Made by a program: the position numbers and the translations under genes
Part shown: positions 1 through 64,000 of the stretch, one piece after another
Layout: each line of letters begins with the position of its first letter
How positions within the stretch are numbered: the stretch's first letter is position 1
The notes under the pieces: model-generated
Seen by the model: the letters and a program-made list of their open reading frames with translations, nothing else
Told to the model about the DNA's origin: nothing
Database searches by the model: none
Origin: Candidatus Bathyarchaeia archaeon
GTDB taxonomy: Archaea > Thermoproteota > Bathyarchaeia > Bathyarchaeales > Bathycorpusculaceae
Assembly (NCBI GenBank): GCA_049521795.1
Contig: JBEKOM010000002.1
Location: 1 to 64,000, forward strand
Length of the DNA: 64,000 bases
Direction of reading: 5' to 3'

Positions 1-834
1 CCGGTTGTTCATTGGGATGAAGTGGGAGGCTTGGAGGAGGTTAAAGAGGAGTTAAAGGAGGCTGTTGAGTGGCCGCTGAAGAATCCTGAAGTCTTCAAGA
101 GATTGGGGATTCAGCCGCCTAAGGGTATACTGTTAATAGGTCCGCCCGGTTGTGGGAAGACGATGCTGGCCAGGGCTGTTGCAACTGAGAGCGAGGCAAA
201 CTTCATCTCGATTAAGGGTCCGGAGGTCTTTTCTAAGTGGGTTGGCGAGTCTGAAAGGGCTGTTCGAGAGGTCTTCAGGAAGGCTAGAATGGCTTCGCCA
301 GCCATCATATTCTTCGATGAGATTGACTCTCTTGTCCCAAGGAGGAGGCTGGGTTACGGCGACAGCGGCGTAACTGAACGCGTCATCAGCCAGCTTTTGA
401 CAGAAATGGATGGAATGATACGCTCAGAAGACATCATATTCTTAGCTGCGACAAATAGGCCCGACATCATCGACCCAGCTGCATTAAGGCCAGGCAGATT
501 CGATCGGCTGATATATGTTCCAGAACCTGACGAAGCTGCCAGGCTTGAAATCTTTAAGATTCACACGAAGAACATGCCACTATCAAAGGATTTGGACATA
601 AAGGAGCATCGCATAACGAAAGGTTACTCCGGCGCCGATATATCATCCGTGTGCAGAGAGGCCGCCATGAACGCTTTGAAAAGAGACATCAACGCAAAAG
701 AGGTTACCTTCAGCGATTTTGAGAAAGCTATGGAGAAGGTTCCACCAAGCATACCGCCAGAAATTGAGAATTGGTACAGGAGCTTCATGAATCAGATTCG
801 AAGGATGCAGAAGCCTACGCCTCTTGTAGTGTAA
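1..834 (+). CDS. cdc48: CDC48/VCP-family AAA+ ATPase, C-terminal D2 domain (5' end outside window)
   Basis: Frame open from base 1 ([15 protein letters not shown]); Walker A GPPGCGKT, Walker [31 protein letters not shown]. Confidence 0.93.
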
Positions 835-1063
835 TCCCAGGAGCGACAGATAAATGTCAATTCACCCCTCTCTCTAGTCAACCTTTTTGATTCGCGCGCG
901 CGTTTTTTCGTCAAGCACAGCGCCGCACACAGGATCTCGCAACAGGATCACAGGACCGCTCAAGTAATAACCCTACATATTTCGATGAAGTACAATATAT
1001 AAAATAGAATGGCTTCAGCAATGCTTGGCAAATACGCGAATGGAAAAACCAACGTTTCAACGC

Positions 1064-1561
1064 TCACAGAACTTTTATCTGTTCAATTTTACGGGTTAGG
1101 ATCTCAACGATCCGGTCGTTGTTGCAGTGTATCGTTGGTTTGTTGCAGGCGGGACATTTAAAGAGAAGCTCAAATGCCTCTTCGAAGAGGAATCGCTTGC
1201 AGCCGGGCGTTTGGCAGCTGTAAAACTCGTGGCTTTTCTCGTATTCAAGCCGGGTTTCCAGTTTTTCTAGAACACGTCGCTTTTGGTTTTGGATGAAGCC
1301 TTCCAGCTGGTCTGGTTGGAGTCTCCAGTTGAAGACAAACCAGCCTGTTTCTTTGTCGCGGGACCGCCTGAGAGCCGCAATGGAGTGGTCGTAGAGCCTG
1401 TAGAGTGCCTTGCGAACCAGGTTGAGGCGTATTTGGGTTTTATCCGCTATCTCATTATCTGTAATCTCGTGAACCCCTTTGAGGGCCTCAACTACTCTAA
1501 CAGCATCCTCTCCGAACAACGCAGTCACCTTCTTTAGCGTCTCGTCATCCACAAAGAACAG
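1064..1561 (-). CDS. tfe: Transcription factor E (TFE alpha)
   Basis: wHTH TDNEIADKTQIRLNLVRKALYRLYD, GWFVFNW, Zn ribbon CQTPGC...FKCPAC; SD GGAGGTG precedes a probable CTG start at 1561 (ORF open to 1612). Confidence 0.88.
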   Translation of the reverse strand: MFFVDDETLKKVTALFGEDAVRVVEALKGVHEITDNEIADKTQIRLNLVRKALYRLYDHSIAALRRSRDKETGWFVFNWRLQPDQLEGFIQNQKRRVLEKLETRLEYEKSHEFYSCQTPGCKRFLFEEAFELLFKCPACNKPTIHCNNDRIVEILTRKIEQIKVL

Positions 1562-2160
1562 TTTTGAAACACCTCCGCTTAGACAACGCGCAGACGAGCG
1601 CGCGCTTGACACTTCTTTTCAATTTCAGAGGGCTTTTCGACGCAGATAAAATAGAAGGCACCGCTAGGGCTCCCCAAAGAGTTGGAGACGTACGTCCAGA
1701 GAATGATCGATATCACAGCGCCCAAAGGAAACACCGCCTTAACCTATATGGCTAGTGGACGTTAAATACAAATACGATATCTCTCAAAGCCTTATGTCTC
1801 CGGAAGAATCAGCTAGAATCCTAAGACTCCTTTAAAAAAGTTGAACCCCCGAGATGAAGCTTGATTGAACATAGTTGCCCTCCACCAGTTTCTTTAGTTT
1901 TCCCAGTTATATCTTTCTTGCAGCTTCTTGTATGCATTGGTTTTGATCCAATTTACCTTGACATATCAAGCCTTAACCGAAAAACTATCATGCCGAAACG
2001 TTTATTCAACACACACTTTGTAATCATATAATTAAGGACTAATGATCTAATCGCTCGAATTCTGATCGGCAATATGAGGAATTGCGTTTTGTGAAGGTTG
2101 TCCGGTTATGACCCTACTCTGTATGATAGAGACAGAAAGGATGGAAGAAAGAAAGTGGCA

Positions 2161-3105
2161 ATGTCTCAGCAAACGTTGCGGGATAAGTGTCCAGAATGTG
2201 GTAGTGTAAACCTTATCCATGATTATGATACGGGTGAGACTGTTTGCGGCGACTGCGGATTCGTTTTATACGGGCAAATGATGGATAAAGGACCAGAATG
2301 GCGCGCCTTCACCCCAGAAGAGAAAGCCTCAAGAGGCCGTGTTGGGATGCCAACGTCTTATTCTGTTCATGATAAAGGCTTGTCAACGGCCATTAGCCAG
2401 ATTGACCGTGACGCCTTTGGAAGAAAACTTCCATTATCAACGCGGCTGCTGATGTGGCGCCTGAGGAAATGGCAGATCCGTTCTAGGGCGCATTCTTCAG
2501 TTGACAGAAACCTTGCCCAGGCAATGGCTGAGCTTGACCGGCTCTCAGACAAGGTCTACATTCCACGGCCAATCAAAGAGAAGGCTGCGGTCATTTACCG
2601 TAAAGCCTTAGATAAGAGCCTAGTCCGCGGAAGGTCTATCGCAGCCATAACGGCTGCTGCGGTTTATGCGGCTTGCCGCGGAAGTGGAACTCCGAGAGCA
2701 CTTCATGAGATCGCGGAGGCAAGCTTGGTTGATAAGCAGGATATTGCTCGTTGCTACCGGCTTTTGCTGCGTGAACTTGACATGCACATGTCCATCCCTG
2801 ACCCACTTACGTACGTTTCAAAAATCGCTGAGAGAACAGGAATTTCGGGCAAGACCCAGGGAATTGCTGTACGGATTCTTCGAGAAGCCAGAAAGAAGCG
2901 GGCTGCTGTCGGAAAGGATCCTATGGGGTTGGCTGCTGCAGCATTGTATATTGCTTGTTTGCAGAACAGCGAGAAGAAGACACAGAAGGACATCGCTGAA
3001 GCAGCAGGCGTCACTGAGGTCACGGTGAGAAACCGCTACAAGACCCTGAAAAGGCAGTTGAAGCTAGAAGTGCCAGACCAGTCATCTTTGCGTTCTTCCT
3101 CGTAG
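2161..3105 (+). CDS. tfb: Transcription initiation factor IIB (TFB)
   Basis: Zn ribbon CPECGS...CGDCG, B-reader GPEWRAF, two cyclin folds, TEVTVRNRYK; start 2161 or 2098. Confidence 0.96.
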   Translation: MSQQTLRDKCPECGSVNLIHDYDTGETVCGDCGFVLYGQMMDKGPEWRAFTPEEKASRGRVGMPTSYSVHDKGLSTAISQIDRDAFGRKLPLSTRLLMWRLRKWQIRSRAHSSVDRNLAQAMAELDRLSDKVYIPRPIKEKAAVIYRKALDKSLVRGRSIAAITAAAVYAACRGSGTPRALHEIAEASLVDKQDIARCYRLLLRELDMHMSIPDPLTYVSKIAERTGISGKTQGIAVRILREARKKRAAVGKDPMGLAAAALYIACLQNSEKKTQKDIAEAAGVTEVTVRNRYKTLKRQLKLEVPDQSSLRSSS

Positions 3106-3473
3106 ATTCAAACGATAGGGCGCGCATGGTTGTTCCCAAATTGGCTAAAAATGGTTTTTATTCTTCTTGTGGAGTTTGGGACATTTTCAGGTATCGTGCA
3201 TGTCCATGCGTTTTATGACAAGTAGCTCTTCTCGAAAGCGTGCGCGTCAATTTCTGCTCACCTTCCAAGCATGCGCGGTTCTCATCGCAGATCTGTGCAT
3301 TATGTCACGGGTGTCTATCCAAGCCCAAACGTTATCGAACAAGTTCATGTCAATTTCCCGAATTTAGCAACACGCTAGCGCGCTTTGTCTAGGCGATTGT
3401 TGCTGTTACTTGTAAAAAGGTAAAAGAATTAGAAAACACTATAATTTGCATCAAACAGCTTGTAAGTGTCAGT

Positions 3474-4058
3474 TTGTTAAGGATCTTCGGTGGTTGGGTT
3501 ATTGGGTTGAATCGGTTTACGTCAAGGGAGAAGATCTTGATAGATGATGCTGGGTGGGGAGACCTTATCTTGGGCGTGGTAATCGGTGCCCTCAAGCCTC
3601 CAGACCGTCGGTACATGGAGCGCAGGATCCCTGTCTCGTCCTTCCAGCCGCCAAACTTTGAGAATAAGAAGTATTTGGATGACGCGGTGAAGATTGCCGA
3701 TGAGATCGTTGAGGTTATGCGGCCTGATGTGGAAACCCAGTTTAAGGTTTGCTCAGGATACGTTCTCTCCAGCGTACGCGGGCGCTTGCGAGACCGAGGG
3801 TTCAAGGTTGAAAAAGTCGAAATCACGGGCGAACTTCAAGAGATGGTTGAAAAAAGCTACATAAGATGGTGTGTCGAAGTGGGGGTGCCAGCGGAAACGC
3901 TGGAGGACAAGAGGCGTTTCTGGACACTTCTGGAATGGGTTAGGGAAAGACCTGAACTCAGAGAAAAACTTGTGAAGACAGGATGGAGAAGCTGGAAAAA
4001 GAAGTGGAGAGAAAAAGCGTTCGAAAAGTCTAAGAAGGAAGTGCGCTCTGTTACTTGA
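3474..4058 (+). CDS. Hypothetical protein with RNase HII-like N-terminal motif
   Basis: 194-aa ORF; ILIDDAGWGDLILGVVIG resembles RNase HII DEAGRG motif; start uncertain. Confidence 0.65.
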   Translation: MLRIFGGWVIGLNRFTSREKILIDDAGWGDLILGVVIGALKPPDRRYMERRIPVSSFQPPNFENKKYLDDAVKIADEIVEVMRPDVETQFKVCSGYVLSSVRGRLRDRGFKVEKVEITGELQEMVEKSYIRWCVEVGVPAETLEDKRRFWTLLEWVRERPELREKLVKTGWRSWKKKWREKAFEKSKKEVRSVT

Positions 4059-4168
4059 TTGCTTTATAAGGAAGTGTGCGCATAGGGCAGTAGCGTTCTG
4101 TTGTTGAAGGACGAGAAGAACACGGCAACTTTGCACGTACCAATGAATAACAAAATGAGTGATGGAAA

Positions 4169-4456
4169 ATGTCGGAAAAATCAGGAATCGTTTTCGTCGG
4201 AAGCAAGACGCCAATGGACTATGTTCTGGCAGTTATCACAAGACTGTCCGCGAGCGATGCCAAGGAAGTAATCTTGAAGGCGCGAGGGCGAGCAATTGCC
4301 ACAGCTGTTGACGTAGCTGAAATAACCAGAAATCGCTTCCTAAAAGACCTGAAAGTAAGCAAAATCTCAATAGGAACAGAGGAGATGCCACCGAGAGAAG
4401 GCGAAAACAGGGCAAGAATGGTTTCAACAGTGGAAATAGCCCTTACAAAAGAGTAG
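4169..4456 (+). CDS. albA: DNA/RNA-binding protein Alba
   Basis: VFVGSKTPMDYVLAV, ILKARGRAIATAVDVAE, VSTVEIAL. Confidence 0.95.
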   Translation: MSEKSGIVFVGSKTPMDYVLAVITRLSASDAKEVILKARGRAIATAVDVAEITRNRFLKDLKVSKISIGTEEMPPREGENRARMVSTVEIALTKE

Positions 4457-4555
4457 GAAAACCTGGCGGAACATGCGTGCCAAGTTAGCAAGGTGGATAG
4501 ACCCTCGTTGAATAACGGTAAGGTATTATTAAGAAACGGGCAACGATGAGAAACA

Positions 4556-5806
4556 GTGAAGCTTGCTGTCCTGGTCTACGAGTATCCCCCAAAGATCGTC
4601 GGTGGCCTGGGAACCTACTCGGCTGAAATAACTCGCCAGTTTGTCCTCATGGACAATGACGTTACAGTTTTCACGATGAATGATGATGCAAGCAGCCTAC
4701 CGACGCGGCAGATTTGGCGAGGTATCGAAATCCACCGGCCGCAACACATCGACATTTCTGACTCGTTGCCCGATGTGGTTGCAGAAGACATAAAGAAATG
4801 GGGTAGTGGGATACAGTGGTTCTCAAAAGTCCTCGTGTACAATTATCTGAGCGCTGCAAAACTCGTAAATGAACTGATAAGAAAAGAAAGCATCAAGTTC
4901 GACCTTATCGTGGCTCATGACTGGCTTTCAGCCATAGGCGGAATGACTGTTAAAAAAGAGGCAGGATTGCCTTTTGCGTTCCACGTTCACTCAACAGAGA
5001 AGGGAAGAACGTTTGGAAAGGGCTCGGTTACGGTGAGCAACATTGAACTCCACGCCGCCAAGGCGGCTGACCTTATCGTGACAGTTTCTTATGCGATGAA
5101 GGATGAGCTGGTAGGCCTAGGATTTCCGAAAGAGAAAATCCAAGTTGCTTACAACGGGGTCGACCCAAAGAAATACGATCCAGCAACGGTGACATCTGAG
5201 CAGATCAAGAAAGTCAGAGCGATGTACGATATCAAAAACGATGACTACATGATTCTTTTCATAGGCAGACTCGTCGGCGTCAAAGGCGTTGACAAGCTTA
5301 TCATGGCGTTGCCCCACGTTCTGCAGAAAAATCCAAAGGCAAAGCTCGTAATTGTGGGTCTAGGCGACTTGCAAGAATACCTGATGAATTTGGTCAAAGC
5401 CACGAAAATGAGCGATTTTGTAAAGTTTCGTTTCGAGTTTATCCCAGAAGAGGAACGTATCCTTCACTACGCAGCCTGCGATGTCGCAGTTTTCCCAAGC
5501 TTCTATGAACCCTTCGGAATAGTGGTTCTGGAGGCAATGAGTATGGGGCGGCCGGTTGTCATCGGTGCAGCTGGCATCAGCGGTATGCGGGAGATAGTCG
5601 TGTATCGCGGCGAGGAACAGTGCGGTTATCACGTAGATCCAAGCGACCCATCAGACATAGCTTGGGGCATAAACTGCGTCTTGGAAAACGATGAGAAAAG
5701 AAAGTGGCTGGGCAAAAACGGCAGAAAGCGAGTTCTGAACGAGTTCACTTGGGAAAACATAGCTGAAAAAACACTGGGGCTTTATGAACACATCATCAAA
5801 CGCTAA
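4556..5806 (+). CDS. GT4 family glycosyltransferase (glycogen synthase-like)
   Basis: EYPPKIVGGLG, AHDWL, HSTE, FIGRLVGVKG, YEPFGIVVLEAM. Confidence 0.92.
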   Translation: MKLAVLVYEYPPKIVGGLGTYSAEITRQFVLMDNDVTVFTMNDDASSLPTRQIWRGIEIHRPQHIDISDSLPDVVAEDIKKWGSGIQWFSKVLVYNYLSAAKLVNELIRKESIKFDLIVAHDWLSAIGGMTVKKEAGLPFAFHVHSTEKGRTFGKGSVTVSNIELHAAKAADLIVTVSYAMKDELVGLGFPKEKIQVAYNGVDPKKYDPATVTSEQIKKVRAMYDIKNDDYMILFIGRLVGVKGVDKLIMALPHVLQKNPKAKLVIVGLGDLQEYLMNLVKATKMSDFVKFRFEFIPEEERILHYAACDVAVFPSFYEPFGIVVLEAMSMGRPVVIGAAGISGMREIVVYRGEEQCGYHVDPSDPSDIAWGINCVLENDEKRKWLGKNGRKRVLNEFTWENIAEKTLGLYEHIIKR

Positions 5807-5892
5807 GCTTAGCGCGCGCGCTACGGGTTCAAGTCCCAACCAAAACCGAAATAGGGTGGAGCCGCTCGGCCCCGAACCAAAATGCGCGCGCG

Positions 5893-6102
5893 AAGCAAGT
5901 TCCGATTGCCTCTCCAAGGGAGGTTGCCTTAGGATATGTTATTGGCTTCTTAGAGGCGTATTCTTTTGGAATAATCTCTTCCGCGGAAAAGAGACCTCTT
6001 ACAGAACACGAACAAACAATGGAAAGCAACCAACTTCGAGGGACGATAAAGAGAAGACTGCCTGAAATTCTGGCAAACATTGTAACAATATTTGGCAAAT
6101 AA
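5893..6102 (+). pseudogene. Start-less 3' gene fragment (hypothetical protein tail)
   Basis: KQVPIASPREVALGYVIGFLEAYSFG...IKRRLPEILANIVTIFGK* begins right after the CG run 5884-5892; no in-frame start nearby. Confidence 0.55.
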
Positions 6103-6169
6103 ATCTGTAAAACTAAGCTTGTGCGCGCGCGCTAAAGTGTTTGTATAACGGACAGTCACGAAGCCGCCC

Positions 6170-6288
6170 GGACTTAGACCCAAATAGGTTCGAGTCCACT
6201 GCTTCAAACATCCTGTAACCAGCATTCTCTTTGTCTTAGGCCAACTGGTTCAGAGCTGCCCGTCCCCATACCCAAATGGGTTCAGAAC
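6170..6288. repeat. Pair of ~28-bp imperfect palindromes (T-arm-like family)
   Basis: GGACTTAGACCCAAATAGGTTCGAGTCC (6170-6197) and CCCCATACCCAAATGGGTTCAGAAC (6264-6288); inverted homologs of copies at 9611, 11746 and 11839. Confidence 0.7.
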
Positions 6289-6339
6289 CTATTTGTAAAA
6301 CGGCGATCGATCGGCGCGCGCTAGAACTATAAGCCTACT

Positions 6340-6936
6340 TTAAATGGCGTTCTTATATCCTTTCGCCACCAACCTTTTGTGGATGGAGTTCTTCAAAGCG
6401 CCCAGTCCTGCTCCTGTCTTTGCACTCACTGGGAATACGTGCTCTCCAACAGCAAATGGATAACCTTTGCCTATTTGATTTATGAACGCTTCACGGTTGA
6501 CCTTTAACTCCTCCTTATTCACCTTATCTATCTTGTTAGCCGCCACCAAAGGAAACTCACCTGAAGTCTCCGTCAAAAACTGAACCATTTCCACGTCCAC
6601 TGAGATAAAACCCTTCTTCTCCAAACGCCACGTTACCTCCGAGAACGTGGATATGTCTAAAACATGGACGGCCAAAGCTATGTTCTGAGCATAGGACTCC
6701 AGAAACTTGATGATCTGATCATTTTTCTTATCCTCCAAACGTTTGGAAGCTCTCATCATCCTACCAAACCCTGGCATATCTACAAGCACTAAATCGCCAC
6801 TCAAGGGATATTTTGATATCCGTCGCGTAGTTCCTGGTCGTTTACCGATTGCCACATCCAAGCCTATGACTTCTCTGATGATGCTACTCTTGCCCGCATT
6901 AGGCCTTCCAGTGAAAACCAAATACCTCTCACGCAT
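6340..6936 (-). CDS. engB: GTP-binding protein EngB/YihA family
   Basis: G1 GRPNAGKS, G2 RPGTT, G3 DMPGFG, G4 NKID, G5 SAK. Confidence 0.9.
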   Translation of the reverse strand: MRERYLVFTGRPNAGKSSIIREVIGLDVAIGKRPGTTRRISKYPLSGDLVLVDMPGFGRMMRASKRLEDKKNDQIIKFLESYAQNIALAVHVLDISTFSEVTWRLEKKGFISVDVEMVQFLTETSGEFPLVAANKIDKVNKEELKVNREAFINQIGKGYPFAVGEHVFPVSAKTGAGLGALKNSIHKRLVAKGYKNAI

Positions 6937-7166
6937 ACTGAATATTACATAAGACGCAGTATACTTGAATGTATCCTAGCCCACAATTTCCGAGTTACAA
7001 AAACTACGGCAAACAGTTTGGTCTTTCTTTAACACAGCTCCATCTCAAGGTCTTTAATGAACGCTATGCGGTCTTTTCTTGGAATACTTGCCCCCTAGTT
7101 TTTTTCCGAGCTTCAAAGAGTCTCCGTGCCGAAGTTTAAACCGCCGCAGAGCGCGCGCGAGACAGG

Positions 7167-7244
7167 TCATCTCTTTCTGCAGACAAACAGTATTTTTCCA
7201 CTTTCTTCTCTCAGATTGGCTTCAAGGATCTCGAAATGTTCAGA
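7167..7244 (-). pseudogene. C-terminal fragment resembling a class I SAM methyltransferase tail
   Basis: SEHFEILEANLREESGKILFVCRKR* starts immediately at the CG run 7245-7254 and stops just before the run 7151-7159. Confidence 0.4.
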
Positions 7245-7781
7245 GCGCGCGCGCCCGCTATTTGGCGGGGTTTTCTCCCGTATTCCCGATCGACATAGAT
7301 ATCTCCAGTTAGAAACGTGGTCACGATTGATCAAAAGGGCTGATAGAAGGTTCTTCTATATGGTTATTAATACAACAAAAATAACTGCGCCAATCATACA
7401 AATCATAAAAAAGTCCATAGACTCAGGGCCGCAAACAATCCCACCAATCTTCAAGCCGCATTTTCCTACTTCTTTTTATCAACTATTTTTTTTCCCTCTT
7501 TTTAGAGTGTCTTCGATGGACCTTTCGGGAATTTCTATTACTTCGCCTATATGTCATCTAATTCACTTTCTTTGTTTTGGTTTTTCGTTGCGAAACATGA
7601 ACATTTATTGTAGCGGTTTCTCATAAGACTTAGCTGGTGAAAGTCGAAATAATCATGGCGCCTATGATGATAATCACGTCAGTATGAAGGGATTTAAGTT
7701 TGGTCCTTTTTTCCCAAGATGATTTGACATTAAGTTGATTCTGAGGCGCCACAACACCATCTTCCAAAGTAGGCTCACAAT

Positions 7782-7899
7782 GAGCTTGTAGAGCAATTGA
7801 AAGAAGAGAAAAAACTCGGTGAAGGAATAAAGAGAAATTTGGAGAGTATTGGATATGGCGTCTGAGGAAGAGCCGCAGTCCAAGCAAAACGCGCGCTAG
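7782..7899 (+). pseudogene. Type I R-M hsdM 3' end overlapping a truncated hsdS start
   Basis: ELVEQLKEEKKLGEGIKRNLESIGYGV* (stop 7863-7865) resembles HsdM C-termini; overlapping ATG 7855 gives MASEEEPQSKQN, ended by CGCGCGCTAG. Confidence 0.55.
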
Positions 7900-8065
7900 A
7901 AGATGGATTAATTTATGGATATCATGATGACCATTTGACTAGGCTTCAAGCGATACTTCTATTACAGAAGTTGAATAAGTTCGGTCTAGTTGAAGGATTC
8001 AAGAGAACTCAAAGTCATTTTGGAAAATCAACCATTAAGTTTGTAGAATAAGAAGGTGAGAAAAG

Positions 8066-8203
8066 ATGAGTGAGAGAAGATACAACAGAAGTAAAAACTA
8101 CAGATGTCCATCATGTAGTCTAGAGTTCAAGAGTGAGGGAGTACCTAAACACTGTCCACGATGTCACTCTGTAATTGAGATTAAAGAAAATAATAGGAGA
8201 TGA
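8066..8203 (+). CDS. 45-aa CxxC...CxxC zinc-ribbon microprotein
   Basis: MSERRYNRSKNYRCPSCSLEFKSEGVPKHCPRCHSVIEIKENNRR; SD AGGTGA upstream; below the ORF-track cutoff. Confidence 0.7.
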   Translation: MSERRYNRSKNYRCPSCSLEFKSEGVPKHCPRCHSVIEIKENNRR

Positions 8204-8215
8204 CAGCGCGCGCAC

Positions 8216-8371
8216 TCAAGAGCGAGCTCTGGCCTCGTATGTTATCTCCATCATAGATTGCTTGTCAGGATGACGAACAAATATAACGGAACAAACGCTG
8301 TTTTCGCAGTAGTACTTAGCATCGCCCGTGTTCTTTTTCAATGGTTTGTCACATTCTGGACAACTAACCAT
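8216..8371 (-). CDS. 51-aa zinc-finger microprotein, paralog of 10648-10887
   Basis: MVSCPECDKPLKKNTGDAKYYCENSVCSVIFVRHP...; GAGGGAG upstream; shares SCPxCxxPL-YxCENxxCxVxFVRxP with 10648-10887. Confidence 0.75.
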   Translation of the reverse strand: MVSCPECDKPLKKNTGDAKYYCENSVCSVIFVRHPDKQSMMEITYEARARS

Positions 8372-8686
8372 CTTCAAACTCCCTCTTGGATAACTAAAGA
8401 AGATGATGTAAAAATGTTATGAATCTCGGATAGTGACGGGAACTCTTTCTAGTGCGCGCGCTAACACTTTTATTTAGGAACCCTTCAGTCTTGGAAGGGT
8501 TTCCATAGGTTCAATCCAACAAATGCAACTGGAGCCTGTCAGTTTGCTACAGGGTTGAATCGTTGGAAGCCCGTCTCTTTCCTTTTGAGGAAACGTGCAG
8601 TAGTAAAGTTTGCGTGCGCTGCTTAAGATTCTTGATGTTACAAAAACTATTAAAACATATTTGGCTTAATCTGGAATGGGGAGATT

Positions 8687-9106
8687 TTGATTCCTAAGAG
8701 AAACATCGCTTTGGTAGCGCATGACAATAAGAAAGATGATTTAGTGGAGTGGGCTCTTTTCAATAAAGGAACCTTGACTCTTCACAACTTGTACGCAACG
8801 GGAGATACTGGAAAGAGAATAATGGAGAAAACTAATCTAAGGGTCACTTTGCTTAAAGCGGGGTCTTATGGTGGAGACATGGAGATTGGCGCTTTGATTG
8901 CTAATGAGAAATTGGACTACCTGATTTTCTTCTGGGACCCTTTGCAATCTCTTCCTCACGACGTCGACGTTAAAGCGCTTCTTAGGATAGCTGTCTTGTA
9001 TAATGTGCCGACTGCTTGTAACAGGGCTACAGCGGATCTAATAATTTCCAGTCCATTGTTTCACAGTGCAGAATACGACTCGGCAAAGAAACGAACCAAA
9101 AAATGA
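8687..9106 (+). CDS. mgsA: Methylglyoxal synthase
   Basis: IALVAHDNKK, ATGDTG, GGDMEIGA, FFWDPL, PHDVDVKALLR, ACNRATAD. Confidence 0.95.
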   Translation: MIPKRNIALVAHDNKKDDLVEWALFNKGTLTLHNLYATGDTGKRIMEKTNLRVTLLKAGSYGGDMEIGALIANEKLDYLIFFWDPLQSLPHDVDVKALLRIAVLYNVPTACNRATADLIISSPLFHSAEYDSAKKRTKK

Positions 9107-9114
9107 CAGTGTGT

Positions 9115-9506
9115 GTTTGGGGGGTAGTTTTATCCCAAAGACAATTATTTCTTACCTTTCAAATGTTTTGCAGGAAGCGAAACCTGCTTTTTCTGTTTTC
9201 TTTTAAGTTCTTTCTCTCGTTGCGATTTCTTATGTTGCTCTAAACCTGCAGCTTTCTTTTCTCTTCTTGACAAAACCTCATCAACCTTAATTGGCAATAG
9301 AAGCGTTACGCATTCTAAAGCGTTGTCCTTTTGTCTGTACCACAAGGACGTATACTCGATTAGCGCGCGCTCTGTGTGTGTTATATGTACTTGTTATGTG
9401 TGCTTGTTGTGTGTGAAGAGAGTAAGTAAGTATAGTAGAGTAAATTAGAGTGTCGTAGTCGTAGAGTTTGGGTTTGGGTTTGGGGGGTAAAGTTTTATCC
9501 CAGACA
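9115..9506. repeat. ~29-bp hairpin-forming direct repeat, two copies (partial third at 12477)
   Basis: GTTTGGGGGGTAGTTTTATCCCAAAGACA (9115-9142), GTTTGGGGGGTAAAGTTTTATCCCAGACA (9478-9506), GGTAAAGTCTTATCCCGCACAC (12477-12498). Confidence 0.7.
9145..9273 (-). CDS. 42-aa Lys/Arg-rich microprotein
   Basis: TTG start after GATGAGG; MSRREKKAAGLEQHKKSQREKELKRKQKKQVSLPAKHLKGKK. Confidence 0.5.
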   Translation of the reverse strand: MSRREKKAAGLEQHKKSQREKELKRKQKKQVSLPAKHLKGKK

Positions 9507-9610
9507 CTAGACCCTTGACTCAACCATTTCCATGACTTCCAAGTGTCTTGAGTTCTCGAGTTGGACTATCTGCTTAGCGCGCGCCGCCTAGTTTTGATCG
9601 CGCGGTTGCT

Positions 9611-9640
9611 GGACTTGAACCCGTTTGGGTTCTAATCCCT
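9611..9640. repeat. T-arm-like palindrome copy
   Basis: GGACTTGAACCCGTTTGGGTTCTAATCCCT, near-identical to 11747-11776. Confidence 0.75.
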
Positions 9641-9869
9641 AGAGGCCAATCCCTGAAACGGTGCGAATCCTCATAGTTCTGCTTTTATTTCGCATGCGCG
9701 AAATGTCGCGCGCGCGAGCGCTATGTTGAGATGACAGAAATCTTAAGTCTGCACGTTCATATTTTGATTTGGATGTAATAGCGGTTTATCGCCACGGCGG
9801 GCGTGCTCTTTCTCCGCGCGCGCCTCTTTTAAGGGTTCATGATATTTCTACATGTTCCTTTCTGTTACG

Positions 9870-10010
9870 TTAGCGCGCGCGGTTGGTGCGATTCTCAACG
9901 ACGTCCTGACGGTAAAAGTAGCGTTGTTTACCATTCCATGGCGGAGACTCAGCGATAAAAAGAACACTCACTTCATCTGGTTTCCACGTTTTCTCAACAT
10001 CAAACCTCAC
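9870..10010 (-). pseudogene. 5' fragment of a uracil-DNA glycosylase-like superfamily gene
   Basis: WKPDEVSVLFIAESPPWNGKQRYFY motif, then the frame is terminated by CGCGCGCGCTAA at 9870-9881. Confidence 0.6.
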
Positions 10011-10269
10011 GTAAGCTTTCTCAGAAGCGTTAAGCCTATCGGAACTTGCCAGACCCTCATCTATGCAGCGCGCGCGAGATGTCTCCATTGGGCTGGATTC
10101 AATTCCCAGCGACCATATTAAAACCCATGTCTGCTTGTAGTCCTAGACGAAAAAGCACGGGTCATGCGAAAGCGGGCGCTACCATCCCGCTAGCTGGCAA
10201 TTTCTTGAAAGGACGCAGGGTTACATAAGGGATAAATTGGACCACGATTCTGAATAGTTCGGAAGAAGC

Positions 10270-10476
10270 TTGAGTTTGTGGGAAATTGAAGACTTCCGCA
10301 AATTGCCAGGAGCTTGTCCAGAGTGCAAATCTACTGAAGGTTTTTGGTTCATCGCAAAGCGCGAATCGACCTTTCTTCAATGCAAGCACTGCGCCACCAT
10401 TTTGGAAGCATGCAAGGTCTTCGCCAACCTAAAAGAACCAAAACATTTTAAGTTAGTGATAAAACTGCACAGATAA
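10270..10476 (+). CDS. Small zinc-ribbon protein
   Basis: CPECKS...QCKHC in 68 aa. Confidence 0.6.
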   Translation: MSLWEIEDFRKLPGACPECKSTEGFWFIAKRESTFLQCKHCATILEACKVFANLKEPKHFKLVIKLHR

Positions 10477-10647
10477 CTAGCGCAGTCCAAGTTGTTGTAT
10501 CTAAGGTCTATAATGACTACGTGATTCTTTTGGTGAAGTAACTAATAGCGCGCTTCTCGTTCGACCGAGCAAGCCAGTATTTGGAAAGATGCGGCTATAC
10601 TTCTTATGGGCTTCATGAGGTGACTTTCGCGCGGGTTATGAATGGAA

Positions 10648-10887
10648 TCATTGCACATACGAAAGTTGGGTTGAGCGATGACAAGAGATCTCATGGGCGT
10701 TTGCTTTTTCGACTCTTCTGATCGTCGCTTCTTTCACAGTGGATGCAAAGTATACTTTTCTTTTGAAGGGGTTAGCAGGGTAGCGCACGAATACGACTGG
10801 ACATCCTTCATTCTCACAGGAGTACCTATCCTTGCCAGCATCTTCGGCCAATGGTCTTCCGCAATAAGGACAGCTCGCTGTCATCAA
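10648..10887 (-). CDS. Small zinc-finger protein, paralog of 8216-8371
   Basis: SCPYCGRPLAEDAGKDRYSCENEGCPVVFVRYP. Confidence 0.7.
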   Translation of the reverse strand: MMTASCPYCGRPLAEDAGKDRYSCENEGCPVVFVRYPANPFKRKVYFASTVKEATIRRVEKANAHEISCHRSTQLSYVQ

Positions 10888-11436
10888 ATAACCGAATGTA
10901 TAAATCCTCTAGTTTATTCTTATAGATTCTTGTTCCATCAAGAATATTCCGTTTTTCGATATGTCCTGAACAGGAACCAAAGTTCATTCGCTTAGAATGT
11001 AGATATTGTGAACTTGGCAACTCATGTTTCCTCCGAAAACTTGAAAAGAAGAAAGCGGACAATTAAGCTGATCTGCTTAAATGTCTCTCAGAAAACTCAA
11101 ACTCGATTTCTTTGAAATACGCTCAGCGCGCGCTTTCGTCAGATACCTGAATTGATCCCTCGGGCGCGCGCTAATCCGTTTAACTAGCTGGTTAAATTTC
11201 GGCTTCTGTCATGTTATTACTCGCACGGTCAAAAAGGCGAAGCTACTCGCTGTTTCGGGAGAAATGCAGCTCGCACGTCCATTGTTTCCTTCAGAGGCGT
11301 TGTATCCCAAAAATAGAAGTTCTTAAGGTAATCGTTTTGAATGTAGAATGGTCTGTGTGGGCTGCGGCAAAAATTTTATATATAGAAGTCTCCGAAGTTA
11401 CTTGTAGATAAAAAGAGCCAGAATTTTGGGAGAACT

Positions 11437-11730
11437 ATGTCAATTCCACCTGAGATCGCTTGGCTAATTCCAGTTGTCCTGCCATTCATCATAGGCTTGC
11501 TGGTAGGCGCTATAGTCAAGAAAGGTTTGAAACTTCTGGTAGCTGTTGTCGCACTCATCATAGTCCTCGTCGCGACCGGGATCCTGAGCTTGACTTTCAC
11601 CAGCCTTTTCGATCAGGCCATGAAGTTTTTGCCCAAGCTCTACGATGTCGGAAGCGGATGGCTCAACGTCTTACCTTATTCTTCCGTTGCATTCCTGATC
11701 GGCCTCGCGCTAGGATTTCTGTTTGCCTGA
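11437..11730 (+). CDS. Small membrane protein (about 3 TM helices)
   Basis: 97-aa hydrophobic ORF; GGGAG upstream; CG run 5 nt after the stop. Confidence 0.8.
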   Translation: MSIPPEIAWLIPVVLPFIIGLLVGAIVKKGLKLLVAVVALIIVLVATGILSLTFTSLFDQAMKFLPKLYDVGSGWLNVLPYSSVAFLIGLALGFLFA

Positions 11731-11742
11731 AGTAGCGCGCGC

Positions 11743-11865
11743 GTTGGGACTTGAACCCGTTTGGGCTCGAATCCCTCCGGATTCGCTCTGTGCCAACTGC
11801 TAGAAAAATGCAAGATCCTACTTTCAGTTTTCAAGTAAGTTCTGAACCCTTTTGGGTACGGGTCC
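11743..11865. repeat. Pair of T-arm-like palindromes between two CG runs
   Basis: GGGACTTGAACCCGTTTGGGCTCGAATCCC (11746-11775) and GTTCTGAACCCTTTTGGGTACGGGTCC (11839-11865); 11743-11760 is the exact reverse complement of 5823-5840. Confidence 0.75.
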
Positions 11866-12051
11866 AGGTGGAATAGGAGCGCGCGCTAGCAACGCGCGTT
11901 GGATTCTCTTCGGGCAATTCTCTTTCACGTAGCGTTCTCCACATAGCGGATTTCTTTTTCTGCACCATTGCGTCCGCGCGCGCTTTTTTGGCGGTCCGCG
12001 CAACAGATATTAGCGACGTTTTGCACAGGCTACTCTATTCTGAGGGTCTTG

Positions 12052-12414
12052 ATGGAGAAGATCATAGCCCACTGTGGAATTACGTGTTCTGATTGCCCAA
12101 CCTTCATAGCGACGAAGACGAATGATGACGCTGAAAGAAGAAGAGTGGCAGAGCTGTGGACAAAACAGTACGGTCACCCATTTAAGCCAGGAGACATCAA
12201 CTGCGACGGTTGCCAGACAAAAGGAACACGCGTCTTCAACTACACTAAAATATGCGAGATCAGAAAATGCGGACAAGAGAGAAACACAGAGAATTGCGCC
12301 TACTGTGACGAGTACAAGTGCGAAAAGATCTCCAAACTCCACGAACAGGCGCCAAAACCAAAAGAAACGCTCGACCAACTAAGAAAAACCTTAGGCAAAG
12401 ACACCAAACATTAA
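12052..12414 (+). CDS. DUF3795-like Cys-rich protein
   Basis: IAHCGITCSDC, INCDGC, CEIRKC, NCAYCDEYKC pattern; ATG at 12052. Confidence 0.85.
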   Translation: MEKIIAHCGITCSDCPTFIATKTNDDAERRRVAELWTKQYGHPFKPGDINCDGCQTKGTRVFNYTKICEIRKCGQERNTENCAYCDEYKCEKISKLHEQAPKPKETLDQLRKTLGKDTKH

Positions 12415-12653
12415 GCACGTGCGCTTCCTCGCATATCAATCAGCTTGATTTGGGCTAAGTTTGTCCCAAACCCAATGGTAAAGTCTTATCCCGCACACAC
12501 GGAGTGAGTGTGAAGAGCAAGCTGTTTGAAGTTCAAGCCGTTTTCAGCGTTTTTGCAACCAAGCAGTTCCGTAGGCATCAATTCTTCGCCAACAGATTTC
12601 GGCCGGCACTTCATGATTTGTTACCACACAACATTACCACTGACATTACTTAC

Positions 12654-12696
12654 AAAAAACGGGGGAGTCAACCCTGAAAGGATACCCGTCTCTCCC
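12654..12696 (-). terminator. Possible hairpin plus U-tract terminator downstream of the LysE gene
   Basis: Minus strand GGGAGAGACGGG...ACTCCCCCGTTTTTT. Confidence 0.3.
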
Positions 12697-12853
12697 GAAC
12701 CGCAAGCTCTTTCGACATCAATCGTGTTTCTACACGTTGCTGTTCTTCGGTGCATTAGCTTCCCTGACACTGCTGAACGCGTGTTTGAGGCTGTCCCTAC
12801 GCCGGACTCGTCGGGAGGCAGTGCAGTTGCTGGGGCTTCGAATGGAACGCGCG

Positions 12854-13477
12854 CTATATTGAGCTGAGAGTGAAAGTGAGCCCAAAGTACATCAAAACCC
12901 CTCCAAACGTTGCAGTGAGGAGTCTGTACCATTTCAGTCCCACAGAGTTCAGTCCCACCTTCGCGAAGTGCGCGGTGGCCGTGAGCCAAACATAGTCCAT
13001 CCACACATGGCACAAGTACATCAAGGCGACGCCGGCGAATGAGGCGAATTCAAGGGCTATGATGATTAGTTCAGCCCCCGCGGTGAGCCACCAAACGATG
13101 AAGAAGGGGTTCAAACCCGTCAGTGCAAGGCCCAGTAGAAAAAGCCCGCGGGAACCAACCTTGACCTGTTTGGCCTCTCCAAACTTGGACACGAGAGAGC
13201 CACGAATCTGCAGCGCGCCGAACCCGACAAGAACGACTCCTCCGACCACTCCGACGATGCGTTTCACAGCCAGCTCGTGTGCAAACGTCAACAATCCAAG
13301 AGCCAAGAACATGACGAGCGCGAACTCAACTAGAGTGTGCGCCAAAGAGAAAACCAACCCGCTTCTCGCTCCAGACTTTGCGCCCTGAGATAGGTTTTCA
13401 AAGAACAGAGGGCCTGGAGCGAGCGCAGCAGAACCCGTCACGAGAATAACCGTGACGACGAAACTGAATATGTCCAT
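12854..13477 (-). CDS. LysE family translocator
   Basis: ALAPGPL, LAHTLVE, GLNPFFIVWW; multiple TM helices; stop TAG runs into CGCGCG. Confidence 0.9.
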   Translation of the reverse strand: MDIFSFVVTVILVTGSAALAPGPLFFENLSQGAKSGARSGLVFSLAHTLVEFALVMFLALGLLTFAHELAVKRIVGVVGGVVLVGFGALQIRGSLVSKFGEAKQVKVGSRGLFLLGLALTGLNPFFIVWWLTAGAELIIIALEFASFAGVALMYLCHVWMDYVWLTATAHFAKVGLNSVGLKWYRLLTATFGGVLMYFGLTFTLSSI

Positions 13478-13544
13478 AACGGTAAGGAACGGCAGAATGA
13501 AGATAATAACATTCTGCAATTCTCCCTCCGCGCGCAACTAAAAG

Positions 13545-14582
13545 CTAGGGTCGATTTGATCCAGCGTTTCTAACCGCGTTCACGGTTCTTCTCAAGAGGA
13601 GCTCTGCCGCTTCTTGCGTTGGCCAACCGCCCAACCCGCAGTCTGGGCCTGTGAAGGCCATTCGCTCTCCGTATTTCTCTTTCGCGGCCCTGAACCTCTT
13701 GCGTATGGTTGACTCGTCCTCAGCGATTTCTTCAATGCGTGGCTTCGAAATGCCTCTTTCGTAAAGCTCTGCCATGATCGAATCTATGTCTGTTCTGGAC
13801 ACACCGACTCGTACCTGCTTGTCTGCCTGCTCGAGCATCCGCTTGGATAATCCTTCAATGTTCTTTGGGGAAGCTGCGTACTCGAACGACAGCACATCGA
13901 CGTTCTTAACCTCCAGCACGTCGGTTATCCGTGACGGAGAGTGAAGGTGGATCTGTCTCACCGCGCCGCTAAAGTCGAAGGCCTTCTCAAGAACGTCCAT
14001 GACTGTTTCTCTTTCTGCCGAGATTTCCCTGAAACCGAAACTCGGCTCGTCCAAGGAAACTACGGCAGTTTTGACGTACTCTGAGTTCAGAATGGAGTTT
14101 TTTGCGAAGCGCCTAACGTTTTCTGCGAACATCATGAGAACATCCTTGTAGGCCACAGTTCCGACTTCTCTGAGATAGAGGTCCATTGGACCTAGTATGC
14201 AGACACGGAGCTGCACCCTCTTTCTAAATTCCTCATACAACCTCTTTGCTTCCTCCTTGATCACGCACACTTCAGGCAAGAATGCTTGATTTTCATCGAT
14301 CAGGTACGTGCCCTTGTCCATCACTTCCTTAAGCACGTCCGCAAGCTGCCTGTGCATGTCGTAGTGCTGCGGATAGTTGACGATGTCAAGGCCGGTTTCA
14401 ACCTTCCTCCTAAAGGAATCCACTATCACTTGGTAGAAATTCTTCAGCAAGAATTCGTCGCTTGTTAGCCCTCTTCTGCTTGTCAGTGCCTTTCTTGCAA
14501 GAACGTATGCCCTATCAAACGACTCCCGGTCCGTCTGAGGCGGCAGAGGAAAACTTCCAACGTCGTCAATGAGTGTGCTCAT
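13545..14582 (-). CDS. Cobalamin-independent methionine synthase (MetE catalytic domain)-like protein
   Basis: DDVGSFP, SLDEPS, QIHLH, GPDCGLGGW. Confidence 0.8.
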   Translation of the reverse strand: MSTLIDDVGSFPLPPQTDRESFDRAYVLARKALTSRRGLTSDEFLLKNFYQVIVDSFRRKVETGLDIVNYPQHYDMHRQLADVLKEVMDKGTYLIDENQAFLPEVCVIKEEAKRLYEEFRKRVQLRVCILGPMDLYLREVGTVAYKDVLMMFAENVRRFAKNSILNSEYVKTAVVSLDEPSFGFREISAERETVMDVLEKAFDFSGAVRQIHLHSPSRITDVLEVKNVDVLSFEYAASPKNIEGLSKRMLEQADKQVRVGVSRTDIDSIMAELYERGISKPRIEEIAEDESTIRKRFRAAKEKYGERMAFTGPDCGLGGWPTQEAAELLLRRTVNAVRNAGSNRP

Positions 14583-14683
14583 GCGTACAAGTCTGGTCGA
14601 AACCGAATTTAAGGCTGTCTTCATCCTGCATTTGTTGGAAGATGCTGCACTACCTTTTCTTGCATAAGAACCGTTCTTACGTG

Positions 14684-15538
14684 CTAGTTTCTTGCGAACG
14701 GTCGAGTAACATCTTCGAGTCTTTCGCCCAAGACTTGAATGTCATCAATGTTGCCTAGTCCTCTCTCGTAAGCCTTCCGAACATGACTGACCTCGTGGGG
14801 GTCAAACCCCATGATTCTGCATGCAGTCGAGTCCGTAGCAACAGGGTCGGTTCCTGCTATTATCAGGTCCATCTGGACGGGTGTTCCGCCGACGGGGCCA
14901 CGTCCTTCCATCGCTACGAAGCCGTCTATCACCGTTAATGTTGGTTTGAGTACAGTGTTGATGTCAGCGATAACCGTGCTTATGCCCCTCAGATGATATT
15001 TTGATTTGAGCTTATCCGGCAGAAGACCGAACATGTTCTTCATGCCCAACGTGACTCCTGTTGACATGTGAGTCTTAAGCTTAGCAGCACTAATAATGGC
15101 AGACTCGGTAACGATGCGAGGCACAGTGATGCTCTTCAATGCTTCCCCATGAGGAATATCAACCTTAACCCTGTCTTTCACGTGTCTCAGGTTAAGGCAC
15201 TGAACGCCGTTGCGCTCGCTCATCTCTCTCATGCCCGTGACCTCAAAGGCCTTATCAGCGTTGGTCATCGTCGCGTCTGACTCGACAACGTAGATCTCAA
15301 CAGGCAAGTTCTTGAGCCTCTTTATGATCGCTTCAACCACTATTGGATCCGTGGTCGCGCCGGTTTCCCATGTTGCTACAGTTATAAAGTTGACTTTTAT
15401 GAGCACCTTATGCCAACCTGATAGGGCAGTCTCATAATCCACCAGGTCAAGAGCTCTCAAAACGGGGTCTTGTCCTCTTTGGCCTCTAACAACAGCCACT
15501 TTTGAAGTCAAACGGACGACACTCTCGAGAATCAGCAC
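14684..15538 (-). CDS. DUF362 domain protein
   Basis: VLIKVN, TTDP, KLKTH, TLGMKNMFG, DGFVAMEGRGP, DPVATD. Confidence 0.9.
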   Translation of the reverse strand: MLILESVVRLTSKVAVVRGQRGQDPVLRALDLVDYETALSGWHKVLIKVNFITVATWETGATTDPIVVEAIIKRLKNLPVEIYVVESDATMTNADKAFEVTGMREMSERNGVQCLNLRHVKDRVKVDIPHGEALKSITVPRIVTESAIISAAKLKTHMSTGVTLGMKNMFGLLPDKLKSKYHLRGISTVIADINTVLKPTLTVIDGFVAMEGRGPVGGTPVQMDLIIAGTDPVATDSTACRIMGFDPHEVSHVRKAYERGLGNIDDIQVLGERLEDVTRPFARN

Positions 15539-15766
15539 CCTTGATGAAATTTAAGCATTGTCCAAAAAGAACCTCAGAAGATGCACAGTGCGACGTTGCA
15601 GAAAGTGACCAAGGTTCAAGCGCCTGCGTGACGCATTCAGACATAGTCAAAAGGCTAAGGGCACTGAAAGAACTAAGCTAGAAACTGGCCTTTTACTCAA
15701 ACTTGCTACGGTTAAGGAGCGGAACCGTTAAAGATTAAGGGCCAAGAATATCTAAGCTCGTTAGAT

Positions 15767-17005
15767 GTGATAGCTATGCAGGTTCAAAAGCTGTTCGATG
15801 AAATCGAAAAACTGCAAAGTGAGATGGTACAGGCTTTAATGGAGCTTGTTCGTATTCCAGCTATAGCTCCTGAAAACGGCGGAGAAGGAGAATCTGAGAA
15901 AGCCGAAAAACTCGTTGAAATCTTGAAGGCTGCAGGCCTCGACAAAATAGAACGTTGCGACGCGGAAGACGAAAGAGTTCCATCCAAGAAGAGGCCCAAT
16001 ATCATTGCACGCTGCACGGGGGAGACAACAAAGGAAACGCTTTGGATAATCACACACCTCGACATAGTTCCACCGGGGGAGGATTCACTTTGGACCATTA
16101 CAAAACCATTTCAACCCATCATCAAAGACGGAAAAATCTACGGAAGAAGCAGCGAAGACAACACGCAATCAATGGTTTCCTCCATCTTCGCAATAAAAGC
16201 TCTAAAGAACTTGGGAATCAAACCGAGAAGGACAGTTGCTCTCTGCTTCGTGGCTGACGAGGAGCAGGGAAGCACTTATGGAATCCAGCACCTCATAAAA
16301 CAGGACTTCTTCAAAAAAGAGGATCTGATAATCGTTCCAGACGGAGGAAACGCTATTGGAAGCTTCGTGGAGATCGCTGAAAAAAGTGCTCTCTGGTTTA
16401 GAGTGCGCACCGTTGGCAGGCAGACTCACGCTAGCAGACCGGGAGACGGCCTCAACGCCCACCGAGTTGGAATGGAATATGCCTTGGCACTTGACAAAAT
16501 GCTGCATGAGAAGTATGCGGCGAAAGACGAGCATTTCGACCCTCCCGAAAGCACGTTTGAGCCGACGAAGAAGGACAAGAATGTTGATGCTGTAAACATC
16601 GTTCCCGGCGAAGACGTAAACTATTTCGACTGCAGGATTCTACCTCACTACAGTGTGGAAGAAATATTGTCGAACATCAATGGACTTGCACTAGAGTATC
16701 AACAGAAAACTGGAGCTAAAATCAGCGTTGAGTTGGTTCAGAAAAGCGTCGCTCCGAAGCCAACCGATGTGAACGCAAAGATTGTTCTCATGCTGAAAGA
16801 GGCTATCAAGAGTGTGAGACGAGTAGAACCGAAAGTTGGAGGAATCGGAGGGGGAACGTGCGCTGCTTTCTTCAGAAGAATCGACATCCCAGCAGTTGTG
16901 TGGAGCACCGTGGATGAGATGGCACACCAACCGAACGAATACGCAAAAATAGCAAACCTCGTTAACGATGCCAAAATCTTCGCTTCCTTGGCGATCAGGT
17001 CCTAG
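15767..17005 (+). CDS. M20 family metallohydrolase (DapE/ArgE-like)
   Basis: THLDIVP, GRSSEDN, DEEQGS, THASRP, MAHQPNE. Confidence 0.92.
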   Translation: MIAMQVQKLFDEIEKLQSEMVQALMELVRIPAIAPENGGEGESEKAEKLVEILKAAGLDKIERCDAEDERVPSKKRPNIIARCTGETTKETLWIITHLDIVPPGEDSLWTITKPFQPIIKDGKIYGRSSEDNTQSMVSSIFAIKALKNLGIKPRRTVALCFVADEEQGSTYGIQHLIKQDFFKKEDLIIVPDGGNAIGSFVEIAEKSALWFRVRTVGRQTHASRPGDGLNAHRVGMEYALALDKMLHEKYAAKDEHFDPPESTFEPTKKDKNVDAVNIVPGEDVNYFDCRILPHYSVEEILSNINGLALEYQQKTGAKISVELVQKSVAPKPTDVNAKIVLMLKEAIKSVRRVEPKVGGIGGGTCAAFFRRIDIPAVVWSTVDEMAHQPNEYAKIANLVNDAKIFASLAIRS

Positions 17006-17058
17006 GTAGAGCGCAGCTATTTTCCAAGACCTGAACGACGAAGTTTGGGGTCGTGCTA

Positions 17059-17259
17059 GCGTGTTCCTGAATTCTTTTAGGAAGTAGCTTACTGCTCATT
17101 TTGCTGTTCAGTCATATTTGGGTCATATAGTGAACCCGGGGGGGAGGGTGTGAGCACGCAAGCACCCAGTCCGAACCGTGACAGTAACCATCGACCATCG
17201 GAAAACCCCATGCCTGCCTCTTGAGCTGAATCTAGGAATTTAGGAACAAGCATGCGCGC
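17059..17259. mobile_element. ~200-bp dispersed element with terminal inverted repeats (MITE-like or structured ncRNA), copy 1
   Basis: Alignable end to end with 56765-56959; ends TGTTCCTGAATTC / GAATCTAGGAA...; right end abuts GCGCGCTAA. Confidence 0.65.
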
Positions 17260-17351
17260 TAAATCTTCCAGCAATCGTTCGCAAGCTTTGAGAGGAAAAG
17301 TACTTAAATAATGTCGGCACGAAACTAGATTCCTCGAATCGAGGCTGTCTT

Positions 17352-18047
17352 ATGTCTGAAGCATCTCAGCTATTCAAGCAAGTCATCAAGGGCGGAAGGA
17401 AGTCTCTTCTTGAAACTGAGGCCAAGACTGTCTGTATGGAGTACGGGATCCCCGTAACGAAGTTCATGTTGGCGAAGAACGAGACAGAAACTCTCAAGTT
17501 TGCGATGTCAATTGGTTTTCCAATAGTTCTGAAAATCGTTTCCCCGGACATCATCCATAAGTCAGACGTTGGAGGCGTCGTGGTCGGCATCAGAAACGCT
17601 CGAGAAGTTCGAAGTGGCTACAGAACCATCATGGACAATGTTAAGAAACACAATCCCATGGCAAGGATCGTGGGCATGCTGGTTCAGGAAATGGCCCCAG
17701 CCGGAACAGAAGTCATAGTAGGCTCAATCAAAGACCCGCAGTTCGGACCGGCTTTGATGTTTGGACTCGGCGGCGTGTTTGTGGAGGTTCTGAAAGACGT
17801 AACCTTCAGAATCGCACCGGTAAACGAAGACGAAGCAGCTGAAATGATAACCGAGGTGAAGGCTTATCCTCTGTTGAAGGGCTACAGAAACATGCCTCCG
17901 GCTGACCTTAAGGCAATAATCAAGATCTTGCTGAACACTTCAAAGCTTGTTATGGACAATCCTGAAATCAAAGAACTGGACCTGAACCCCATAATCGTGT
18001 ACGAGAAGGGAGCAAAAACCGTCGACGCAAGAATCATACTTGAGTAG
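17352..18047 (+). CDS. ADP-forming acyl-CoA synthetase beta subunit (ATP-grasp)
   Basis: LKIVSPDIIHKSDVGGV, DPQFGP, FGLGGVFVEVLKD, ELDLNP. Confidence 0.92.
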   Translation: MSEASQLFKQVIKGGRKSLLETEAKTVCMEYGIPVTKFMLAKNETETLKFAMSIGFPIVLKIVSPDIIHKSDVGGVVVGIRNAREVRSGYRTIMDNVKKHNPMARIVGMLVQEMAPAGTEVIVGSIKDPQFGPALMFGLGGVFVEVLKDVTFRIAPVNEDEAAEMITEVKAYPLLKGYRNMPPADLKAIIKILLNTSKLVMDNPEIKELDLNPIIVYEKGAKTVDARIILE

Positions 18048-18188
18048 ACCCATAACAGCGAAAAGAACTACAAACTGGCCCTTTTTCAACAAAACACGTT
18101 GCAACACAACCTTCTCCTCGTAGCCCCGGCCATAGGGGTAAGAGTAATTAAACAGATTCCAGAATGGAAAAGACAGAAGGAAACAGCA

Positions 18189-19064
18189 TTGTCAACGCAG
18201 GAGAAAACGCGGGTGATCAACGAACTAACCCAGAAACTCGCACCTTTGACTGAACAGAAAGACACATTGGACGACGAAGCAAACAGACTGGCCGAGAAGC
18301 GGAACAGACTTAATGAAGAGCTGAGAAACCTACGCACTGAAATACAAGAGCTGCGCAGTGAGAGAGACCAGACAAACGAAAAAGTGAAGGAACTAAAACA
18401 GCAGCGGAATACCACCACATCCAGAATCCACGAAGAGATTGAAGAAATAAAGAAACTAGGCGAGGAAGGGCATGATTTCTTAAAGAAAATACCCTCAAGG
18501 AGCCATAGGGCTCTCGAAGAAGAAGTCGAAAGCATAGACTGGAAGATCCAGACAAGCTCCTTAACGCTGCAGGAAGAAAAGGACTTGGTCGGGAAAGTGA
18601 AGGCGCTGGAGACACAATTGGACGTCCACAGAAAAGTTGAACAGTTGGAAAGGAAGATCGACGCGTTACACAATGAGGTCAAGAATCTTAAGGCTGAACG
18701 TGAACGCTGTCACGAAGCACTGACCGCCCACTCGCAGAAGAGTCAGGAAATTCATGCCAAAATGCTGGCAAAAATAGAGGAGTCAAAGAAAACTAAAACG
18801 GAGGCCGACGACGCTCACAAACGATTCCTAGAAACGAGGGAAAAGACCAAACCGCTTCGAGCGGAGATCGCAGCCATTTCCCACAAAATCAGACAGTTGG
18901 AGACCGAAGTGCGAGAGGAACACGAGAAAGAAAGGAAACAGAGTGAGAGCCTGCTTCGCCAAACAGTCGAGAACAGAGCAATGGAGAAGCTGAGAAGAGG
19001 AGAGAAACTGAGCTGGGAAGAGTTCCAACTTGTCGCGGAAAAGGGATTGACGTCTAAGGGTTGA
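18189..19064 (+). CDS. Archaeal coiled-coil protein (COG1340-like)
   Basis: Heptad-rich; IDWKIQTSSLTLQEEK; C-terminal KLRRGEKLSWEEF; TTG start 18189 (ORF open from 18099). Confidence 0.8.
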   Translation: MSTQEKTRVINELTQKLAPLTEQKDTLDDEANRLAEKRNRLNEELRNLRTEIQELRSERDQTNEKVKELKQQRNTTTSRIHEEIEEIKKLGEEGHDFLKKIPSRSHRALEEEVESIDWKIQTSSLTLQEEKDLVGKVKALETQLDVHRKVEQLERKIDALHNEVKNLKAERERCHEALTAHSQKSQEIHAKMLAKIEESKKTKTEADDAHKRFLETREKTKPLRAEIAAISHKIRQLETEVREEHEKERKQSESLLRQTVENRAMEKLRRGEKLSWEEFQLVAEKGLTSKG

Positions 19065-19276
19065 GCTCGTCACTCGGCTCTACGTCAGCTCTTCGAGCAT
19101 CGTGCTTGATTGCGGTGAAAAGCGTTAGAATACCTCGCGCTCTTAGACTTGTAGCAAATCCATGGACTTTTTTGCAAGGGTCTGCGCTTCCGCGAGCGCT
19201 GAAAGGCACAAGGTTAGTTGCAGAAACATAAGATTAAAGTGATTACGCACAGATATAATCAGAGAAAGAGATAAGC

Positions 19277-20455
19277 ATGAAAGAGGCGGCTGGAAAAGAA
19301 CAGAAACGCATTCTTGTTCTGTGCGTGGACAGAGACGATGATCTAGGAGCTAAGGCCGGAGTCAAGACGCCCGTTGTCGGAAGGGAAGAAAACCTCGATG
19401 CTGCGGTATCCTTGGCTCTGAAGGACCCTGAGGAACCTGACGCGAACGCCATCTTCGAGGCAGTACGCGTATATGACCGATTGAAGGCCGAGGACAAGCC
19501 GGATGAAGTCGTTGAAGTGGCAACTCTATCTGGCTCTGAACTTGGAGGGGTTAGCGCAGACAGAAAGGTTGTCTCTGAACTGAACGACCTGCTCGGTTCT
19601 TTTTCGGCGAGCGAAGTGATTCTCGTGACTGACGGGTACTCAGACGAAGCAGTCTTGCCAGTTGTTCAATCTAGGGTGCCCGTATCGTCTGTCAGGAGGA
19701 TAGTTGTGAAGCACAGTGAGTCGATAGAGGAGACAGCTGCCCTCTTCTGGAAGTATCTCAGAACCTTGGTGGAGAATCCGCGCTACTCACGCATTGCACT
19801 GGGATTGCCTGGTTTGCTCATTCTGATCCTGGCAATCTTTTCGATTGTCGGCTTTGTCCAGTATTACGTGATAGCCTTCGTGCTTGTTTTAAGCGTGTCC
19901 CTTCTTGTCAAGGGATTCGGAATAGACAGGATGGCTAAAGGTTTCTACAGGTGGCTCAAAGAGTATTCCCCGCCGCCTCTTCGAGTGCAGATTTCAAATT
20001 TCTCTGGAATAGCCGGGGCCTTATGCGTGGTGCTTGGCGTCTACTTGGGTTGGACCACGGCCGCGCCTCAGGTTTCTGTCCAAAGCGATATTGCTGGATA
20101 TCTAAGCATCCTGCCTAGAGTCGCGGGCTTTTTCATCACAGGCGCCATCTTTCTCATCGTCGTCGGGATTTGTGTAGCCCTATTAGGCAGAGCCATCAGA
20201 TGGTACCTCGAACGTGACGCCAGACTGCTGCGTAACGGGGCTTTAATCGTCACGGTCGCTTGGTCCACTGAGATTTTCCTCGCAGCTTCGGACCTGCTGG
20301 TAGGAAGTGCAGGGCCTGACAAGGTTGTTTTCGCGATACTCGTCGGCATCTTGATCGGCGTAGCCTCGGTGCTTGTAATATTCGTCCTACACCGACGCGC
20401 AAGGCAATTCTTCCGCGAGACCGAAGAACAGGTCGAAGAACTTGCTGAAAGCTAG
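19277..20455 (+). CDS. DUF373 family membrane protein
   Basis: LVLCVDRDDDLG, DPEEPDAN, TDGYSDE, followed by a TM region. Confidence 0.9.
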   Translation: MKEAAGKEQKRILVLCVDRDDDLGAKAGVKTPVVGREENLDAAVSLALKDPEEPDANAIFEAVRVYDRLKAEDKPDEVVEVATLSGSELGGVSADRKVVSELNDLLGSFSASEVILVTDGYSDEAVLPVVQSRVPVSSVRRIVVKHSESIEETAALFWKYLRTLVENPRYSRIALGLPGLLILILAIFSIVGFVQYYVIAFVLVLSVSLLVKGFGIDRMAKGFYRWLKEYSPPPLRVQISNFSGIAGALCVVLGVYLGWTTAAPQVSVQSDIAGYLSILPRVAGFFITGAIFLIVVGICVALLGRAIRWYLERDARLLRNGALIVTVAWSTEIFLAASDLLVGSAGPDKVVFAILVGILIGVASVLVIFVLHRRARQFFRETEEQVEELAES

Positions 20456-21230
20456 AATTGCAATCATAGGCGGGTCAGGACTTGAAAGGTTATTCGAAAA
20501 GTCAGAACAGCCAATCATAAGAACGCCCTACGGAACAGCCCCTCCTGTGTCAATTGGAAAAGTGGGAGGCAAACAAGTGGTTTTCCTCCCGAGACATGGG
20601 TCTAACCATTCTGTTCCTCCGCATCGAATAAACTACAGGGCAATCATCTGGGCCCTGCACACGCTTGGTGTAATAAGAATCTTCGCCACAAACGCTGTTG
20701 GCGCCATAAACCGCGATTTCAAGCCTGGCCAGATTGCTGTCCCTCACGACTTTATGGACTTCACAAAAGCTCGGTGTACCACTTTCTATGACGAAGCGCC
20801 GGTTACGCATGTTGACTTTTCGCAGCCCTACTGTCCACAAATGCGGACGCTCCTGCTCGACGCGGCGAGAAAGACTGGAATACAAGTTTTGGACAAGGCT
20901 GTGATGGTTTGCACCGAGGGCCCTCGTCTAGAAACGCCGGCAGAAATAGAAATGTTCAGGCGCTTGGGCTGCGACATCGTCGGTATGACTGGTTTTCCAG
21001 AAGTTGTCTTGGCCAGAGAGCTTGAAATGTGCTACGCGTCAGCATGTTACGTATCGAACATGGCTGCTGGAATACGAAAGAGGCTTTCAACCCATGACGT
21101 TTCAAGGGTTTCCAAGCAGATCATGCCCAAGCTGGAGAAACTCTTAATTGAGAGCATTAGGGGTTTACCCATTGAGCGCAAGGAAGCTTGCCAGTGTGCT
21201 AGTGCACTTCGAAGCGCGAGGTTTGAATAA
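20442..21230 (+). CDS. mtnP: S-methyl-5'-thioadenosine/thioinosine phosphorylase
   Basis: IIGGSG, PRHG, INYRA, EGPRLETPAE, VGMT, SNMAAG. Confidence 0.9.
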   Translation: MLKARIAIIGGSGLERLFEKSEQPIIRTPYGTAPPVSIGKVGGKQVVFLPRHGSNHSVPPHRINYRAIIWALHTLGVIRIFATNAVGAINRDFKPGQIAVPHDFMDFTKARCTTFYDEAPVTHVDFSQPYCPQMRTLLLDAARKTGIQVLDKAVMVCTEGPRLETPAEIEMFRRLGCDIVGMTGFPEVVLARELEMCYASACYVSNMAAGIRKRLSTHDVSRVSKQIMPKLEKLLIESIRGLPIERKEACQCASALRSARFE

Positions 21231-22013
21231 GTGTTCAAGACGTTGTTGTCTGCTGTCGGCGTTTACAGGCTCTATGAAGGATGGCTGTGGCGTCAAGTGA
21301 ACGGCGGTGAAAAGCCAGAGCACATAGCGATAATTCTTGACGGGAACAGAAGATGGGCTTCAGAGAACGTTCTTAACCCTTGGCTTGGACACGAGAAAGG
21401 TGCAGAAAAAGTTGAAGAGCTGCTTGATTGGTGTCTGAAACTGGACGTCAAATCCGTCACTCTCTACGCTTTTTCCACAGAAAACTTTCGACGGACACCC
21501 GATGAGGTTGAAGAGATCATGCGGATCGCGGGTGAGCGGTTTCGCGAGCTTCTGACGGATGAGCGCATACGCAAAGACAAGGTCCGCGTTAAAGTCATTG
21601 GAAGAGTGAACCTCTTGCCTGCTGACCTGCAGCAGCTCATAGGGGATGTGGAGAAATCAACAGAGCACTATGATGAACACTTCCTGAACTTCGCCTTCGC
21701 TTACGGTGGAAGGGCCGAAATTGTGGACGCAGCTAGAAAGATCGCTGAGCAGGTGCACGAAGGCAGGCTTGACCCTGATAAGGTAGACGAGAAAACGTTC
21801 GAGCAGTACCTTTACACGTCGCACATGCCTCAGCAAGACCCAGACCTGATCATCAGAACTTCGGGCGAGGAGAGGCTGAGCGGCTTCTTGTTGTGGCAGT
21901 CTGCCTACAGTGAACTGTGTTTCTTAGACGTCTACTGGCCTGATTTTCGACTGATAGACCTCTTAAGAGCTGTTAGGACTTTCCAGAAGCGCAAGAGACG
22001 TTTCGGTGAATGA
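21231..22013 (+). CDS. uppS: cis-prenyltransferase (polyprenyl diphosphate synthase)
   Basis: IILDGNRRWA, FSTENFRR, YGGRAEI, IRTSGEERLSGFLLWQ, RRFG. Confidence 0.96.
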   Translation: MFKTLLSAVGVYRLYEGWLWRQVNGGEKPEHIAIILDGNRRWASENVLNPWLGHEKGAEKVEELLDWCLKLDVKSVTLYAFSTENFRRTPDEVEEIMRIAGERFRELLTDERIRKDKVRVKVIGRVNLLPADLQQLIGDVEKSTEHYDEHFLNFAFAYGGRAEIVDAARKIAEQVHEGRLDPDKVDEKTFEQYLYTSHMPQQDPDLIIRTSGEERLSGFLLWQSAYSELCFLDVYWPDFRLIDLLRAVRTFQKRKRRFGE

Positions 22014-22019
22014 GAACAT

Positions 22020-23243
22020 CTAAGCTCTCTTGCGTGCGCTCACTATCGAAACGACATCTCTGTCCTTCAGAACGTAGTCTTCGCCAAGTCGCTTGCCCTC
22101 TCTCGCCTCAACCGCGTATATGAAGCCCTCTCCCAACTCTGTGTGAATTATGTAGGCAAGTTGACGTGCGGTCGTACCGTACGGCACAAGATACGCGTCA
22201 GGCAACACTCTTCCTTCGTGGTTGCTCAGGTGTTCCAGATCCTCAACAGGATAGACCGTTATCATGTTCAAGAGTTTGAAAAAAGCCATGTTCACCGCTT
22301 CTTGAACCCCTGTCGAACCGAAGTCCAAGAGTATCTTTTCTCGTATGATTTCCAAGGCTTTGACTTGACTTTCACTAAGCCTTTCAGGCGCGTTTATTTT
22401 GAAGTTGCAGTCTCCAGGCCTGTAATCTATCAGCTGTTTCTCAGCGGCTCGTCTCAGCGCAAGCTCCGCCTCTGCGCAGACGGGGACGATGATGCGGTTC
22501 GATTCCCTTAACCGCTCTAGGTTCGCCTGTGAAGTGGGAATGTCCATCTTGTTTGCGACGACTAGCATTGGCTTAGAAACCTGTCTGAGCATATCTATGA
22601 ACTTCAGAAAATCTTCGTCACTCCAAAACGTTGGCTTCTCGCCGCTCAAGCCTGTTTTCCTTAACGCCTCAATAAGATGGCCTCTTCTTATTCCGAGGCC
22701 GCTCAACCGCTCTTCTAGCATGGTGAAAAGATCTTTGGATTCGGCTTCTGTTGTTCTCGCAATCTTGGGCCAGTCCTTTTTCAGTATGGTCGCCATCCAC
22801 ATTGTTATCTCATGTTCCAGGAACCTTACGTCTTCCAATGGATCATGCTCGCCCTGTTTGCATAGTCTGCCTTCGCAGTCCGTTCCTCCAGAGGCATCAA
22901 CGATGTGAATCAGCACGTCTGCTTTTCTGATTTCATCTAAGAACTGGTTGCCCAAGCCTCTTCCCTCCCACGCACCTGGCACTAGTCCCGCGCAGTCGAT
23001 AAACTCTATCGGGATCAGTCTCACGCCGTTCATGCAGATGGAGTTAGCAGGGTTGTCGCTGACGTTAAACTCCTCGTGCACGCAGGGGGTTCGAACGTAG
23101 CCTACTCCTCTGTTGGGCTTTATCGTAGTAAAGGGGTAGTTTGCTATTTCGGCCGGCGCAAGAGTTGCTGCACTGAAAAAAGTCGACTTGCCCGTGTTGG
23201 GTTTTCCCACTATGCCCAATAGCCTCGAATAAGATTTCTGCAT
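22020..23243 (-). CDS. ychF: Obg-family ATPase YchF with TGS domain
   Basis: GKPNTGKS, NYPFTTI, DCAGL, GLGNQFL, NKMD, IHTELG. Confidence 0.93.
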   Translation of the reverse strand: MQKSYSRLLGIVGKPNTGKSTFFSAATLAPAEIANYPFTTIKPNRGVGYVRTPCVHEEFNVSDNPANSICMNGVRLIPIEFIDCAGLVPGAWEGRGLGNQFLDEIRKADVLIHIVDASGGTDCEGRLCKQGEHDPLEDVRFLEHEITMWMATILKKDWPKIARTTEAESKDLFTMLEERLSGLGIRRGHLIEALRKTGLSGEKPTFWSDEDFLKFIDMLRQVSKPMLVVANKMDIPTSQANLERLRESNRIIVPVCAEAELALRRAAEKQLIDYRPGDCNFKINAPERLSESQVKALEIIREKILLDFGSTGVQEAVNMAFFKLLNMITVYPVEDLEHLSNHEGRVLPDAYLVPYGTTARQLAYIIHTELGEGFIYAVEAREGKRLGEDYVLKDRDVVSIVSARKRA

Positions 23244-23412
23244 GTCACATCTCACCAAAACTCTGCCCTGAGAGTTGCCAGCAAATACTCCACCTTGCAT
23301 CGGTCTGTATGACTTTGAACCATTTCATTGCGCTGTGCTCAATCACAGATTAATATAAGAGTATAGGGGGTCTATATGAAGTGAACCATCAGGCCAAGAG
23401 TTGAGAAGACGA

Positions 23413-24378
23413 ATGGTGGCAAACCTGTCGAGAGAACTGCTCCTTGACATGTTTCAGAAGATGCTTGAGATCCGCTTCTTCGAGGAGAAGGTCTTCGAGC
23501 TGTACGGTCAGAACCTTGTTCCAGGCACCATACACCTTTACGCCGGTGAAGAGGCTGTAGCAGTCGGTGTCTGCAGCAGCCTTCGAAAAGACGATCTCAT
23601 CACGAGCACACACCGCGGTCATGGGCACTGCATAGCTAAAGGAGCTGACATGAAACGCATAATGGCTGAGATTCTAGGAAAAGAAACTGGGTACTGCAAG
23701 GGGAAAGGAGGCTCGATGCACATTGCCGATTTCAGTGTCGGCATGCTGGGTGCCACAGCTGTCGTTGGAGCTGGATTACCGATAGCGGTCGGCGCTGGAC
23801 TGACGATGAAGCTCGGGAGAAAAGATCGAGTGGTCGCATGCTTTTTCGGTGAGGGGGCTTCAAACCAAGGAACTTTCCATGAGAGTTTGAACCTCGCGTC
23901 GGCATGGTCTTTGCCCGTGATTTTTGTCTGCGAGAACAATCTTTACGCAATGGGAACGCGTCAGTCTAGAATAATGAAGCTTCAGAACGTGGCAGATCGC
24001 GCTGTGGCCTATGGAATGCCAGGTGAAGTCGTCGAGGGAAACGACGTGCTGGATGTTTATGGAGCGGCCTGCAGAGCGGTTCACAGGGCAAGAAGCGGTG
24101 AGGGCCCAACGCTCATCGAATGCAAAACTTACAGGCACAAGGGACATTCTCGTGTCGACTCAGCCAAGTACAGGGCTAAAGAAGAGGTTCAAGAATGGTT
24201 AGCCAGAGACCCGGTCAAAAAACTGAGGGAGAGGATGCTGCAAGACAATGCTTTGTCGGCGCAGGAGATTGAAAAGATAGAGAAGAGAGCCTTGGCTGAA
24301 GTTGAACAAGCCGCAAGGTTTGCTCTGGACAGCCGCTATCCTGTTCCTGAAGAAGCTCTGGAAGATGTCTATGGCTAG
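23413..24378 (+). CDS. TPP-dependent 2-oxoacid/acetoin dehydrogenase E1 alpha
   Basis: THRGHGH, GKGGSMH, GEGASNQG...ENN, TYRHKGHS. Confidence 0.93.
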   Translation: MVANLSRELLLDMFQKMLEIRFFEEKVFELYGQNLVPGTIHLYAGEEAVAVGVCSSLRKDDLITSTHRGHGHCIAKGADMKRIMAEILGKETGYCKGKGGSMHIADFSVGMLGATAVVGAGLPIAVGAGLTMKLGRKDRVVACFFGEGASNQGTFHESLNLASAWSLPVIFVCENNLYAMGTRQSRIMKLQNVADRAVAYGMPGEVVEGNDVLDVYGAACRAVHRARSGEGPTLIECKTYRHKGHSRVDSAKYRAKEEVQEWLARDPVKKLRERMLQDNALSAQEIEKIEKRALAEVEQAARFALDSRYPVPEEALEDVYG

Positions 24379-24393
24379 AAGGAGAGGAAGCAC

Positions 24394-25368
24394 ATGAGAA
24401 GAATCTCCTATCGAGAAGCACTCCGGGAAGCCTTGAGAGAGGAGATGCGAAGGGACCCCACTGTGTTCTTGCTGGGAGAGGATATCGGCAGGTACTGGGG
24501 CGGAGCCTTCAAGGTCACTGAGGGTTTGGCGGAAGAATTTGGAGACGAGAGGGTCAGGGATACGCCGATCTCTGAGTCAGCCATAGTTGGGACGGCAGTT
24601 GGCGCTGCAATAACGGGTATGCGACCTGTTGCAGAGATCATGTTTGGAGACTTGACCGCTCTTGCTATGGATCAAATCGCGAATCAAGCGGCAAAGATAC
24701 GTTACATGTTCGGAGGCCAAGCGAGCTGTCCGATGGTTATCAGAACGCCCTTCGGTGCAGGCGTCAACATCGCTTCCCATCACTCTCAAAGCTTGGAGGC
24801 ATGGTTTATGCACGTTCCCGGATTGTACGTGGCCGTGCCTTCGACACCCTATGACGCAAAGGGACTTTTGAAGATGGCTATACGCGGGAACAACCCGGTG
24901 TTTTTCTGTGAACACAAGTTGCTGTATCCCGTTGAAGGAGACGTTCCAGATGAGGAGTGCCTGATCCCCTTCGGCGCCGCGGACGTTAAAAGGGAGGGGT
25001 CAGATGCTACGGTGGTCGCTACTCTGTATATGGTTCACAAAGCCTTGGCAGCGGCTGAGAGCCTTGAAAAAGAAGGCATAAGCGTAGAAGTCATTGACCC
25101 AAGAACCTTGACACCGTTAGACAAGAAAACGATCGTTGATTCTGTCAAGAAAACTGGAAGAATAGTTATAGTAAGCGAAGATTGCAAGACAGCTGGCGTG
25201 AGCGCTGAGATTGCGGCTGTGGTCGCCGAAGAAGCCATAGACTATTTGGATGCGCCGATAAAACGCGTGACGGCACCGGACACACCAATTCCATTCAGCC
25301 CACCTTTGGAGCAGTTCATAATCCCGAATGAGAAAGCGATAATCAGAGCCGTGAAGGAGATTGTCTAG
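24394..25368 (+). CDS. 2-oxoacid/acetoin dehydrogenase E1 beta
   Basis: GEDIG, DTPISE, EIMFGD, HHSQ, EHKLLY. Confidence 0.94.
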   Translation: MRRISYREALREALREEMRRDPTVFLLGEDIGRYWGGAFKVTEGLAEEFGDERVRDTPISESAIVGTAVGAAITGMRPVAEIMFGDLTALAMDQIANQAAKIRYMFGGQASCPMVIRTPFGAGVNIASHHSQSLEAWFMHVPGLYVAVPSTPYDAKGLLKMAIRGNNPVFFCEHKLLYPVEGDVPDEECLIPFGAADVKREGSDATVVATLYMVHKALAAAESLEKEGISVEVIDPRTLTPLDKKTIVDSVKKTGRIVIVSEDCKTAGVSAEIAAVVAEEAIDYLDAPIKRVTAPDTPIPFSPPLEQFIIPNEKAIIRAVKEIV

Positions 25369-25369
25369 A

Positions 25370-26476
25370 ATGCCGACGACGGTCGTGATGCCTCGACTCA
25401 GCCTGACGATGAAGGAGGGCAACGTGGGCAAGTGGTACAAGAAGGAAGGCGAAGCGGTCGAAAAAGGAGAAGCAATCGCAGAAATAGTCTCTGAAAAAGC
25501 GACCTACGACTTGGAAGCGTCATCTTCGGGGATCATACGGAAGATCCTAGTCGAAGAAGGCGTCGATGCGCCTGTTAACGCCGTCTTGGCCATAATAGGC
25601 ACGCGTGACGAAGCCATCGCTGAAGTGGAGGCGCAGGCAGCAGCCACCCAGACTGCCGAAACATTGGGTGAGCAGCGAGTTGTTGCTTCGCCTGCAGCCA
25701 AACGTCTTGCAAGAGAACATCAGATCGACCTTTCAAAGGTGCATGGAAGTGGCCCTGAAGGACGAATCGTAGAGGACGACGTCACCAGACTCATTGAACC
25801 GAAAGGCGGAGCTCAGCCCAAGGTCAAAGAAGTCGTGCCCTTAAGCGGTTTCAGAAAAACAACCGCAGAACGGCTTTCCATGAGCTTCAGGACCGCTCCC
25901 CACAGTGCGGTTGTGATGGAGGTTGATGTTTCTAAAGCCATGGTGCTTCATGAAAGACTTGAAGTATCCTATTCCACGCTCATCGTAAAGGCCGCAGCAA
26001 CAGCGCTGACTGAGATGCCCATCGTAAACTCAACTCTGGACGGCGACCGAATAAAAATCTTCGCGGACGTGAACGTGGGCGTTGCCGTCGCCACAGCAAA
26101 CGGCCTGGTCGTCCCTGTCATACGTAACGCGGATCAAAAGATGTTGAAGGACATTGACGTTGAAGTCGTAGAGCTGACCGAAAAGGCGCAGCTGGCAAAA
26201 TTGTCGAGAGAAGAAGTGACCGGAGGAACCTTCACCGTTACTAACCTGGGCATGTACGGAGTCGACTTTTTCATTCCAATAATCAACCCGCCAGAAGCTG
26301 CTATACTCGCGGTTGGAAGAATCGCAGAAAAGCCGACATCAGTCAACGGCAGGGTCGAGATCAAGCCTGTGATGATGTTAAGCCTGTCTTACGACCACAG
26401 GGTAATCGACGGCGCTCCTGCAGCCGAGTTCCTCCGAAAAATTAAAGACAAATTAGAGAAAAGTTCGAGTTTCTAA
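25370..26476 (+). CDS. Dihydrolipoamide acyltransferase E2
   Basis: Lipoyl domain EIVSEKAT, E3-binding ASPAAKRLA...GSGPEGRI, catalytic YDHRVIDG. Confidence 0.93.
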   Translation: MPTTVVMPRLSLTMKEGNVGKWYKKEGEAVEKGEAIAEIVSEKATYDLEASSSGIIRKILVEEGVDAPVNAVLAIIGTRDEAIAEVEAQAAATQTAETLGEQRVVASPAAKRLAREHQIDLSKVHGSGPEGRIVEDDVTRLIEPKGGAQPKVKEVVPLSGFRKTTAERLSMSFRTAPHSAVVMEVDVSKAMVLHERLEVSYSTLIVKAAATALTEMPIVNSTLDGDRIKIFADVNVGVAVATANGLVVPVIRNADQKMLKDIDVEVVELTEKAQLAKLSREEVTGGTFTVTNLGMYGVDFFIPIINPPEAAILAVGRIAEKPTSVNGRVEIKPVMMLSLSYDHRVIDGAPAAEFLRKIKDKLEKSSSF

Positions 26477-26608
26477 GAACAGCCCTTAACCGTTTGAAGC
26501 TTTCTGCGTCACGTGATTCGACGCTTCAAAGGAGCATCGAGGCTTTCTACCTAATCGTGTGTTTGGAAAGTTTTAAGTGCCAAGCTAAAGAAGAGCCATT
26601 GAACTGAG

Positions 26609-27634
26609 ATGAAAGCCGCCGTATACTACAGTCCGCGGGACACAAGGACAAAAGAGGTTGCTGTACCCGAAATTAGTGACCATGAAGTCCTTGTTGAGAT
26701 GAAAGCCTGCGGGATATGTGGTTCAGACCTCATGGACTGGTATCTCAAACCTCGCGCCCCACTTGTCCTTGGGCACGAACCTGCCGGAATAATCGCAAAG
26801 AAGGGAAAGAAAGTTGAAGAAGTCAACTTGGGAGACAGGGTGTTTGTGCATCATCACGTTGCATGCATGACATGCCACTACTGTCTGAACGGCGACTATA
26901 CCTTGTGCGACCAGTTCCACAAAACTAACATCAAGCCCGGTGGGTTTGCCGAATTCTTCAAAGTTCCATTTCCAAACCTTCAGCTTGACACGTTGAAGAT
27001 CCCAGAACACGTGTCCTTCGAAGAAGCCACTCTCATCGAACCTGTCGGCTGCTGCGTGAGAGCACTCAACAAGTGCAATCTCAAGGTGGGGGATTCGGTG
27101 GCGGTGATCGGCGCCGGGCCCACAGGGTTGATTCACACCGCTCTCTCAAAAATCTACGGTGCGTCAACGACGATCGTGAGCGACCTAATCGACTTTCGAT
27201 TGGGTTTCGCGAGGAAGTTTGGGGCAGACATGCTTGTCAACCCAAACAATGAAAATTTGACAGCGGTCGTCAAGTCTGCAACTGAGGGCAGAGGCGTGGA
27301 TATAGCGGTCGTCACCGCACCGAACTTGCAGGCGTACAGGGCGGGGATCGATGTTTGCAGGAAAGGCGGTAAGCTCTGCGTTTTCGCTCCCATCAATCCT
27401 GCCGCTCACTTACGTGTGAGCCCGAAAGAACTGTTTTTCTCTGAGACCCAGATAGTACCGTCTTATTCAACATCGCACTTGGAAACGCGAACGGCGTTGC
27501 ACCTCATTGAGTCCGGTAAGATAAAAGCGAAGGAGTTAATAACGCACCGTTTCAAGCTGGAAGACGCGGCAAAAGCTTTCAGGGTAGCCCTAGAAAGCAT
27601 AGAAAGCTTGAAGGTTGTCATCTTGAATAAGTGA
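26609..27634 (+). CDS. Zinc-dependent medium-chain dehydrogenase (sorbitol/threonine DH-like)
   Basis: GICGSD, GHE, CxxCxxC...C, GAGPTG. Confidence 0.92.
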   Translation: MKAAVYYSPRDTRTKEVAVPEISDHEVLVEMKACGICGSDLMDWYLKPRAPLVLGHEPAGIIAKKGKKVEEVNLGDRVFVHHHVACMTCHYCLNGDYTLCDQFHKTNIKPGGFAEFFKVPFPNLQLDTLKIPEHVSFEEATLIEPVGCCVRALNKCNLKVGDSVAVIGAGPTGLIHTALSKIYGASTTIVSDLIDFRLGFARKFGADMLVNPNNENLTAVVKSATEGRGVDIAVVTAPNLQAYRAGIDVCRKGGKLCVFAPINPAAHLRVSPKELFFSETQIVPSYSTSHLETRTALHLIESGKIKAKELITHRFKLEDAAKAFRVALESIESLKVVILNK

Positions 27635-27643
27635 AGGAGACGG

Positions 27644-28063
27644 ATGCTTCCCATGAAACTTAGAAACGAAGTGCAGGGTGTCATCTTTGATCAGAAGGAC
27701 CCGAAACTTGTCCTACTGGTCCAAAAGAAGGACAGAAGGGCCGCAACTCTACACTGGAGACTTCTTAAGGGCGGGGTCGACGAGGGGGAGACAGAAGAAG
27801 AAGCGCTTAGAAGGGAGATTTTTGAAGAGACTGGTCTGAAGAATATCAAGATCATGGGTCAGGTCCACAGGTACGAGTTCGTCTTCAACGAGGTTAGACA
27901 CACGGTGTCCAGTTTCTTGGTGAAGGCGGACTCCGGAGAACCCGTGAGGCTTCAGGAGTCGGAGCTTGCAGGTTACGCTTGGACGCAGGTTGAGAATGCC
28001 AATCGGCTCTTGTACTGGCGCAACGAGAAGGAAGCCATGGGAAAGTTAGGCCAGTTTCCTTAG
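27644..28063 (+). CDS. NUDIX hydrolase
   Basis: Nudix box GGVDEGETEEEALRREIFEETG. Confidence 0.9.
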   Translation: MLPMKLRNEVQGVIFDQKDPKLVLLVQKKDRRAATLHWRLLKGGVDEGETEEEALRREIFEETGLKNIKIMGQVHRYEFVFNEVRHTVSSFLVKADSGEPVRLQESELAGYAWTQVENANRLLYWRNEKEAMGKLGQFP

Positions 28064-28105
28064 TTGCTGTGCCGTTGACACTATGGCTGTTGAGGGTGCT
28101 GAAAA

Positions 28106-29149
28106 GTGAGTGACGAGAGAATGAGGGCGGCGATGCTTTACGGCGTAAGAGATTTGAGAGTGGAAGACGTCGAAGTTCCGAAGGCCGGGGCTGGCGAGGT
28201 TCTTGTGAGAGTCAAAGCGGCTACAACGTGTGGCACAGACCTGAAGATCTTTCAGAGAGGCTACGTTGAGAACGTGATAAAGCTTCCAACGATCTTTGGT
28301 CACGAGTGGGCAGGTGAAGCTGTTGAGGTCGACGAGGGGCTCGAGTGGCCCAAGGAGGGCATGCGTGTGCGTGCCGGCAACAGCGCACCATGCTTGCACT
28401 GTGCGATGTGCCAGAAGGGCAAGTACAATCTTTGCGAGAACATGATTTGGCTCTGGGGAGCATACGCAGAGTACGTCAAGGTTCCAGCACGCATGGTTCT
28501 GGTGAACATGCAGGAGATCCCGGATGACATCTCATACGAAGAGGCCGCGATAACCGAGCCTCTGGCATGTGTTCTGCACGGCGTTGAGGAAGCAGGGGTC
28601 AGACTCGGCGACACAGTTGCGATCATAGGTGCTGGGCCAATAGGGCTGCTTCACCTTCTGACCGTGAAGAAGATGGGCGTTGAAAAGACAATAATTGTCG
28701 ACCTCGTAGATGAGAGACTGGAGTTTGCCAAGAAGCTAGGCGCCGATGAGACTGTCAACGGCCGAACAGAAAATGCAATACAAATAGTCAGGGACCTTAC
28801 AAGCGGGTACGGCGCCGACGTTGTAATCGAAGCAATAGGCCTGCCTGCAACTTGGGAGCAAGCATTGAAACTGGCCAAGAAAGGTGGAACTGTCCTCGAG
28901 TTTGGCGGCTGCCCTCCTGGCACAGAGGTCAAGGTCAACGCTGAACAGCTTCACTATGGCGAGTTGACGGTTTTAGGCACATTTCACACGACTCCTCTAC
29001 ATTTTAGAAGAGCTCTGAATCTAATAGCCTCAAGGACGATTGACGTGAGACCGCTCATAACGCGGAAGATGAGTCTTGAAAACATCAAGGAGGCTTTTCA
29101 GATTCTCTCAACCTCCAAAAGCGAAATAAAGATCGGAATCATCCCATGA
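28106..29149 (+). CDS. Zinc-dependent medium-chain dehydrogenase
   Basis: TTCGTD, GHE, CLHCAMC...C, GAGPIG. Confidence 0.92.
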   Translation: MSDERMRAAMLYGVRDLRVEDVEVPKAGAGEVLVRVKAATTCGTDLKIFQRGYVENVIKLPTIFGHEWAGEAVEVDEGLEWPKEGMRVRAGNSAPCLHCAMCQKGKYNLCENMIWLWGAYAEYVKVPARMVLVNMQEIPDDISYEEAAITEPLACVLHGVEEAGVRLGDTVAIIGAGPIGLLHLLTVKKMGVEKTIIVDLVDERLEFAKKLGADETVNGRTENAIQIVRDLTSGYGADVVIEAIGLPATWEQALKLAKKGGTVLEFGGCPPGTEVKVNAEQLHYGELTVLGTFHTTPLHFRRALNLIASRTIDVRPLITRKMSLENIKEAFQILSTSKSEIKIGIIP

Positions 29150-29153
29150 TCAA

Positions 29154-29588
29154 TTGATGGACAGTTCAAAGTCTGAAGTCGCAGGCTACATTCTCAGGAT
29201 AGCAACTGAACAATGGGTTGACCACGTTTTTGAAATGGCAATCTATTACACCAACATGAAAAGAAAGTGGAAGTCTGGACAGGCGATTCTGTTCATTCAC
29301 AAAACCCGAACTGGAGACGCTTTGGTCGGTCACGGCGTGGTTGACCACGTGGCCGAAGGGAGCACGTTATCCGAAGAGGACAGGCTCGAATGTGAAAAAG
29401 GCAGTTGGAAAAGGGCCATAGAGTTCAAGTACGTCAAGAGGTTTGAGAAACCGTTGCTAGTCAAGCAGACGTTCTTGAAGGACTCAAAACGTCATGGAAG
29501 ATTTTTTCACGGTCTAGAACTCAACAAAGAACAACTGGAACAGATCCTAGGCCTGGCTGAAGAAGGTCCACCTCACCAAAAGTCTTAA
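29154..29588 (+). CDS. EVE/PUA-like domain protein
   Basis: WKSGQAILFIH...ALVGHGVV...IEFKYVKRFEKPL pattern typical of EVE folds. Confidence 0.6.
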   Translation: MMDSSKSEVAGYILRIATEQWVDHVFEMAIYYTNMKRKWKSGQAILFIHKTRTGDALVGHGVVDHVAEGSTLSEEDRLECEKGSWKRAIEFKYVKRFEKPLLVKQTFLKDSKRHGRFFHGLELNKEQLEQILGLAEEGPPHQKS

Positions 29589-29626
29589 TACACATGATCC
29601 CTGAATGACTAGAACGGAGAAGCCTT

Positions 29627-29992
29627 ATGGTTTATTGTACAAAATGTGGCACCAAGAATCCTGACGATGCTAAGGTTTGCTCACAGTGCGGAGCTTCACT
29701 GTATGCAATTGGTGAACGCGAGGGACAGGGTCGAGTTGAGGATGAATGCTGGGGAACGCGCAGACAGGGCGAACCGTACAGGAGGATGCAGTACGAATGC
29801 TTCGGCATTCCAAGAGGCGGCGTAATCGTTGGGATAGCCATAGGCGCGATCATCTTACTCGCAGGTGTCATAGTGCTTATGCAACAGGCAGGCTTGATTT
29901 CCAACAGCGTCGGCGTTGGACCGTTTGCCCTCATAATCTTTGGAATACTGATAGTCATCGGCGCCCTTTACGGGCTGAGTCGTAGAAGATAG
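29627..29992 (+). CDS. Zinc-ribbon domain membrane protein
   Basis: YCTKCGTKNPDDAKVCSQCG plus two C-terminal TM helices. Confidence 0.88.
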   Translation: MVYCTKCGTKNPDDAKVCSQCGASLYAIGEREGQGRVEDECWGTRRQGEPYRRMQYECFGIPRGGVIVGIAIGAIILLAGVIVLMQQAGLISNSVGVGPFALIIFGILIVIGALYGLSRRR

Positions 29993-30011
29993 CGCCTCTA
30001 CTCTCTTTTTT

Positions 30012-30713
30012 TCATTTACATTGGTAGTTGCAAATCAAGCAGATTCTCGAATGATCCCACTGTGAAATGGCTATTCGCGTCATGATCCAAAACACGACTA
30101 GACCCATCATGTACAGGTCAACGAAGAAACTGCCTATGTGTTCATCGATTCCAATAACAATCAAAGAGCTTCCGAACACGAAAAAGGCATTCGCGGCAAG
30201 GCGGGCCCATCCCTTGAACGTGAACTGGATGAAGCCGACTAGAAGCCCAAGCTGTCCGATCATTACGTACGGAAGGCTGAACCCTGCTGTGGAAAATCCG
30301 AAGAAGAAGTAAGCAACAGTCATCGCAACAGCAAGAGAAGCTCCTGCGACTAAGCCCGTGCAAGCGGCGCAATACGAGGTGCTTCTGAACCGAATCGTAT
30401 GGGCTGAGAACCTTCCACAGCCCGGGTGATGTGTTTTGGAACCCACTGGGGAGGCGATTTTCGATTTCTGTACAGACTTCGCTTTGGGAACGTGAGTGTC
30501 GAACGACGTGGAGCATTTTCTCGGGAAAAGTGCAGCTGCGGTTCCTGCGGCGCATATCGCTATGAAGGTGGAGCCGATCAGCGGTTTTCGCAGGAAGAGA
30601 TCTGCCGGGACTTTCGGTGGATACGTCATCAGCAAGATCGTGGTTAACAGACCGAACAGCGAAACAAACAGAGCAAATTTCATCAGGAACGGAGGTCTTG
30701 TTTCAGTCTTCAT
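30012..30713 (-). CDS. Membrane protein with His/Cys motifs (DUF2085-like)
   Basis: ATGA overlap with the upstream radical SAM stop; HHPGC...H...YCAACTG; C-terminal CLIC; several TM helices. Confidence 0.75.
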   Translation of the reverse strand: MKTETRPPFLMKFALFVSLFGLLTTILLMTYPPKVPADLFLRKPLIGSTFIAICAAGTAAALFPRKCSTSFDTHVPKAKSVQKSKIASPVGSKTHHPGCGRFSAHTIRFRSTSYCAACTGLVAGASLAVAMTVAYFFFGFSTAGFSLPYVMIGQLGLLVGFIQFTFKGWARLAANAFFVFGSSLIVIGIDEHIGSFFVDLYMMGLVVFWIMTRIAISQWDHSRICLICNYQCK

Positions 30714-32149
30714 GGAGGAACTCCCAGGAACAGGCTCTTGAATTGTTCCAACAGTGCTCTGCCAGCCATGTACCTGAAGACCCTTCTTTTCAGCTGGTTG
30801 CTTGAGAACACCCCTCGTAGTTTTCTTTTCCAGGGGCCGTAGAACCTTCTGTAGCATTCGTAAAGCTGCTCCTGCAACTCGGCTCTTGACAGTGTTTCTG
30901 TCGGCATTATGGCGTGGACCATGTCGTAATGTGACCAGTTGAAGTCTTCGATCCACCCGTTTTCTCTTGCTTCCTCATAGACTTGAGTTCCTGGGAAAGG
31001 TGTCAGGATGCCGAACATGACAAGGTCTGGGTCAAGAGCGTTTGCGAATTCTCTCTGTTTTCTTATCGATTCGACGGTGTCCTTTCGTCCGCCGATTATG
31101 AGCATCACGTGTGCGAAGATGTCGTTTTCTTTGAGAAGCTTTACCGCTGTCTTTGCTTCTTCCGGGGTTATGCCCTTTTTGAACGCGCTCAACGTTGATG
31201 GTTCAGAGTTCTCAACGCCTAGAAGAACCCAGTTTAGACCAGACTTCCGCAGTTTCGGCAGGGCTTCCTTGTTTCTGACTATGTCATCACATCTTGCCTG
31301 CACAAACCAGGTTGCATCGTCGGGTACCCCTGTTTTGATGATCTCGTCAGCTAGGTCGTTGGCACGCGTGCCTGCGCCGAAGTTGTCGTCTGTCAACCAG
31401 ATGAACTTGCTGCCGAAGTTACTGTGACAGAATTCCATTTCGTCAGCAACGCGCTTCGGCGACTTCAGCCTCCACGTACCCTGCCAGTGCTTCCACTGCG
31501 TGCAGAAAGTGCATTCATGGGGGCATCCTCTTGAACCCTCAATCAGCGCGTAGGCCGCATCGCGTCCTGCCATCATTGCAAATTGATACTTACTGATTGT
31601 TTTTTGTACGAGGTGGTAGCCAGGATACGGCAATTCTTCCAAGTTCTCGATCAGCGGTCTGGGCTGATTATGGATGATTTTTTTTTGCTGTCTGAAAGAG
31701 ATGCCCATGATTTTCGGAAGATTCGATTTCTCTTTTGCCTTGGTTACGAGTTCAGCAAAGGTTCGTTCTCCTTCTCCTCGCACGATCACGTCTATCAAGG
31801 AGTATTCTTTCAGGCTTTCCTGAGCTGTTGCAGTGAAATGCTGGCCCCCGGTGACCGTGAGGATGTTTGGGTCCACCTTCTTGGCTGTTTCGAGGGTTCT
31901 GGCGACCGCGTACGTGTTGCAGGTGGCCAGCGAGCTGGATGCAACGATGTCAGGGCTGGACGCTTCGATCCGTTTCTCCATTCCACGCCAATCCGCATGT
32001 TCCGCATTGCAGTCGAGGATTTCGATTTCAACGTCCTTGACTTCCTTCTCGACGTAAGCGGCCAGTTGAATGATTCCATAGGGCGGTGGCACGTACTCGC
32101 CCATAACGAACCACATGTCTTTAGGCGGCTCAATGAACATGATTTTCAT
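30710..32149 (-). CDS. B12-binding domain radical SAM protein
   Basis: N-terminal PPYGIIQLAA...GGQH...RGEGE; SRGCPHECTFC; LTPFPGT. Confidence 0.93.
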   Translation of the reverse strand: MKIMFIEPPKDMWFVMGEYVPPPYGIIQLAAYVEKEVKDVEIEILDCNAEHADWRGMEKRIEASSPDIVASSSLATCNTYAVARTLETAKKVDPNILTVTGGQHFTATAQESLKEYSLIDVIVRGEGERTFAELVTKAKEKSNLPKIMGISFRQQKKIIHNQPRPLIENLEELPYPGYHLVQKTISKYQFAMMAGRDAAYALIEGSRGCPHECTFCTQWKHWQGTWRLKSPKRVADEMEFCHSNFGSKFIWLTDDNFGAGTRANDLADEIIKTGVPDDATWFVQARCDDIVRNKEALPKLRKSGLNWVLLGVENSEPSTLSAFKKGITPEEAKTAVKLLKENDIFAHVMLIIGGRKDTVESIRKQREFANALDPDLVMFGILTPFPGTQVYEEARENGWIEDFNWSHYDMVHAIMPTETLSRAELQEQLYECYRRFYGPWKRKLRGVFSSNQLKRRVFRYMAGRALLEQFKSLFLGVPP

Positions 32150-32372
32150 TCTAACCCTTCTTTACAAATGTTCGCACGATTTTCTTTTAAGGATGCTGAT
32201 TTAAGCTCGCTAACTGTAACAGGCGATAAGTCCTTGAGCTGTTTGGATGATTTGCTTCTTTCCACGTTTCTGGGTCTCTTCGTGCTTGACCACTCTGCGG
32301 AAACGCGTTAGACAAAAGAGTTTAAATCCTGACTTGAGCCTATTCGTTGTCTCATTGCAGAAGGGGGAGCAA

Positions 32373-33998
32373 GTGGTTAAGTACGTTTTTGTGACTGGTG
32401 GCGTTCTGAGCTCTGTTGGGAAGGGGATTTTGACTTCTTCTATCGGCAAGATTCTGCAGGCAAGAGGGCTCAAGGTCAACGTGATAAAGATTGATCCCTA
32501 CGTGAATGTTGACGCTGGAACGATGAACCCCTACATGCACGGTGAGGTCTACGTGACGGATGACGGCGGCGAGACGGACCTCGACTTGGGCTGGTACGAA
32601 CGCTTTCTTGACTTGAACCTGAAGATGGAGAACAACATCACAACGGGCCTTGTGTACAGGGCAGTGATCGAGAAAGAGAGGCGAGGTGACTTCCTCGGAA
32701 GATGTGTACAAATCGTGCCACACGTAACGAACGAGATAAAACATCGCATACGCGGGGTTGCAAAAGACTCAGGTGCCGATGTCGTCTTAACCGAAGTCGG
32801 AGGCACAGTGGGGGACATTGAAGGTCTACCCTTTCTTGAAGCGATCCGGCAGATGCGTCTGGAAGAGGGCTACGAGAACACCTTGTACGTGCACGTTGCC
32901 CTGGTTCCGATACTGGATGTCACGGGAGAAATGAAGACGAAACCGCTTCAGCACAGCGTGAACGAACTGCGGCGGATCGGTATACAGCCAGACACGATCG
33001 TTGCAAGAAGCCCTGAGATGATCGACTCAGAGGCCCTTGGAAAAATCGCCCTTTTCGGCACGATACCCGAAAACGCGGTCTTCTGTTCGTACAACGTGCC
33101 GTCTATTTATCAGGTTCCTCTCATACTGGACGAACAGGGCATGAGCGATTTCATCTGCAAACGGCTTGGGTTTTCAGAGCGATCACAGGATTTTAAGGAT
33201 TGGAGAAGCTTTGTGGACGCAGTGTTGAAGCCAGAGCACGAAGTGAAGATTGCCTTGGTAGGCAAGTACGCGAACCTTGCTGACAGCTACGTGAGCATGA
33301 GCGAAGCTATGAAACACGCTGGCGCAGCGTGCAAAAGCAGAGTGCGTGTTAATTATATTGAGGCTGAGAAGCTTGAGCAAAACCCTGACTGCGCGAAGAT
33401 GTTTGAAGGCGTTGATGGAATATTCGTGCCTTACGGCTTCGGTCCGCGAGGAACCGAAGGAAAGATAACGGCAATCAGGTTCGCAAGAGAGAACGACGTC
33501 CCCTTTCTCGGCATATGCTATGGTTTCCAGCTTGCAGTGATAGAGTTTGCCCGTGACGTCTGCGGGTTGACGGACGCGAACAGCACGGAGATCAACCCTA
33601 GCTCGACTCATCCGGTGATCGACCTGATGCCTGAACAGCGGGGAATAGAGCTTAAGGGAGCCACGATGCGGCTTGGTGCTCACAAAATAGTCGTCGAACC
33701 CAGCACGCTCGCACACTGCCTTTACAACAGCGAAGTTTACGAGCGACACCGTCACAGGTTCGAAGTCAACCTCGACTATTCCGAAGCTCTTCGAAAGAAC
33801 GGGCTGGTGTTCTCCGGAAAGAGCACAGACGCGCGAAGGATGGAGATTCTGGAGCTGCCTGATCACTTCTTCTTCTTCGCGTCACAGTTTCATGGAGAGT
33901 TCAAGAGTCGACCAGGAAGACCTGACCCAGAATACTACGGTTTCGTAAAAGCGTGCCTAGACAAAAAACAAGGCAGGCCGAAGCCGAAATTCAAGTAG
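32373..33998 (+). CDS. pyrG: CTP synthase
   Basis: KYVFVTGGVLSSVGKG, KIDPY, KTKPLQHS, GICYG, HRHRFE, QFHGE. Confidence 0.97.
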   Translation: MVKYVFVTGGVLSSVGKGILTSSIGKILQARGLKVNVIKIDPYVNVDAGTMNPYMHGEVYVTDDGGETDLDLGWYERFLDLNLKMENNITTGLVYRAVIEKERRGDFLGRCVQIVPHVTNEIKHRIRGVAKDSGADVVLTEVGGTVGDIEGLPFLEAIRQMRLEEGYENTLYVHVALVPILDVTGEMKTKPLQHSVNELRRIGIQPDTIVARSPEMIDSEALGKIALFGTIPENAVFCSYNVPSIYQVPLILDEQGMSDFICKRLGFSERSQDFKDWRSFVDAVLKPEHEVKIALVGKYANLADSYVSMSEAMKHAGAACKSRVRVNYIEAEKLEQNPDCAKMFEGVDGIFVPYGFGPRGTEGKITAIRFARENDVPFLGICYGFQLAVIEFARDVCGLTDANSTEINPSSTHPVIDLMPEQRGIELKGATMRLGAHKIVVEPSTLAHCLYNSEVYERHRHRFEVNLDYSEALRKNGLVFSGKSTDARRMEILELPDHFFFFASQFHGEFKSRPGRPDPEYYGFVKACLDKKQGRPKPKFK

Positions 33999-34016
33999 GC
34001 ATCGTGAAGCGCGTTG

Positions 34017-34445
34017 TCAATGGTTTGGAAACATCTTCTTGTGTTCCGCCATCATGCACCTGTTCATGACAACTTGTAAGCCTGCGGCTCTCGCAGTCGT
34101 TGCCGCTTGTTCGTTGACTATTCCAAGCTGCATCCAAACGACGTACGGCCTACCATAGCGCTCCTTCAGCTTAACCGCCTCTTCAACTATTGGCGGCACA
34201 TCCGCGGAGAGCCTGAAGATGTCCACGATGTCCAGCGTTCTCTGGATTTCAGGCGGAATGTCGAGCAGACTCTTGTAGCTTTTTTCACCTAGCACCTCGT
34301 CCGCGGTGGGGTTCACGGGAACAATGCGGAACCCTTGACTTTTCAAGTATTCAGCCACTCGGTGACTTTCCTTGGAGGGGTCGCGCGATAGCCCCACAAC
34401 AGCAACGATCTTGTACTTGGTGAGGATTTCCTTCGCGCTGTCCAT
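34017..34445 (-). CDS. CoA-binding protein (YccU-like)
   Basis: VAVVGLS, PVNP, DIVDIFR, WMQLG, NRC. Confidence 0.9.
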   Translation of the reverse strand: MDSAKEILTKYKIVAVVGLSRDPSKESHRVAEYLKSQGFRIVPVNPTADEVLGEKSYKSLLDIPPEIQRTLDIVDIFRLSADVPPIVEEAVKLKERYGRPYVVWMQLGIVNEQAATTARAAGLQVVMNRCMMAEHKKMFPNH

Positions 34446-34700
34446 GCTCAAACCCTCAACCTCCAAAGAGCCAATTGGTTGAAGGCTGCTCCTCGTACTT
34501 AAGGCATTCTTTTGGCGGTTTTGGATTGATTTGATAGACATGTCCTCTAATCTCTGATAATGATTGTGTTTTCATAACTGCTTTATTAGGCAACAGGTTC
34601 TTTGTTGAATGCTTGCCTTCCTGGGCAGCTCCAGAAATTGTGAACAAGTGGGATTACGATCACAACGAATACGCATCCTTCCAAGTTCAAACAAAGAGAA

Positions 34701-36806
34701 GTGCGCTCAGAGGAATATGCAGTAGTTCTTCTGTTTATTATCGCTGGCGCATCCGCATACGTAATAGATTCGGCAGTTGGTGCATTCATCAACCACGAGG
34801 GGACATTCTTTAATGTTCTGATCTCTATTTCGCTGGGCAACGTCTCTATGCGGCTGTACGTGCTGGCGTCTCTTGTTGTTCTCGGCATTTTCATTCACGG
34901 GTCTCTGGCCAACCGCAAGAAGAGCGAGGAAAGGCTTTCTGCGTTAAACTTCTACGGTGGAAAACTGAACACCGCGAAGGATGTTCAAGGAGTCTATGAA
35001 TTAACTGTAGACGCCATGGAGAAAACATTGGGTTTTGAATATGCTGCATTCATGGTTGCAGAAAGAAGCGCTCTTAAGGCGGTATGTTATCGCGGACGTT
35101 TTGAGCCACAAGTCTGTGAACTTCCTGTCGACGGGGCAAACAGTGTAACAGTGAGAGCGATGAAGACAGGTGCACCTATCCTTGTTCCAGACGTGAGTAA
35201 ATACAAGGAATACGTTGCAGGCTACCCCGGGATTCGGGCAGAGCTTGCTGTTCCGATCGCCGCAGACGACAAGATCCTAGGCGTTCTGAACGTCGAAAGC
35301 AGCAAACGAGGAGCATTCAGTGAGAAGGATGCGACTTTGCTTCAGGTCTTGGCTTCGCATGCTGGGACAGCGATCAGCAACCTCTTAAGACGAGGGGAAA
35401 TTGAGAAGCGCAGCGACCAAATGGCTTTGCTGTTGAAGAGTTCTGCTGAGATCATTCACTCCGCAAACTTGCGGCGACGTCTCCGAACGATTGCAGAGGC
35501 AATTAGAGACCTTGGTTGGCGAAGAGTCGTTATCTCCGTCAGAGATGAGAACATGGAGATGAGGACCCCCGATGACTTGGTAACCGTGGGCTTAACGGAC
35601 GAAGAGATAGAACACATGTGGAACAATAGATCGCCTGGAAGCGTCGTTCGTGAGAGTTTTGGGCCAGAGTATGAGCGTTGCAGAATCGGCGAATTCTACT
35701 ACTTGCCTTGGAGTGATCCTTGGGTTAGAGAAAGGCAGAGAAGCTCCGGCAACCTCGTTGAAAGCCACCTCCAAGCTGAAGACATGATTGATTGGGACCC
35801 ACAGGACATGTTATACGCTTCGCTACGATTGGCCGACGGCCGCATCGTAGGTCGAGTAGTCATGGATGATTCTATGGATGGGAGGAGACCCACTCTTGAA
35901 TCTTTGAGACCTCTGGAACTTTTCCTAAGCCAGGCGGCAGTGGCCGTCGAAAATGCTCAGCTGATTCAGCAGTTGAACGATGCCGGAGCCAAACTTGAAG
36001 AATATGCAGACCATCTCGAAGCGAAGGTTGAGGAGAGGACGCGAGAGTTGAAAGAAGCTCAAAATCGACTTCTCAAGTCCGAGAGACTCGCAGCGATCGG
36101 TGAGCTGGCTGGGATGGTTGGACATGACCTGCGCAATCCATTGACTGGCATAACGGGTGCAGCCTATTACCTGAAGAGCAAAGTGACTGAGATGATGAAT
36201 GGCAAGGCAAGGGAGATGCTCGAAATCATCGAGAAAGACATTGCGTATTCGAATAAGATCATCAACGATCTCCTGGACTATTCAAGAGAAATCAAGCTTG
36301 AACTGGTTGAAAGCAGCCCTAAGGCGGTGGTAGAAGAGGCTTTGTCTCTTGTAAGAATTCCGAGAAACGTGAAGGTCTTGGATTTGACGGAGAACGAGCC
36401 GAAGGTAGAAGTTGACGTTGACAAGCTGAAAAGAGCCTTTGTCAACATAATAAAGAACGCTGTGGAAGCCATGCCGAAGGGAGGAAGACTGACAATAAGA
36501 AACAAAACGTCCACTAATGACTGCGAAATTGCTTTTTCAGACACTGGAACGGGCATTACGGATCATACGCTGCAAAACATGTGGTCACCGTTGTACACGA
36601 CAAAGGCGAAGGGCATGGGCTTCGGCCTGCCCATATGCAAACGACTCGTGGAGGCACACGGAGGCAAGATCGCTGTGGAAACCGCTTTGGCAAAGGGAAC
36701 GACTTTCACGGTAAGCATTCCCATCCACCAGCCGAAGCAAGAAGAGAGTTGCACGTTCGTACCAGAGCCTTCGTTGCAGACGATGGCAAACGAGTACCAA
36801 AAGTAA
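34701..36806 (+). CDS. Membrane GAF-domain sensor histidine kinase
   Basis: N-terminal TM helices, two GAF-like segments, H-box GHDLRNPL, N-box KNAVEAM, DTGTG, GMGFGL. Confidence 0.92.
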   Translation: MRSEEYAVVLLFIIAGASAYVIDSAVGAFINHEGTFFNVLISISLGNVSMRLYVLASLVVLGIFIHGSLANRKKSEERLSALNFYGGKLNTAKDVQGVYELTVDAMEKTLGFEYAAFMVAERSALKAVCYRGRFEPQVCELPVDGANSVTVRAMKTGAPILVPDVSKYKEYVAGYPGIRAELAVPIAADDKILGVLNVESSKRGAFSEKDATLLQVLASHAGTAISNLLRRGEIEKRSDQMALLLKSSAEIIHSANLRRRLRTIAEAIRDLGWRRVVISVRDENMEMRTPDDLVTVGLTDEEIEHMWNNRSPGSVVRESFGPEYERCRIGEFYYLPWSDPWVRERQRSSGNLVESHLQAEDMIDWDPQDMLYASLRLADGRIVGRVVMDDSMDGRRPTLESLRPLELFLSQAAVAVENAQLIQQLNDAGAKLEEYADHLEAKVEERTRELKEAQNRLLKSERLAAIGELAGMVGHDLRNPLTGITGAAYYLKSKVTEMMNGKAREMLEIIEKDIAYSNKIINDLLDYSREIKLELVESSPKAVVEEALSLVRIPRNVKVLDLTENEPKVEVDVDKLKRAFVNIIKNAVEAMPKGGRLTIRNKTSTNDCEIAFSDTGTGITDHTLQNMWSPLYTTKAKGMGFGLPICKRLVEAHGGKIAVETALAKGTTFTVSIPIHQPKQEESCTFVPEPSLQTMANEYQK

Positions 36807-37028
36807 GTTACATTTGAAGCGTTCTAGCGTCATACTGCCTCTTGGGAAACGATTCTTGTGCCTCGGTTTGTTCCTTCAATGTTCATTAACAGCTCGCCGA
36901 CCGTTCGCCTTGTTTGAACTTTTGGAAGCAATACCGAGCAAATGCGCAAAGATCCCTCTTCGAGGAGCAATGTTTCAGTCGGATGCTTTGACTCCGCTTA
37001 CCATATAAGCTGCTGGCTGTTCTGACTC

Positions 37029-37556
37029 TTGCCGAGGAATGGTTTGAAGAGCGAGGGAGATCCATCCTCAGTTGAACAATATCGCAGCCGATTGGACAAA
37101 GCTGCTAGCTACGGTGAGGTCTGGGAAATCGTCAAGGACACCGTGGAGTTTACCTTACACAGGCGGAGAGGCAGCATGATGCTTTTTCTGGATGACTTGC
37201 CGATTCAGCTCGGCGCCTATCACTCGCTGGGGACCAACAACATCGTCTTGAACAGAGTCCTGGTGCAGATCGTGGAAGCAGCGATTGAAAGCAAGAGAGT
37301 GGTTAACGCCTTGGTGTACAACTTGTTGCTGCACGAATACTTGCACGCTCTTGGTGAAGTCTCTGAGGCCGGCGTCAGAGGGCTCGTTATTGAGGTGTGC
37401 AGAAAATCCTTCGGTCAAGATTACGTTGCAACCCGCATAGCAGTTAAGACTCCTTGGGCCCTCCTTAGTGGGATACCTTTTGACAGCGTAACCGTTCCTA
37501 AACGAGTCATGGAAATCGTGAAGGACTTCGAGAAGCCCGACAAGTACATCGTCTAA
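37029..37556 (+). CDS. Hypothetical HExxH (zincin-like) protein
   Basis: LGAYH...IVLNR...LLHEYLHALG. Confidence 0.75.
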   Translation: MPRNGLKSEGDPSSVEQYRSRLDKAASYGEVWEIVKDTVEFTLHRRRGSMMLFLDDLPIQLGAYHSLGTNNIVLNRVLVQIVEAAIESKRVVNALVYNLLLHEYLHALGEVSEAGVRGLVIEVCRKSFGQDYVATRIAVKTPWALLSGIPFDSVTVPKRVMEIVKDFEKPDKYIV

Positions 37557-37693
37557 GGCCCTGCCCGTGGGTTTTCCTTATGAGCCAGTGCTACTTGTGC
37601 GAACTAAAGTTCGTCCAGATTCGGCACATCGTTGAGCCGGGATTGGACGCGAAAAGTGAAAAGGACCGTGGCATCGTGCTTCTTTGAACAAGA

Positions 37694-38695
37694 CTATTTT
37701 ATCTTCTCGAAGTGAATGACGTAGACAAGCTGATCCTCATCCCATTCATTATGCGTTTTTTTCCACAGTTTCTTGAACTGCTCTAGAGTGTATCCGCCTT
37801 CTCTCCTCGCGTCTTCTTCATCAAAGTATTTCAAGCGTTTCCTTTCAACCGATGAGATTCGCAGGTCTGCAACGTGCGGTTCCCATATGGCCGCGCGAAC
37901 TACTGCGCCCGTCTTAATCTTGGGGTCAGGTACGCCTGTTCTGGAAGTCTGAGTTTTCATTCCCTTAAGCAGCGATTCCTTGTCGACTGCTTCAAACTGC
38001 ATCTCGTATGGGGCCTCCGCGACCTCTTGTATGACTTGCTCAACCGACTTTTCAGGCTCATGGGCCAACTTCTCGATAACCTGCGCTCTTTCATTCGCCG
38101 GAAGCCTCTTCTCTGCCAGCTTCTTGATCACTTCTACCCTCTTCTCAGGTTCTTCAACCGCCCGGCCCACCCTTACAGCTGTCAAATAATCTATCTTACC
38201 CTCAGGCACCTGCCCGGAAACCGTTGAAGGAGCCACATACTTCTGCGCTTCCTTCGGGACCACTTCAACCGTTCGCAGCCAAAGAGAGACAGCATCGCCG
38301 CTGACACCGATCTTCTTGGCTATCGCAGCCTGCGAAGGATATTTCTCGCCACAATTGTCTAAAAGATACCTGCAGACCTTTCCTTTTTCGATCGCACTGA
38401 GGTCCTCCCTTTGCACGTTCTCGATCAAGTTTAATTGCACAACTGCATCGTCACTGTAGTCTCTGACGATGACAGGAACCTTCACAAGTCCAGCCTGCTG
38501 CGAAGCCCTGTAGCGCCTTTCACCCAGGACTACTTCAAACTCGCCGTTCAACGGCCTGACGATAATAGGTTGAAGCAGGCCGACCTCTCTAATGCTGGCA
38601 GCAAGCTCGTTGAGGCGCTCTATGTTCACTTCCAACCTCGGGTTAAGCTTTGACGGATGAATCTTCTTGAGCTCGATCTCGGCGATAGCGGACAT
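37694..38695 (-). CDS. ParB/Spo0J N-terminal domain fused to a C-terminal ASCH domain
   Basis: NPR, GLLQPIIVR, GERRYRA, ENVQREDL, HTH; C-terminal GMKTQTSR...DARREG...VYVIHF. Confidence 0.88.
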   Translation of the reverse strand: MSAIAEIELKKIHPSKLNPRLEVNIERLNELAASIREVGLLQPIIVRPLNGEFEVVLGERRYRASQQAGLVKVPVIVRDYSDDAVVQLNLIENVQREDLSAIEKGKVCRYLLDNCGEKYPSQAAIAKKIGVSGDAVSLWLRTVEVVPKEAQKYVAPSTVSGQVPEGKIDYLTAVRVGRAVEEPEKRVEVIKKLAEKRLPANERAQVIEKLAHEPEKSVEQVIQEVAEAPYEMQFEAVDKESLLKGMKTQTSRTGVPDPKIKTGAVVRAAIWEPHVADLRISSVERKRLKYFDEEDARREGGYTLEQFKKLWKKTHNEWDEDQLVYVIHFEKIK

Positions 38696-38786
38696 AACCT
38701 CTAACTCCCAAGTTTCGTATCTATTCGAGTCGACTTCACTATTTAAGAAGTTGCACTGACTGTTCGGTTCTGCATAGTGAACAGTT

Positions 38787-39250
38787 TTACAGACCTATCT
38801 GCGAAGCTGATTTCTTCAACCCGCTTAGTGATATGTCAAAGAACTTCTCCCTGGGTATCCCTATTTGCTCGCAAAAGAGTATCCTCTCCCTGTTCGCACC
38901 TCTTGCAAAGTCCTTGTCCCTGAACTTTTTGGTGACAGATTCGACCCTAACGTCTGCCAGCTTTTTCGAAGGCATGACTAGGGCGCAGGCAATGAGTAGA
39001 CCTGAAACCGCGTCAGCAGCGATCAAGGCTTTCTCCATTTTCGTTTCAGGCTTAACGGCTGTGTGCTCAAAGTTATGAGCCTTGGCCACCCTTATCACAT
39101 CTCCGCTTACGGACTCTTTCAACATGTCTTCAGCCAAAAGACTGTGACGTTCGGGTGTCGCCTCAGTTCTTTCGTAGTCCACATCGTGAAGCAAGCCTGT
39201 CAGCCCCCACTTTTCCTTGTCTTCCGCGACGTACGTGGCCAATTTTGACA
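38787..39250 (-). pseudogene. HD-domain (HDIG-type) protein, apparently 5'-truncated
   Basis: EDKEKWGLTGLLHDVDYE, AHN, ADAVSG, KDFARGANRE present; the first helix and first His are missing. Confidence 0.6.
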
Positions 39251-39293
39251 AAGTATATAATGGTGCTGAGCGCCCTCTTGCTTTTGTTGATGG

Positions 39294-40385
39294 GTGCGAA
39301 CCCTTTTGTCTGCACCGAAGCACAAGTTTACTTGGAAAACTCTGCTGCCGATCATTGGACTAGTCGCCTTCTTCGTCTACATCTACGTTTTCAACGTTGA
39401 CATCCAAGAGATAATCGTAAAAGTCCAGCAGACTAACCCCTACTACTACGTTCTAGCAGCAATAGCATCCGTTCTTGACATAGTGTTTTTCACTCTGGCT
39501 TGGCATTCCTTGCTCGGGTTCCTTTCAGTGAAGCTTTCAATCTTCAAATCATTCGCCTTCGTTTGGGCAGGGATATTCGTCGACACGCTGATCCCCGCAG
39601 AGTCCGTCAGCGGGGAAATCACGAAGATCTACCTGGTAAACAGGGAGCAAAACGGAGCGGCAGGGGAAGCAACGGCCTCTGTTGTTGCACACAGACTTAT
39701 TGGGATGGGAATAAACATCGCAGCTTTGCTGGTGGGTGCGGGCCTTCTGCTGCTTGAGAGCCAGCTTTACGGAATTGTGCTGGGCCTCGTACTTTTTCTC
39801 ATCACTGCGATTTCCTTTCTCTTCATTCTGGTTCTTCTCCTATGCTTCAGAGAAAAGTGGACCTTCCGCATCGTTGACGGCTTGATCGGGTTTGCAGAGC
39901 GTATAAGCAGGGGGCATTGGAGATTGAAGAAGCTACGGGAACAAGTTGTTGATGTTCACAGGGCTTTTCACGTCGCAATCAAAGAATACGTGCACGCTCC
40001 GAGAACGCTGTTCATCGCCTCGGGTTCCACGGTGATTGCCTGGGCTCTGTCTATGTCGGTGCTCTATCTCACGTTAGTGTCCATTGGATATCCTCAAATA
40101 AGTTTGAGTGCGATACTAGTGATCTCCGCGATCTTTGTAGCTGTAAAGTCTGTTCCGATAGGAGTTCCGTTTGAAGTAGGCCTGCCGGAAATAACCCTAA
40201 CAACGCTGCTTGTCTTTTTCGGGGTTCCTTGGACGATAGCCGCAACTGCCACGATTTTGATGCGTTTGTTAACGTTGTGGCTGAGGTTTTTCATAGGTTT
40301 CGGGGCACAACAATGGATAGGCGCGAAAGCTGTCATCACGAGCCAGAACGTTGAAACTGGCCCCGCACCAGACTGGAAAAGCTAA
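39294..40385 (+). CDS. Flippase-like membrane protein (LPG synthase TM / UPF0104)
   Basis: PAESVSGE, GLPE, RLLTLW; many TM helices. Confidence 0.88.
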   Translation: MRTLLSAPKHKFTWKTLLPIIGLVAFFVYIYVFNVDIQEIIVKVQQTNPYYYVLAAIASVLDIVFFTLAWHSLLGFLSVKLSIFKSFAFVWAGIFVDTLIPAESVSGEITKIYLVNREQNGAAGEATASVVAHRLIGMGINIAALLVGAGLLLLESQLYGIVLGLVLFLITAISFLFILVLLLCFREKWTFRIVDGLIGFAERISRGHWRLKKLREQVVDVHRAFHVAIKEYVHAPRTLFIASGSTVIAWALSMSVLYLTLVSIGYPQISLSAILVISAIFVAVKSVPIGVPFEVGLPEITLTTLLVFFGVPWTIAATATILMRLLTLWLRFFIGFGAQQWIGAKAVITSQNVETGPAPDWKS

Positions 40386-40421
40386 ATTTAACCTTGGAAT
40401 ACTCTTTCAAGATGCTAAGCC

Positions 40422-40874
40422 ATGACAGCGATAATAGAAGACGCTCAGATTAGACACCTCGACAGACTCTGTGAAATCGAAACCGAATGCTTCAGAGACG
40501 AGGCCTTCACCAAGGAGCAGATCCTTCAGCTGCTCAAGGAATACAACTGTGTAAACTTGGTCGCAAGAGTGGGTGGAATAATCGCCGGCTTCGTCATAGG
40601 CATGATGTACGTTGACAGGAAAGCCTTGTACGCACACATACTGACCATAGACGTGTCACCAGAGTACCGTCGAATGGGGATCGGTCAGATGCTCCTCCGA
40701 GAGATGGAGCGAATCTTTGAGGAGAAAGACGTTAAGGCTTCTCACCTTGAGGTCAGGGAAGACAACATCGCGGCTATCAACCTTTACAGAAAGTTGGGCT
40801 ACGAAAAGATCGGTGAACTTAGGAACTATTATGGTAACGCGAACGGCATATACTTTAAGAAGGTTTTAGCCTAG
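40422..40874 (+). CDS. rimI: RimI/Ard1-like N-acetyltransferase
   Basis: HILTIDVSPEYRRMGIG, LEVREDN, LYRKLGY, NYYG. Confidence 0.88.
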   Translation: MTAIIEDAQIRHLDRLCEIETECFRDEAFTKEQILQLLKEYNCVNLVARVGGIIAGFVIGMMYVDRKALYAHILTIDVSPEYRRMGIGQMLLREMERIFEEKDVKASHLEVREDNIAAINLYRKLGYEKIGELRNYYGNANGIYFKKVLA

Positions 40875-41288
40875 CTTTAGGAGTTTCAGCTTCGTTTTTT
40901 CATCATACTTTCTCCGCAAGTGCACGCCGGCGGCTTCGACCACGACCAGTTCTGCTGTCGGGCCAACGTGACAACCTTTCATCAAGTGGCCGCCATAAGC
41001 TTCACCCTTTTCGTTTGAAACAACGATGTGCGCGTGGACTATTGTTTCGCCTTTTTCATCAACAGCTACATTGCCCATACACGAAGCCACTTCCAGAGGG
41101 CCATCCAACCTTGTAGTTACGTACTCTCCTTCCTTGTAGCATCCGAGTACCGCGCACTTCAAGGCTCCGATGAGCATGAAGATTCCGGCCTTCACGCCAC
41201 TCTCATCTGCGTTTTTCTTAATGGATTCGGCCACGTCGTCATCTTCTTGCAGGCGCGAGAAGAAAAGCTTTCCACAATGTCCTTCCAA
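40866..41288 (-). CDS. DUF296 / PPC domain protein
   Basis: IGAL, EVASCMGN, HAHIVVS, GGHL. Confidence 0.9.
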   Translation of the reverse strand: MEGHCGKLFFSRLQEDDDVAESIKKNADESGVKAGIFMLIGALKCAVLGCYKEGEYVTTRLDGPLEVASCMGNVAVDEKGETIVHAHIVVSNEKGEAYGGHLMKGCHVGPTAELVVVEAAGVHLRRKYDEKTKLKLLKLG

Positions 41289-41441
41289 GAGACAATCGCC
41301 CCATCATTCTACGTGCTATCAATGCGCTTAAATTCTGAAACACAAACTCTAAAAGCGTTTCGTTCGTATATCATGAAAGTGTCGTGGGAAACTTTGTCTG
41401 CAAAAGAGAACGGTGATGGGCGAAACTTTGTCAAGGCAATC

Positions 41442-41657
41442 GTGATTCTCATTCGGAACACGACTTGGAGATGCGGAAAGCTTGAGCGGCTGATAGTGAG
41501 GAATCTCTGCAGGAGGCGTGCAGGTTTGGGAAAAGCCGGAATGCCCATCATGGAGATGATTCAAAGCTTCAGGTTAGGTGGTAAGAAGAAGAGCGAGTTC
41601 TTGGACGCTTTGAAGAGGCTAGAGAGAAGGAATATAGTAAGAATATCGATGATTTGA
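41442..41657 (+). CDS. Possible small winged-helix-like protein
   Basis: 3' part of the 41028-41657 ORF: GKLERLIV...EFLDALKRLERRNIVRI; start uncertain. Confidence 0.4.
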   Translation: MILIRNTTWRCGKLERLIVRNLCRRRAGLGKAGMPIMEMIQSFRLGGKKKSEFLDALKRLERRNIVRISMI

Positions 41658-41680
41658 GCTTGAGAGGTTTCGCTGAAGCC

Positions 41681-42190
41681 TTAACGGGGCTTTTCAACGA
41701 TTCCCTTAGCGTTTTCGATCCATTTGCCGGTGATCTTGGGCGAGATTTTGAGTTTCGTGGCCAAGTCTTTTGCTGAGGCTGTTGCCAAGTCTTCAACCGT
41801 GCTTACGCCTAGGGTTCTCAATTGCTCTGCTCGTTTCTCTCCGATCCCCTTGACCTCCAACAATCCTGCTGACGGAGGTTTGACTTCGACCACAGGTTCA
41901 GCTTGAACAACAGGTTCAGGCCTTGTTTCCACAGGTTTCTTCTCTTCCACGACTTCCGTGACCTTTGGCGTCGGTGCTGCAACCACGGAGGGTGGGGGTG
42001 GAGCAACCGCTATTTGTGTTGTGACTGCCCGTTTCGGTCTCAGTGTGTAGCCCAATCCGATGAAGACAAATCCGAAGACGACAGGTGTTACTGTCCACAA
42101 TGGCTGTGTGGCTATGTAGGCCGCCGCCGAAACACCGGAGATGATGAAGCATATTATTGCAACCGCGTATAGTGCATAGTCTGAGCGCAT
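41681..42190 (-). CDS. Membrane-anchored helix-hairpin-helix protein
   Basis: 2 TM helices, Pro-rich linker, VKGIGEKRAEQLRTLGVSTVEDLA. Confidence 0.85.
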   Translation of the reverse strand: MRSDYALYAVAIICFIISGVSAAAYIATQPLWTVTPVVFGFVFIGLGYTLRPKRAVTTQIAVAPPPPSVVAAPTPKVTEVVEEKKPVETRPEPVVQAEPVVEVKPPSAGLLEVKGIGEKRAEQLRTLGVSTVEDLATASAKDLATKLKISPKITGKWIENAKGIVEKPR

Positions 42191-42303
42191 GTAGTTTTCT
42201 CCAGCTATCTATCTTCTATGGAAGTGTTTAAATAATTTTCTACATTCATCGTGTAAAAAAGGGAGAATTTAGGCTTATTTATGATTATCCTTCGTGCGAG
42301 GGT

Positions 42304-43689
42304 TTACTTGCCGAGCAGCTTGTCCTCCGGCGGCATCGGCTTGATTAGGCCCTGTTTCATGAGCGCTCTGAGCGATTCGCGAGCATTCTGGATTATCGCA
42401 ACAGCTCTGTCGTAGAGCTCTTTCCTGCTTGGTTTAATTCTTGCCACTCCCTCGTCTATGGATTTCAGCGCGCAGGCTACTGCTTCGCGTGGGAAGACTT
42501 CCCACTCCTCCATCCTTGGAAGGATATCTTTTTCATGCATTCCGCGTTCTTCAGCGAACCTGGCAAGCTCTTGGGCTGCGGCGATGCACATGTCATCCGT
42601 GATGGTTTTTGCCCTGACATCGAGCACGCCTCGGAATATCCCTGGAAATCCTAGGCTGTTGTTGACTTGGTTAGGAAAGTCGCTTCTTCCTGTTGCCACG
42701 ATTCGGGCTCCCGCCTCTTCAGCTTCCCAGGGCCATATTTCGGGTACCGGGTTTGCGCAAGCAAAGACTACCGAATTGTCAGCCATGGTCTTTATCCACT
42801 CTTTCTTGATCGTGCCGGGCCCTGGCTTTGACGCGGCTACCACGGCATCAGCACCCTTGAAGGCTTCCTCTATGCTGCCTGTCCTGTGTTCCGCGTTTGT
42901 CTTCTGCGCCAACTCGTACTTCCACGGGTCTTCGCTCTTGACCACGTCTTTCCTGCCCGGGTACAGTAGACCTTTCGTGTCCACGAGCATGATGTTTCCA
43001 GGCTTTATTCCCCACCTTATCAGAACGAATGCGGTCCGCAGGTTCGCAGAACCCGCACCTACCAGAGTTATCAAGGTCTTCTTCGGATCCTTGCCGACAA
43101 TCTTGAACGCGTTCATCAAGCCTGCCAGGATCACCGTCGCCGTTCCCTGCTGGTCGTCATGCCAAACTGGGATTTGCAGCCGTTCTCTTGCCTTCTCAAG
43201 AACGTGGAAACACTTCGGCTTCTCTATGTCTTCCAGGTTTATACCGCCGAACGTCGGCTCAATAAGCTCACACGTCCTGATTATTTCCTCAGGGTCCTTC
43301 GTCCTGAGACAGATCGGAAAGGCGTCCACCCCGCCTAAGTACTTGAAAAGTAGGGCTTTTCCCTCCATCACTGGCAATCCAGCTTCTGGACCTATGTCAC
43401 CCAGTCCCAGCACCCGCGTTCCATCCGACACGACGGCCGTGAAGTTCCAACGGTTCGTGAGCTCGAAAGACTTGTCTCGGTCTGCTTGGATCTCCCTGCA
43501 CACAGCGGCCACGCCCGGCGTGTACCAAATGGCAAAATCATTCGCGCTTGCGACGGCGCATTTGGGCATTATCTGCACTTTCCCTTCATAGAACCTGTGC
43601 AATGGCGGAGCTAGCATTGCAGGTTTTTTCGCCTTCGCCAACAGTTCTTCTACGGTTAGTTTGACTTCTTTGCCTTTTGGTTTAGACAT
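42304..43689 (-). CDS. NAD(P)-dependent malic enzyme
   Basis: YTPGVA, DGTRVLGLGDIG, MEGKA, LEDI, HDDQQGT, GAGSA, ANPVPE, NQVNN. Confidence 0.95.
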   Translation of the reverse strand: MSKPKGKEVKLTVEELLAKAKKPAMLAPPLHRFYEGKVQIMPKCAVASANDFAIWYTPGVAAVCREIQADRDKSFELTNRWNFTAVVSDGTRVLGLGDIGPEAGLPVMEGKALLFKYLGGVDAFPICLRTKDPEEIIRTCELIEPTFGGINLEDIEKPKCFHVLEKARERLQIPVWHDDQQGTATVILAGLMNAFKIVGKDPKKTLITLVGAGSANLRTAFVLIRWGIKPGNIMLVDTKGLLYPGRKDVVKSEDPWKYELAQKTNAEHRTGSIEEAFKGADAVVAASKPGPGTIKKEWIKTMADNSVVFACANPVPEIWPWEAEEAGARIVATGRSDFPNQVNNSLGFPGIFRGVLDVRAKTITDDMCIAAAQELARFAEERGMHEKDILPRMEEWEVFPREAVACALKSIDEGVARIKPSRKELYDRAVAIIQNARESLRALMKQGLIKPMPPEDKLLGK

Positions 43690-43941
43690 CTCTACCTTCT
43701 CCTCTGATGGAAATTGTTGTCTTCTTGCAAAAGCTTTAAAGATTGTGGTTGACTTGACGAGAAGCTACGTAGAAGGTTTCGTAGTCTTCATTCATTTAAC
43801 GAGAAGAGTCTGCTTGTTCGATTTTGGACCGACTTTAAAAATACTCTGTCTGAGTCACAAGCTCTTTTTCGACCGCGAACGCGGCAGCTTGTTTTTTTGG
43901 TTAAAGAAAATAGTGGAGGATGCCTAAATCGTGGGTCCCGT

Positions 43942-44439
43942 CTAGTAGCGTCTTTGTCGGTAGCCGCCTCGTCTGTCTCGTCCGCCGAAGTCGCGTCTGC
44001 CGCCGCCGAAGTCTCTTCTGCCGCCTTCTCTGAACGGCCTTCTCGGCTGTTCGTACACTTGGGTTGACATGTTGTTTTCAGTGTTCACTTCGCCCGCAAT
44101 GGCTTGTTCCGCGATTTCCAGCGTGCCGTATCTTCCGATGTTCAGACGCATGTTGCCTCTGAACAGGTTTATGTAACCGTTCTTGACGTTTACCGTGTCT
44201 CCATCTTTGACTTTCTCAATGTTGTCATCCCAGAGTGTCAGGTAAATGCATCCTGTCTCGTCTCCGACCATGGCGTCGCTCACTTTGTGCGGCTCTCCGT
44301 CTCTTCCGGCCGCAACGTTTCTGACTTCGCTCTTAGACAAGACCTTTGCCAGCACGTTAACGGCTCTGGAAGAGGGGTTTAGTTCGCCCACTTTCGCGTC
44401 TACGGGTGTTCTAGCTCCGGTAAAACCTTCAACTGCCAA
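43942..44439 (-). CDS. ssb: Single-OB-fold ssDNA-binding protein with Gly/Arg-rich tail
   Basis: VGDETGCIYLTLWD, NGY, LNIGRYG; tail GGRRDFGGGRRDFGG. Confidence 0.88.
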   Translation of the reverse strand: MAVEGFTGARTPVDAKVGELNPSSRAVNVLAKVLSKSEVRNVAAGRDGEPHKVSDAMVGDETGCIYLTLWDDNIEKVKDGDTVNVKNGYINLFRGNMRLNIGRYGTLEIAEQAIAGEVNTENNMSTQVYEQPRRPFREGGRRDFGGGRRDFGGRDRRGGYRQRRY

Positions 44440-44995
44440 GCTCTTTCAACATCCTATTTTTTCGACGATTCAACCATAACAAAATAACCACACTTAAGGC
44501 TTTTGGTCGGCACAATCGTCTATTCTGAAAGCCAATTCCATGGTCTGTATACAAAAGCATCAACGGATTCACTGATCTTTCCCAACTGCACGCCTGAAAG
44601 CTACCAAGACTGAAAGAGCATTAGCAACGAGTACTGAACTTTGGTAGTTTGTTGAGAACTCTTGAGTTTCGGACCTTTACCTCCACTTCATACGTTAGCT
44701 AAGCTGTGTTGAATGCGACGAGTTTTTCTTTCAAGAGGCCTAAGTAGGCTAGAACGAATGCCTTGCCTCCCAGGGTCAGCGCGTAAACTGGGATGGTAAC
44801 GCACACTTGAAGAAGGGAGTGGGGGGCGATTTCTTTTCGAAGTGTTTTCGAAGCACTTGCACAAGACACACAGCTTGCGTATTAGGTGGTCTTGAGAACG
44901 TTCGGGTTTGGTGAAGGTTTCTTGTGAAAAATGCTTTGAAAAAGAAGGGAATTCTACGTGTCAAGCGATAAAGTGACTGACAGGGCGAATGTTGT

Positions 44996-45292
44996 CTATT
45001 TTTGCTGTTCTTTGTTGGTCATTTCGTTTATCTGTTGTTCCATCGTGTGACCGCGGCAGTAAATTAATGCATTCTTGACTCCGGACACCTTGAGTGCAGC
45101 ATTCTTGATGTCGCTTGCAAGCTTGAAGGCTATTGGGCAGAAGGGGCTTGAGGGAACGAACTCGACCTTTACGACGCCAGTTTCCTCTTCTTTGACGTTG
45201 GTAATCATCTGCATCTCTGCAAACGACATGCCGGTCTCTGGGTCGACAACCTGGCCTACGGCTTCACGGACCTTTTCCTCCAACTCCGTCAA
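44996..45292 (-). CDS. DUF59/MIP18 Fe-S cluster assembly protein
   Basis: VVDPETG, SSPFCP. Confidence 0.88.
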   Translation of the reverse strand: MTELEEKVREAVGQVVDPETGMSFAEMQMITNVKEEETGVVKVEFVPSSPFCPIAFKLASDIKNAALKVSGVKNALIYCRGHTMEQQINEMTNKEQQK

Positions 45293-45355
45293 ACTCGTGC
45301 ACTTCCCTTTGTTTTGGTACGGATCAGGTCAGGGCCGTCATATATACGTGTTGTA

Positions 45356-46900
45356 TTAACTCGTTGTTTTTGTCCTTTGTCTTGTCAAGTGCATGCGCCA
45401 GCTCAAAGTCATGGTGCTAGGATGGGACGCTTTAACTTCGTCCAGACGCGAGACAGCGGTGTTGTGCGGCGCTTTGAGGACGACATCAGGGTGTGCGTAT
45501 GCCTCTTCGCAGATTTTTTGCATCGTGTCAGCGAACCGGTCTATTTCCTCCTTCTCGAAGGTTTCTGTTGGTTCGATCATTAACGCCTCATCCACAATGA
45601 GGGGAAAATAGACCGTCGGCGCGTGCAGACCGTAGTCAAGTAGGCGCTTTGCTATGTTTAAGGCTGAAACGCCAGTGTCGTCTTTCAAAGGCTTGGCGCT
45701 CAAGACGCATTCATGCTTTCTCAGCTTTTCGGTGTCGTATGGGAGAGCCAGGCCTTTGATCCGACTCAGCTTCTTCATTAGGTAATTAGCGTTCAATGCC
45801 GAGACTTCGGCTACTTCCGTCAGTCCTTCAAGACCCATGCTAAGCACGTAGGCATAAGCCCTAAGCAGGACTGCGACGTTTCCGTAGAAGCCTCTGATCT
45901 TTCCAATGGTTCGTGGTCTTTCATAGTCCAAGTGGTACCGCTTTCCATCGTAAACTATTCGTGGAACCGGCAGAAAATCAGCCAAGTCTTTCGACACACC
46001 GACTGGACCTGCTCCGGGACCGCCTCCCCCGTGAGGTGTGCTGAAAGTCTTATGGATGTTGATGTGAACAATATCAAAGCCCATGTCGCCTGGTCTGACC
46101 TTGCCGAGCAGCGGGTTGAGGTTTGCACCGTCATAATAAAGGAGACCCCCTGCGTCATGGACAACCTGGGCTATTTCTTCAATGTCCTTTTCGAATATTC
46201 CGAGAGTGTTGGGGTTGGTAAGCATCAAGCCTGCCGTTTTATTCGACGCGACTGACTTGAGGGCCTCCAAATCTATGCAACCGTCAGCGCCTGATGGGAG
46301 AACTACTACGTTGAAGCCAGCCATTGCCGCGCTCGCAGGGTTCGTCCCATGTGCAGAGTCAGGAACGATCAATTCTGTCCTCTTTTCGCACTCACCGTTC
46401 GATTTTACGCACGCATGCATCAACAGCGTACCGAGAAGCTCACCGTGAGCTCCTGCAGCGGGCTGCAGACAGACCTCGTGTGTTCCTGTTATCTCACTGA
46501 GCCAACGTTCAAGGTTGAACAGAATCTCCAGAATGCCCTGCACTGTGCTTTCTTCCTGATACGGGTGGATCATTCCCAGCGCGGGCGAGTTTGCCAGCAG
46601 CTCGTTGATTTTCGGATTGTACTTCATGGTGCAGCTTCCTAGCGGATAGAACCCTGAGTCAACACCATAATTCATCTCAGACAAATGCAAAAAGTGCCTG
46701 TTAACCTCGACCTCAGAAAGCTCCGGAAGACCAAGCTTGCTATTCCTCTGCATGTTTCTTGGTAGAAGCGCGTTAAGATCACCTACAGCTTCTCTAATTT
46801 CGTCTTCGACAGCTGGAAGGACGTGCCCTCTCCGTCCCTTCTTTCCGAGGTTGAAGATAACCGGCTCATTCCAGTTTGCTTGTTTGTACATGGTTTTCAT
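45356..46900 (-). CDS. gcvPB: Glycine dehydrogenase (decarboxylating) subunit 2
   Basis: PLGSCTMKYNP, AHGTNPAS, NIHKTFSTPHGGGGPG, IEPTE. Confidence 0.96.
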   Translation of the reverse strand: MKTMYKQANWNEPVIFNLGKKGRRGHVLPAVEDEIREAVGDLNALLPRNMQRNSKLGLPELSEVEVNRHFLHLSEMNYGVDSGFYPLGSCTMKYNPKINELLANSPALGMIHPYQEESTVQGILEILFNLERWLSEITGTHEVCLQPAAGAHGELLGTLLMHACVKSNGECEKRTELIVPDSAHGTNPASAAMAGFNVVVLPSGADGCIDLEALKSVASNKTAGLMLTNPNTLGIFEKDIEEIAQVVHDAGGLLYYDGANLNPLLGKVRPGDMGFDIVHINIHKTFSTPHGGGGPGAGPVGVSKDLADFLPVPRIVYDGKRYHLDYERPRTIGKIRGFYGNVAVLLRAYAYVLSMGLEGLTEVAEVSALNANYLMKKLSRIKGLALPYDTEKLRKHECVLSAKPLKDDTGVSALNIAKRLLDYGLHAPTVYFPLIVDEALMIEPTETFEKEEIDRFADTMQKICEEAYAHPDVVLKAPHNTAVSRLDEVKASHPSTMTLSWRMHLTRQRTKTTS

Positions 46901-48306
46901 CTCTCGCCCACTATTTCTTTAAGAGCATTCGCTAGGTGTTGGATCTCCTCTTTTGAGTGGATTTCGGTCACGCAGAACAGTGCTGTTTGACCCAGCTGGG
47001 GGAACTCTTTTGACAGGTCTTTTCCTCCCTGAATCTGATGCTTCAAAAGTCTTCTGTTGACCTCATTGACGGTGAGGTTTGCTTGGTCGAAGTTCACTGT
47101 GAACTCTTTGAAGTGTGCTGTTTTGAAAATGGGGACTCTGACCTTGCCTATTCTTGAAAGCAGACGCATGGCGTAGTTGGCCTTGTACATTATTGTTTCT
47201 CCGAGCTCGCGCAGGCCTTCTGGTCCGAGCAGAGCCATGTAAACAGCAGAGGCCACTGCGCACAGAGCCTCGTTCGTGCAGATGTTAGATGTGGCTTTCT
47301 CTCGTCTTATGTGCTGCTCGCGAGTTTGCATCGTCATGCAAAAGCCCTGCCTGCTGTCGTCTTGAGTTTTGGTCAGCCCGATTATTCTGCCCGGCATCTG
47401 TCTTATCAGAGTCATGTCGTCGCGGCAGGCCATTATTCCTAACAGAGGACCACCGAAGTTCATTGCGTTCCCTAGGGGTTGAGCCTCTCCGACAACGATG
47501 TCTGCCCCATATTCGCCCGGAGGCTTCAACAGTCCAAGTGACGTTGGGTCGACTCCCGTTATGAAAAGGGCGTTGTGCAAGTGTGCTTCCTGGCTTATCT
47601 CCTCAGCCTGTGTTTCGATAAATCCTAAATGGTGCGGGTTTTCGACATAGACGGCTGCCGTTTCGTCTGAGATTTTGCTTTTAAGGTCTTCGAGGTTCAG
47701 CTGCCCAGTCTCCATGTCATAGGCAACTTCTCTGATTTTGATTCCTACTGGGTCAGAGTAGACTTTCAGCGTTGAGGCTCTCTCAGGATGAACAAGCTTC
47801 GGAACCAACACCTCCTTGCGCCTTTTGACTCTTGCAGCCATGCGCGCCGCTTCGCCCAGTGCGGAAGCCCAGTCGTACATCGAGCAGTTAGCTACTGTCA
47901 TGCCTGTTAGTTCACAGATCATACTCTGATACTCAAAAAGTGCTTGAAGCATGCCCTGTGAGATTTCAGGCTGGTACGGAGTGTAGGACGTTAAAAACTC
48001 GCTGCGTTGAACGATCTCTTGAACGACTGCTGGCACATAATGGGGCCAGCAGCCTGCACCTAAGAAAACTGACATACGATTGCTTGCATCACCCTTTGAC
48101 AACAAGGCCTCAACATGCTTTCTGACTTCAAACTCAGACAAGCCCTTCTCTGGAAGGCTTAGCCTCTTCTTCAGAAGGTACCTCTCTGGAACGTCTCTGT
48201 ACAGTTCGGCGATGTCACGTATGCCTATCTCTCGCATCATTTCTTGTTTAGTTTCGGAAACGGAATTGGGAATGTAAGGATGACTGGGTCTGGTCACAAA
48301 CTTCAC
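46897..48306 (-). CDS. gcvPA: Glycine dehydrogenase (decarboxylating) subunit 1
   Basis: FLGAG, YTPYQPEISQG, QTREQHIRREKATSNICTN. Confidence 0.96.
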   Translation of the reverse strand: MKFVTRPSHPYIPNSVSETKQEMMREIGIRDIAELYRDVPERYLLKKRLSLPEKGLSEFEVRKHVEALLSKGDASNRMSVFLGAGCWPHYVPAVVQEIVQRSEFLTSYTPYQPEISQGMLQALFEYQSMICELTGMTVANCSMYDWASALGEAARMAARVKRRKEVLVPKLVHPERASTLKVYSDPVGIKIREVAYDMETGQLNLEDLKSKISDETAAVYVENPHHLGFIETQAEEISQEAHLHNALFITGVDPTSLGLLKPPGEYGADIVVGEAQPLGNAMNFGGPLLGIMACRDDMTLIRQMPGRIIGLTKTQDDSRQGFCMTMQTREQHIRREKATSNICTNEALCAVASAVYMALLGPEGLRELGETIMYKANYAMRLLSRIGKVRVPIFKTAHFKEFTVNFDQANLTVNEVNRRLLKHQIQGGKDLSKEFPQLGQTALFCVTEIHSKEEIQHLANALKEIVGER

Positions 48307-48594
48307 CGTTGCGAAGTAGAAAGTAGAGAGCTGTTGCTTCTTTAAGCTTTTTCACGGGTTCGCGAGATGGGCTCTTTGAAGGGTGAGGAGCGATACGCGT
48401 TGGAACCATTCCATTGATTCAACTTGATGAAGCGCGATGTTAAATGCCGAGGTGTTATTTCTGTTGATGCCTTTTTTAGGATTTTCCAAATCTATGCAGC
48501 AGCTGCAGCTCCCACACGTGAGACAGCGGCCTAATTTTTCAGAATAAAGTCTTTAATAGTGTGTTGCGTCTTGTTTCTGTTGGAGAGTTCACCC

Positions 48595-49005
48595 ATGAAG
48601 TATGACTACGACGAACTGCTGAAGCGAGCACGAGGTCAGTTTCCAGAGGTGGCCTCAAAGCGTGAACGCTTGGAACTCCCTAGGCTGAGCTACGCAAGGA
48701 TAGGCATGCGCACGGTGATTTACAATTTTAAAGAAGTCGCTGATGCCTTGAACCGTGACCCCCAACACCTGCTCAAGTTCTTGACGGGTGAGATGGCCAC
48801 GGCTGCAACGATGCAGGCGTCAAGGGTGATTTTCCAAGGCAAGTTTTCAGAGGACACTTTTCAGAGACTTATGCAGAGATACTTAGAGACCTTCGTCGTG
48901 TGCCCCGTGTGTAAGCGTCCGGACACGAAAATCATCAAAGAAAAGCGCTTGTCTTTCCTAATGTGTGAGGCGTGTGGGGCAAGGTCCTCTATCAAGCAGC
49001 TGTAA
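48595..49005 (+). CDS. eif2b: Translation initiation factor aIF-2 beta
   Basis: YDELLKRA, NRDPQHLLKFL, CPVCKRPDT, CEACGA. Confidence 0.95.
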   Translation: MKYDYDELLKRARGQFPEVASKRERLELPRLSYARIGMRTVIYNFKEVADALNRDPQHLLKFLTGEMATAATMQASRVIFQGKFSEDTFQRLMQRYLETFVVCPVCKRPDTKIIKEKRLSFLMCEACGARSSIKQL

Positions 49006-49018
49006 GAGTGCTCAAACA

Positions 49019-49315
49019 TTGGAAGTCTACATGAACCTGAAGAAGATCGGCAGAAACGTGCTTCTCTGCATGTGTGACACGGAGATTCTGGGCAGAACTT
49101 TGCACGAAGGAAAGATAGTTTTCTGCGTTAAGGAAGACTTCTACAAGGGCGCCAGAGTACCTGTTGAAGAAGCAGTGTGTTTGATTGAAACGTCTACGAT
49201 AGTCAACATGGTGGGCAAGAACATCGTGAAAAAGGCGATAGAAAGAGGCTTTGTACACCCAGATGCAGTGTTGAACATAGAGGGCGTGCCACACGCTCAA
49301 ATCGTAAAACTCTAA
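49019..49315 (+). CDS. DUF424 family protein
   Basis: CDTEILG, FYKG, VNMVG, GVPHAQ; typical neighbour of aIF-2 beta. Confidence 0.9.
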   Translation: MEVYMNLKKIGRNVLLCMCDTEILGRTLHEGKIVFCVKEDFYKGARVPVEEAVCLIETSTIVNMVGKNIVKKAIERGFVHPDAVLNIEGVPHAQIVKL

Positions 49316-49464
49316 GCACAGATAGACAGAATCTTGCTCTTTCTCCTTCTCTCAACCTTCTTGGAGTCGGCGAAAGTCGGAATTAAACTCTCAAAGGGTG
49401 AACCATGTCTGGTCAAGTGGCCCAGAGAGATGTGACAGTTGAGTTGCAGCAAAGTGCGATTTCT

Positions 49465-49478
49465 AAAAAACTTATATT
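49465..49478 (+). promoter_or_regulatory. BRE/TATA box for a probably leaderless subtilase transcript
   Basis: AAAAAACTTATAT with the TATA about 24-29 nt upstream of ATG 49501. Confidence 0.45.
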
Positions 49479-49500
49479 TTGCGGTTAGCGTCTTCTGAGG

Positions 49501-52500
49501 ATGGGAAAGGGGAGGTTGAAGAAATCACTTCTTGTTCTGATTCTGATATTGCTGATGGAAACGCTCCCTCTCATGGCCAGCGTTCAGTCAGCCAAGCTTT
49601 GGTCTAAACCGTGGACTTTGTCCTACGGGGCGCCTGATGTCCTTTGGACCGGATATGATTCAACACAAACCATGAAGGCTGCTGCTCAAGAAGGATTAAA
49701 CACAAGATCGAGGAACAATGGTTATCCGGCATTCAAAGATCCGGGCACGTCAAATATCTTTGGCATGCCTAGCTTGAATGATTCTGACTGGGTTGACAAC
49801 GGTTCTGCAGAATTGGTGATAGGGCTCAACGATGCCGAGCAGAACCATTACTCTGACTTAATAGACCTCATTGCGAACAGCAGAGGCAAACTCGTTGAAA
49901 CTCTTCTAGTAGGCAAAAAGGTCTCAGCTCTTGTGGTCAAGGTTCCTGTCAGTTCTGTATCGAATCTTGTGTCAGAAACCAGGCTGTCAAAATGGGCCAG
50001 ATACGTCGAACCCAACGTAAAGATGCGGGCAGATTTTACTCCAAACGACCCATATTGGCTGAACCAGTGGGGACCGGCTAAGATACAGGCTGACTTTGCT
50101 TGGAATACAACGATGGGTAGCGCTTCAATAATTGTGGCGGTTGTTGACACGGGGGTTGATTGGAGTCACCCTGACCTCGCTCCGAACTATGTTCCGCTTG
50201 GATATGACTGGGTCAACAATAACCCGGACCCCATGGATGATAACGGGCACGGAACACACGTTGCCGGAATAATAGCCGCCGCAATCAACAACAGCGTTGG
50301 GATAGCTGGTTTAGCGAACGTCAGGATCATGGCTGAAAAAGTCCTAGACAAAGACGGGAGCGGGACAACAAGCGACGTCGCTCAGGGAATTATCCATGCT
50401 GTGGACAGCGGGGCAAAGATCATTAACCTAAGCCTGGGGGCCACTTACCCAAGCGAGGTTTTGTACGAAGCAGTAAGGTATGCCTTCGAGCATGGTGTGC
50501 TAGTTGTTGCATCGGCAGGAAACAGCGCTTCAAGCGTCAAGGAATACCCTGCAGGTTACGACGAAGTCGTGGCCGTGTCTGCTACCACCATGTCAGACAG
50601 CTTGGCGAGTTTCAGCAACTATGGAAATTGGATCGACGTCGCTGCGCCAGGCGTCCATATCTATTCAACGATAATCAACGATTCCTATGCCTACTTAAGC
50701 GGCACATCAATGGCAAGCCCTCACGCTGCCGGAGTTGCGGCTTTGATTTGGAGCAGGTTTCCAAACATGACACGAGATCAGGTGTGGGCTCAATTGCAAT
50801 ACACTGCGGACGACCTTGGCACCCCGGGCTTTGACATCTACTACGGATTTGGAAGAATCGACGCTAAAAAGGCAGTGGAGCAAGTTCCAATGAATCACGA
50901 TTTACTTGTCTTAAGAATGAGAGGCCCTTCATTCGTGCAACTTGATACTGAAGCAACGGTCAACACCACGGTACTTAACATGGGAAACAGCAACGAAAGC
51001 GGCGTGACAGTCGAGTTGCTCGTCAACGGCACCGTCGCTAATTCCTCTGCAATCGGGCTGTTGGAAAGCGGTGCATCAGAAATAGTGAGCCTCTCATGGA
51101 ACGGCACGGTTGAAGGAGTGTACAATGTAACGGCTTACGTCTTGCCCGTGGCAGGTGAGACTTCCATTGAGAACAATGCTTTCTCTACGCAGGTACTGTG
51201 TAAATCTCCACAGATTATCAGGGTGCCAAGTGATTATGGCACGATTCAGGGAGCTGTAAATGCGGCTAACGAGGGGGACACGATACTTGTGGCTTCGGGA
51301 ACGTACCATGAAAACGTTCAAATTGTAACGTCGGGCTTGACGATCATTGGAGAGAACAAAACCTCTACCGTCATTGACGGAGGCGGAAAAGGCAATGTGG
51401 TGTCCGTAACCGCGGATAAAGTGGAGATAGACGGTTTCACCATTCAAAACGGTGGAAAGGACAACGTGGGCATTTCGTTGCTCGGGTCCGACGCTAACAC
51501 GATCAACAACACCGTCATAATCGGCAACACATACGGGCTTTTCTTAGACACTTCTCCAAGCACTACCGCTCGCAACAATGCGATCACCAATAATACGTTC
51601 AACTTCGGTTTGTACGGTGAATCTCTCATGGATTTCATCCAAGACATAGATTCTTCCAACACTGTTGCCGGCAAGCCTATCTGCTATATAGTCAACCAAA
51701 CGGGCAGCAGCGTTCCCACAGATGCTGGCTATGTAGCCGTGGTAAACTCGACAGACATAAACGTGATGGACGCGAATCTAACTGGAAATTATGAGGGTGT
51801 TTTATTCGCCTATTCCAGCTGGTCGGTCGTACAAAATGTGAACGCCTCAAACAACAGCGTCGACGTTTTCCTTTATGAGTCGTTGAACAACAGCGTAACA
51901 GACACTTTGCTAACGAACAGTGACGAGGGAATCTACTTGCTCTCTTCTGACAACAACACAATCGCGTCCAGCAACCTATCCAACAACACTTACGGTCTTG
52001 ACATCGCAAGATCATACAACAACGCCATGAATGATTTAGAGGTCTTCAACAACACCTACGGCGTGCTTTTGGAGATGTCAGGCAACAATTCTCTCAGAAA
52101 TAACAACATGACCATTAACCAATTCAACTTTGGCGTCGTAGGCACACAACTTTCCGCTCTAGTTAATGACGTGGACACGTCAAACATCGTGGATGGGAAG
52201 CCCGTGTACTACTTGGTCAATCAACACGATGAACAAATCCCGAAGGACGCAGGGTACGTTGCTGTAGTCAATTGCGCTAACATCACCGTAGCGCAACTGA
52301 ACGTAACGAAAAATGTGCAAGGCGTACTACTCGCATTTACGACAGACAGCACAATAAGCCAAAGCAACCTGACGGCGAACGATCAGAATGGCATCATATT
52401 CTGCTCTTCAGATCAGAACAGGATTTACTCAAACAAATTGGCGGGTAACAGCGTAGGCATTAGTACCGTCGATTCGATCAACAATACGATATATCACAAC

Positions 52501-53226
52501 AACTTTATGGGAGACAACGTGGAAGCTCTTTGCACCAACTCGTCAGACCTCTGGGACAACGGATACCGCTCTGGCGGAAACTACTGGATCAACTTCACTG
52601 AGTTAGACTCGCGCAGGGGCGTGTATCAGAACGAGACAGGAAGTGACGGAATTGGAGACACCCCTTACGTCATTGACAGCCACAACAAGGACAACTATCC
52701 ACTAATGCAACCTTGGACTGGCCATGATATCACTGTCATCAGCGCCACGTCAACCAAGACCGTGATTGGCAAAGGCTTCAGCTACGAAGTGATCGTCAAC
52801 GTCGCCAACGATGGCGACACCGCTGAAACGGTTAACATAACCGCCTACGCAAACGCGACGGTTATAGGCACTCAGCAAATCACCAACCTAAACGGGACGG
52901 AGCAAGATGTTCTAACGTTCGACCAGAACACTACAGGTCTAGCCTACGGCAACTACACCATAAGCGCCTACGCTTCGCCAGTTCCAGGCGAAACAAACAT
53001 CGCGAACAACAACGTGACAGCAGACTCGATCTACGTAGGCATCCCAGGCGACATCAACGGAGACGGGACAGTCAACATATTAGACGCCATACAAGTGAGC
53101 AACTCCTTCCTAGCCACGCCCGTCAGCTCAAACTGGAACTCTAATGCGGACATTAACGGCGACGGCACCGTGAACATACTCGACGCAATAATCATGGGAA
53201 ACCACTTCTTACAGCACTATCCATGA
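49501..53226 (+). CDS. Secreted S8 subtilase with CARDB, NosD-like beta-helix and C-terminal dockerin-like domains
   Basis: Signal peptide; triad VDTG / HGTHVAG / GTSMASPH; NN-rich beta-helix repeats; twice DINGDGTVNILDA. Confidence 0.93.
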   Translation: MGKGRLKKSLLVLILILLMETLPLMASVQSAKLWSKPWTLSYGAPDVLWTGYDSTQTMKAAAQEGLNTRSRNNGYPAFKDPGTSNIFGMPSLNDSDWVDNGSAELVIGLNDAEQNHYSDLIDLIANSRGKLVETLLVGKKVSALVVKVPVSSVSNLVSETRLSKWARYVEPNVKMRADFTPNDPYWLNQWGPAKIQADFAWNTTMGSASIIVAVVDTGVDWSHPDLAPNYVPLGYDWVNNNPDPMDDNGHGTHVAGIIAAAINNSVGIAGLANVRIMAEKVLDKDGSGTTSDVAQGIIHAVDSGAKIINLSLGATYPSEVLYEAVRYAFEHGVLVVASAGNSASSVKEYPAGYDEVVAVSATTMSDSLASFSNYGNWIDVAAPGVHIYSTIINDSYAYLSGTSMASPHAAGVAALIWSRFPNMTRDQVWAQLQYTADDLGTPGFDIYYGFGRIDAKKAVEQVPMNHDLLVLRMRGPSFVQLDTEATVNTTVLNMGNSNESGVTVELLVNGTVANSSAIGLLESGASEIVSLSWNGTVEGVYNVTAYVLPVAGETSIENNAFSTQVLCKSPQIIRVPSDYGTIQGAVNAANEGDTILVASGTYHENVQIVTSGLTIIGENKTSTVIDGGGKGNVVSVTADKVEIDGFTIQNGGKDNVGISLLGSDANTINNTVIIGNTYGLFLDTSPSTTARNNAITNNTFNFGLYGESLMDFIQDIDSSNTVAGKPICYIVNQTGSSVPTDAGYVAVVNSTDINVMDANLTGNYEGVLFAYSSWSVVQNVNASNNSVDVFLYESLNNSVTDTLLTNSDEGIYLLSSDNNTIASSNLSNNTYGLDIARSYNNAMNDLEVFNNTYGVLLEMSGNNSLRNNNMTINQFNFGVVGTQLSALVNDVDTSNIVDGKPVYYLVNQHDEQIPKDAGYVAVVNCANITVAQLNVTKNVQGVLLAFTTDSTISQSNLTANDQNGIIFCSSDQNRIYSNKLAGNSVGISTVDSINNTIYHNNFMGDNVEALCTNSSDLWDNGYRSGGNYWINFTELDSRRGVYQNETGSDGIGDTPYVIDSHNKDNYPLMQPWTGHDITVISATSTKTVIGKGFSYEVIVNVANDGDTAETVNITAYANATVIGTQQITNLNGTEQDVLTFDQNTTGLAYGNYTISAYASPVPGETNIANNNVTADSIYVGIPGDINGDGTVNILDAIQVSNSFLATPVSSNWNSNADINGDGTVNILDAIIMGNHFLQHYP

Positions 53227-53374
53227 CTCTCGCTCTGACTGGACGAGCCTTTTGCGTCGTCGATTTGCAGGTTCGCCTCAATTTAAGCTTTAAGCGTTGA
53301 GAGCCTCACTTGTTGAACATACTTTAAAAGGAAGAACCATAACTCTTGTAGGATAATGTGCTCGAGGTGTTCAA

Positions 53375-53680
53375 TTGGGTAAGAAAAAGGTCCTGACAGA
53401 GCAGGAGCTAAACAGGTTGGTGATTCCTTCGAAGAACGATGTTCTAGGCGTAGCAATCAAACTTCTCGGTTTCGACCGTGTCCGCGTCAAGTGTCAGGAC
53501 GGACATGAACGTTTATGCCGTATCCGCGGCAAGATGAAGAGACGCGTCTGGATAAGGGAAGGAGATATTGTCTTGGTGTCGCCATGGGACTTCCAGAGCG
53601 ACACACGTGGAGACTTGACATGGCGTTACACGAAGGCGCAGGCAGAGCAACTCCGAAGGGAACATCACATAACCATCTAG
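53375..53680 (+). CDS. eif1a: Translation initiation factor aIF-1A
   Basis: CRIRGKMKRRVWIREGDIVLVSPWDFQ, WRYT. Confidence 0.96.
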   Translation: MGKKKVLTEQELNRLVIPSKNDVLGVAIKLLGFDRVRVKCQDGHERLCRIRGKMKRRVWIREGDIVLVSPWDFQSDTRGDLTWRYTKAQAEQLRREHHITI

Positions 53681-54057
53681 TTTTGCCTTGACCATCAACG
53701 GAAGCGTTTGAATGGCTTTTCGCAAGCGCGTGAACAAAAGGCTGAGACCAAGGCATGACGTCCTCGACTTTAAAGGGCATTCAGCTTTCCAACTCGCGTG
53801 TCTTGAACGCAAATTATAGTCATCATCCTGCACTCATAAAGCATTTGATGATATTTTTTGCCGTGTTGTTAAGGTGGATTGCCGCCATATACGGAAACAT
53901 CAACGAAAAACGCCAAAAATGGGGGATGCACGAGAGACATCCCCATCCGAACGCAAGTACCTCACCCCGCCCAGTATTTAGTGACCTCATAGGCTTTTCT
54001 CATAAATATTGATATAAACCAAGAGCGGTAATATCAAACAGAAAAAAGGGGAATTGG

Positions 54058-54855
54058 ATGAGCAGGCAGAGAGCTGAAGACAAGCTAACGAGGAAAGAAC
54101 AGCGCCACGAGCGCGATCAGCGGATGCTAACCAAAGACTTTTCATCCGAAAGAGCGGTTATGGAAGAGGTTTTCGACAAGTCCACGCTCATGGTGATCTA
54201 CGAATTCATGAACAAAGGGAACATAGATGAGATTCACGGCGTTGTCAAGGCCGGAAAGGAGGCGAGGGTCTACTGGGGAAAAGACAAAGAAGGAAAGGAG
54301 CTGGCGATAAAGATTTACCTGGTCGTGTCCTCAGAGTTCCGGAAAGGCTTATTAAAGTACATTGAGGGGGATCCTCGTTTTCAAGGAGTGAGACATGACA
54401 CCCGCTCTTTGATTTTCGCGTGGGCCCAGAAAGAGTTCAAGAATCTGGAGCTGGCCACACGAGCCAGCGTAAGGGTCCCGAAACCGATCGCCGTGAAGAA
54501 CAATGTGCTCATCATGGAGTTCATAGGCGAAAACGGCGAAGGCGCGCCATCATTCAAAGAGAAGACACCTAAAAACCCCGCGAAAGTCTACGAGACGGTC
54601 ATGACTTATCTGGAGAGGCTGTACCGCAAGGCTGGACTAGTCCATGGGGACCTGAGCGAGTACAACATAATGACTTGGAGAGGACGGACAGTGTTGTTCG
54701 ACGTGGCCCAGGCTGTTCCCCTTGTGCACCCCATGGCAAGCTATCTTCTCCGCAGAGACCTAACTAATCTCAACAAGTATTTCAGCCGCTTAGGCGTTAA
54801 GGTTCCGTCCGTCGAAGAATCCTACAGGAGGGTGACTGGTCGTGGCGAGAGCTAA
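54058..54855 (+). CDS. rio1: RIO1 serine kinase
   Basis: GKEARVY, AIKIY, WAQKEFKNL, LVHGDLSEYN. Confidence 0.94.
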   Translation: MSRQRAEDKLTRKEQRHERDQRMLTKDFSSERAVMEEVFDKSTLMVIYEFMNKGNIDEIHGVVKAGKEARVYWGKDKEGKELAIKIYLVVSSEFRKGLLKYIEGDPRFQGVRHDTRSLIFAWAQKEFKNLELATRASVRVPKPIAVKNNVLIMEFIGENGEGAPSFKEKTPKNPAKVYETVMTYLERLYRKAGLVHGDLSEYNIMTWRGRTVLFDVAQAVPLVHPMASYLLRRDLTNLNKYFSRLGVKVPSVEESYRRVTGRGES

Positions 54856-55423
54856 CACGTTCATAAAAATCCCCAAAGAACGCGTGGGTGCATTAATCGG
54901 ACCCCAGGGAACCATAAAAAAGAGCATTGAGGAAAAGCTCTCAGTGGAACTTCAAATTGACAGCGAAACCGGCGATGTCACCGTGGTGATGGGTGAAAAC
55001 GTCACCGACCCCTCCATGCTTTTCAGGGCAAAAGACGTTGTCACGGCCGTTGGGAGAGGATTTTCACCCGAACATGCTTTTCGACTTATTCGCGACGAAG
55101 AAGCCGTTCTGGACATTTTGGACCTGAGGACCGTTTTCGGAAAGTCTGAGGCAGACATCATCCGTGTCAAAGGAAGAATAATCGGAATGAACGGCAAGAC
55201 CCGCATGATAATCGAAGAACTGACAGACACTAATGTTGCTGTCTACGGGCACACAGTAGGCATAATCGGCACGTTAGAACAGGCTCAAGTGGCAAGAGAA
55301 GCGATTGAAATGCTCATAAGGGGCAGCATGCACGCCACAGTCTACAGATTTCTGCAGAGAAAGCGAAGACAACTGAAGAAGAAGATGCTTGAGATCTGGA
55401 AAAAACCACCTGAAGAAAAATAG
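54842..55423 (+). CDS. KH-domain rRNA processing protein Dim2/Pno1
   Basis: LIGPQG, GRGFSPE, GRIIGMNGKTR, GSMHATVY; follows rio1. Confidence 0.93.
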   Translation: MARANTFIKIPKERVGALIGPQGTIKKSIEEKLSVELQIDSETGDVTVVMGENVTDPSMLFRAKDVVTAVGRGFSPEHAFRLIRDEEAVLDILDLRTVFGKSEADIIRVKGRIIGMNGKTRMIIEELTDTNVAVYGHTVGIIGTLEQAQVAREAIEMLIRGSMHATVYRFLQRKRRQLKKKMLEIWKKPPEEK

Positions 55424-55692
55424 GAAAACCTCTGTGCCCTAACTCGCAAAAGGCTCAATTTCTTAATTGTTTGCCAAAGAAACGTTGTTTCGTATACAAA
55501 AGCATCAACGTAGTCCGTTCAATCAGACTGTTTCAGCCATGCGCGGCCGTTTCGTCGAGAAGCGGGCTCCGCACTCAAGATCACAATCATTTTCAGTTCA
55601 TGGGGCCAGAGTCTTCATCGCCCGCCACGCAAAACTAAAAGTATCCCGCATAAAAAGCTTATACGCATCGCACCAAGCTGCTGTGAGACCTG

Positions 55693-56676
55693 ATGCTAAG
55701 AAGGATTCGCGTCGTTCCGTTGGCCGCCGAGAGTCTCGGAGTGAGGTCCATGTGCACGTACGTTGAGACGCCTGACACGCGAATTCTCTTAGACGCTGGC
55801 GTTTCACTGTGTCCAAACCGTTTCGGCCTCCCTCCTCATCCCAAAGAGTTCAGAGCAATAGTTGAGAGTCGCAGAAGAATCGCCCGAGCCGCAGAGAAGG
55901 CTGAGGTCGTCACCATAAGTCACTACCATTATGACCACCACACGCCTTCCTTCGAGGACTGGCTGGTCAACTGGACAGACGCCGGTGAGACTGCCAGACA
56001 GATCTACGAAAACAAGACTCTTCTGATAAAGAATCCTCGAGAACAAATCAACTACAGCCAACGAGAGAGAGCTTGGATGTTCAGCAAGACAGGCGGCAAG
56101 TATGCAAAGAAGATCGAAAATGCAGATGGAAAAACCTTCACGTTTGGCGCCACGAGCGTGAAGTTCTCCGAACCGGTTTTCCACGGACCTGAAAACTCGG
56201 AGCTAGGATGGGTGCTGATGACAACGATCACATCGCAGGATGAGAAGTTCCTCTTAGCTCCAGACGTCCAAGGACCGATGTACGCTCGCACGCTCCAAAC
56301 GATCATCGATGAAAACCCTCAGCTGCTGATGATCGGAGGGCCACCGCTCTACCTTTCTCCGTTGAAGGTTGGCCAAAATGAAATTCAAAATGGTCTCAGA
56401 AACCTGGGGGAAATCGCGAGAAAAATCCCAAACGTTATCCTTGACCATCATGTTCTGCGAGACGAAAACTGGCAACAAAGCACGATCAACATATTCTACG
56501 ATGGTTACAGGTCAGGATCCACCATCCTGACAGCAGCCGAATTCTTGGGCAAAAAGAATGTTTTGCTTGAAGCTTCAAGGAAGCGACTCTTCAACGAAAA
56601 CCCGCCGCCCAAAGAGTTTGAAACCTGGATGAAAGCCAACGATGAGACCAGGAAGCATACGAAGCCGCCCATCTGA
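55693..56676 (+). CDS. MBL-fold metallohydrolase (UPF0282-like)
   Basis: AESLGVRS, ISHYHYDH, DVQGP, LDHH. Confidence 0.9.
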   Translation: MLRRIRVVPLAAESLGVRSMCTYVETPDTRILLDAGVSLCPNRFGLPPHPKEFRAIVESRRRIARAAEKAEVVTISHYHYDHHTPSFEDWLVNWTDAGETARQIYENKTLLIKNPREQINYSQRERAWMFSKTGGKYAKKIENADGKTFTFGATSVKFSEPVFHGPENSELGWVLMTTITSQDEKFLLAPDVQGPMYARTLQTIIDENPQLLMIGGPPLYLSPLKVGQNEIQNGLRNLGEIARKIPNVILDHHVLRDENWQQSTINIFYDGYRSGSTILTAAEFLGKKNVLLEASRKRLFNENPPPKEFETWMKANDETRKHTKPPI

Positions 56677-56764
56677 AGAGTTCGAGGTCGCTGAACTTCC
56701 GTCCTCAAATGCCTTCTAAGCGTCAGCGGAGGCCATGCTGATATCTTTGCGGATTAGCGCGCAG

Positions 56765-56959
56765 GCGTGTTCCTGAATTCTTTCGGGAGGCAGCTTGTGC
56801 TGCTCATCTGCTCTTCAACCATATTTGGATCATATAGGATACCCGGGGGGGAGGGCGTGAGAGCAAGAAAGCACCCAGCTTGAACCGTAAACAGTAACCA
56901 TCGTCCATCGGAAAACGCCACACCAGCCTCTTCAACGGAATCTAGGAACAAACATGCGC
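56765..56959. mobile_element. ~200-bp dispersed element with terminal inverted repeats, copy 2
   Basis: Homolog of 17059-17259, same orientation; ends TGTTCCTGAATTC / GAATCTAGGAACA; left end abuts TTAGCGCGC. Confidence 0.65.
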
Positions 56960-57308
56960 CTTACCCAGAACCCTTTTTGGAAACTCATCTGACAAAGGTT
57001 GATAGTTAAAATCCTCTTGCAACAAGTTACCAGAATCAAAAATCGCAATCACCACAGGGCCCATTCTTAATAGCGTTCTCCCGTCACTCTTCTTTGAGTT
57101 GTCTCTTCTTGTACTTCGTGTATCTTCTTTGATAAGGCATCTCAGCTTTCACGAGAAGAAAAATCGAAACTGTGCATCACCCGCTATGCAACACGAAGAA
57201 CCATCACCCTAAGATGAACCAGAACCTAGAAGAGAACTATAGAAGAAAATAATATCCTACTTTAAGTTGTGCTTTTTCATTATTATTACTGGGAGGAGGC
57301 TTCACATT

Positions 57309-57578
57309 TTGGCAACCAAGAGTCCTAGACATCGCACCTTTCTGGAGATTATCGCATCCATTTTGGATGCTTGCCAGCACGGAACTAGAAAAACCCGCGT
57401 GATGTACCAATGCAAAATGAGTTCCAAGCAGTTTACTGGCTACTTGGATTTATTGTTGGAAGCAAATCTTCTCCTAATCGATAATGACCGTCGATGTTTC
57501 CTGTTCAGAGTTTCAAGCAAAGGCAAAGACTTTCTGAAAGCATATAACGGTATGAAAACTCTGGTGGAATTGTCTTAA
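57309..57578 (+). CDS. Winged-helix transcription regulator (HTH_45-like)
   Basis: RTFLEIIASIL, KTRVMY, YLDLL, SSKGKDFL; GGAGG before TTG. Confidence 0.85.
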   Translation: MATKSPRHRTFLEIIASILDACQHGTRKTRVMYQCKMSSKQFTGYLDLLLEANLLLIDNDRRCFLFRVSSKGKDFLKAYNGMKTLVELS

Positions 57579-57775
57579 GTCGAATCCGCTTCCTATAGAA
57601 ACTCGGTCAAAAAACCTAGCAGAAACTGCATTAAGGCCCGCTTTTAGGAGTTATCAACCGAAAAGTAACAGTCTTAGAGAAGTGGCGCATCAACCGAAGA
57701 AGTAACAGAACCCCTTTGCGACACCTTTATTTATTGGTTCTGAGAAACGAAGTCTCCAGCCGTGTGGTGAAGTCC

Positions 57776-58021
57776 ATGGGATATAGCGAAGATGGCTCGA
57801 GCAGGTTTTCATTCTTGTCTTTTGCGCTCAGCGTTTTGGGGTTCTTCCTCATCGGCTTCTACTCAATCGGGTTGTACGTTGGGGTTGCTGCGATAATCCT
57901 TTCCTTCGCGGCAGAAGACCTACTCAAGGAAAAGTCCATGTGGCAATACCTGACAATCATCGTAGCAGTGGTCGACATTCTCGGCGCATTGGCCGGATGG
58001 AACATAGTGAGAAGATCATAG
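57776..58021 (+). CDS. Small membrane protein
   Basis: About 81 aa, three hydrophobic segments. Confidence 0.6.
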   Translation: MGYSEDGSSRFSFLSFALSVLGFFLIGFYSIGLYVGVAAIILSFAAEDLLKEKSMWQYLTIIVAVVDILGALAGWNIVRRS

Positions 58022-58146
58022 CGAGAAAAACGAAAAATCGAGCTTACTATGACGCGAGGACCCGCAATAAACGGTTAACTGTACCCACATCCGTTGAACG
58101 ACTTGAAAGTACTATCCCTGATTCATGCTTCACCCAAGAAAGTACA

Positions 58147-58223
58147 TGGGGCCGGGGCCGGGATTTGAACCCGGGCGCTAGGCTCCACAGGCCTATAGGC
58201 TACCAAGCTACCTCACCCCGGCC
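58147..58223 (-). tRNA. tRNA-His(GUG) with encoded G-1 and CCA
   Basis: G-GCCGGGG acceptor pairs with CCCCGGC-C-CCA; anticodon arm TAGGC-CTGTGGA-GCCTA; T arm CCGGG-TTCAAAT-CCCGG. Confidence 0.97.
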
Positions 58224-58739
58224 GCTTCTTGTTGACTTCTTATGCTTTTCTGGGTGATTCTCGTTCATTTTGGTTTCCTCAAGAATATCAAGTTATCCTT
58301 TCAGCAAACGTATTCAAAGCCCGCCTCAGGCGATTCCTTTGACTCTACTCCTGTTTCGCCTGCCTTACCAGTCAAGTTATCACTTCTAGATCCAAATGAT
58401 GTTCTACCCATGTCTACGTGGTCTCCTGCTTTGAACACCGTATTCCAGAGAAGTCTTTGACTTCTTGAAGGTGCTTCATTTGATAATAATATGGTCTCGC
58501 TTTCAAATATCGCAGAAGCGCGTTGCCCTGTCCCTTTGTTGTGCGTGCGCACTTGAAACAGCCCACACAGCTCCGCATCTAACTTGAACGCCTCACCGTT
58601 TTCAACGATGCTCGTTAAGTGTATAGACAAAACGTATAAGCAAAATGTATAAGCTTTGAAATTATTTTTTTGGCAAATTTTGGACCAAGCCAGCGCGGCT
58701 AAGATAGGCTCAAATTCGGGTTAATGTGCATGTCCAGGC

Positions 58740-59939
58740 TTAGTCCTTCAACACGAGCATGGAAAACATCAGGAGAAATGGTGCCGCAACAATTGAAACG
58801 ATGAAGGCGTAATACGGCGAGTAGGTGTAAAGAAAACCGCCTAAGTAGGGTGCTGCAAAAGCCGCCACCAAACTTAAACTCTGAGGAATAGATAGCCACA
58901 GCCCACGTCTGGTTTCAGGCGCAATTGTTCCTACAAAAGAGCCTACTAAGGAACCCGTGACCGCTGAACCTCCATAAACAAACGCGACAAGCATCAAAAT
59001 CGACGGATCACGAACCCAAAGCATGAGCACCATCGAACCGATGAAGAAGAGCAAGGATAAGCTTATAGCACCTGACTTCTTCCACCTATCACCCAAGCGT
59101 CCCATAGTAATGCCAACGAAGGTCATGCCTGCAAAATTGACAGAACCGAACAATCCGATGTTGAATTCGCTCAAGCTGGCCTGTTCAGAAAGAAACACTG
59201 GCACAAAATTTCTCACAAGGCCCGTGAAGAAGGTTGTCAACGTGAGGAAGCACGACCAAAGTAACAATTTTCGCAACTGTTCTTTTCTCTCTGCAAAAGC
59301 CAAACGAGAATGATGCTCATCTGGTCCCTTTTTCAAGGAGCACTGGCTGTCAATGAAGAAGAGTACACCGGTTGAGACAGCAATAAGCAAAGTCGAGAGG
59401 TAAAGCACAAGTCTCATCCCCGAAATCGTAGACAAGTAACCACCAACTGCCGGAGCAAAAATATAACTGAAAGTGAATGTAGAGAACACAAAAGTCACAA
59501 CAGAGGCAACCCTCTTCTTGTCTGTGACAGCCGTAATGACATAAGCACTTATCGCCGGACCGGCAATATTCGATGCACCCCAAAACACGGCTCCAGGAAT
59601 CAGCTGTGGCCATTCCACAGCGAAGGAATAGATCAGTGGCGCGAAAATCCACAACACCCATCCTAAGATCAACAGGTTCTTTCGGTCACAACGATCAGCA
59701 AGCAACCCACCTGCCAGTACGACCAAAGCTGAAACACCAAGAAGGACGGAGTACACCAAGCCCAGTTGCACGTAATCAGCATGCAATTGTCTGACATACA
59801 GAGGGAAAACCCAAAAGTACATTCCCTCCCCGAACGCACCTATAACACATGAAAGGCAAATCAGCCAAACGTTTCGGGTAAGAGCCCCAAACGGAACACC
59901 GTAAGACAAGATACGCCTGAAGCCTGCAGTCCTGGACAA
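58740..59939 (-). CDS. MFS transporter
   Basis: Motif A GLLADRCDRK and GRLGDRWKK; about 12 TM helices. Confidence 0.92.
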   Translation of the reverse strand: MSRTAGFRRILSYGVPFGALTRNVWLICLSCVIGAFGEGMYFWVFPLYVRQLHADYVQLGLVYSVLLGVSALVVLAGGLLADRCDRKNLLILGWVLWIFAPLIYSFAVEWPQLIPGAVFWGASNIAGPAISAYVITAVTDKKRVASVVTFVFSTFTFSYIFAPAVGGYLSTISGMRLVLYLSTLLIAVSTGVLFFIDSQCSLKKGPDEHHSRLAFAERKEQLRKLLLWSCFLTLTTFFTGLVRNFVPVFLSEQASLSEFNIGLFGSVNFAGMTFVGITMGRLGDRWKKSGAISLSLLFFIGSMVLMLWVRDPSILMLVAFVYGGSAVTGSLVGSFVGTIAPETRRGLWLSIPQSLSLVAAFAAPYLGGFLYTYSPYYAFIVSIVAAPFLLMFSMLVLKD

Positions 59940-60536
59940 CGAATCTTCCCTACCGCCTCTCTTAACAGAAGCTACTTAGAAAGAGACAAGAACTCTTTAT
60001 CCTTTTGGCACATGAGCTGAAGCTTAGAGAATCAAGATTCTCTTTTTTGACAATCTAGATCATGGAACCACAAACGACCGCAAAAAGAGAGAACGAACAG
60101 CAGGAGGGTTCAGAGACAGATCTGCTCAATGGGTGTTCACAGCACCAGGGATCAAATGCGCAAAGCGTCCAAATTGGATCGGGTGTTTCGAAAATCATCG
60201 AAGTTTATAAACAACGTTATGAATTTTCGTGCGTGCTTCTTCCATCATGTAACTTCCCATGTCAATCAACAGACTTGACTCTCTTTGTATTTACAAAGGG
60301 GACAAGAAAACGTTGATTCTACGGGTCTTGGTAGACGGGATAAAATTGTTTTCTAAATCATTTGTTCGAAGGTCCGTTAACTGTACAAAGTTGACAGAAA
60401 GCTCTCAACTGTTTCCGTTTTCTTCACCGGCAAAATATGGAAAAGTGTAAAATCACGCGGCTTTCGTGGGTCTTTTGGCATCAGTTAGAGTTCGAAGCAA
60501 AAGTGCAGGACACATTCCCATGGCAGGTTTGGTGTG

Positions 60537-61391
60537 TCATGCGTTGCCGCCAATCAGCAATGAGACTATTACTGCGATGGCAACGATGACTATCGTCTCA
60601 AGCAACGTAGTTTTCCAGCGAACTTGTGACCTTTCCGAGCGGTAGCGGACTAGGAAGACTCCAACTACAGTTGCGACAATTGCAAGAGACAGAGCAATAT
60701 TAAAGGGTCTTGGCAATGTCAGGTAAGTTAGAATCGGGAAAATGCCTGCTAGAAAGGTCGTTGTGCTACAGGTCAATGCTGCGATCAGATTGGACCTACT
60801 TATCTCCTTATGCAGCACAGTGAACAAGTGCTTTACCAGCATCAATGACTTGTTCCGCTCGCCCAAGTCGGCGATGTCGCTCAGGCTGTAATTCATCAAA
60901 GTCTGAAGCGTAATCATGCCAGCCAGGTCTTCGGTTATTCCACCGAGCAGGAAACTGGAAAAGTTCGTCACGGCAACGGCTGACAAAGTCAAGGATGCGG
61001 CGAAAGCTGCTGCTCGCGTAGCTAGACCGGCAAAGAGAGCTGAAAGAATAACGACCAGAGCCGTGACTGAACCATCGACCAGTCCTGCCACAATTTCAAG
61101 AATCGGCTCCTTTCTCAAGAGCAAGCTTGCCCATTCTCTGCCCAGTTTTGCACCTTGATCAGTGAGTTGCACCGTCTGGCCCCTATCGCTAATGAGCCCC
61201 TCGGAAGCCATCTGCCCGATGGCATTGTCGAGGTCTCGCGTTTCAACGCAAGCATAGCCAGCGCAAACCGTGTCAATCTCGTGCTTAAGCTGAGACTTCT
61301 CAACTGCAGCTCCTTTGCGAAGATTCACGAGAACGATTACTCTTATTATGTCGAGCAATTCCTGTATCTCAAACGACAAACTAGGTGACAC
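60537..61391 (-). CDS. VIT1/CCC1-like membrane protein with N-terminal winged-helix-like domain
   Basis: N-terminal ...SEGLI...VQLTDQG; GLVDG, LAGIFPILTYL in the TM region. Confidence 0.65.
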   Translation of the reverse strand: MSPSLSFEIQELLDIIRVIVLVNLRKGAAVEKSQLKHEIDTVCAGYACVETRDLDNAIGQMASEGLISDRGQTVQLTDQGAKLGREWASLLLRKEPILEIVAGLVDGSVTALVVILSALFAGLATRAAAFAASLTLSAVAVTNFSSFLLGGITEDLAGMITLQTLMNYSLSDIADLGERNKSLMLVKHLFTVLHKEISRSNLIAALTCSTTTFLAGIFPILTYLTLPRPFNIALSLAIVATVVGVFLVRYRSERSQVRWKTTLLETIVIVAIAVIVSLLIGGNA

Positions 61392-61900
61392 CGCTCGAAC
61401 GGAGAAATGACGATTGAAAGCTAATAACTCTTACGCGTCAACCCCCTCAAACAGCAAAATAGCAACGAACATTCTCGAACCTTAAAAGCACGAACAAAAG
61501 GGGACGCTGTGGCCCAAGACCGATCCTCTGGTAACAAGCCCATCCTCCGCTCTCTTGCAAGAACATCATGATCTCAACGCTCTTGTGAGCCCCTTGAACG
61601 TAGTCAAGAAAAGTTCCAGACAGACCCTCAGAACAGAGTACACGAAAAAACACGAACACATTATTTTTAAACAAAGACTTGCAAATTCGACATGAAAGGA
61701 TTGAAGAAATGCGCTAAAACTTTAAAATCAACCGTGGCGCATAATGTCCAGCCGACAAGTCAGACTCGAACCAGAGACTCGAACACACGATAAGGAAGCT
61801 CATTGCGACACTTTTTGGGCATCCTTGCTGGGCTGAGACCAAAGCTAAACTCTGTGGCCACCTGAGCGCCCTTCCCTTCAACTCACCGTACGTCAAATCA

Positions 61901-62314
61901 TTACTCACCCATAACCTGCATTATCACGGTTCTTCTTCTCGGATGATTGTCCGTCTCCACGAATAGCAGGGACTGCCATGTTCCGAACTCGACGCGGCCA
62001 TTAATAACCGGCATCGTCCTGTCAGGCGGAAACAGAACTGACCTCAGATGCGAGTGCGCGTTCGAAGGGTGCCCATAGTTCCCTTGTTTTGGAACCAGCT
62101 TCTCTAGAAGCATCCTAATGTCATCTAACAGGCCATATTCGTTCTCGGTCAAGACCAGCACGCCAGTGGCGTGCGGCGCGAACACATGCACCAAACCTTC
62201 CTTCACGCCAGACTTGGCTACGGCTTCCTGGACTTCGTCTGTCAAGTCGATAAACTCTATCTCGCCCTTCGTAGAAAAACTGTAAGTCGTGTTAAACACT
62301 TTACATCCAGGCAC
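61901..62314 (-). CDS. yjbQ: YjbQ/UPF0047 family protein
   Basis: DLTDEV, PHATG, NAHSHLRS, GTWQ. Confidence 0.93.
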   Translation of the reverse strand: MPGCKVFNTTYSFSTKGEIEFIDLTDEVQEAVAKSGVKEGLVHVFAPHATGVLVLTENEYGLLDDIRMLLEKLVPKQGNYGHPSNAHSHLRSVLFPPDRTMPVINGRVEFGTWQSLLFVETDNHPRRRTVIMQVMGE

Positions 62315-62321
62315 GAGTCTC

Positions 62322-62870
62322 TCACTCCAACAGCTTTGCCATCGCTATCTCGTCTATGTACTTCCCTTCCCTGAAATGCTTTTTCGGAACCCGACCAGTC
62401 TGCACAAATCCAACTTTCTCGTAAACATGAATCGCGCGCTTATTGGTCGCAAAGACAGAGAGTACCAAAACCTTCAAACCGATCCTTTGGGCTTCCTTCA
62501 CTACAACCCGCATGACCCGGGTTCCAATGCCCAAATCCCTAAAACCGCCTTTGACAGCTATGCCAACTGCACCGGCACGCTTCTCGGAACCTTTACCTAC
62601 GTGGAGGTCAGAAGACGCAACAACCTTTCCATCCACCTCTCCAACCAAGAAAAAGATCTGGCCTTTTTCCAGACGAAGAAGCACGTCAGAAAGCCACTCA
62701 GCCTCTTGCTCCCTCGACAGCTTCTCGTCCACAATTACCTCAGCCTTCTCCTCCACAAGCAAATTTATGAACTCCAACAAGTCGTCCAAGTCTTCCCACT
62801 TTGGAGTTCTCAAGACAACCCTGCGCCCGTCTTTAATAGAGAAAGCCTCGAGGATTTTGCCTGACTTCAT
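62322..62870 (-). CDS. GNAT family N-acetyltransferase
   Basis: FRDLGIG, LSVFATNKRAIHVYEKVGF. Confidence 0.9.
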   Translation of the reverse strand: MKSGKILEAFSIKDGRRVVLRTPKWEDLDDLLEFINLLVEEKAEVIVDEKLSREQEAEWLSDVLLRLEKGQIFFLVGEVDGKVVASSDLHVGKGSEKRAGAVGIAVKGGFRDLGIGTRVMRVVVKEAQRIGLKVLVLSVFATNKRAIHVYEKVGFVQTGRVPKKHFREGKYIDEIAMAKLLE

Positions 62871-64000
62871 AAGCCCTGTTAAGGCAGCACAACTTTAATA
62901 CCTTTTCAAACCGCTCGCTCTAAATAGCGTCGACACGAAGTGACTGGGTTGATGCTTTCGTATACGCGGCCCACTCCTCGTGCAAAACCGAGGGCTTTGG
63001 TGACATGTTAGAACCTCAAGTAATACATGGCTCACTGAGCTCACCAGCAAGTAATTTGGGTAAGTTAAAGAAGACAGAATTTCGCACTCTTGGCCTACAG
63101 TCGACAGTACAAACAGTTGTACTCATGGAAGAGACGCCAGGATTCGGCTTCATTAGTTCTCGAATACGCCGCGCAGAAGTCGGTGAAACCCCTCCCCGAA
63201 TCTGCTTCGACCTATAGAATCTGACGTAGACAATAGCATCGCCAAGAGTCACTTCGGAGCATCGGCCAACACACTATCCAATGCTGACTCGACAAAGCGA
63301 TTTCTGCCCTAAAAAGACGTCAGCCAATAGGCCAAGCTTTCTCGGCAGGAAAGTGTGAGAACGATTTAGATTCACAAGGCATATCTCACAAGCCAACCTA
63401 GGCAAGCTGCACGTGCAATTCTTGGAGCCCTATGATGCGGGTCAGATCTCTCAAGGATTCAGCTGCAAATTGTCGAAAAAGATCGAAGTAGCTACGAAGG
63501 TCAAGGCCGCTTGGTTCGCATGGAGATTTTCGCAGGTTTTTATATGAGGCCCCAGCGAAGTCCATGCCTTGCACTCAAGAGTGAAAGAAACTGGCCAAAA
63601 TCTCTTTGCTTTCGCTCAGGGGAGCTTGCTTTGGGGTTTTCTGTATCGTGTCTGTTGCGAAAAACTGTAAGCTGTTGCTCAAGGGGCTTTTTACGGCTGA
63701 ACTTCGTACTCTCATCTGGCCTGTTTTGCAAGGTTTACGTTGGGAATTCGCCGTTTTCATGAAAATGGCGCTGTCGGTTTTCGAAACGCTTTCAAAGCGT
63801 ACCACCGTTCGAAACGCGTATTCTGCGCGGTTAGAAGCTCATGTTATCAGTTTCTTCATATTCCTGATTTTGAAATACCACTTTAATTGCTCATTGCGCT
63901 GTGTTTTTTGACAGAGAAAGGATAGCAAAGGTGCCAGTCTTGCCCCCAAGCTGTTTTGGAGATGACGTTGAAACCCTCGAGAGGAAAGTCAACGGAAGGA

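Follow-up and report, generated by a model that had tools for sequence, protein, structure and literature searches.

Alternating CG runs in a patchwork island of a Bathyarchaeia genome: possible scars of IS1182/IS5-like transposons

The window, a 64,000-nucleotide stretch of the Bathyarchaeia genome G000, contains an island of about 7 kb punctuated by short alternating CG runs. It begins behind a GT4 glycosyltransferase gene (4556-5806, + strand), one of three paralogues, where a 10-nt run (5812-5821) lies 5 nt past the stop codon and orthologue and paralogue homology stops. Runs of 9 nt (5884-5892) and 10 nt (6123-6132) precede a copy of a dispersed hairpin repeat (6164-6292), T-arm-like but not a tRNA; CG runs truncate other copies of it, among them those at C3:183074-183168 and C9:3880. 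An 8-nt run (6314-6321) and a 9-nt run (7151-7159) form the left and right edges of a GTPase segment (6322-7150, - strand), in which a GTPase gene of 198 aa (6340-6936) is intact. This segment is 96.7% identical to its counterpart in G001 and 97.6% to that in G002, but its surroundings differ: G000, G001 and G002 all have the right-edge run, yet each continues past it into a different neighbour, and at the exact left edge G001 and G002 have no run. Further on, a repeat (7174-7244) is closed by a 10-nt run (7245-7254), and a 200-nt repeat (7614-7813) has copies 92-97% identical in five genus genomes. The 7-nt run at 7890-7896 is a joint with a different left neighbour in one community contig, and the 8-nt run at 8206-8213, between two convergent small zinc-ribbon ORFs, has alternative neighbours in sequencing runs X1 and X3.

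The central part of the island opens with an 8-nt run (8454-8461) that joins two repeats which, in the island of contig C9, are separated by 3 kb. The adjoining 144-nt repeat (8455-8598) occurs in many genus genomes and reaches a summed contig depth of ≈10 times the local baseline in sequencing run X1. It is followed by a gene for a 139-aa protein with an MGS-like domain (8687-9106, + strand) and by a repeat (9114-9361) that ends at an 8-nt run (9363-9370) with a homology breakpoint on either side; this repeat is collinear with 7614-7813 in G009, where the gap between the two is 528 nt as opposed to 1301 nt in the window. After another 8-nt run (9577-9584), a 2.1-kb block (9636-11780) is 97% identical to G002:C25 and has seven runs inside, five of them intact in G002. 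The 10-nt run at 9707-9716 is intact at the same position in G002:C25, as are the 9-nt runs at 9815-9823 and 9873-9881, whereas the copy of the 9-nt run at 10068-10076 has one substitution; two 8-nt runs (11126-11133 and 11164-11171) lie 30 nt apart. The block also carries the gene for a 97-aa membrane protein with a weak FUN14 match (11437-11730, + strand) and, 4 nt past its stop, a 9-nt run (11735-11743) at which G001 homology stops. Runs of 8 nt (11879-11886) and 9 nt (11975-11983), the latter where G002:C34 homology begins, precede a DUF3795 gene (12052-12414, + strand) and a LysE-type translocator gene (12854-13537, - strand). Two CGCGCGC 7-mers flank LysE: the left edge of its segment (12848-12854) overlaps the stop codon, and the right edge (13529-13535), just beyond 5807-12860, lies 10 nt past the stop of the next gene. 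In G002, a family-A MITE sits between the flanks that hold LysE in the window, and there is no close LysE homologue among the 10 genus genomes. Outside the island, the window holds a family-B MITE (17052-17261), also present in G001, whose empty G002 site reads GCGCACGC, and a family-A MITE (58518-58702).

A listing of all runs bore out the sequence-only reading's count of 19 alternating CG runs measuring 8-10 nt, together with two 7-mers, between 5812 and 12854, as well as the near-absence of runs of at least 8 nt from 13.6 to 64 kb; the window has a single other run of that size (893-902) and, besides the 7-mer at 13529-13535, two more 7-mers (1598-1605 and 62433-62439). The window contains 14 copies of CGCGCGCG, where 1.01 would be expected, and none of 100 dinucleotide-preserving shuffles reached 14. 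Stop codons adjoin runs at 5806, 8203, 8216, 11730 and 12854, exactly as had been claimed. The same reading gave about half of the runs a polar flank; the count stands (NTAG before or CTAN after at 11 of 22 runs), but the polarity does not. Over the whole genome, A occupies -1 in 57-62% and T occupies -2 in 34-38% on both sides of the run, which amounts to a weakly palindromic wA-GCGCGCGC-Tw. Four island gene fragments thought to be cut exactly at a run were not confirmed by Pfam or tblastn: 10 island ORFs gave no convincing Pfam match, and 115 searched by tblastn against the genome returned only repeat copies and paralogues. Clear run-cut genes are located outside the island, in the transposase remnants C13:17092-17723 and C4:135192-135805. 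At the 1-kb scale used to view composition, GC ranges from 0.41 to 0.49 across the region.

The proposed genome-wide count yielded 389 runs in G000, ≈12 times the expectation, with ≈83% outside predicted genes and often right behind stop codons. The idea that the motif might be equally frequent in all intergenic DNA describes half of the picture: the runs are spread over the genome, yet strongly clustered, with 143 of the 389 in 22 islands. All 10 same-genus genomes carry 29-464 copies, compared with 0-14 in other genera of the family. Intergenic runs of 6 to 12 nt number 232, 125, 184, 92, 50, 1 and 1, respectively, and thus show a second mode at 8-10 nt with a sharp stop after it, as expected if two short ends join. 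A genome-wide flank comparison found no conservation more than 2 nt to either side of the run. The flanks of the 8-10-mers are unique. Run flanks form a single large cluster, whose 30 members, 27 of them on 6-mers, are element inverted repeats.

Several observations support the earlier suggestion that the motif is a junction or scar and not only a terminator. When homology breakpoints in the island were mapped onto the motifs, 10 of 33 distinct breakpoints fell on runs, compared with 1.4 expected from the mean of circular shifts (6 of 5000 shifts reached 10); the other 23 lie away from runs. Three gene-sized insertions or deletions, LysE included, have runs as borders. Relative to the intact element L035, the remnant C13:17092-17723 carries three deletions with a run at each, at points where L035 has none, and in the C4 remnant the N terminus of one IS type is fused to the C terminus of another via GCGCGCGC. 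Segments of the island match relatives at 96.7-97.6% identity, above the background medians of 91.4% for G001 (n = 30, maximum 94.4) and 90.8% for G002 (n = 50). In both genomes compared, at ≈88-97% identity, 7 of the 15 run sites in the interior have stayed intact, so many runs are either old or conserved for a reason.

The runs resemble the ends of mobile elements in the genus. IS1182/IS5-like DDE elements and their MITEs have inverted repeats that terminate in GCGCGC. The full-length IS L030 (G004) encodes a 331-aa PF01609 transposase and has a 23-nt inverted repeat that is 91% complementary, CG run included, and L035 (G007), with a 348-aa transposase, shares its inverted repeat with the family-A MITE. 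The transposases score under the NCBIfam cut-offs (166 and 82 bits against 270 for IS1182, 121 and 62 against 140 for IS5_4), and the assembly of G000 has no full-length element. In that genome, 37 strict inverted-repeat matches adjoin a run, of which 19 are exactly GCGCGC and 7 are GCGCG followed by T; since the T variant is common to many copies, it is heritable with the element. The preference for TA, AA or CA before the run is identical for solo runs and for those adjoining an inverted repeat. Six clean pairs of occupied and empty sites divide evenly: three empty sites show a run-like residue and three (L054; L073 against G000 C2:286244; the G002:C34 MITE against window 14624-14673) show none, which argues that there the hexamers arrived with the element. 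Two of the residues are exactly 8 nt, GCGCGGGC and GCGCACGC, each one substitution off a perfect run. At one homologous site, 3' of the GT4 stop, three states are seen: a family-A MITE in the C4 paralogue, the 10-nt run in the corresponding spot of the window copy, and a residue of 3-5 nt in G001, G009 and G002.

We tentatively favour, at somewhat short of even chances, the reading of the (CG)4-5 runs as scars left by the IS1182/IS5-like DDE lineage and by MITE families A and B. Among the three options first proposed, a mobile-element footprint is the best fit, as the element ends are GCGCGC. The 7-kb stretch is most likely a patchwork of mobile-element debris and not an integron, because the runs most likely mark an element's insertion, its exit or its deletion of DNA. 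Upon loss of an element, both ends would leave behind a few terminal bases, to be joined into an alternating CG run of 6-10 nt. The transposase could excise the element by staggered cuts, or the terminal GCGCGC copies, direct repeats as well, could be joined through their microhomology. Neighbouring copies might recombine and the survivor be lost, so that DNA between old insertion sites would be deleted or reshuffled with a run at each joint. The island, from GT4 to the gene after LysE, would then be a much-visited insertion zone in which small genes lie among other repeats and debris, with an old scar at the border of each piece, and may have been partly exchanged between species in recent time. 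Some findings count against scars. GCGCGCGC occurs 359, 254 and 128 times in G009, G008 and G005, where the inverted-repeat pattern has 1, 2 and 2 matches, although the sole G009 IS seen departs from the pattern at two places and makes this profile weak either way. A scar at a deletion joint takes two or three steps, the elements have no definable target-site duplication, and a literature search of limited depth found no description of uniform footprints of prokaryotic IS. The transposase scores under the cut-offs, the missing full-length element in G000 and the interior run sites preserved between genomes also count on this side.

Somewhat unlikely, but the strongest competitor, is that the run is a pre-existing, genus-specific, REP-like intergenic palindrome of unknown function or origin that IS and MITEs prefer as a target. 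Insertion in the middle of an 8-mer, with cuts offset by 2-4 bp, would leave flanking 6-mers, and breaks at runs would produce the rearrangements. REPs are reportedly targets of bacterial IS. This scheme agrees with sites that measure exactly 8 nt when empty and 6 + 6 nt when occupied, and both these and the GT4 site would take one event less if the run is the target; a 5-nt target plus a 4-bp duplication fits the C4 MITE without length change. The variable run length beside full-length IS (7 + 7, 7 + 6, 8), the interior sites intact across species and the abundance of the motif in genomes with few inverted-repeat matches point the same way, as does its position, ≤20 nt after the stop in 64 genes as opposed to ≤20 nt before the start in 14. 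Work on the IS1182-family elements IS1272 and TnSha1 provides precedent for insertion in hairpins or palindromes (PMC4923244, PMC5678879). A pre-existing target is, however, at odds with the three run-free empty sites flanked by GCGCGC when occupied and with the sixth-base C/T variant common to many element copies; it leaves unexplained the origin of the run, its 10-nt stop and its presence at deletion joints in IS remnants, and the runs have neither the T-tract that would suggest a terminator nor the conserved flank that would suggest a protein site of more than 10-12 bp.

Cut-and-ligate shuffling is an improbable explanation. Here a nuclease, transposase or restriction-type, would leave self-complementary GCGC/CGCG overhangs at runs or element ends, and any two ends could be ligated, so that segments are moved, inverted, deleted or captured with the run restored at each joint. 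Four segments common to the window and C9 islands in changed order and orientation with runs at their edges, 60 run pairs ≤160 nt apart around unrelated unique fragments, the three run-bordered gene indels, the chimeric IS remnant and the alternative neighbours at 7890, 8206 and 8454 in community contigs would all suit such a process. It does not account for runs at joints where the intact sequence offers no run to cut, nor for the 23 breakpoints off runs; no such nuclease was found, and C5 methyltransferases, the methylase class searched, occur in just 2 of 11 genus genomes.

It is very doubtful that a site-specific recombinase, integron-like or of another kind, assembles gene cassettes with the run as core site. 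Gene-sized units with run borders, runs beside stop codons and 10 tyrosine recombinase genes in G000 speak for it, but the run has no conserved arms, its flanks are unique, and the island has no attC-like structure and genes in both orientations. The sequence-only reading had noted no integrase in the window, and indeed none of the 10 Phage_integrase matches in G000 lies on contig C2; integrase counts do not track motif counts across 31 genomes (11 integrases against 14 motifs in G012, 8 against 0 in G020).

An assembly or adapter artefact, suggested by the many islands at contig ends, has a negligible chance of being correct given identical runs in genus genomes that were assembled independently, including a closed one, and joints spanned by contigs of separate studies. 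Logan contigs from four sequencing runs of four studies match the island stretch: error-free contigs from X1, possibly the source sample, span 5812-6123, 6314-7245, 9707-11164, 11735-11975 and 12848-13529, and contigs from X2 and X3, which belong to other studies, span many of the same joints.

Among known systems, integron cassette arrays, which have been reported in archaea too, are series of small units about the size of a gene, with a short site prone to recombination behind each. The island shares this arrangement but differs in its mixed orientation, its many non-coding fragments and the lack of an attC structure or adjacent integrase. Bacterial REP/BIME sequences are high-copy, lineage-specific intergenic palindromes, and the runs resemble them in these respects, in often lying 3' of genes and perhaps in being entered by particular IS; the run is, however, just 8-10 nt, with no loop or longer palindromic unit, and its setting is archaeal. 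When eukaryotic cut-and-paste transposons such as Tc1/mariner and hAT excise, both element ends leave a few terminal bases at the donor site, and MITEs arise from internally deleted copies. The putative mechanism for the runs is alike in its end-base residue and its MITEs, but to our knowledge, an excision footprint in the form of a uniform genome-wide 8-10-bp palindrome has not been described in prokaryotes. The elements themselves resemble the IS1182 family (IS1272, TnSha1) and the IS5 family with its MITEs, with a single PF01609 DDE transposase of ≈330-350 aa, a length of ≈1.1 kb, terminal inverted repeats and non-autonomous miniature copies with the same inverted repeats. In the work cited above, IS1272 and TnSha1 are associated with palindromes and have no clear target duplication, as here (PMC4923244, PMC5678879). 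IS1272 targets have no primary-sequence consensus, whereas the elements described here, with transposases under the NCBIfam cut-offs, end in the fixed palindrome GCGCGC and are accompanied by hundreds of solo (CG)4-5 runs in an archaeal host.

The 19 alternating CG runs of 8–10 nt and two 7-mers that the sequence-only reading had described in about 7 kb were counted as such within positions 5812–12854 (hereafter the island), with one more 7-mer at 13529–13535. The near-absence of such runs elsewhere also holds, as the remainder of the 64-kb window contains a single run of at least 8 nt (893–902) and two 7-mers. The form CGCGCGCG occurs 14 times in the window versus 1.01 expected from dinucleotide-preserving shuffles, none of 100 of which reached 14. 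A polar flank, said to accompany about half of the runs, is present at 11 of 22 (NTAG before or CTAN after), and the stop codons at 5806, 8203, 8216, 11730, and 12854 each lie a few bases from a run, as had been claimed.

To place these runs in context, we carried out the proposed count against a Markov expectation across the genome that holds the window (2,439,145 bases in 69 contigs, here C1, C2, and so on; GC 48.6%). The octamer GCGCGCGC occurs 417 times (overlapping count), where order-1 or order-3 models predict ~35, and as an exact 8-mer it is the most frequent form (191) among the 389 runs of at least 8 nt. These runs are flanked by A at position −1 (57–62%) and T at −2 (34–38%), symmetrically on both sides, and positions farther out show no conservation. 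Intergenic runs of 4 to 13 nt number 1550, 475, 232, 125, 184, 92, 50, 1, 1, and 1, respectively, revealing a second length mode at 8–10 nt with an abrupt stop above it. Most of the 389 fall outside genes, as the sequence-only reading held for the window, and a crude purpose-written gene caller (2274 genes, 81% coding) places only 60 wholly, and 68 in whole or in part, within coding DNA. A run follows the stop codon within 20 nt in 64 genes and precedes the start within 20 nt in 14. Clustering is pronounced: 143 of the 389 runs sit within 22 islands, many of them at contig ends, and the window island with its 19 runs is the biggest. The octamer is found 29–464 times per genome in all 10 other genomes of the genus, 0–14 times in eight other genera of the family, and 0–6 times in twelve genomes of the same order, with one exception at 53. 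The motif is genome-wide and restricted to one genus; the observation stands and reaches further than the window alone can show.

Contigs from four public metagenome data sets of four studies (peat and soil) cover the stretch. Error-free contigs of the first, X1, which may be the sample of origin, span the runs at 5812–6123, 6314–7245, 9707–11164, 11735–11975, and 12848–13529; contigs of X2 span those at 5812–6123, 9707–10068, 11126–11164, and 11735–11879; and contigs of X3 span those at 9815–9873, 11735–11975, and 12848. Many joints are therefore bridged in several studies, and we reject the assembly artefact that had been raised as a possible source of unsupported junctions. Summed contig depth in X1 is 24–25 over the GTPase segment, the 9.9–11.0 kb block, and LysE; it is 84–279 over 7.3–8.6 kb and 209 over 9.4–9.66 kb, and the latter pieces are therefore multi-copy in the community. 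Loose contig ends with other neighbors occur at the runs at 7890, 8206–8213, and 8454 (5 among the 24 ends listed, of 191).

We then searched the genus with window positions 3400–15600. The inter-run pieces match scattered places in the relatives, with identities that differ from piece to piece: 88–93% for GT4, 96.7% and 97.6% for the GTPase segment (6322–7159) to the same-genus genomes G001 and G002, where its surroundings differ, and 97.0% for the block 9636–11780 to a small G002 contig. Ordinary flanking DNA has a median identity of 91.4% to G001 (maximum 94.4; 30 alignments of at least 500 nt) and 90.8% to G002 (95th percentile 94.4; 50 alignments). Because these segments exceed that background, some island pieces have probably been exchanged recently between species. 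The suggestion that homology breakpoints coincide with runs is upheld in part of the cases, with 10 of 33 distinct alignment end-points in the island falling on a run versus a mean of 1.4 when the run positions were shifted circularly (10 was attained in 6 of 5000 shifts); most of the other 23 sit where other repeats begin or end. Genome self-alignment places 51 of 2456 end-points within a run, versus 18, 7, and 10 in three shifted controls. An island on C9 has four segments in common with the window island in changed order and orientation, and two segments joined at the run at 8454–8461 in the window lie 3 kb apart there. GT4 itself is one of three paralogous glycosyltransferase genes with 81–86% identity (window 4045–5817, C4:122161–123908, and C1:395729–397057), and the window copy resembles the gene in G001 (92.6% over 1291 nt) more closely than it does the other two.

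The island also contains repeats of other kinds. A dispersed hairpin repeat with a 12-bp imperfect stem and a 4-nt loop, resembling a tRNA T-arm plus its complement, occurs at window positions 6164–6292, 9599–9645, 11744–11781, and 11836–11860, at C9:3794–3881, C3:176746–176833, and C3:183077–183159, and in copies of 90–95% identity in several genomes of the genus. It is not called by ARAGORN or Rfam. ARAGORN found no tRNA in the island, and Rfam returned nothing there at gathering thresholds, nor at E values up to 0.1 over 5700–13000; a tRNA or known RNA is accordingly rejected. A second recurring element end, at 9114–9140, 9478–9507, and 12455–12500 and at positions 2590–2630 of locus L020, comprises a G/T-rich stretch of TTTGGG units and, after it, a conserved 17-nt word; alignments with relatives frequently begin or end here and not at a CG run. 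The small contig C31 carries a tandem array of ~20-nt units (14–380). Pfam gave no convincing match for 10 further island ORFs, and a tblastn search of the genome with 115 island ORFs recovered repeats and paralogues only.

Examination of the genome for elements that share the CG motif revealed two families of MITEs, miniature derivatives of IS1182/IS5-like DDE elements: family A (~180 nt) and family B (~210 nt). The inverted repeats of both read GCGCGC, three variable bases, and then CKTGTYCC. Family A, exemplified by C2:171675–171857 and found at ~25 other places, carries a 9-nt word repeated three times in tandem at a spacing of ~12 nt. In many of its copies a further CG run lies ~12 nt inside one of the inverted repeats, which would fit an origin of the MITE itself from an IS through an internal deletion marked by a run. 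A further family-B-like MITE lies at window positions 3120–3383, between a gene ending at 3105 and one starting at 3474. Full-length PF01609 DDE transposase ORFs are present in G004, G007, G009, and G001, and two PF01609 remnants in the genome of the window. The G004 element (L030, ~1.1 kb) has 23-nt arms that are 91% complementary, include the CG run, and stand 1079 nt apart, and it encodes a 331-aa transposase; the G007 element (L035) has the family-A inverted repeat at both ends and encodes a 348-aa transposase 43% identical to the first. The best NCBIfam match of both proteins is an IS1182 model (166.4 and 81.9 bits, under the cut-off of 270), followed by an IS5 model (IS5_4; 121.4 and 62.5 bits, under the cut-off of 140). 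No transposase of an autonomous IS was recovered from the window's genome, either by pairing the cores of inverted repeats or by inspecting ORFs present in multiple copies, and searches of it for DDE_3 and TnpB gave no match.

The inverted-repeat pattern matches 37 times in this genome, 72 times in G001, and 112 times in G002. Nineteen of the 37 strict matches abut an exact GCGCGC, 7 abut GCGCG followed by T, and 2 an 8-mer. When the outward flanks of all runs of at least 6 nt were clustered, the sole large cluster (30 flanks, 27 on 6-mers) corresponded to the inverted repeats. Membership in any cluster is rare for the flanks of 8-mers (5 of 438), 9-mers (5 of 214), and 10-mers (1 of 112), and because these flanks are almost all unique, the 8–10-nt runs are solo sites. 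The CG-run phenomenon most probably belongs to IS/MITE biology, here in an uncultured archaeal genus.

Comparison of orthologous loci provided six clean pairs of occupied and empty sites, a seventh (L042) being too scrambled to read. Of the 30 family-B loci, four were inspected by hand (L069, L070, L072, and L073), one of which gave a clean empty site; for the two full-length IS, no collinear flanks were found. The family-A MITE at C4:123908–124079 corresponds to CGCGC, CGCG, and GCG in G001, G009, and G002, respectively. A G002 MITE (L044) faces exactly 8 nt, GCGCGGGC, at C1:641522, and the family-B MITE at window positions 17052–17261, also present in G001, faces GCGCACGC in G002. The empty sites are without a run in the other three pairs: a G002 MITE (L054) versus C4:19201; a G001 MITE (L073) versus C2:286244, where the boundary falls exactly outside the left hexamer; and a MITE on G002 contig C34 versus window positions 14624–14673, where the spacer has diverged. 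These last three pairs indicate that the hexamers come in with the element. The two 8-nt sites allow two readings: a target of 8 nt, of which 4 bp (or 2 bp) were duplicated, or 8 nt left behind when an element was lost. A target-site duplication of 2 bp, 4 bp, or none is in each case compatible with some pairs.

Runs also mark the joints of deletions. Relative to the intact G007 element, the IS remnant at C13:17092–17723 has three deletions with a run at each joint: at the left end, a 10-mer takes the place of 65 nt; in the interior, CGCGCGCG stands in place of 445 nt, with no CG run at either breakpoint of the intact element; and on the right, the 11-nt inverted-repeat core is gone and a 10-mer stands where a 6-mer was. 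Another remnant (C4:135192–135805) is a chimera of both IS types, in which codons 1–19 of one lead through GCGCGCGC into the ~150 C-terminal codons of the other. Directly next to the GTPase segment of G001 lies the left end of an IS, truncated at a run, and copies of the hairpin repeat at window positions 6164–6292 end at runs at C3:183074–183168 and C9:3880, where other copies continue. The earlier proposal that segments are gained or lost as run-bounded units fits three gene-sized indels. LysE (12855–13528) is bordered on each side by a CGCGCGC 7-mer, and its sole match in the genus is 66% identical; in G002 the same flanks enclose a family-A MITE, and in G001 just one of them bears GCGCGC. 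A small gene is carried on a 580-nt piece (C4:120733–121312; 7-mer and 9-mer edges) that is a single 8-mer in G001, and a 1154-nt G001 piece with a 242-aa gene (8-mer and 9-mer edges) is a single 7-mer at C5:68574. The proposal does not extend to a 1660-nt replacement or to one of 1032 nt (window 56684–57715 versus G002), neither of which has a run at its bounds. Among collinear indels of at least 20 nt, 7 of 19 have a run of at least 6 nt within 12 nt of a boundary versus ~16% expected, in a sample that is biased because many loci had been fetched for their MITEs.

We tentatively favor, at somewhat less than an even chance, the explanation that the runs are scars of this IS/MITE lineage. With the hexamers as the termini of the element itself and the solo runs as remnants of its departure, a single agent would suffice for most of the data; the run-bounded gene indels would then reflect recombination between two neighboring copies and later loss of the survivor. 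Scars account for the second length mode at 8–10 nt and its sharp stop, for the flank preference common to solo runs and runs adjoining inverted repeats, for the three run-less empty sites and the three states at the GT4 site, and for the runs at deletion joints and around gene indels. Against them, runs are plentiful in G009, G008, and G005, yet the inverted-repeat pattern matches only 1–2 times there; at 7 of 15 interior run sites the run is unbroken in each of the two genomes compared; and no target duplication could be assigned. Our literature search found no precedent for uniform IS footprints in prokaryotes, and nothing on the CG-run motif or on IS/MITEs of Bathyarchaeia.

The main rival, which we consider unlikely though the strongest of the others, is that the run is a pre-existing palindrome serving as an IS target. 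Reading the two 8-nt "empty" sites as targets saves one step, and IS1182-family elements are described as inserting into palindromes and hairpins (PMC4923244; PMC5678879). This leaves the origin of the runs and the run-less empty sites unexplained. More doubtful still is a sticky-end mechanism, in which palindromic GCGC-type ends made by this transposase or by a nuclease would act as universal sticky ends, so that arbitrary DNA including genes could be excised, captured, and rejoined at (CG)4–5 joints; if true, this would be transposase-driven gene shuffling and capture distinct from integrons and composite transposons. A site-specific recombinase is highly improbable, as it fails the defining features of an integron. 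Thus, where the sequence-only reading saw a junction or scar, its mobile-element option is the best supported, and the integron-like capture system that it also proposed is unsupported.

A lost IS usually leaves nothing behind in prokaryotes, where a lasting record of such events is rare. If the runs are scars, the genomes of this genus preserve in legible form several hundred insertions and losses of a single transposon lineage, and rates of transposon gain, loss, and element-mediated deletion become measurable in uncultured archaea. If they are instead a host motif, they would be the archaeal equivalent of REP sequences, together with an IS dedicated to them. Under either reading, the runs predict differences in gene order and content among closely related Bathyarchaeia and explain why assemblies break at such islands.

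Compared with known systems, the runs lack the attC-type imperfect palindromes of an integron, tens of nt long with conserved core sites at the cassette ends (no conservation beyond 2 nt, unique flanks), its largely uniform cassette orientation (island genes lie on both strands), and its adjacent tyrosine recombinase: the 10 Phage_integrase (PF00589) matches in this 2.4-Mb genome lie on C1, C4, C6, C7, and C8, none on C2. Many relatives have similar PF00589 numbers whatever their CG-run count, and the recombinase with a matching phylogenetic profile that the sequence-only reading had envisaged did not emerge, as the integrase profile does not follow the motif. A GCGCGC-type restriction-modification site with a cognate C5 methylase is likewise rejected, since the C5 cytosine methyltransferase domain PF00145 (here in a 683-aa open frame, C6:18719–19702) turned up in just 2 of the 11 genomes of the genus and its profile does not track the motif. 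Nor do the runs have the features of intrinsic terminators: T is not over-represented in the 12 nt that follow a run, and a run alone cannot form a looped hairpin. With respect to DNA uptake sequences, the runs are lineage-specific and over-represented, but only 60–68 of the 389 are in predicted coding DNA. REP/BIME sequences share the character of a high-copy, lineage-specific intergenic palindrome, but their unit is a 20–40-nt stem-loop that goes with a RAYT (Y1) transposase, whereas the CG-run unit is only 8–10 nt and has no loop. Although the transposases score below the curated NCBIfam cut-offs for the IS1182 and IS5 families, the elements resemble IS1182/IS5-like IS and their MITEs in the PF01609 domain, the bracketing inverted repeats, the many short non-autonomous copies, and the orthologous presence and absence.

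Follow-up and report, generated by a model that had tools for sequence, protein, structure and literature searches.

The window, by which we mean the whole stretch of 64,000 nucleotides of a Candidatus Bathyarchaeia genome that was analysed, carries two copies of a short repeated element, here called family 1. Copy A starts 46-57 bp past the stop of a plus-strand gene at 15767-17005, and copy B starts 81 bp past a gene at 55693-56676. An earlier note had placed both copies correctly and in the same orientation. It had also reported that they can be aligned from end to end, and a nucleotide search against the genome from which the window comes (G000; 2.44 Mb, 69 contigs, 98.75% complete) agrees with this, giving 82% identity over 180 nt (E 1.3e-42). 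In an alignment that includes the flanks, the mean column identity between copies A and B is 83%.

Read from left to right, members of the family start with a GC hexamer that is separated by five bases from the 13-nt core TGTTCCTGAATTC; there follow an interior of about 160 nt, the inverted core GAAT(T/C)TAGGAACA, five further bases and a second GC hexamer. The element proper measures 193-197 bp and comprises the 13-bp inverted-repeat core TGTTCCTRAATTC together with five further bases outside the core on each side. This core was found at both ends of both window copies, which thus possess terminal inverted repeats (TIRs) as in a miniature inverted-repeat transposable element (MITE). The end pairing proposed in the earlier note was confirmed, TGTTCCTGAATTC pairing with GAATTTAGGAACA in copy A and with GAATCTAGGAACA in copy B. 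The CG motif that each copy was said to touch is present in intact form on one side only, as GCGCGCTA at 17254-17261 for copy A and as TTAGCGCGC at 56754-56762 for copy B. The parts of the two copies are as follows:

17051..17056, no strand: left flanking GC tract of copy A, TCGTGC, degenerate, aligning with the GCGCGC of other members
17057..17253, plus strand: element proper of copy A, candidate MITE family 1, 197 bp (TAGCG... to ...AGCAT), nhmmer E 3.6e-64
17062..17074, plus strand: left TIR core TGTTCCTGAATTC of copy A, conserved in 37 copies and common to the insertion sequence ends described below
17236..17248, plus strand: right TIR core GAATTTAGGAACA of copy A, read from the sequence
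17254..17259, no strand: right flanking GC tract of copy A, GCGCGC, then TA; retained in the empty allele of genome G002 as TGCGCACGC-TAAACC
56757..56762, no strand: left flanking GC tract of copy B, GCGCGC, with TTA before it, placed by sequence and family alignment
56763..56955, plus strand: element proper of copy B, candidate MITE family 1, 193 bp, nhmmer E 2e-67
56768..56780, plus strand: left TIR core TGTTCCTGAATTC of copy B, read from the sequence
56938..56950, plus strand: right TIR core GAATCTAGGAACA of copy B, read from the sequence
56956..56961, no strand: right flanking GC tract of copy B, GCGCCT, degenerate, then TA

The description of the element as present twice holds for the window but not for the genome. 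Further copies, which the earlier note had suggested looking for in the genome and its relatives, turned out to be numerous: a DNA search of G000 gave 14 matches at E<=5e-23, and an nhmmer profile built from nine full copies gave 17 rows, 14 of which span more than 150 model positions, corresponding to about 15 loci. Among these loci one contains an insertion of about 100 bp and several are truncated. In G001, the complete genome of a congener (2,346,764 bp), the same profile gave 34 rows, 25 of them long, and at least 19 family-1 matches were found in G002. Long matches among the 41 related genomes searched were restricted to four members of a single genus, G000, G001, G002 and G010. Another six of the 41 showed a match of only 23-32 nt, located at the element end, and in the 30 genomes from outside the genus nothing longer than an end match of about 25 nt was seen. 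Among the sequencing runs listed as containing the stretch, 24 were DNA runs, for the most part metagenomes from peat, soil and sediment, and none was an RNA run.

According to a crude gene map, 40 of the 41 long copies of G000 and G001 lie between genes. The intervals that contain them are bounded by convergent genes in 12 of 40 cases, somewhat more often than intervals in general (about 19%). The upstream neighbour has its tail toward the element in 26 copies and its head in 14 (binomial p about 0.08), and an orientation bias of the family was dropped as not convincing. The position of both window copies behind a plus-strand gene, in the same orientation, is real but, given this family-wide split, looks coincidental.

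The pattern GCGCGC-N5-TGTYCCTRAATT marks at least two further short families in G000. One of these, family 2, is about 180 bp long, with 17 copies of at least 100 nt in this genome. Two such elements lie in the window:

58518..58698, no strand: candidate MITE family 2 member, 181 bp, paired inverted ends GCGCGY-N5-TGTCCC..., interior unrelated to family 1
3120..3383, no strand: third short element, 264 bp, ends GCGCGC-N5-TGTTCCCAAATT and GCGCGC-N5-TGTTGCTAAATT

Ends shared with a transposase-bearing insertion sequence

A longer version of the element, containing a transposase, had been suggested as something to search for. Short matches to the right end of the element in related genomes revealed an insertion sequence (IS) of 1.08 kb with the same ends, and only these termini are common to it and the element. 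Over 27 nt, the identity to the end of the IS is 96%, both for the 1.09-kb IS of G004 (window positions 17236-17262 against its left end) and for the 1.08-kb IS of G001, whereas the interiors of family 1 and of the IS are unrelated. The G004 copy (C204) has inverted ends GCGCGCATGCGTGTTCCTAAATT 1,093 bp apart, enclosing a 341-aa ORF; on contig C18 of G009 the same end is followed by a 329-aa ORF; and G001 contains a 1,080-bp copy (389080-390159) whose ORF is split by a frameshift. The putative partner IS therefore has 1,080-1,093 bp between its inverted ends and a single ORF of 329-341 aa, in line with the IS5 family, whose members measure about 0.8-1.5 kb and have one ORF and TIRs.

The encoded protein matches the Pfam families DDE_Tnp_1 (PF01609; E 2.7e-20 and 7.2e-25, 73.4 and 88.3 bits vs a cut-off of 23) and DUF772 (PF05598; about 41 bits vs a cut-off of 23.1). 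The best NCBIfam models, all below their curated cut-offs, are IS1182 (140.3 of 270 bits) and IS5_4 (NF033581; 98.9 of 140 bits), with other IS5 models scoring lower. More than 1,100 relatives of the transposase are present in a large protein collection, and the best 120 of these are 82-92% identical to it and 319-337 aa long, nearly all being 328 aa. Close relatives have been named "IS5 family transposase" by some sources, and many relatives are found on contigs some 1.08 kb long that consist of the IS alone. The ends of this first IS are unchanged in two other genera (G072 and G043).

Other transposase subfamilies are bounded by ends of the same type. Transposases 44-46% identical to the first (G007:C8 and G085:C2) lie between ends identical to those of family 2, and a subfamily with 50% identity (G004:C22 and G057:C12) has TGTTGCAAAATT-type ends. 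GCGCGC precedes the ends of every IS subfamily seen.

Within the genus, intact transposases, defined as matches over nearly the whole query with no internal stop, were found in G004, G009 and G007, the one in G007 being a member of the second subfamily with no more than 44% identity. G001 and G002 contain broken copies and G000 only fragments. A DDE_Tnp_1 search of G000 gave two partial matches, one being an open frame of 176 aa and the other a 103-aa piece with a stop. No transposase was found near the TIR-only matches of G000 (on C13, C10, C3 and C7, and at C2:277981), apart from a C-terminal remnant at C13:39969-40220. Since the assembled part of G000 contains no intact transposase of this kind, its MITE copies are probably old, orphaned and at present immobile, unless an IS escaped assembly.

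Taken together, these observations support the proposal in the earlier note of a non-autonomous mobile element: copies are dispersed, their TIRs are common with a transposase-bearing IS, and empty alleles exist in relatives (see below). The assignment of family 1 to the MITEs follows from its non-coding nature, its TIRs, its many dispersed copies, the ends shared with an IS and its insertion polymorphism, while its link with the transposase comes from the shared ends, the only sequence the two have in common. Our preferred explanation, to which we give a probability of roughly 0.85, is that family 1 is a MITE with an IS5-like DDE partner, landing in GCGCGCGC tracts with a duplication of about 4 bp. 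According to this explanation, the MITE has no transposase of its own and its last 27 nt or so are those of the 1.08-kb IS, the transposase of which (328-341 aa, IS5/IS1182 type) would bind the common ends and cut and paste the MITE in trans. Insertion would be site-specific, into a short alternating GC tract of about GCGCGCGC, often flanked by TA. About 4 bp (GCGC) would be duplicated in the process, in a register that we infer, leaving the inserted copy between two GCGCGC hexamers. As such tracts are abundant and almost all between genes, copies would accumulate in intergenic DNA in either orientation.

GC tracts as probable targets and the possible re-use of sites

Strict mapping of flanks placed 11 of 39 family-1 copies on the other genome, and a looser mapping placed 14 of 33 TIR-bounded elements. 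The intergenic DNA around copies is often rearranged or carries other repeats. Empty sites, which the earlier note had proposed to look for, were found, including one at the site of copy A in G002. Six sites were compared between occupied and empty alleles, with the length of the GC tract given below for the empty allele and then for the two flanks of the occupied one:

Site 1, copy A: occupied in G000, G001 and a contig of run X2; empty in G002:C9 and a contig of run X5; 8 to 6+6
Site 2, family-2 copy at G000 C10:33807-33946: empty in G001 (AAC-GCGCGCGC-TAAT); 8 to 6+6
Site 3, 134-bp element at G001:1936369-1936502: empty in G002 (AA-CGCGCGC-TCT) and in G000 (AA-CGCGC-TCT); 7 to 5+6 vs G002
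Site 4, G000 C2:171676 and G001:430606: family 2 in G000, family 1 in G001; empty in G002 (TTTTCA-GCGCACGC-AATTT); 8 to 6+6 for both
Site 5, G000 C1:~534185: occupied in G002 and G010; empty in G000; 10 to 6+12
Site 6, G000 C2:~286250: occupied in G001; empty in G000; no GC tract in the empty allele

At the site of copy A, the empty allele of G002 reads GGT-TGCGCACGC-TAAACC, the left-hand match ending at window position 17048. A 999-nt contig of run X5 likewise joins 17048 to 17257, whereas in an 847-nt contig of run X2, which is identical, the site is occupied. The suggestion that the CG motif is the target was thus upheld, the empty alleles having one (GC)4-like tract and the occupied ones GCGCGC on both sides. 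At sites 1 to 4 the GC tract is longer by a net 4 nt in the occupied allele, as would be expected if the element entered a (GC)4-like target and duplicated 4 bp of it (GCGC); sites 5 and 6 do not fit. The right GC tract of copy A (17254..17259) is read as target DNA plus part of the duplication. TA beside the tract is common and not required, as it is absent from site 3 (GG...TT) and site 4 (CA...AA). Within a dinucleotide repeat the register is not fixable: a 2-bp duplication plus one GC belonging to each element end would look identical.

The tracts themselves are far more frequent than base composition predicts, with 417 occurrences of GCGCGCGC in G000 vs 29.5 expected, while comparison palindromic GC-rich hexamers are at or below expectation in this genome. 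Of 389 (GC)n tracts with n>=4, 83% lie outside the crude gene map, which covers 82% of G000, and this preference of the target tracts for the space between genes would explain why the copies are intergenic. When only intergenic tracts with n>=3 are considered, 570 of 648 have no repeated DNA alongside. Several tracts that are solo in G000 carry other insertions of 1.2-1.8 kb in G001, flanked by GCGCGC. Among 87 intergenic tracts mapped between G000 and G001, 66 are unchanged, four differ by -2, one by +4 and eight by more than 20 nt. These 87 tracts gave no support to footprint cycling, in which solo tracts would differ between the two genomes by multiples of 4.

The 12-mer TAGCGCGCGCTA occurs 17, 19 and 8 times in G000, G001 and G005, respectively, and is absent from G003, G012 and G018; its reversed control was not found. 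Among 61 genomes sampled from the archaeal family, 23 contain the 12-mer and nine have it at least four times. The transposase was matched at E<=1e-20 in 14 of the 61, and a count of four or more was reached by 5 of these 14 genomes vs 4 of the other 47. As the genomes are kin, this is no more than a hint that the TAGCGCGCGCTA tract is commoner in transposase-bearing genomes.

Five sites carry a family-1 copy in both G000 and G001, and four of them were examined in the alignment. The copies at these four sites are mostly not each other's nearest relatives. At the copy-A site, the two site-mates rank 32nd of 36 in both directions, with 73% identity, whereas copies at other places in G002 and G001 reach 85-86% identity to copy A. 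AU tests on a maximum-likelihood tree of 37 copies rejected a clade of copy A and its G001 site-mate (p 0.023) as well as a clade of the three copies at the C1:547k site (p 0.03), while the other two same-site pairs were not rejected (p 0.235 and 0.312). Together with site 4, these tests point to re-use of tracts or to gene conversion. For sequences this short, on a tree in which most branches are weak, the comparison is suggestive of either independent repeated use of the same tracts or gene conversion between copies.

These observations raise a broader proposal, namely that (GC)n tracts and an IS5-like clade may form a coupled landing-pad system in some Bathyarchaeia. In this proposal, at least three transposase subfamilies (44-50% identical) and their MITEs would insert only into intergenic (GC)4, re-using the same pads; the pads would in addition be made or lengthened by the elements, as each insertion adds GCGC, resulting in hundreds of safe intergenic docking sites. 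The occupation of one tract by two families with a third genome empty, the same-site copies that are not nearest kin (with AU rejection at two of four sites) and the higher frequency of the tract in transposase-bearing genomes speak in favour of it, whereas the stable tract lengths between G000 and G001, without a pattern of plus or minus 4, and the many tracts without a repeat beside them speak against it. On balance we consider this proposal tentative and rather doubtful.

A second alternative keeps the MITE but assigns its boundaries differently: GCGCGC would be the outermost part of the TIR, the duplicated target would be TA, as in elements of the Tc1/IS630 type, and solo (GC)4 tracts would be excision footprints. 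No dinucleotide adjoins GC tracts and element ends, on either side, as often as TA, GCGCGC is found at both ends of three IS subfamilies with transposases only 44-50% identical, and one empty allele (site 6) has no GC tract. The distribution of the 12-mer, recurrent in three genomes, absent from three others and patchy across the sample in the proportions given above, could also be understood in this way. However, several occupied sites lack TA on one or both sides, and sites 3 and 4 in particular argue against a duplication of TA with GCGCGC as part of the repeat. The two families found in one tract that is empty in G002 are most simply explained by an ancestral empty tract that was hit twice. 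Moreover, most intergenic tracts adjoin no repeated DNA (570/648), and tract length is unchanged at 66 of the 87 orthologous tracts, with a single case of +4. We therefore regard a TA target as unlikely, and retain insertion into the GC tract as the preferred interpretation.

The interior of the element and its place among known systems

The nature of the interior was studied in an alignment of 37 copies (nine from G000, 21 from G001 and seven from G002), with a mean pairwise identity of 78% (range 66-93%). Most columns of the TIR core show at least 90% conservation. In windows of 10 nt, conservation varies little along the element, at 0.82-0.94, with one variable window at 0.71, and indels of 1, 2, 4 and 8 nt are common among the copies. 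The blocks that the earlier note had named as invariant were recovered in both window copies and are near-invariant across the 37 aligned members.

It had been proposed as well that the element might be a new structured non-coding RNA, in which case the family would consist of RNA genes and the inverted ends would form a closing stem. The element middle (CATATTTGG.TCATATAGGATACCCGGGGGGGAGGG), where the invariant blocks lie, is as conserved as the ends (0.92 vs 0.89-0.94 in 10-nt windows), and the copies are intergenic, as would be expected for such genes. Nevertheless, this idea was not supported by the analysis. An Rfam scan of the window at gathering score returned only a tRNA, and positions 16950-17350 had no matches at E<=10, so that the Rfam comparison suggested at the outset identified no known family. 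The RNAalifold consensus of the 37 copies has an energy of only -8.13 kcal/mol on the plus strand, to which covariation contributes -0.6, and -7.09 kcal/mol on the minus strand; of its 22 predicted pairs, eight are the two ends pairing, and a compensatory change was seen in only two. When same-site copies were compared between genomes, 49 of 228 positions had changed in the central block vs 181 of 743 in the arms (Fisher p 0.42), and this substitution comparison revealed no host constraint on the central block. With rates of change so similar in block and arms, the conservation of the central block among family members reflects descent from master copies and not selection in place. The presence or absence of the element at given sites between close genomes and its mixed orientation to neighbouring genes (26:14) are further arguments against RNA genes, which we consider very improbable.

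The minus-strand ORFs mentioned in the earlier note, which share the motifs FSDGRWLL and LTPSPPG, are present and free of stops in both window copies (17089-17274, 61 aa; 56754-56951, 65 aa), but its view that they are non-coding was right. The frame is not conserved: 22 copies have their longest stop-free frame on the minus strand and 15 have it on the plus strand, the distance that separates two conserved blocks falls in all three classes modulo 3 (10, 7 and 6 of the 23 measurable copies), and the indels described above are common, which leaves a small protein with next to no probability. Just as remote is an element of the IS110/IS1111 type, or a derivative of one, placed in a repeat by a DEDD transposase, a comparison made in the earlier note on the analogy of insertion into a repeated motif: the family has clear TIRs (a 13-bp core plus common outer bases) and a net gain of 4 nt at insertion, whereas IS110/IS1111 elements lack TIRs or have very short ones and usually make no duplication, the IS with the same ends encodes DDE_Tnp_1, and Pfam DEDD_Tnp_IS110 (PF01548) had no match in G000, while a control search matched 6 of 14 genomes.

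Archaeal MITEs are known, with examples in Sulfolobus, Methanocaldococcus and haloarchaea. Like other prokaryotic MITEs, family 1 is short, non-coding, intergenic and dispersed, has TIRs that are those of an IS family, and shows an apparent flanking duplication and presence/absence polymorphism. It differs from them in that its interior is unrelated to the IS, so that it is not a simple deletion derivative, and in that its insertion appears restricted to (GC)n tracts. Elements of the IS5 group are about 1.2 kb long, encode one DDE transposase and duplicate 4 bp of a short palindrome (CTAG/YTAR). The partner IS resembles them in its length of about 1.08 kb, its one ORF of about 328 aa with DUF772 and DDE_Tnp_1, its TIRs of about 17-25 bp and the apparent 4-bp duplication of a palindromic tetranucleotide, although the duplicated GCGC lies inside a longer (GC)4 and the transposase scores below the NCBIfam cut-offs for IS5 and IS1182. 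Insertion into repeats is also known from IS1397 and ISKpn1, which target REP/BIME units, and from IS621 and other IS110 members, which target REP. As in these cases, the target here is a short, abundant, intergenic palindromic motif that keeps the element out of genes, but the enzyme is not of the IS110 class, and insertion would be into some 8 bp of plain alternating GC and not into a structured REP hairpin.

A literature search found no paper combining Bathyarchaeota with miniature inverted-repeat transposable elements, and the papers found to combine insertion sequences, transposases and GCGCGC describe, by their titles and abstracts, no such targeting. General descriptions of prokaryotic MITEs are given in excerpts of PMC11602168 and PMC10969869. 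Excerpts of the surveys PMC13343696 and PMC11602168 make no mention of Bathyarchaeia, and their supplementary lists could contain such elements. Family 1 would therefore represent a new family of the ordinary MITE kind, the less ordinary features being its apparent restriction to (GC)4 and the abundance of the tract.

This interpretation explains a repeated intergenic sequence in an uncultured and widespread archaeal group (Bathyarchaeia of peat and soil), and removes a candidate non-coding RNA or small-protein gene from its annotation. It also offers a handle on the hundreds of intergenic GCGCGCGC tracts in these genomes. Closely related genomes differ in which of these elements they carry, and in metagenomes the elements are therefore good markers for the history of strains and species. 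If the targeting proposed here is true, a DDE transposon family that chooses plain (GC)4 and re-uses the same tracts across lineages would be a simple natural case of safe-site targeting by an IS5-like enzyme.

Small elements with shared ends in the window

In addition to the two copies of family 1, the miniature elements sited in GC tracts, the window contains the following features:

3120-3383: 264-bp element bounded by the class of ends found in families 1 and 2
58156-58217, minus strand: tRNA (Rfam, 37.5 bits)
58518-58698: copy, about 180 bp long, of a second MITE family

The ends of the second-family copy read GCGCGY-N5-TGTCCCTTTATT and TGTCCCTAAATT. They match those of a second IS, and the transposase of this IS shares 44-46% identity with the DDE transposase of the IS that has the same ends as family 1. 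Inside this copy a GCATATAC-type word is present twice. Roughly 300 bp separate the copy from the tRNA, which is the sole Rfam match within the window and spans model positions 6-65 of 71, the acceptor-stem ends falling outside the alignment. One of the two ends of the 264-bp element is the TGTTGCTAAATT variant, and short elements related to it were located elsewhere in the same genome (G000), on contigs C13 (15426-15682) and C3 (203439-203913).

Split copies and an ORF-bearing element

Outside the window, an interrupted family-1 copy was identified in G000 (C2:249500-249821), in which about 100 bp are inserted after the CATATTTGG block; a similarly split copy is present in the complete congener genome G001 (1468828-1469155). 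The two genomes also have in common the site of an element of about 870 bp with the same inverted ends:

G000, C2:277981-278845 (outside the window)
G001, 524434-525305

No transposase was found within either copy of this element, which contains an ORF of 133-134 aa that looks cupin-like by eye. It may represent a cargo-carrying non-autonomous element, or a host gene lying between two solo ends.

Alternating GC tracts

G000 contains far more alternating GC tracts than expected, and these are intergenic: across the whole genome GCGCGCGC was counted 417 times, against an expectation of 29.5. Of 389 tracts with n of at least 4, 83% were located outside genes on a crude gene map. Examples within the window are:

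5812-6321: four tracts
9363-10076: six tracts

A further repeat of about 200 bp (G000, C1:74775-74994) is flanked by TAGCGCGCGCTA on both sides and lacks the TGTTCC core, which suggests that still more element families use the same tracts; about ten related places were recorded, among them C1:546650, C1:315678, C1:741164, C9:9720 and C12:50119. Most of the GC tracts of this genome have no adjoining repeat. The tracts may be a host feature exploited by the elements, or else a product made by the elements themselves.
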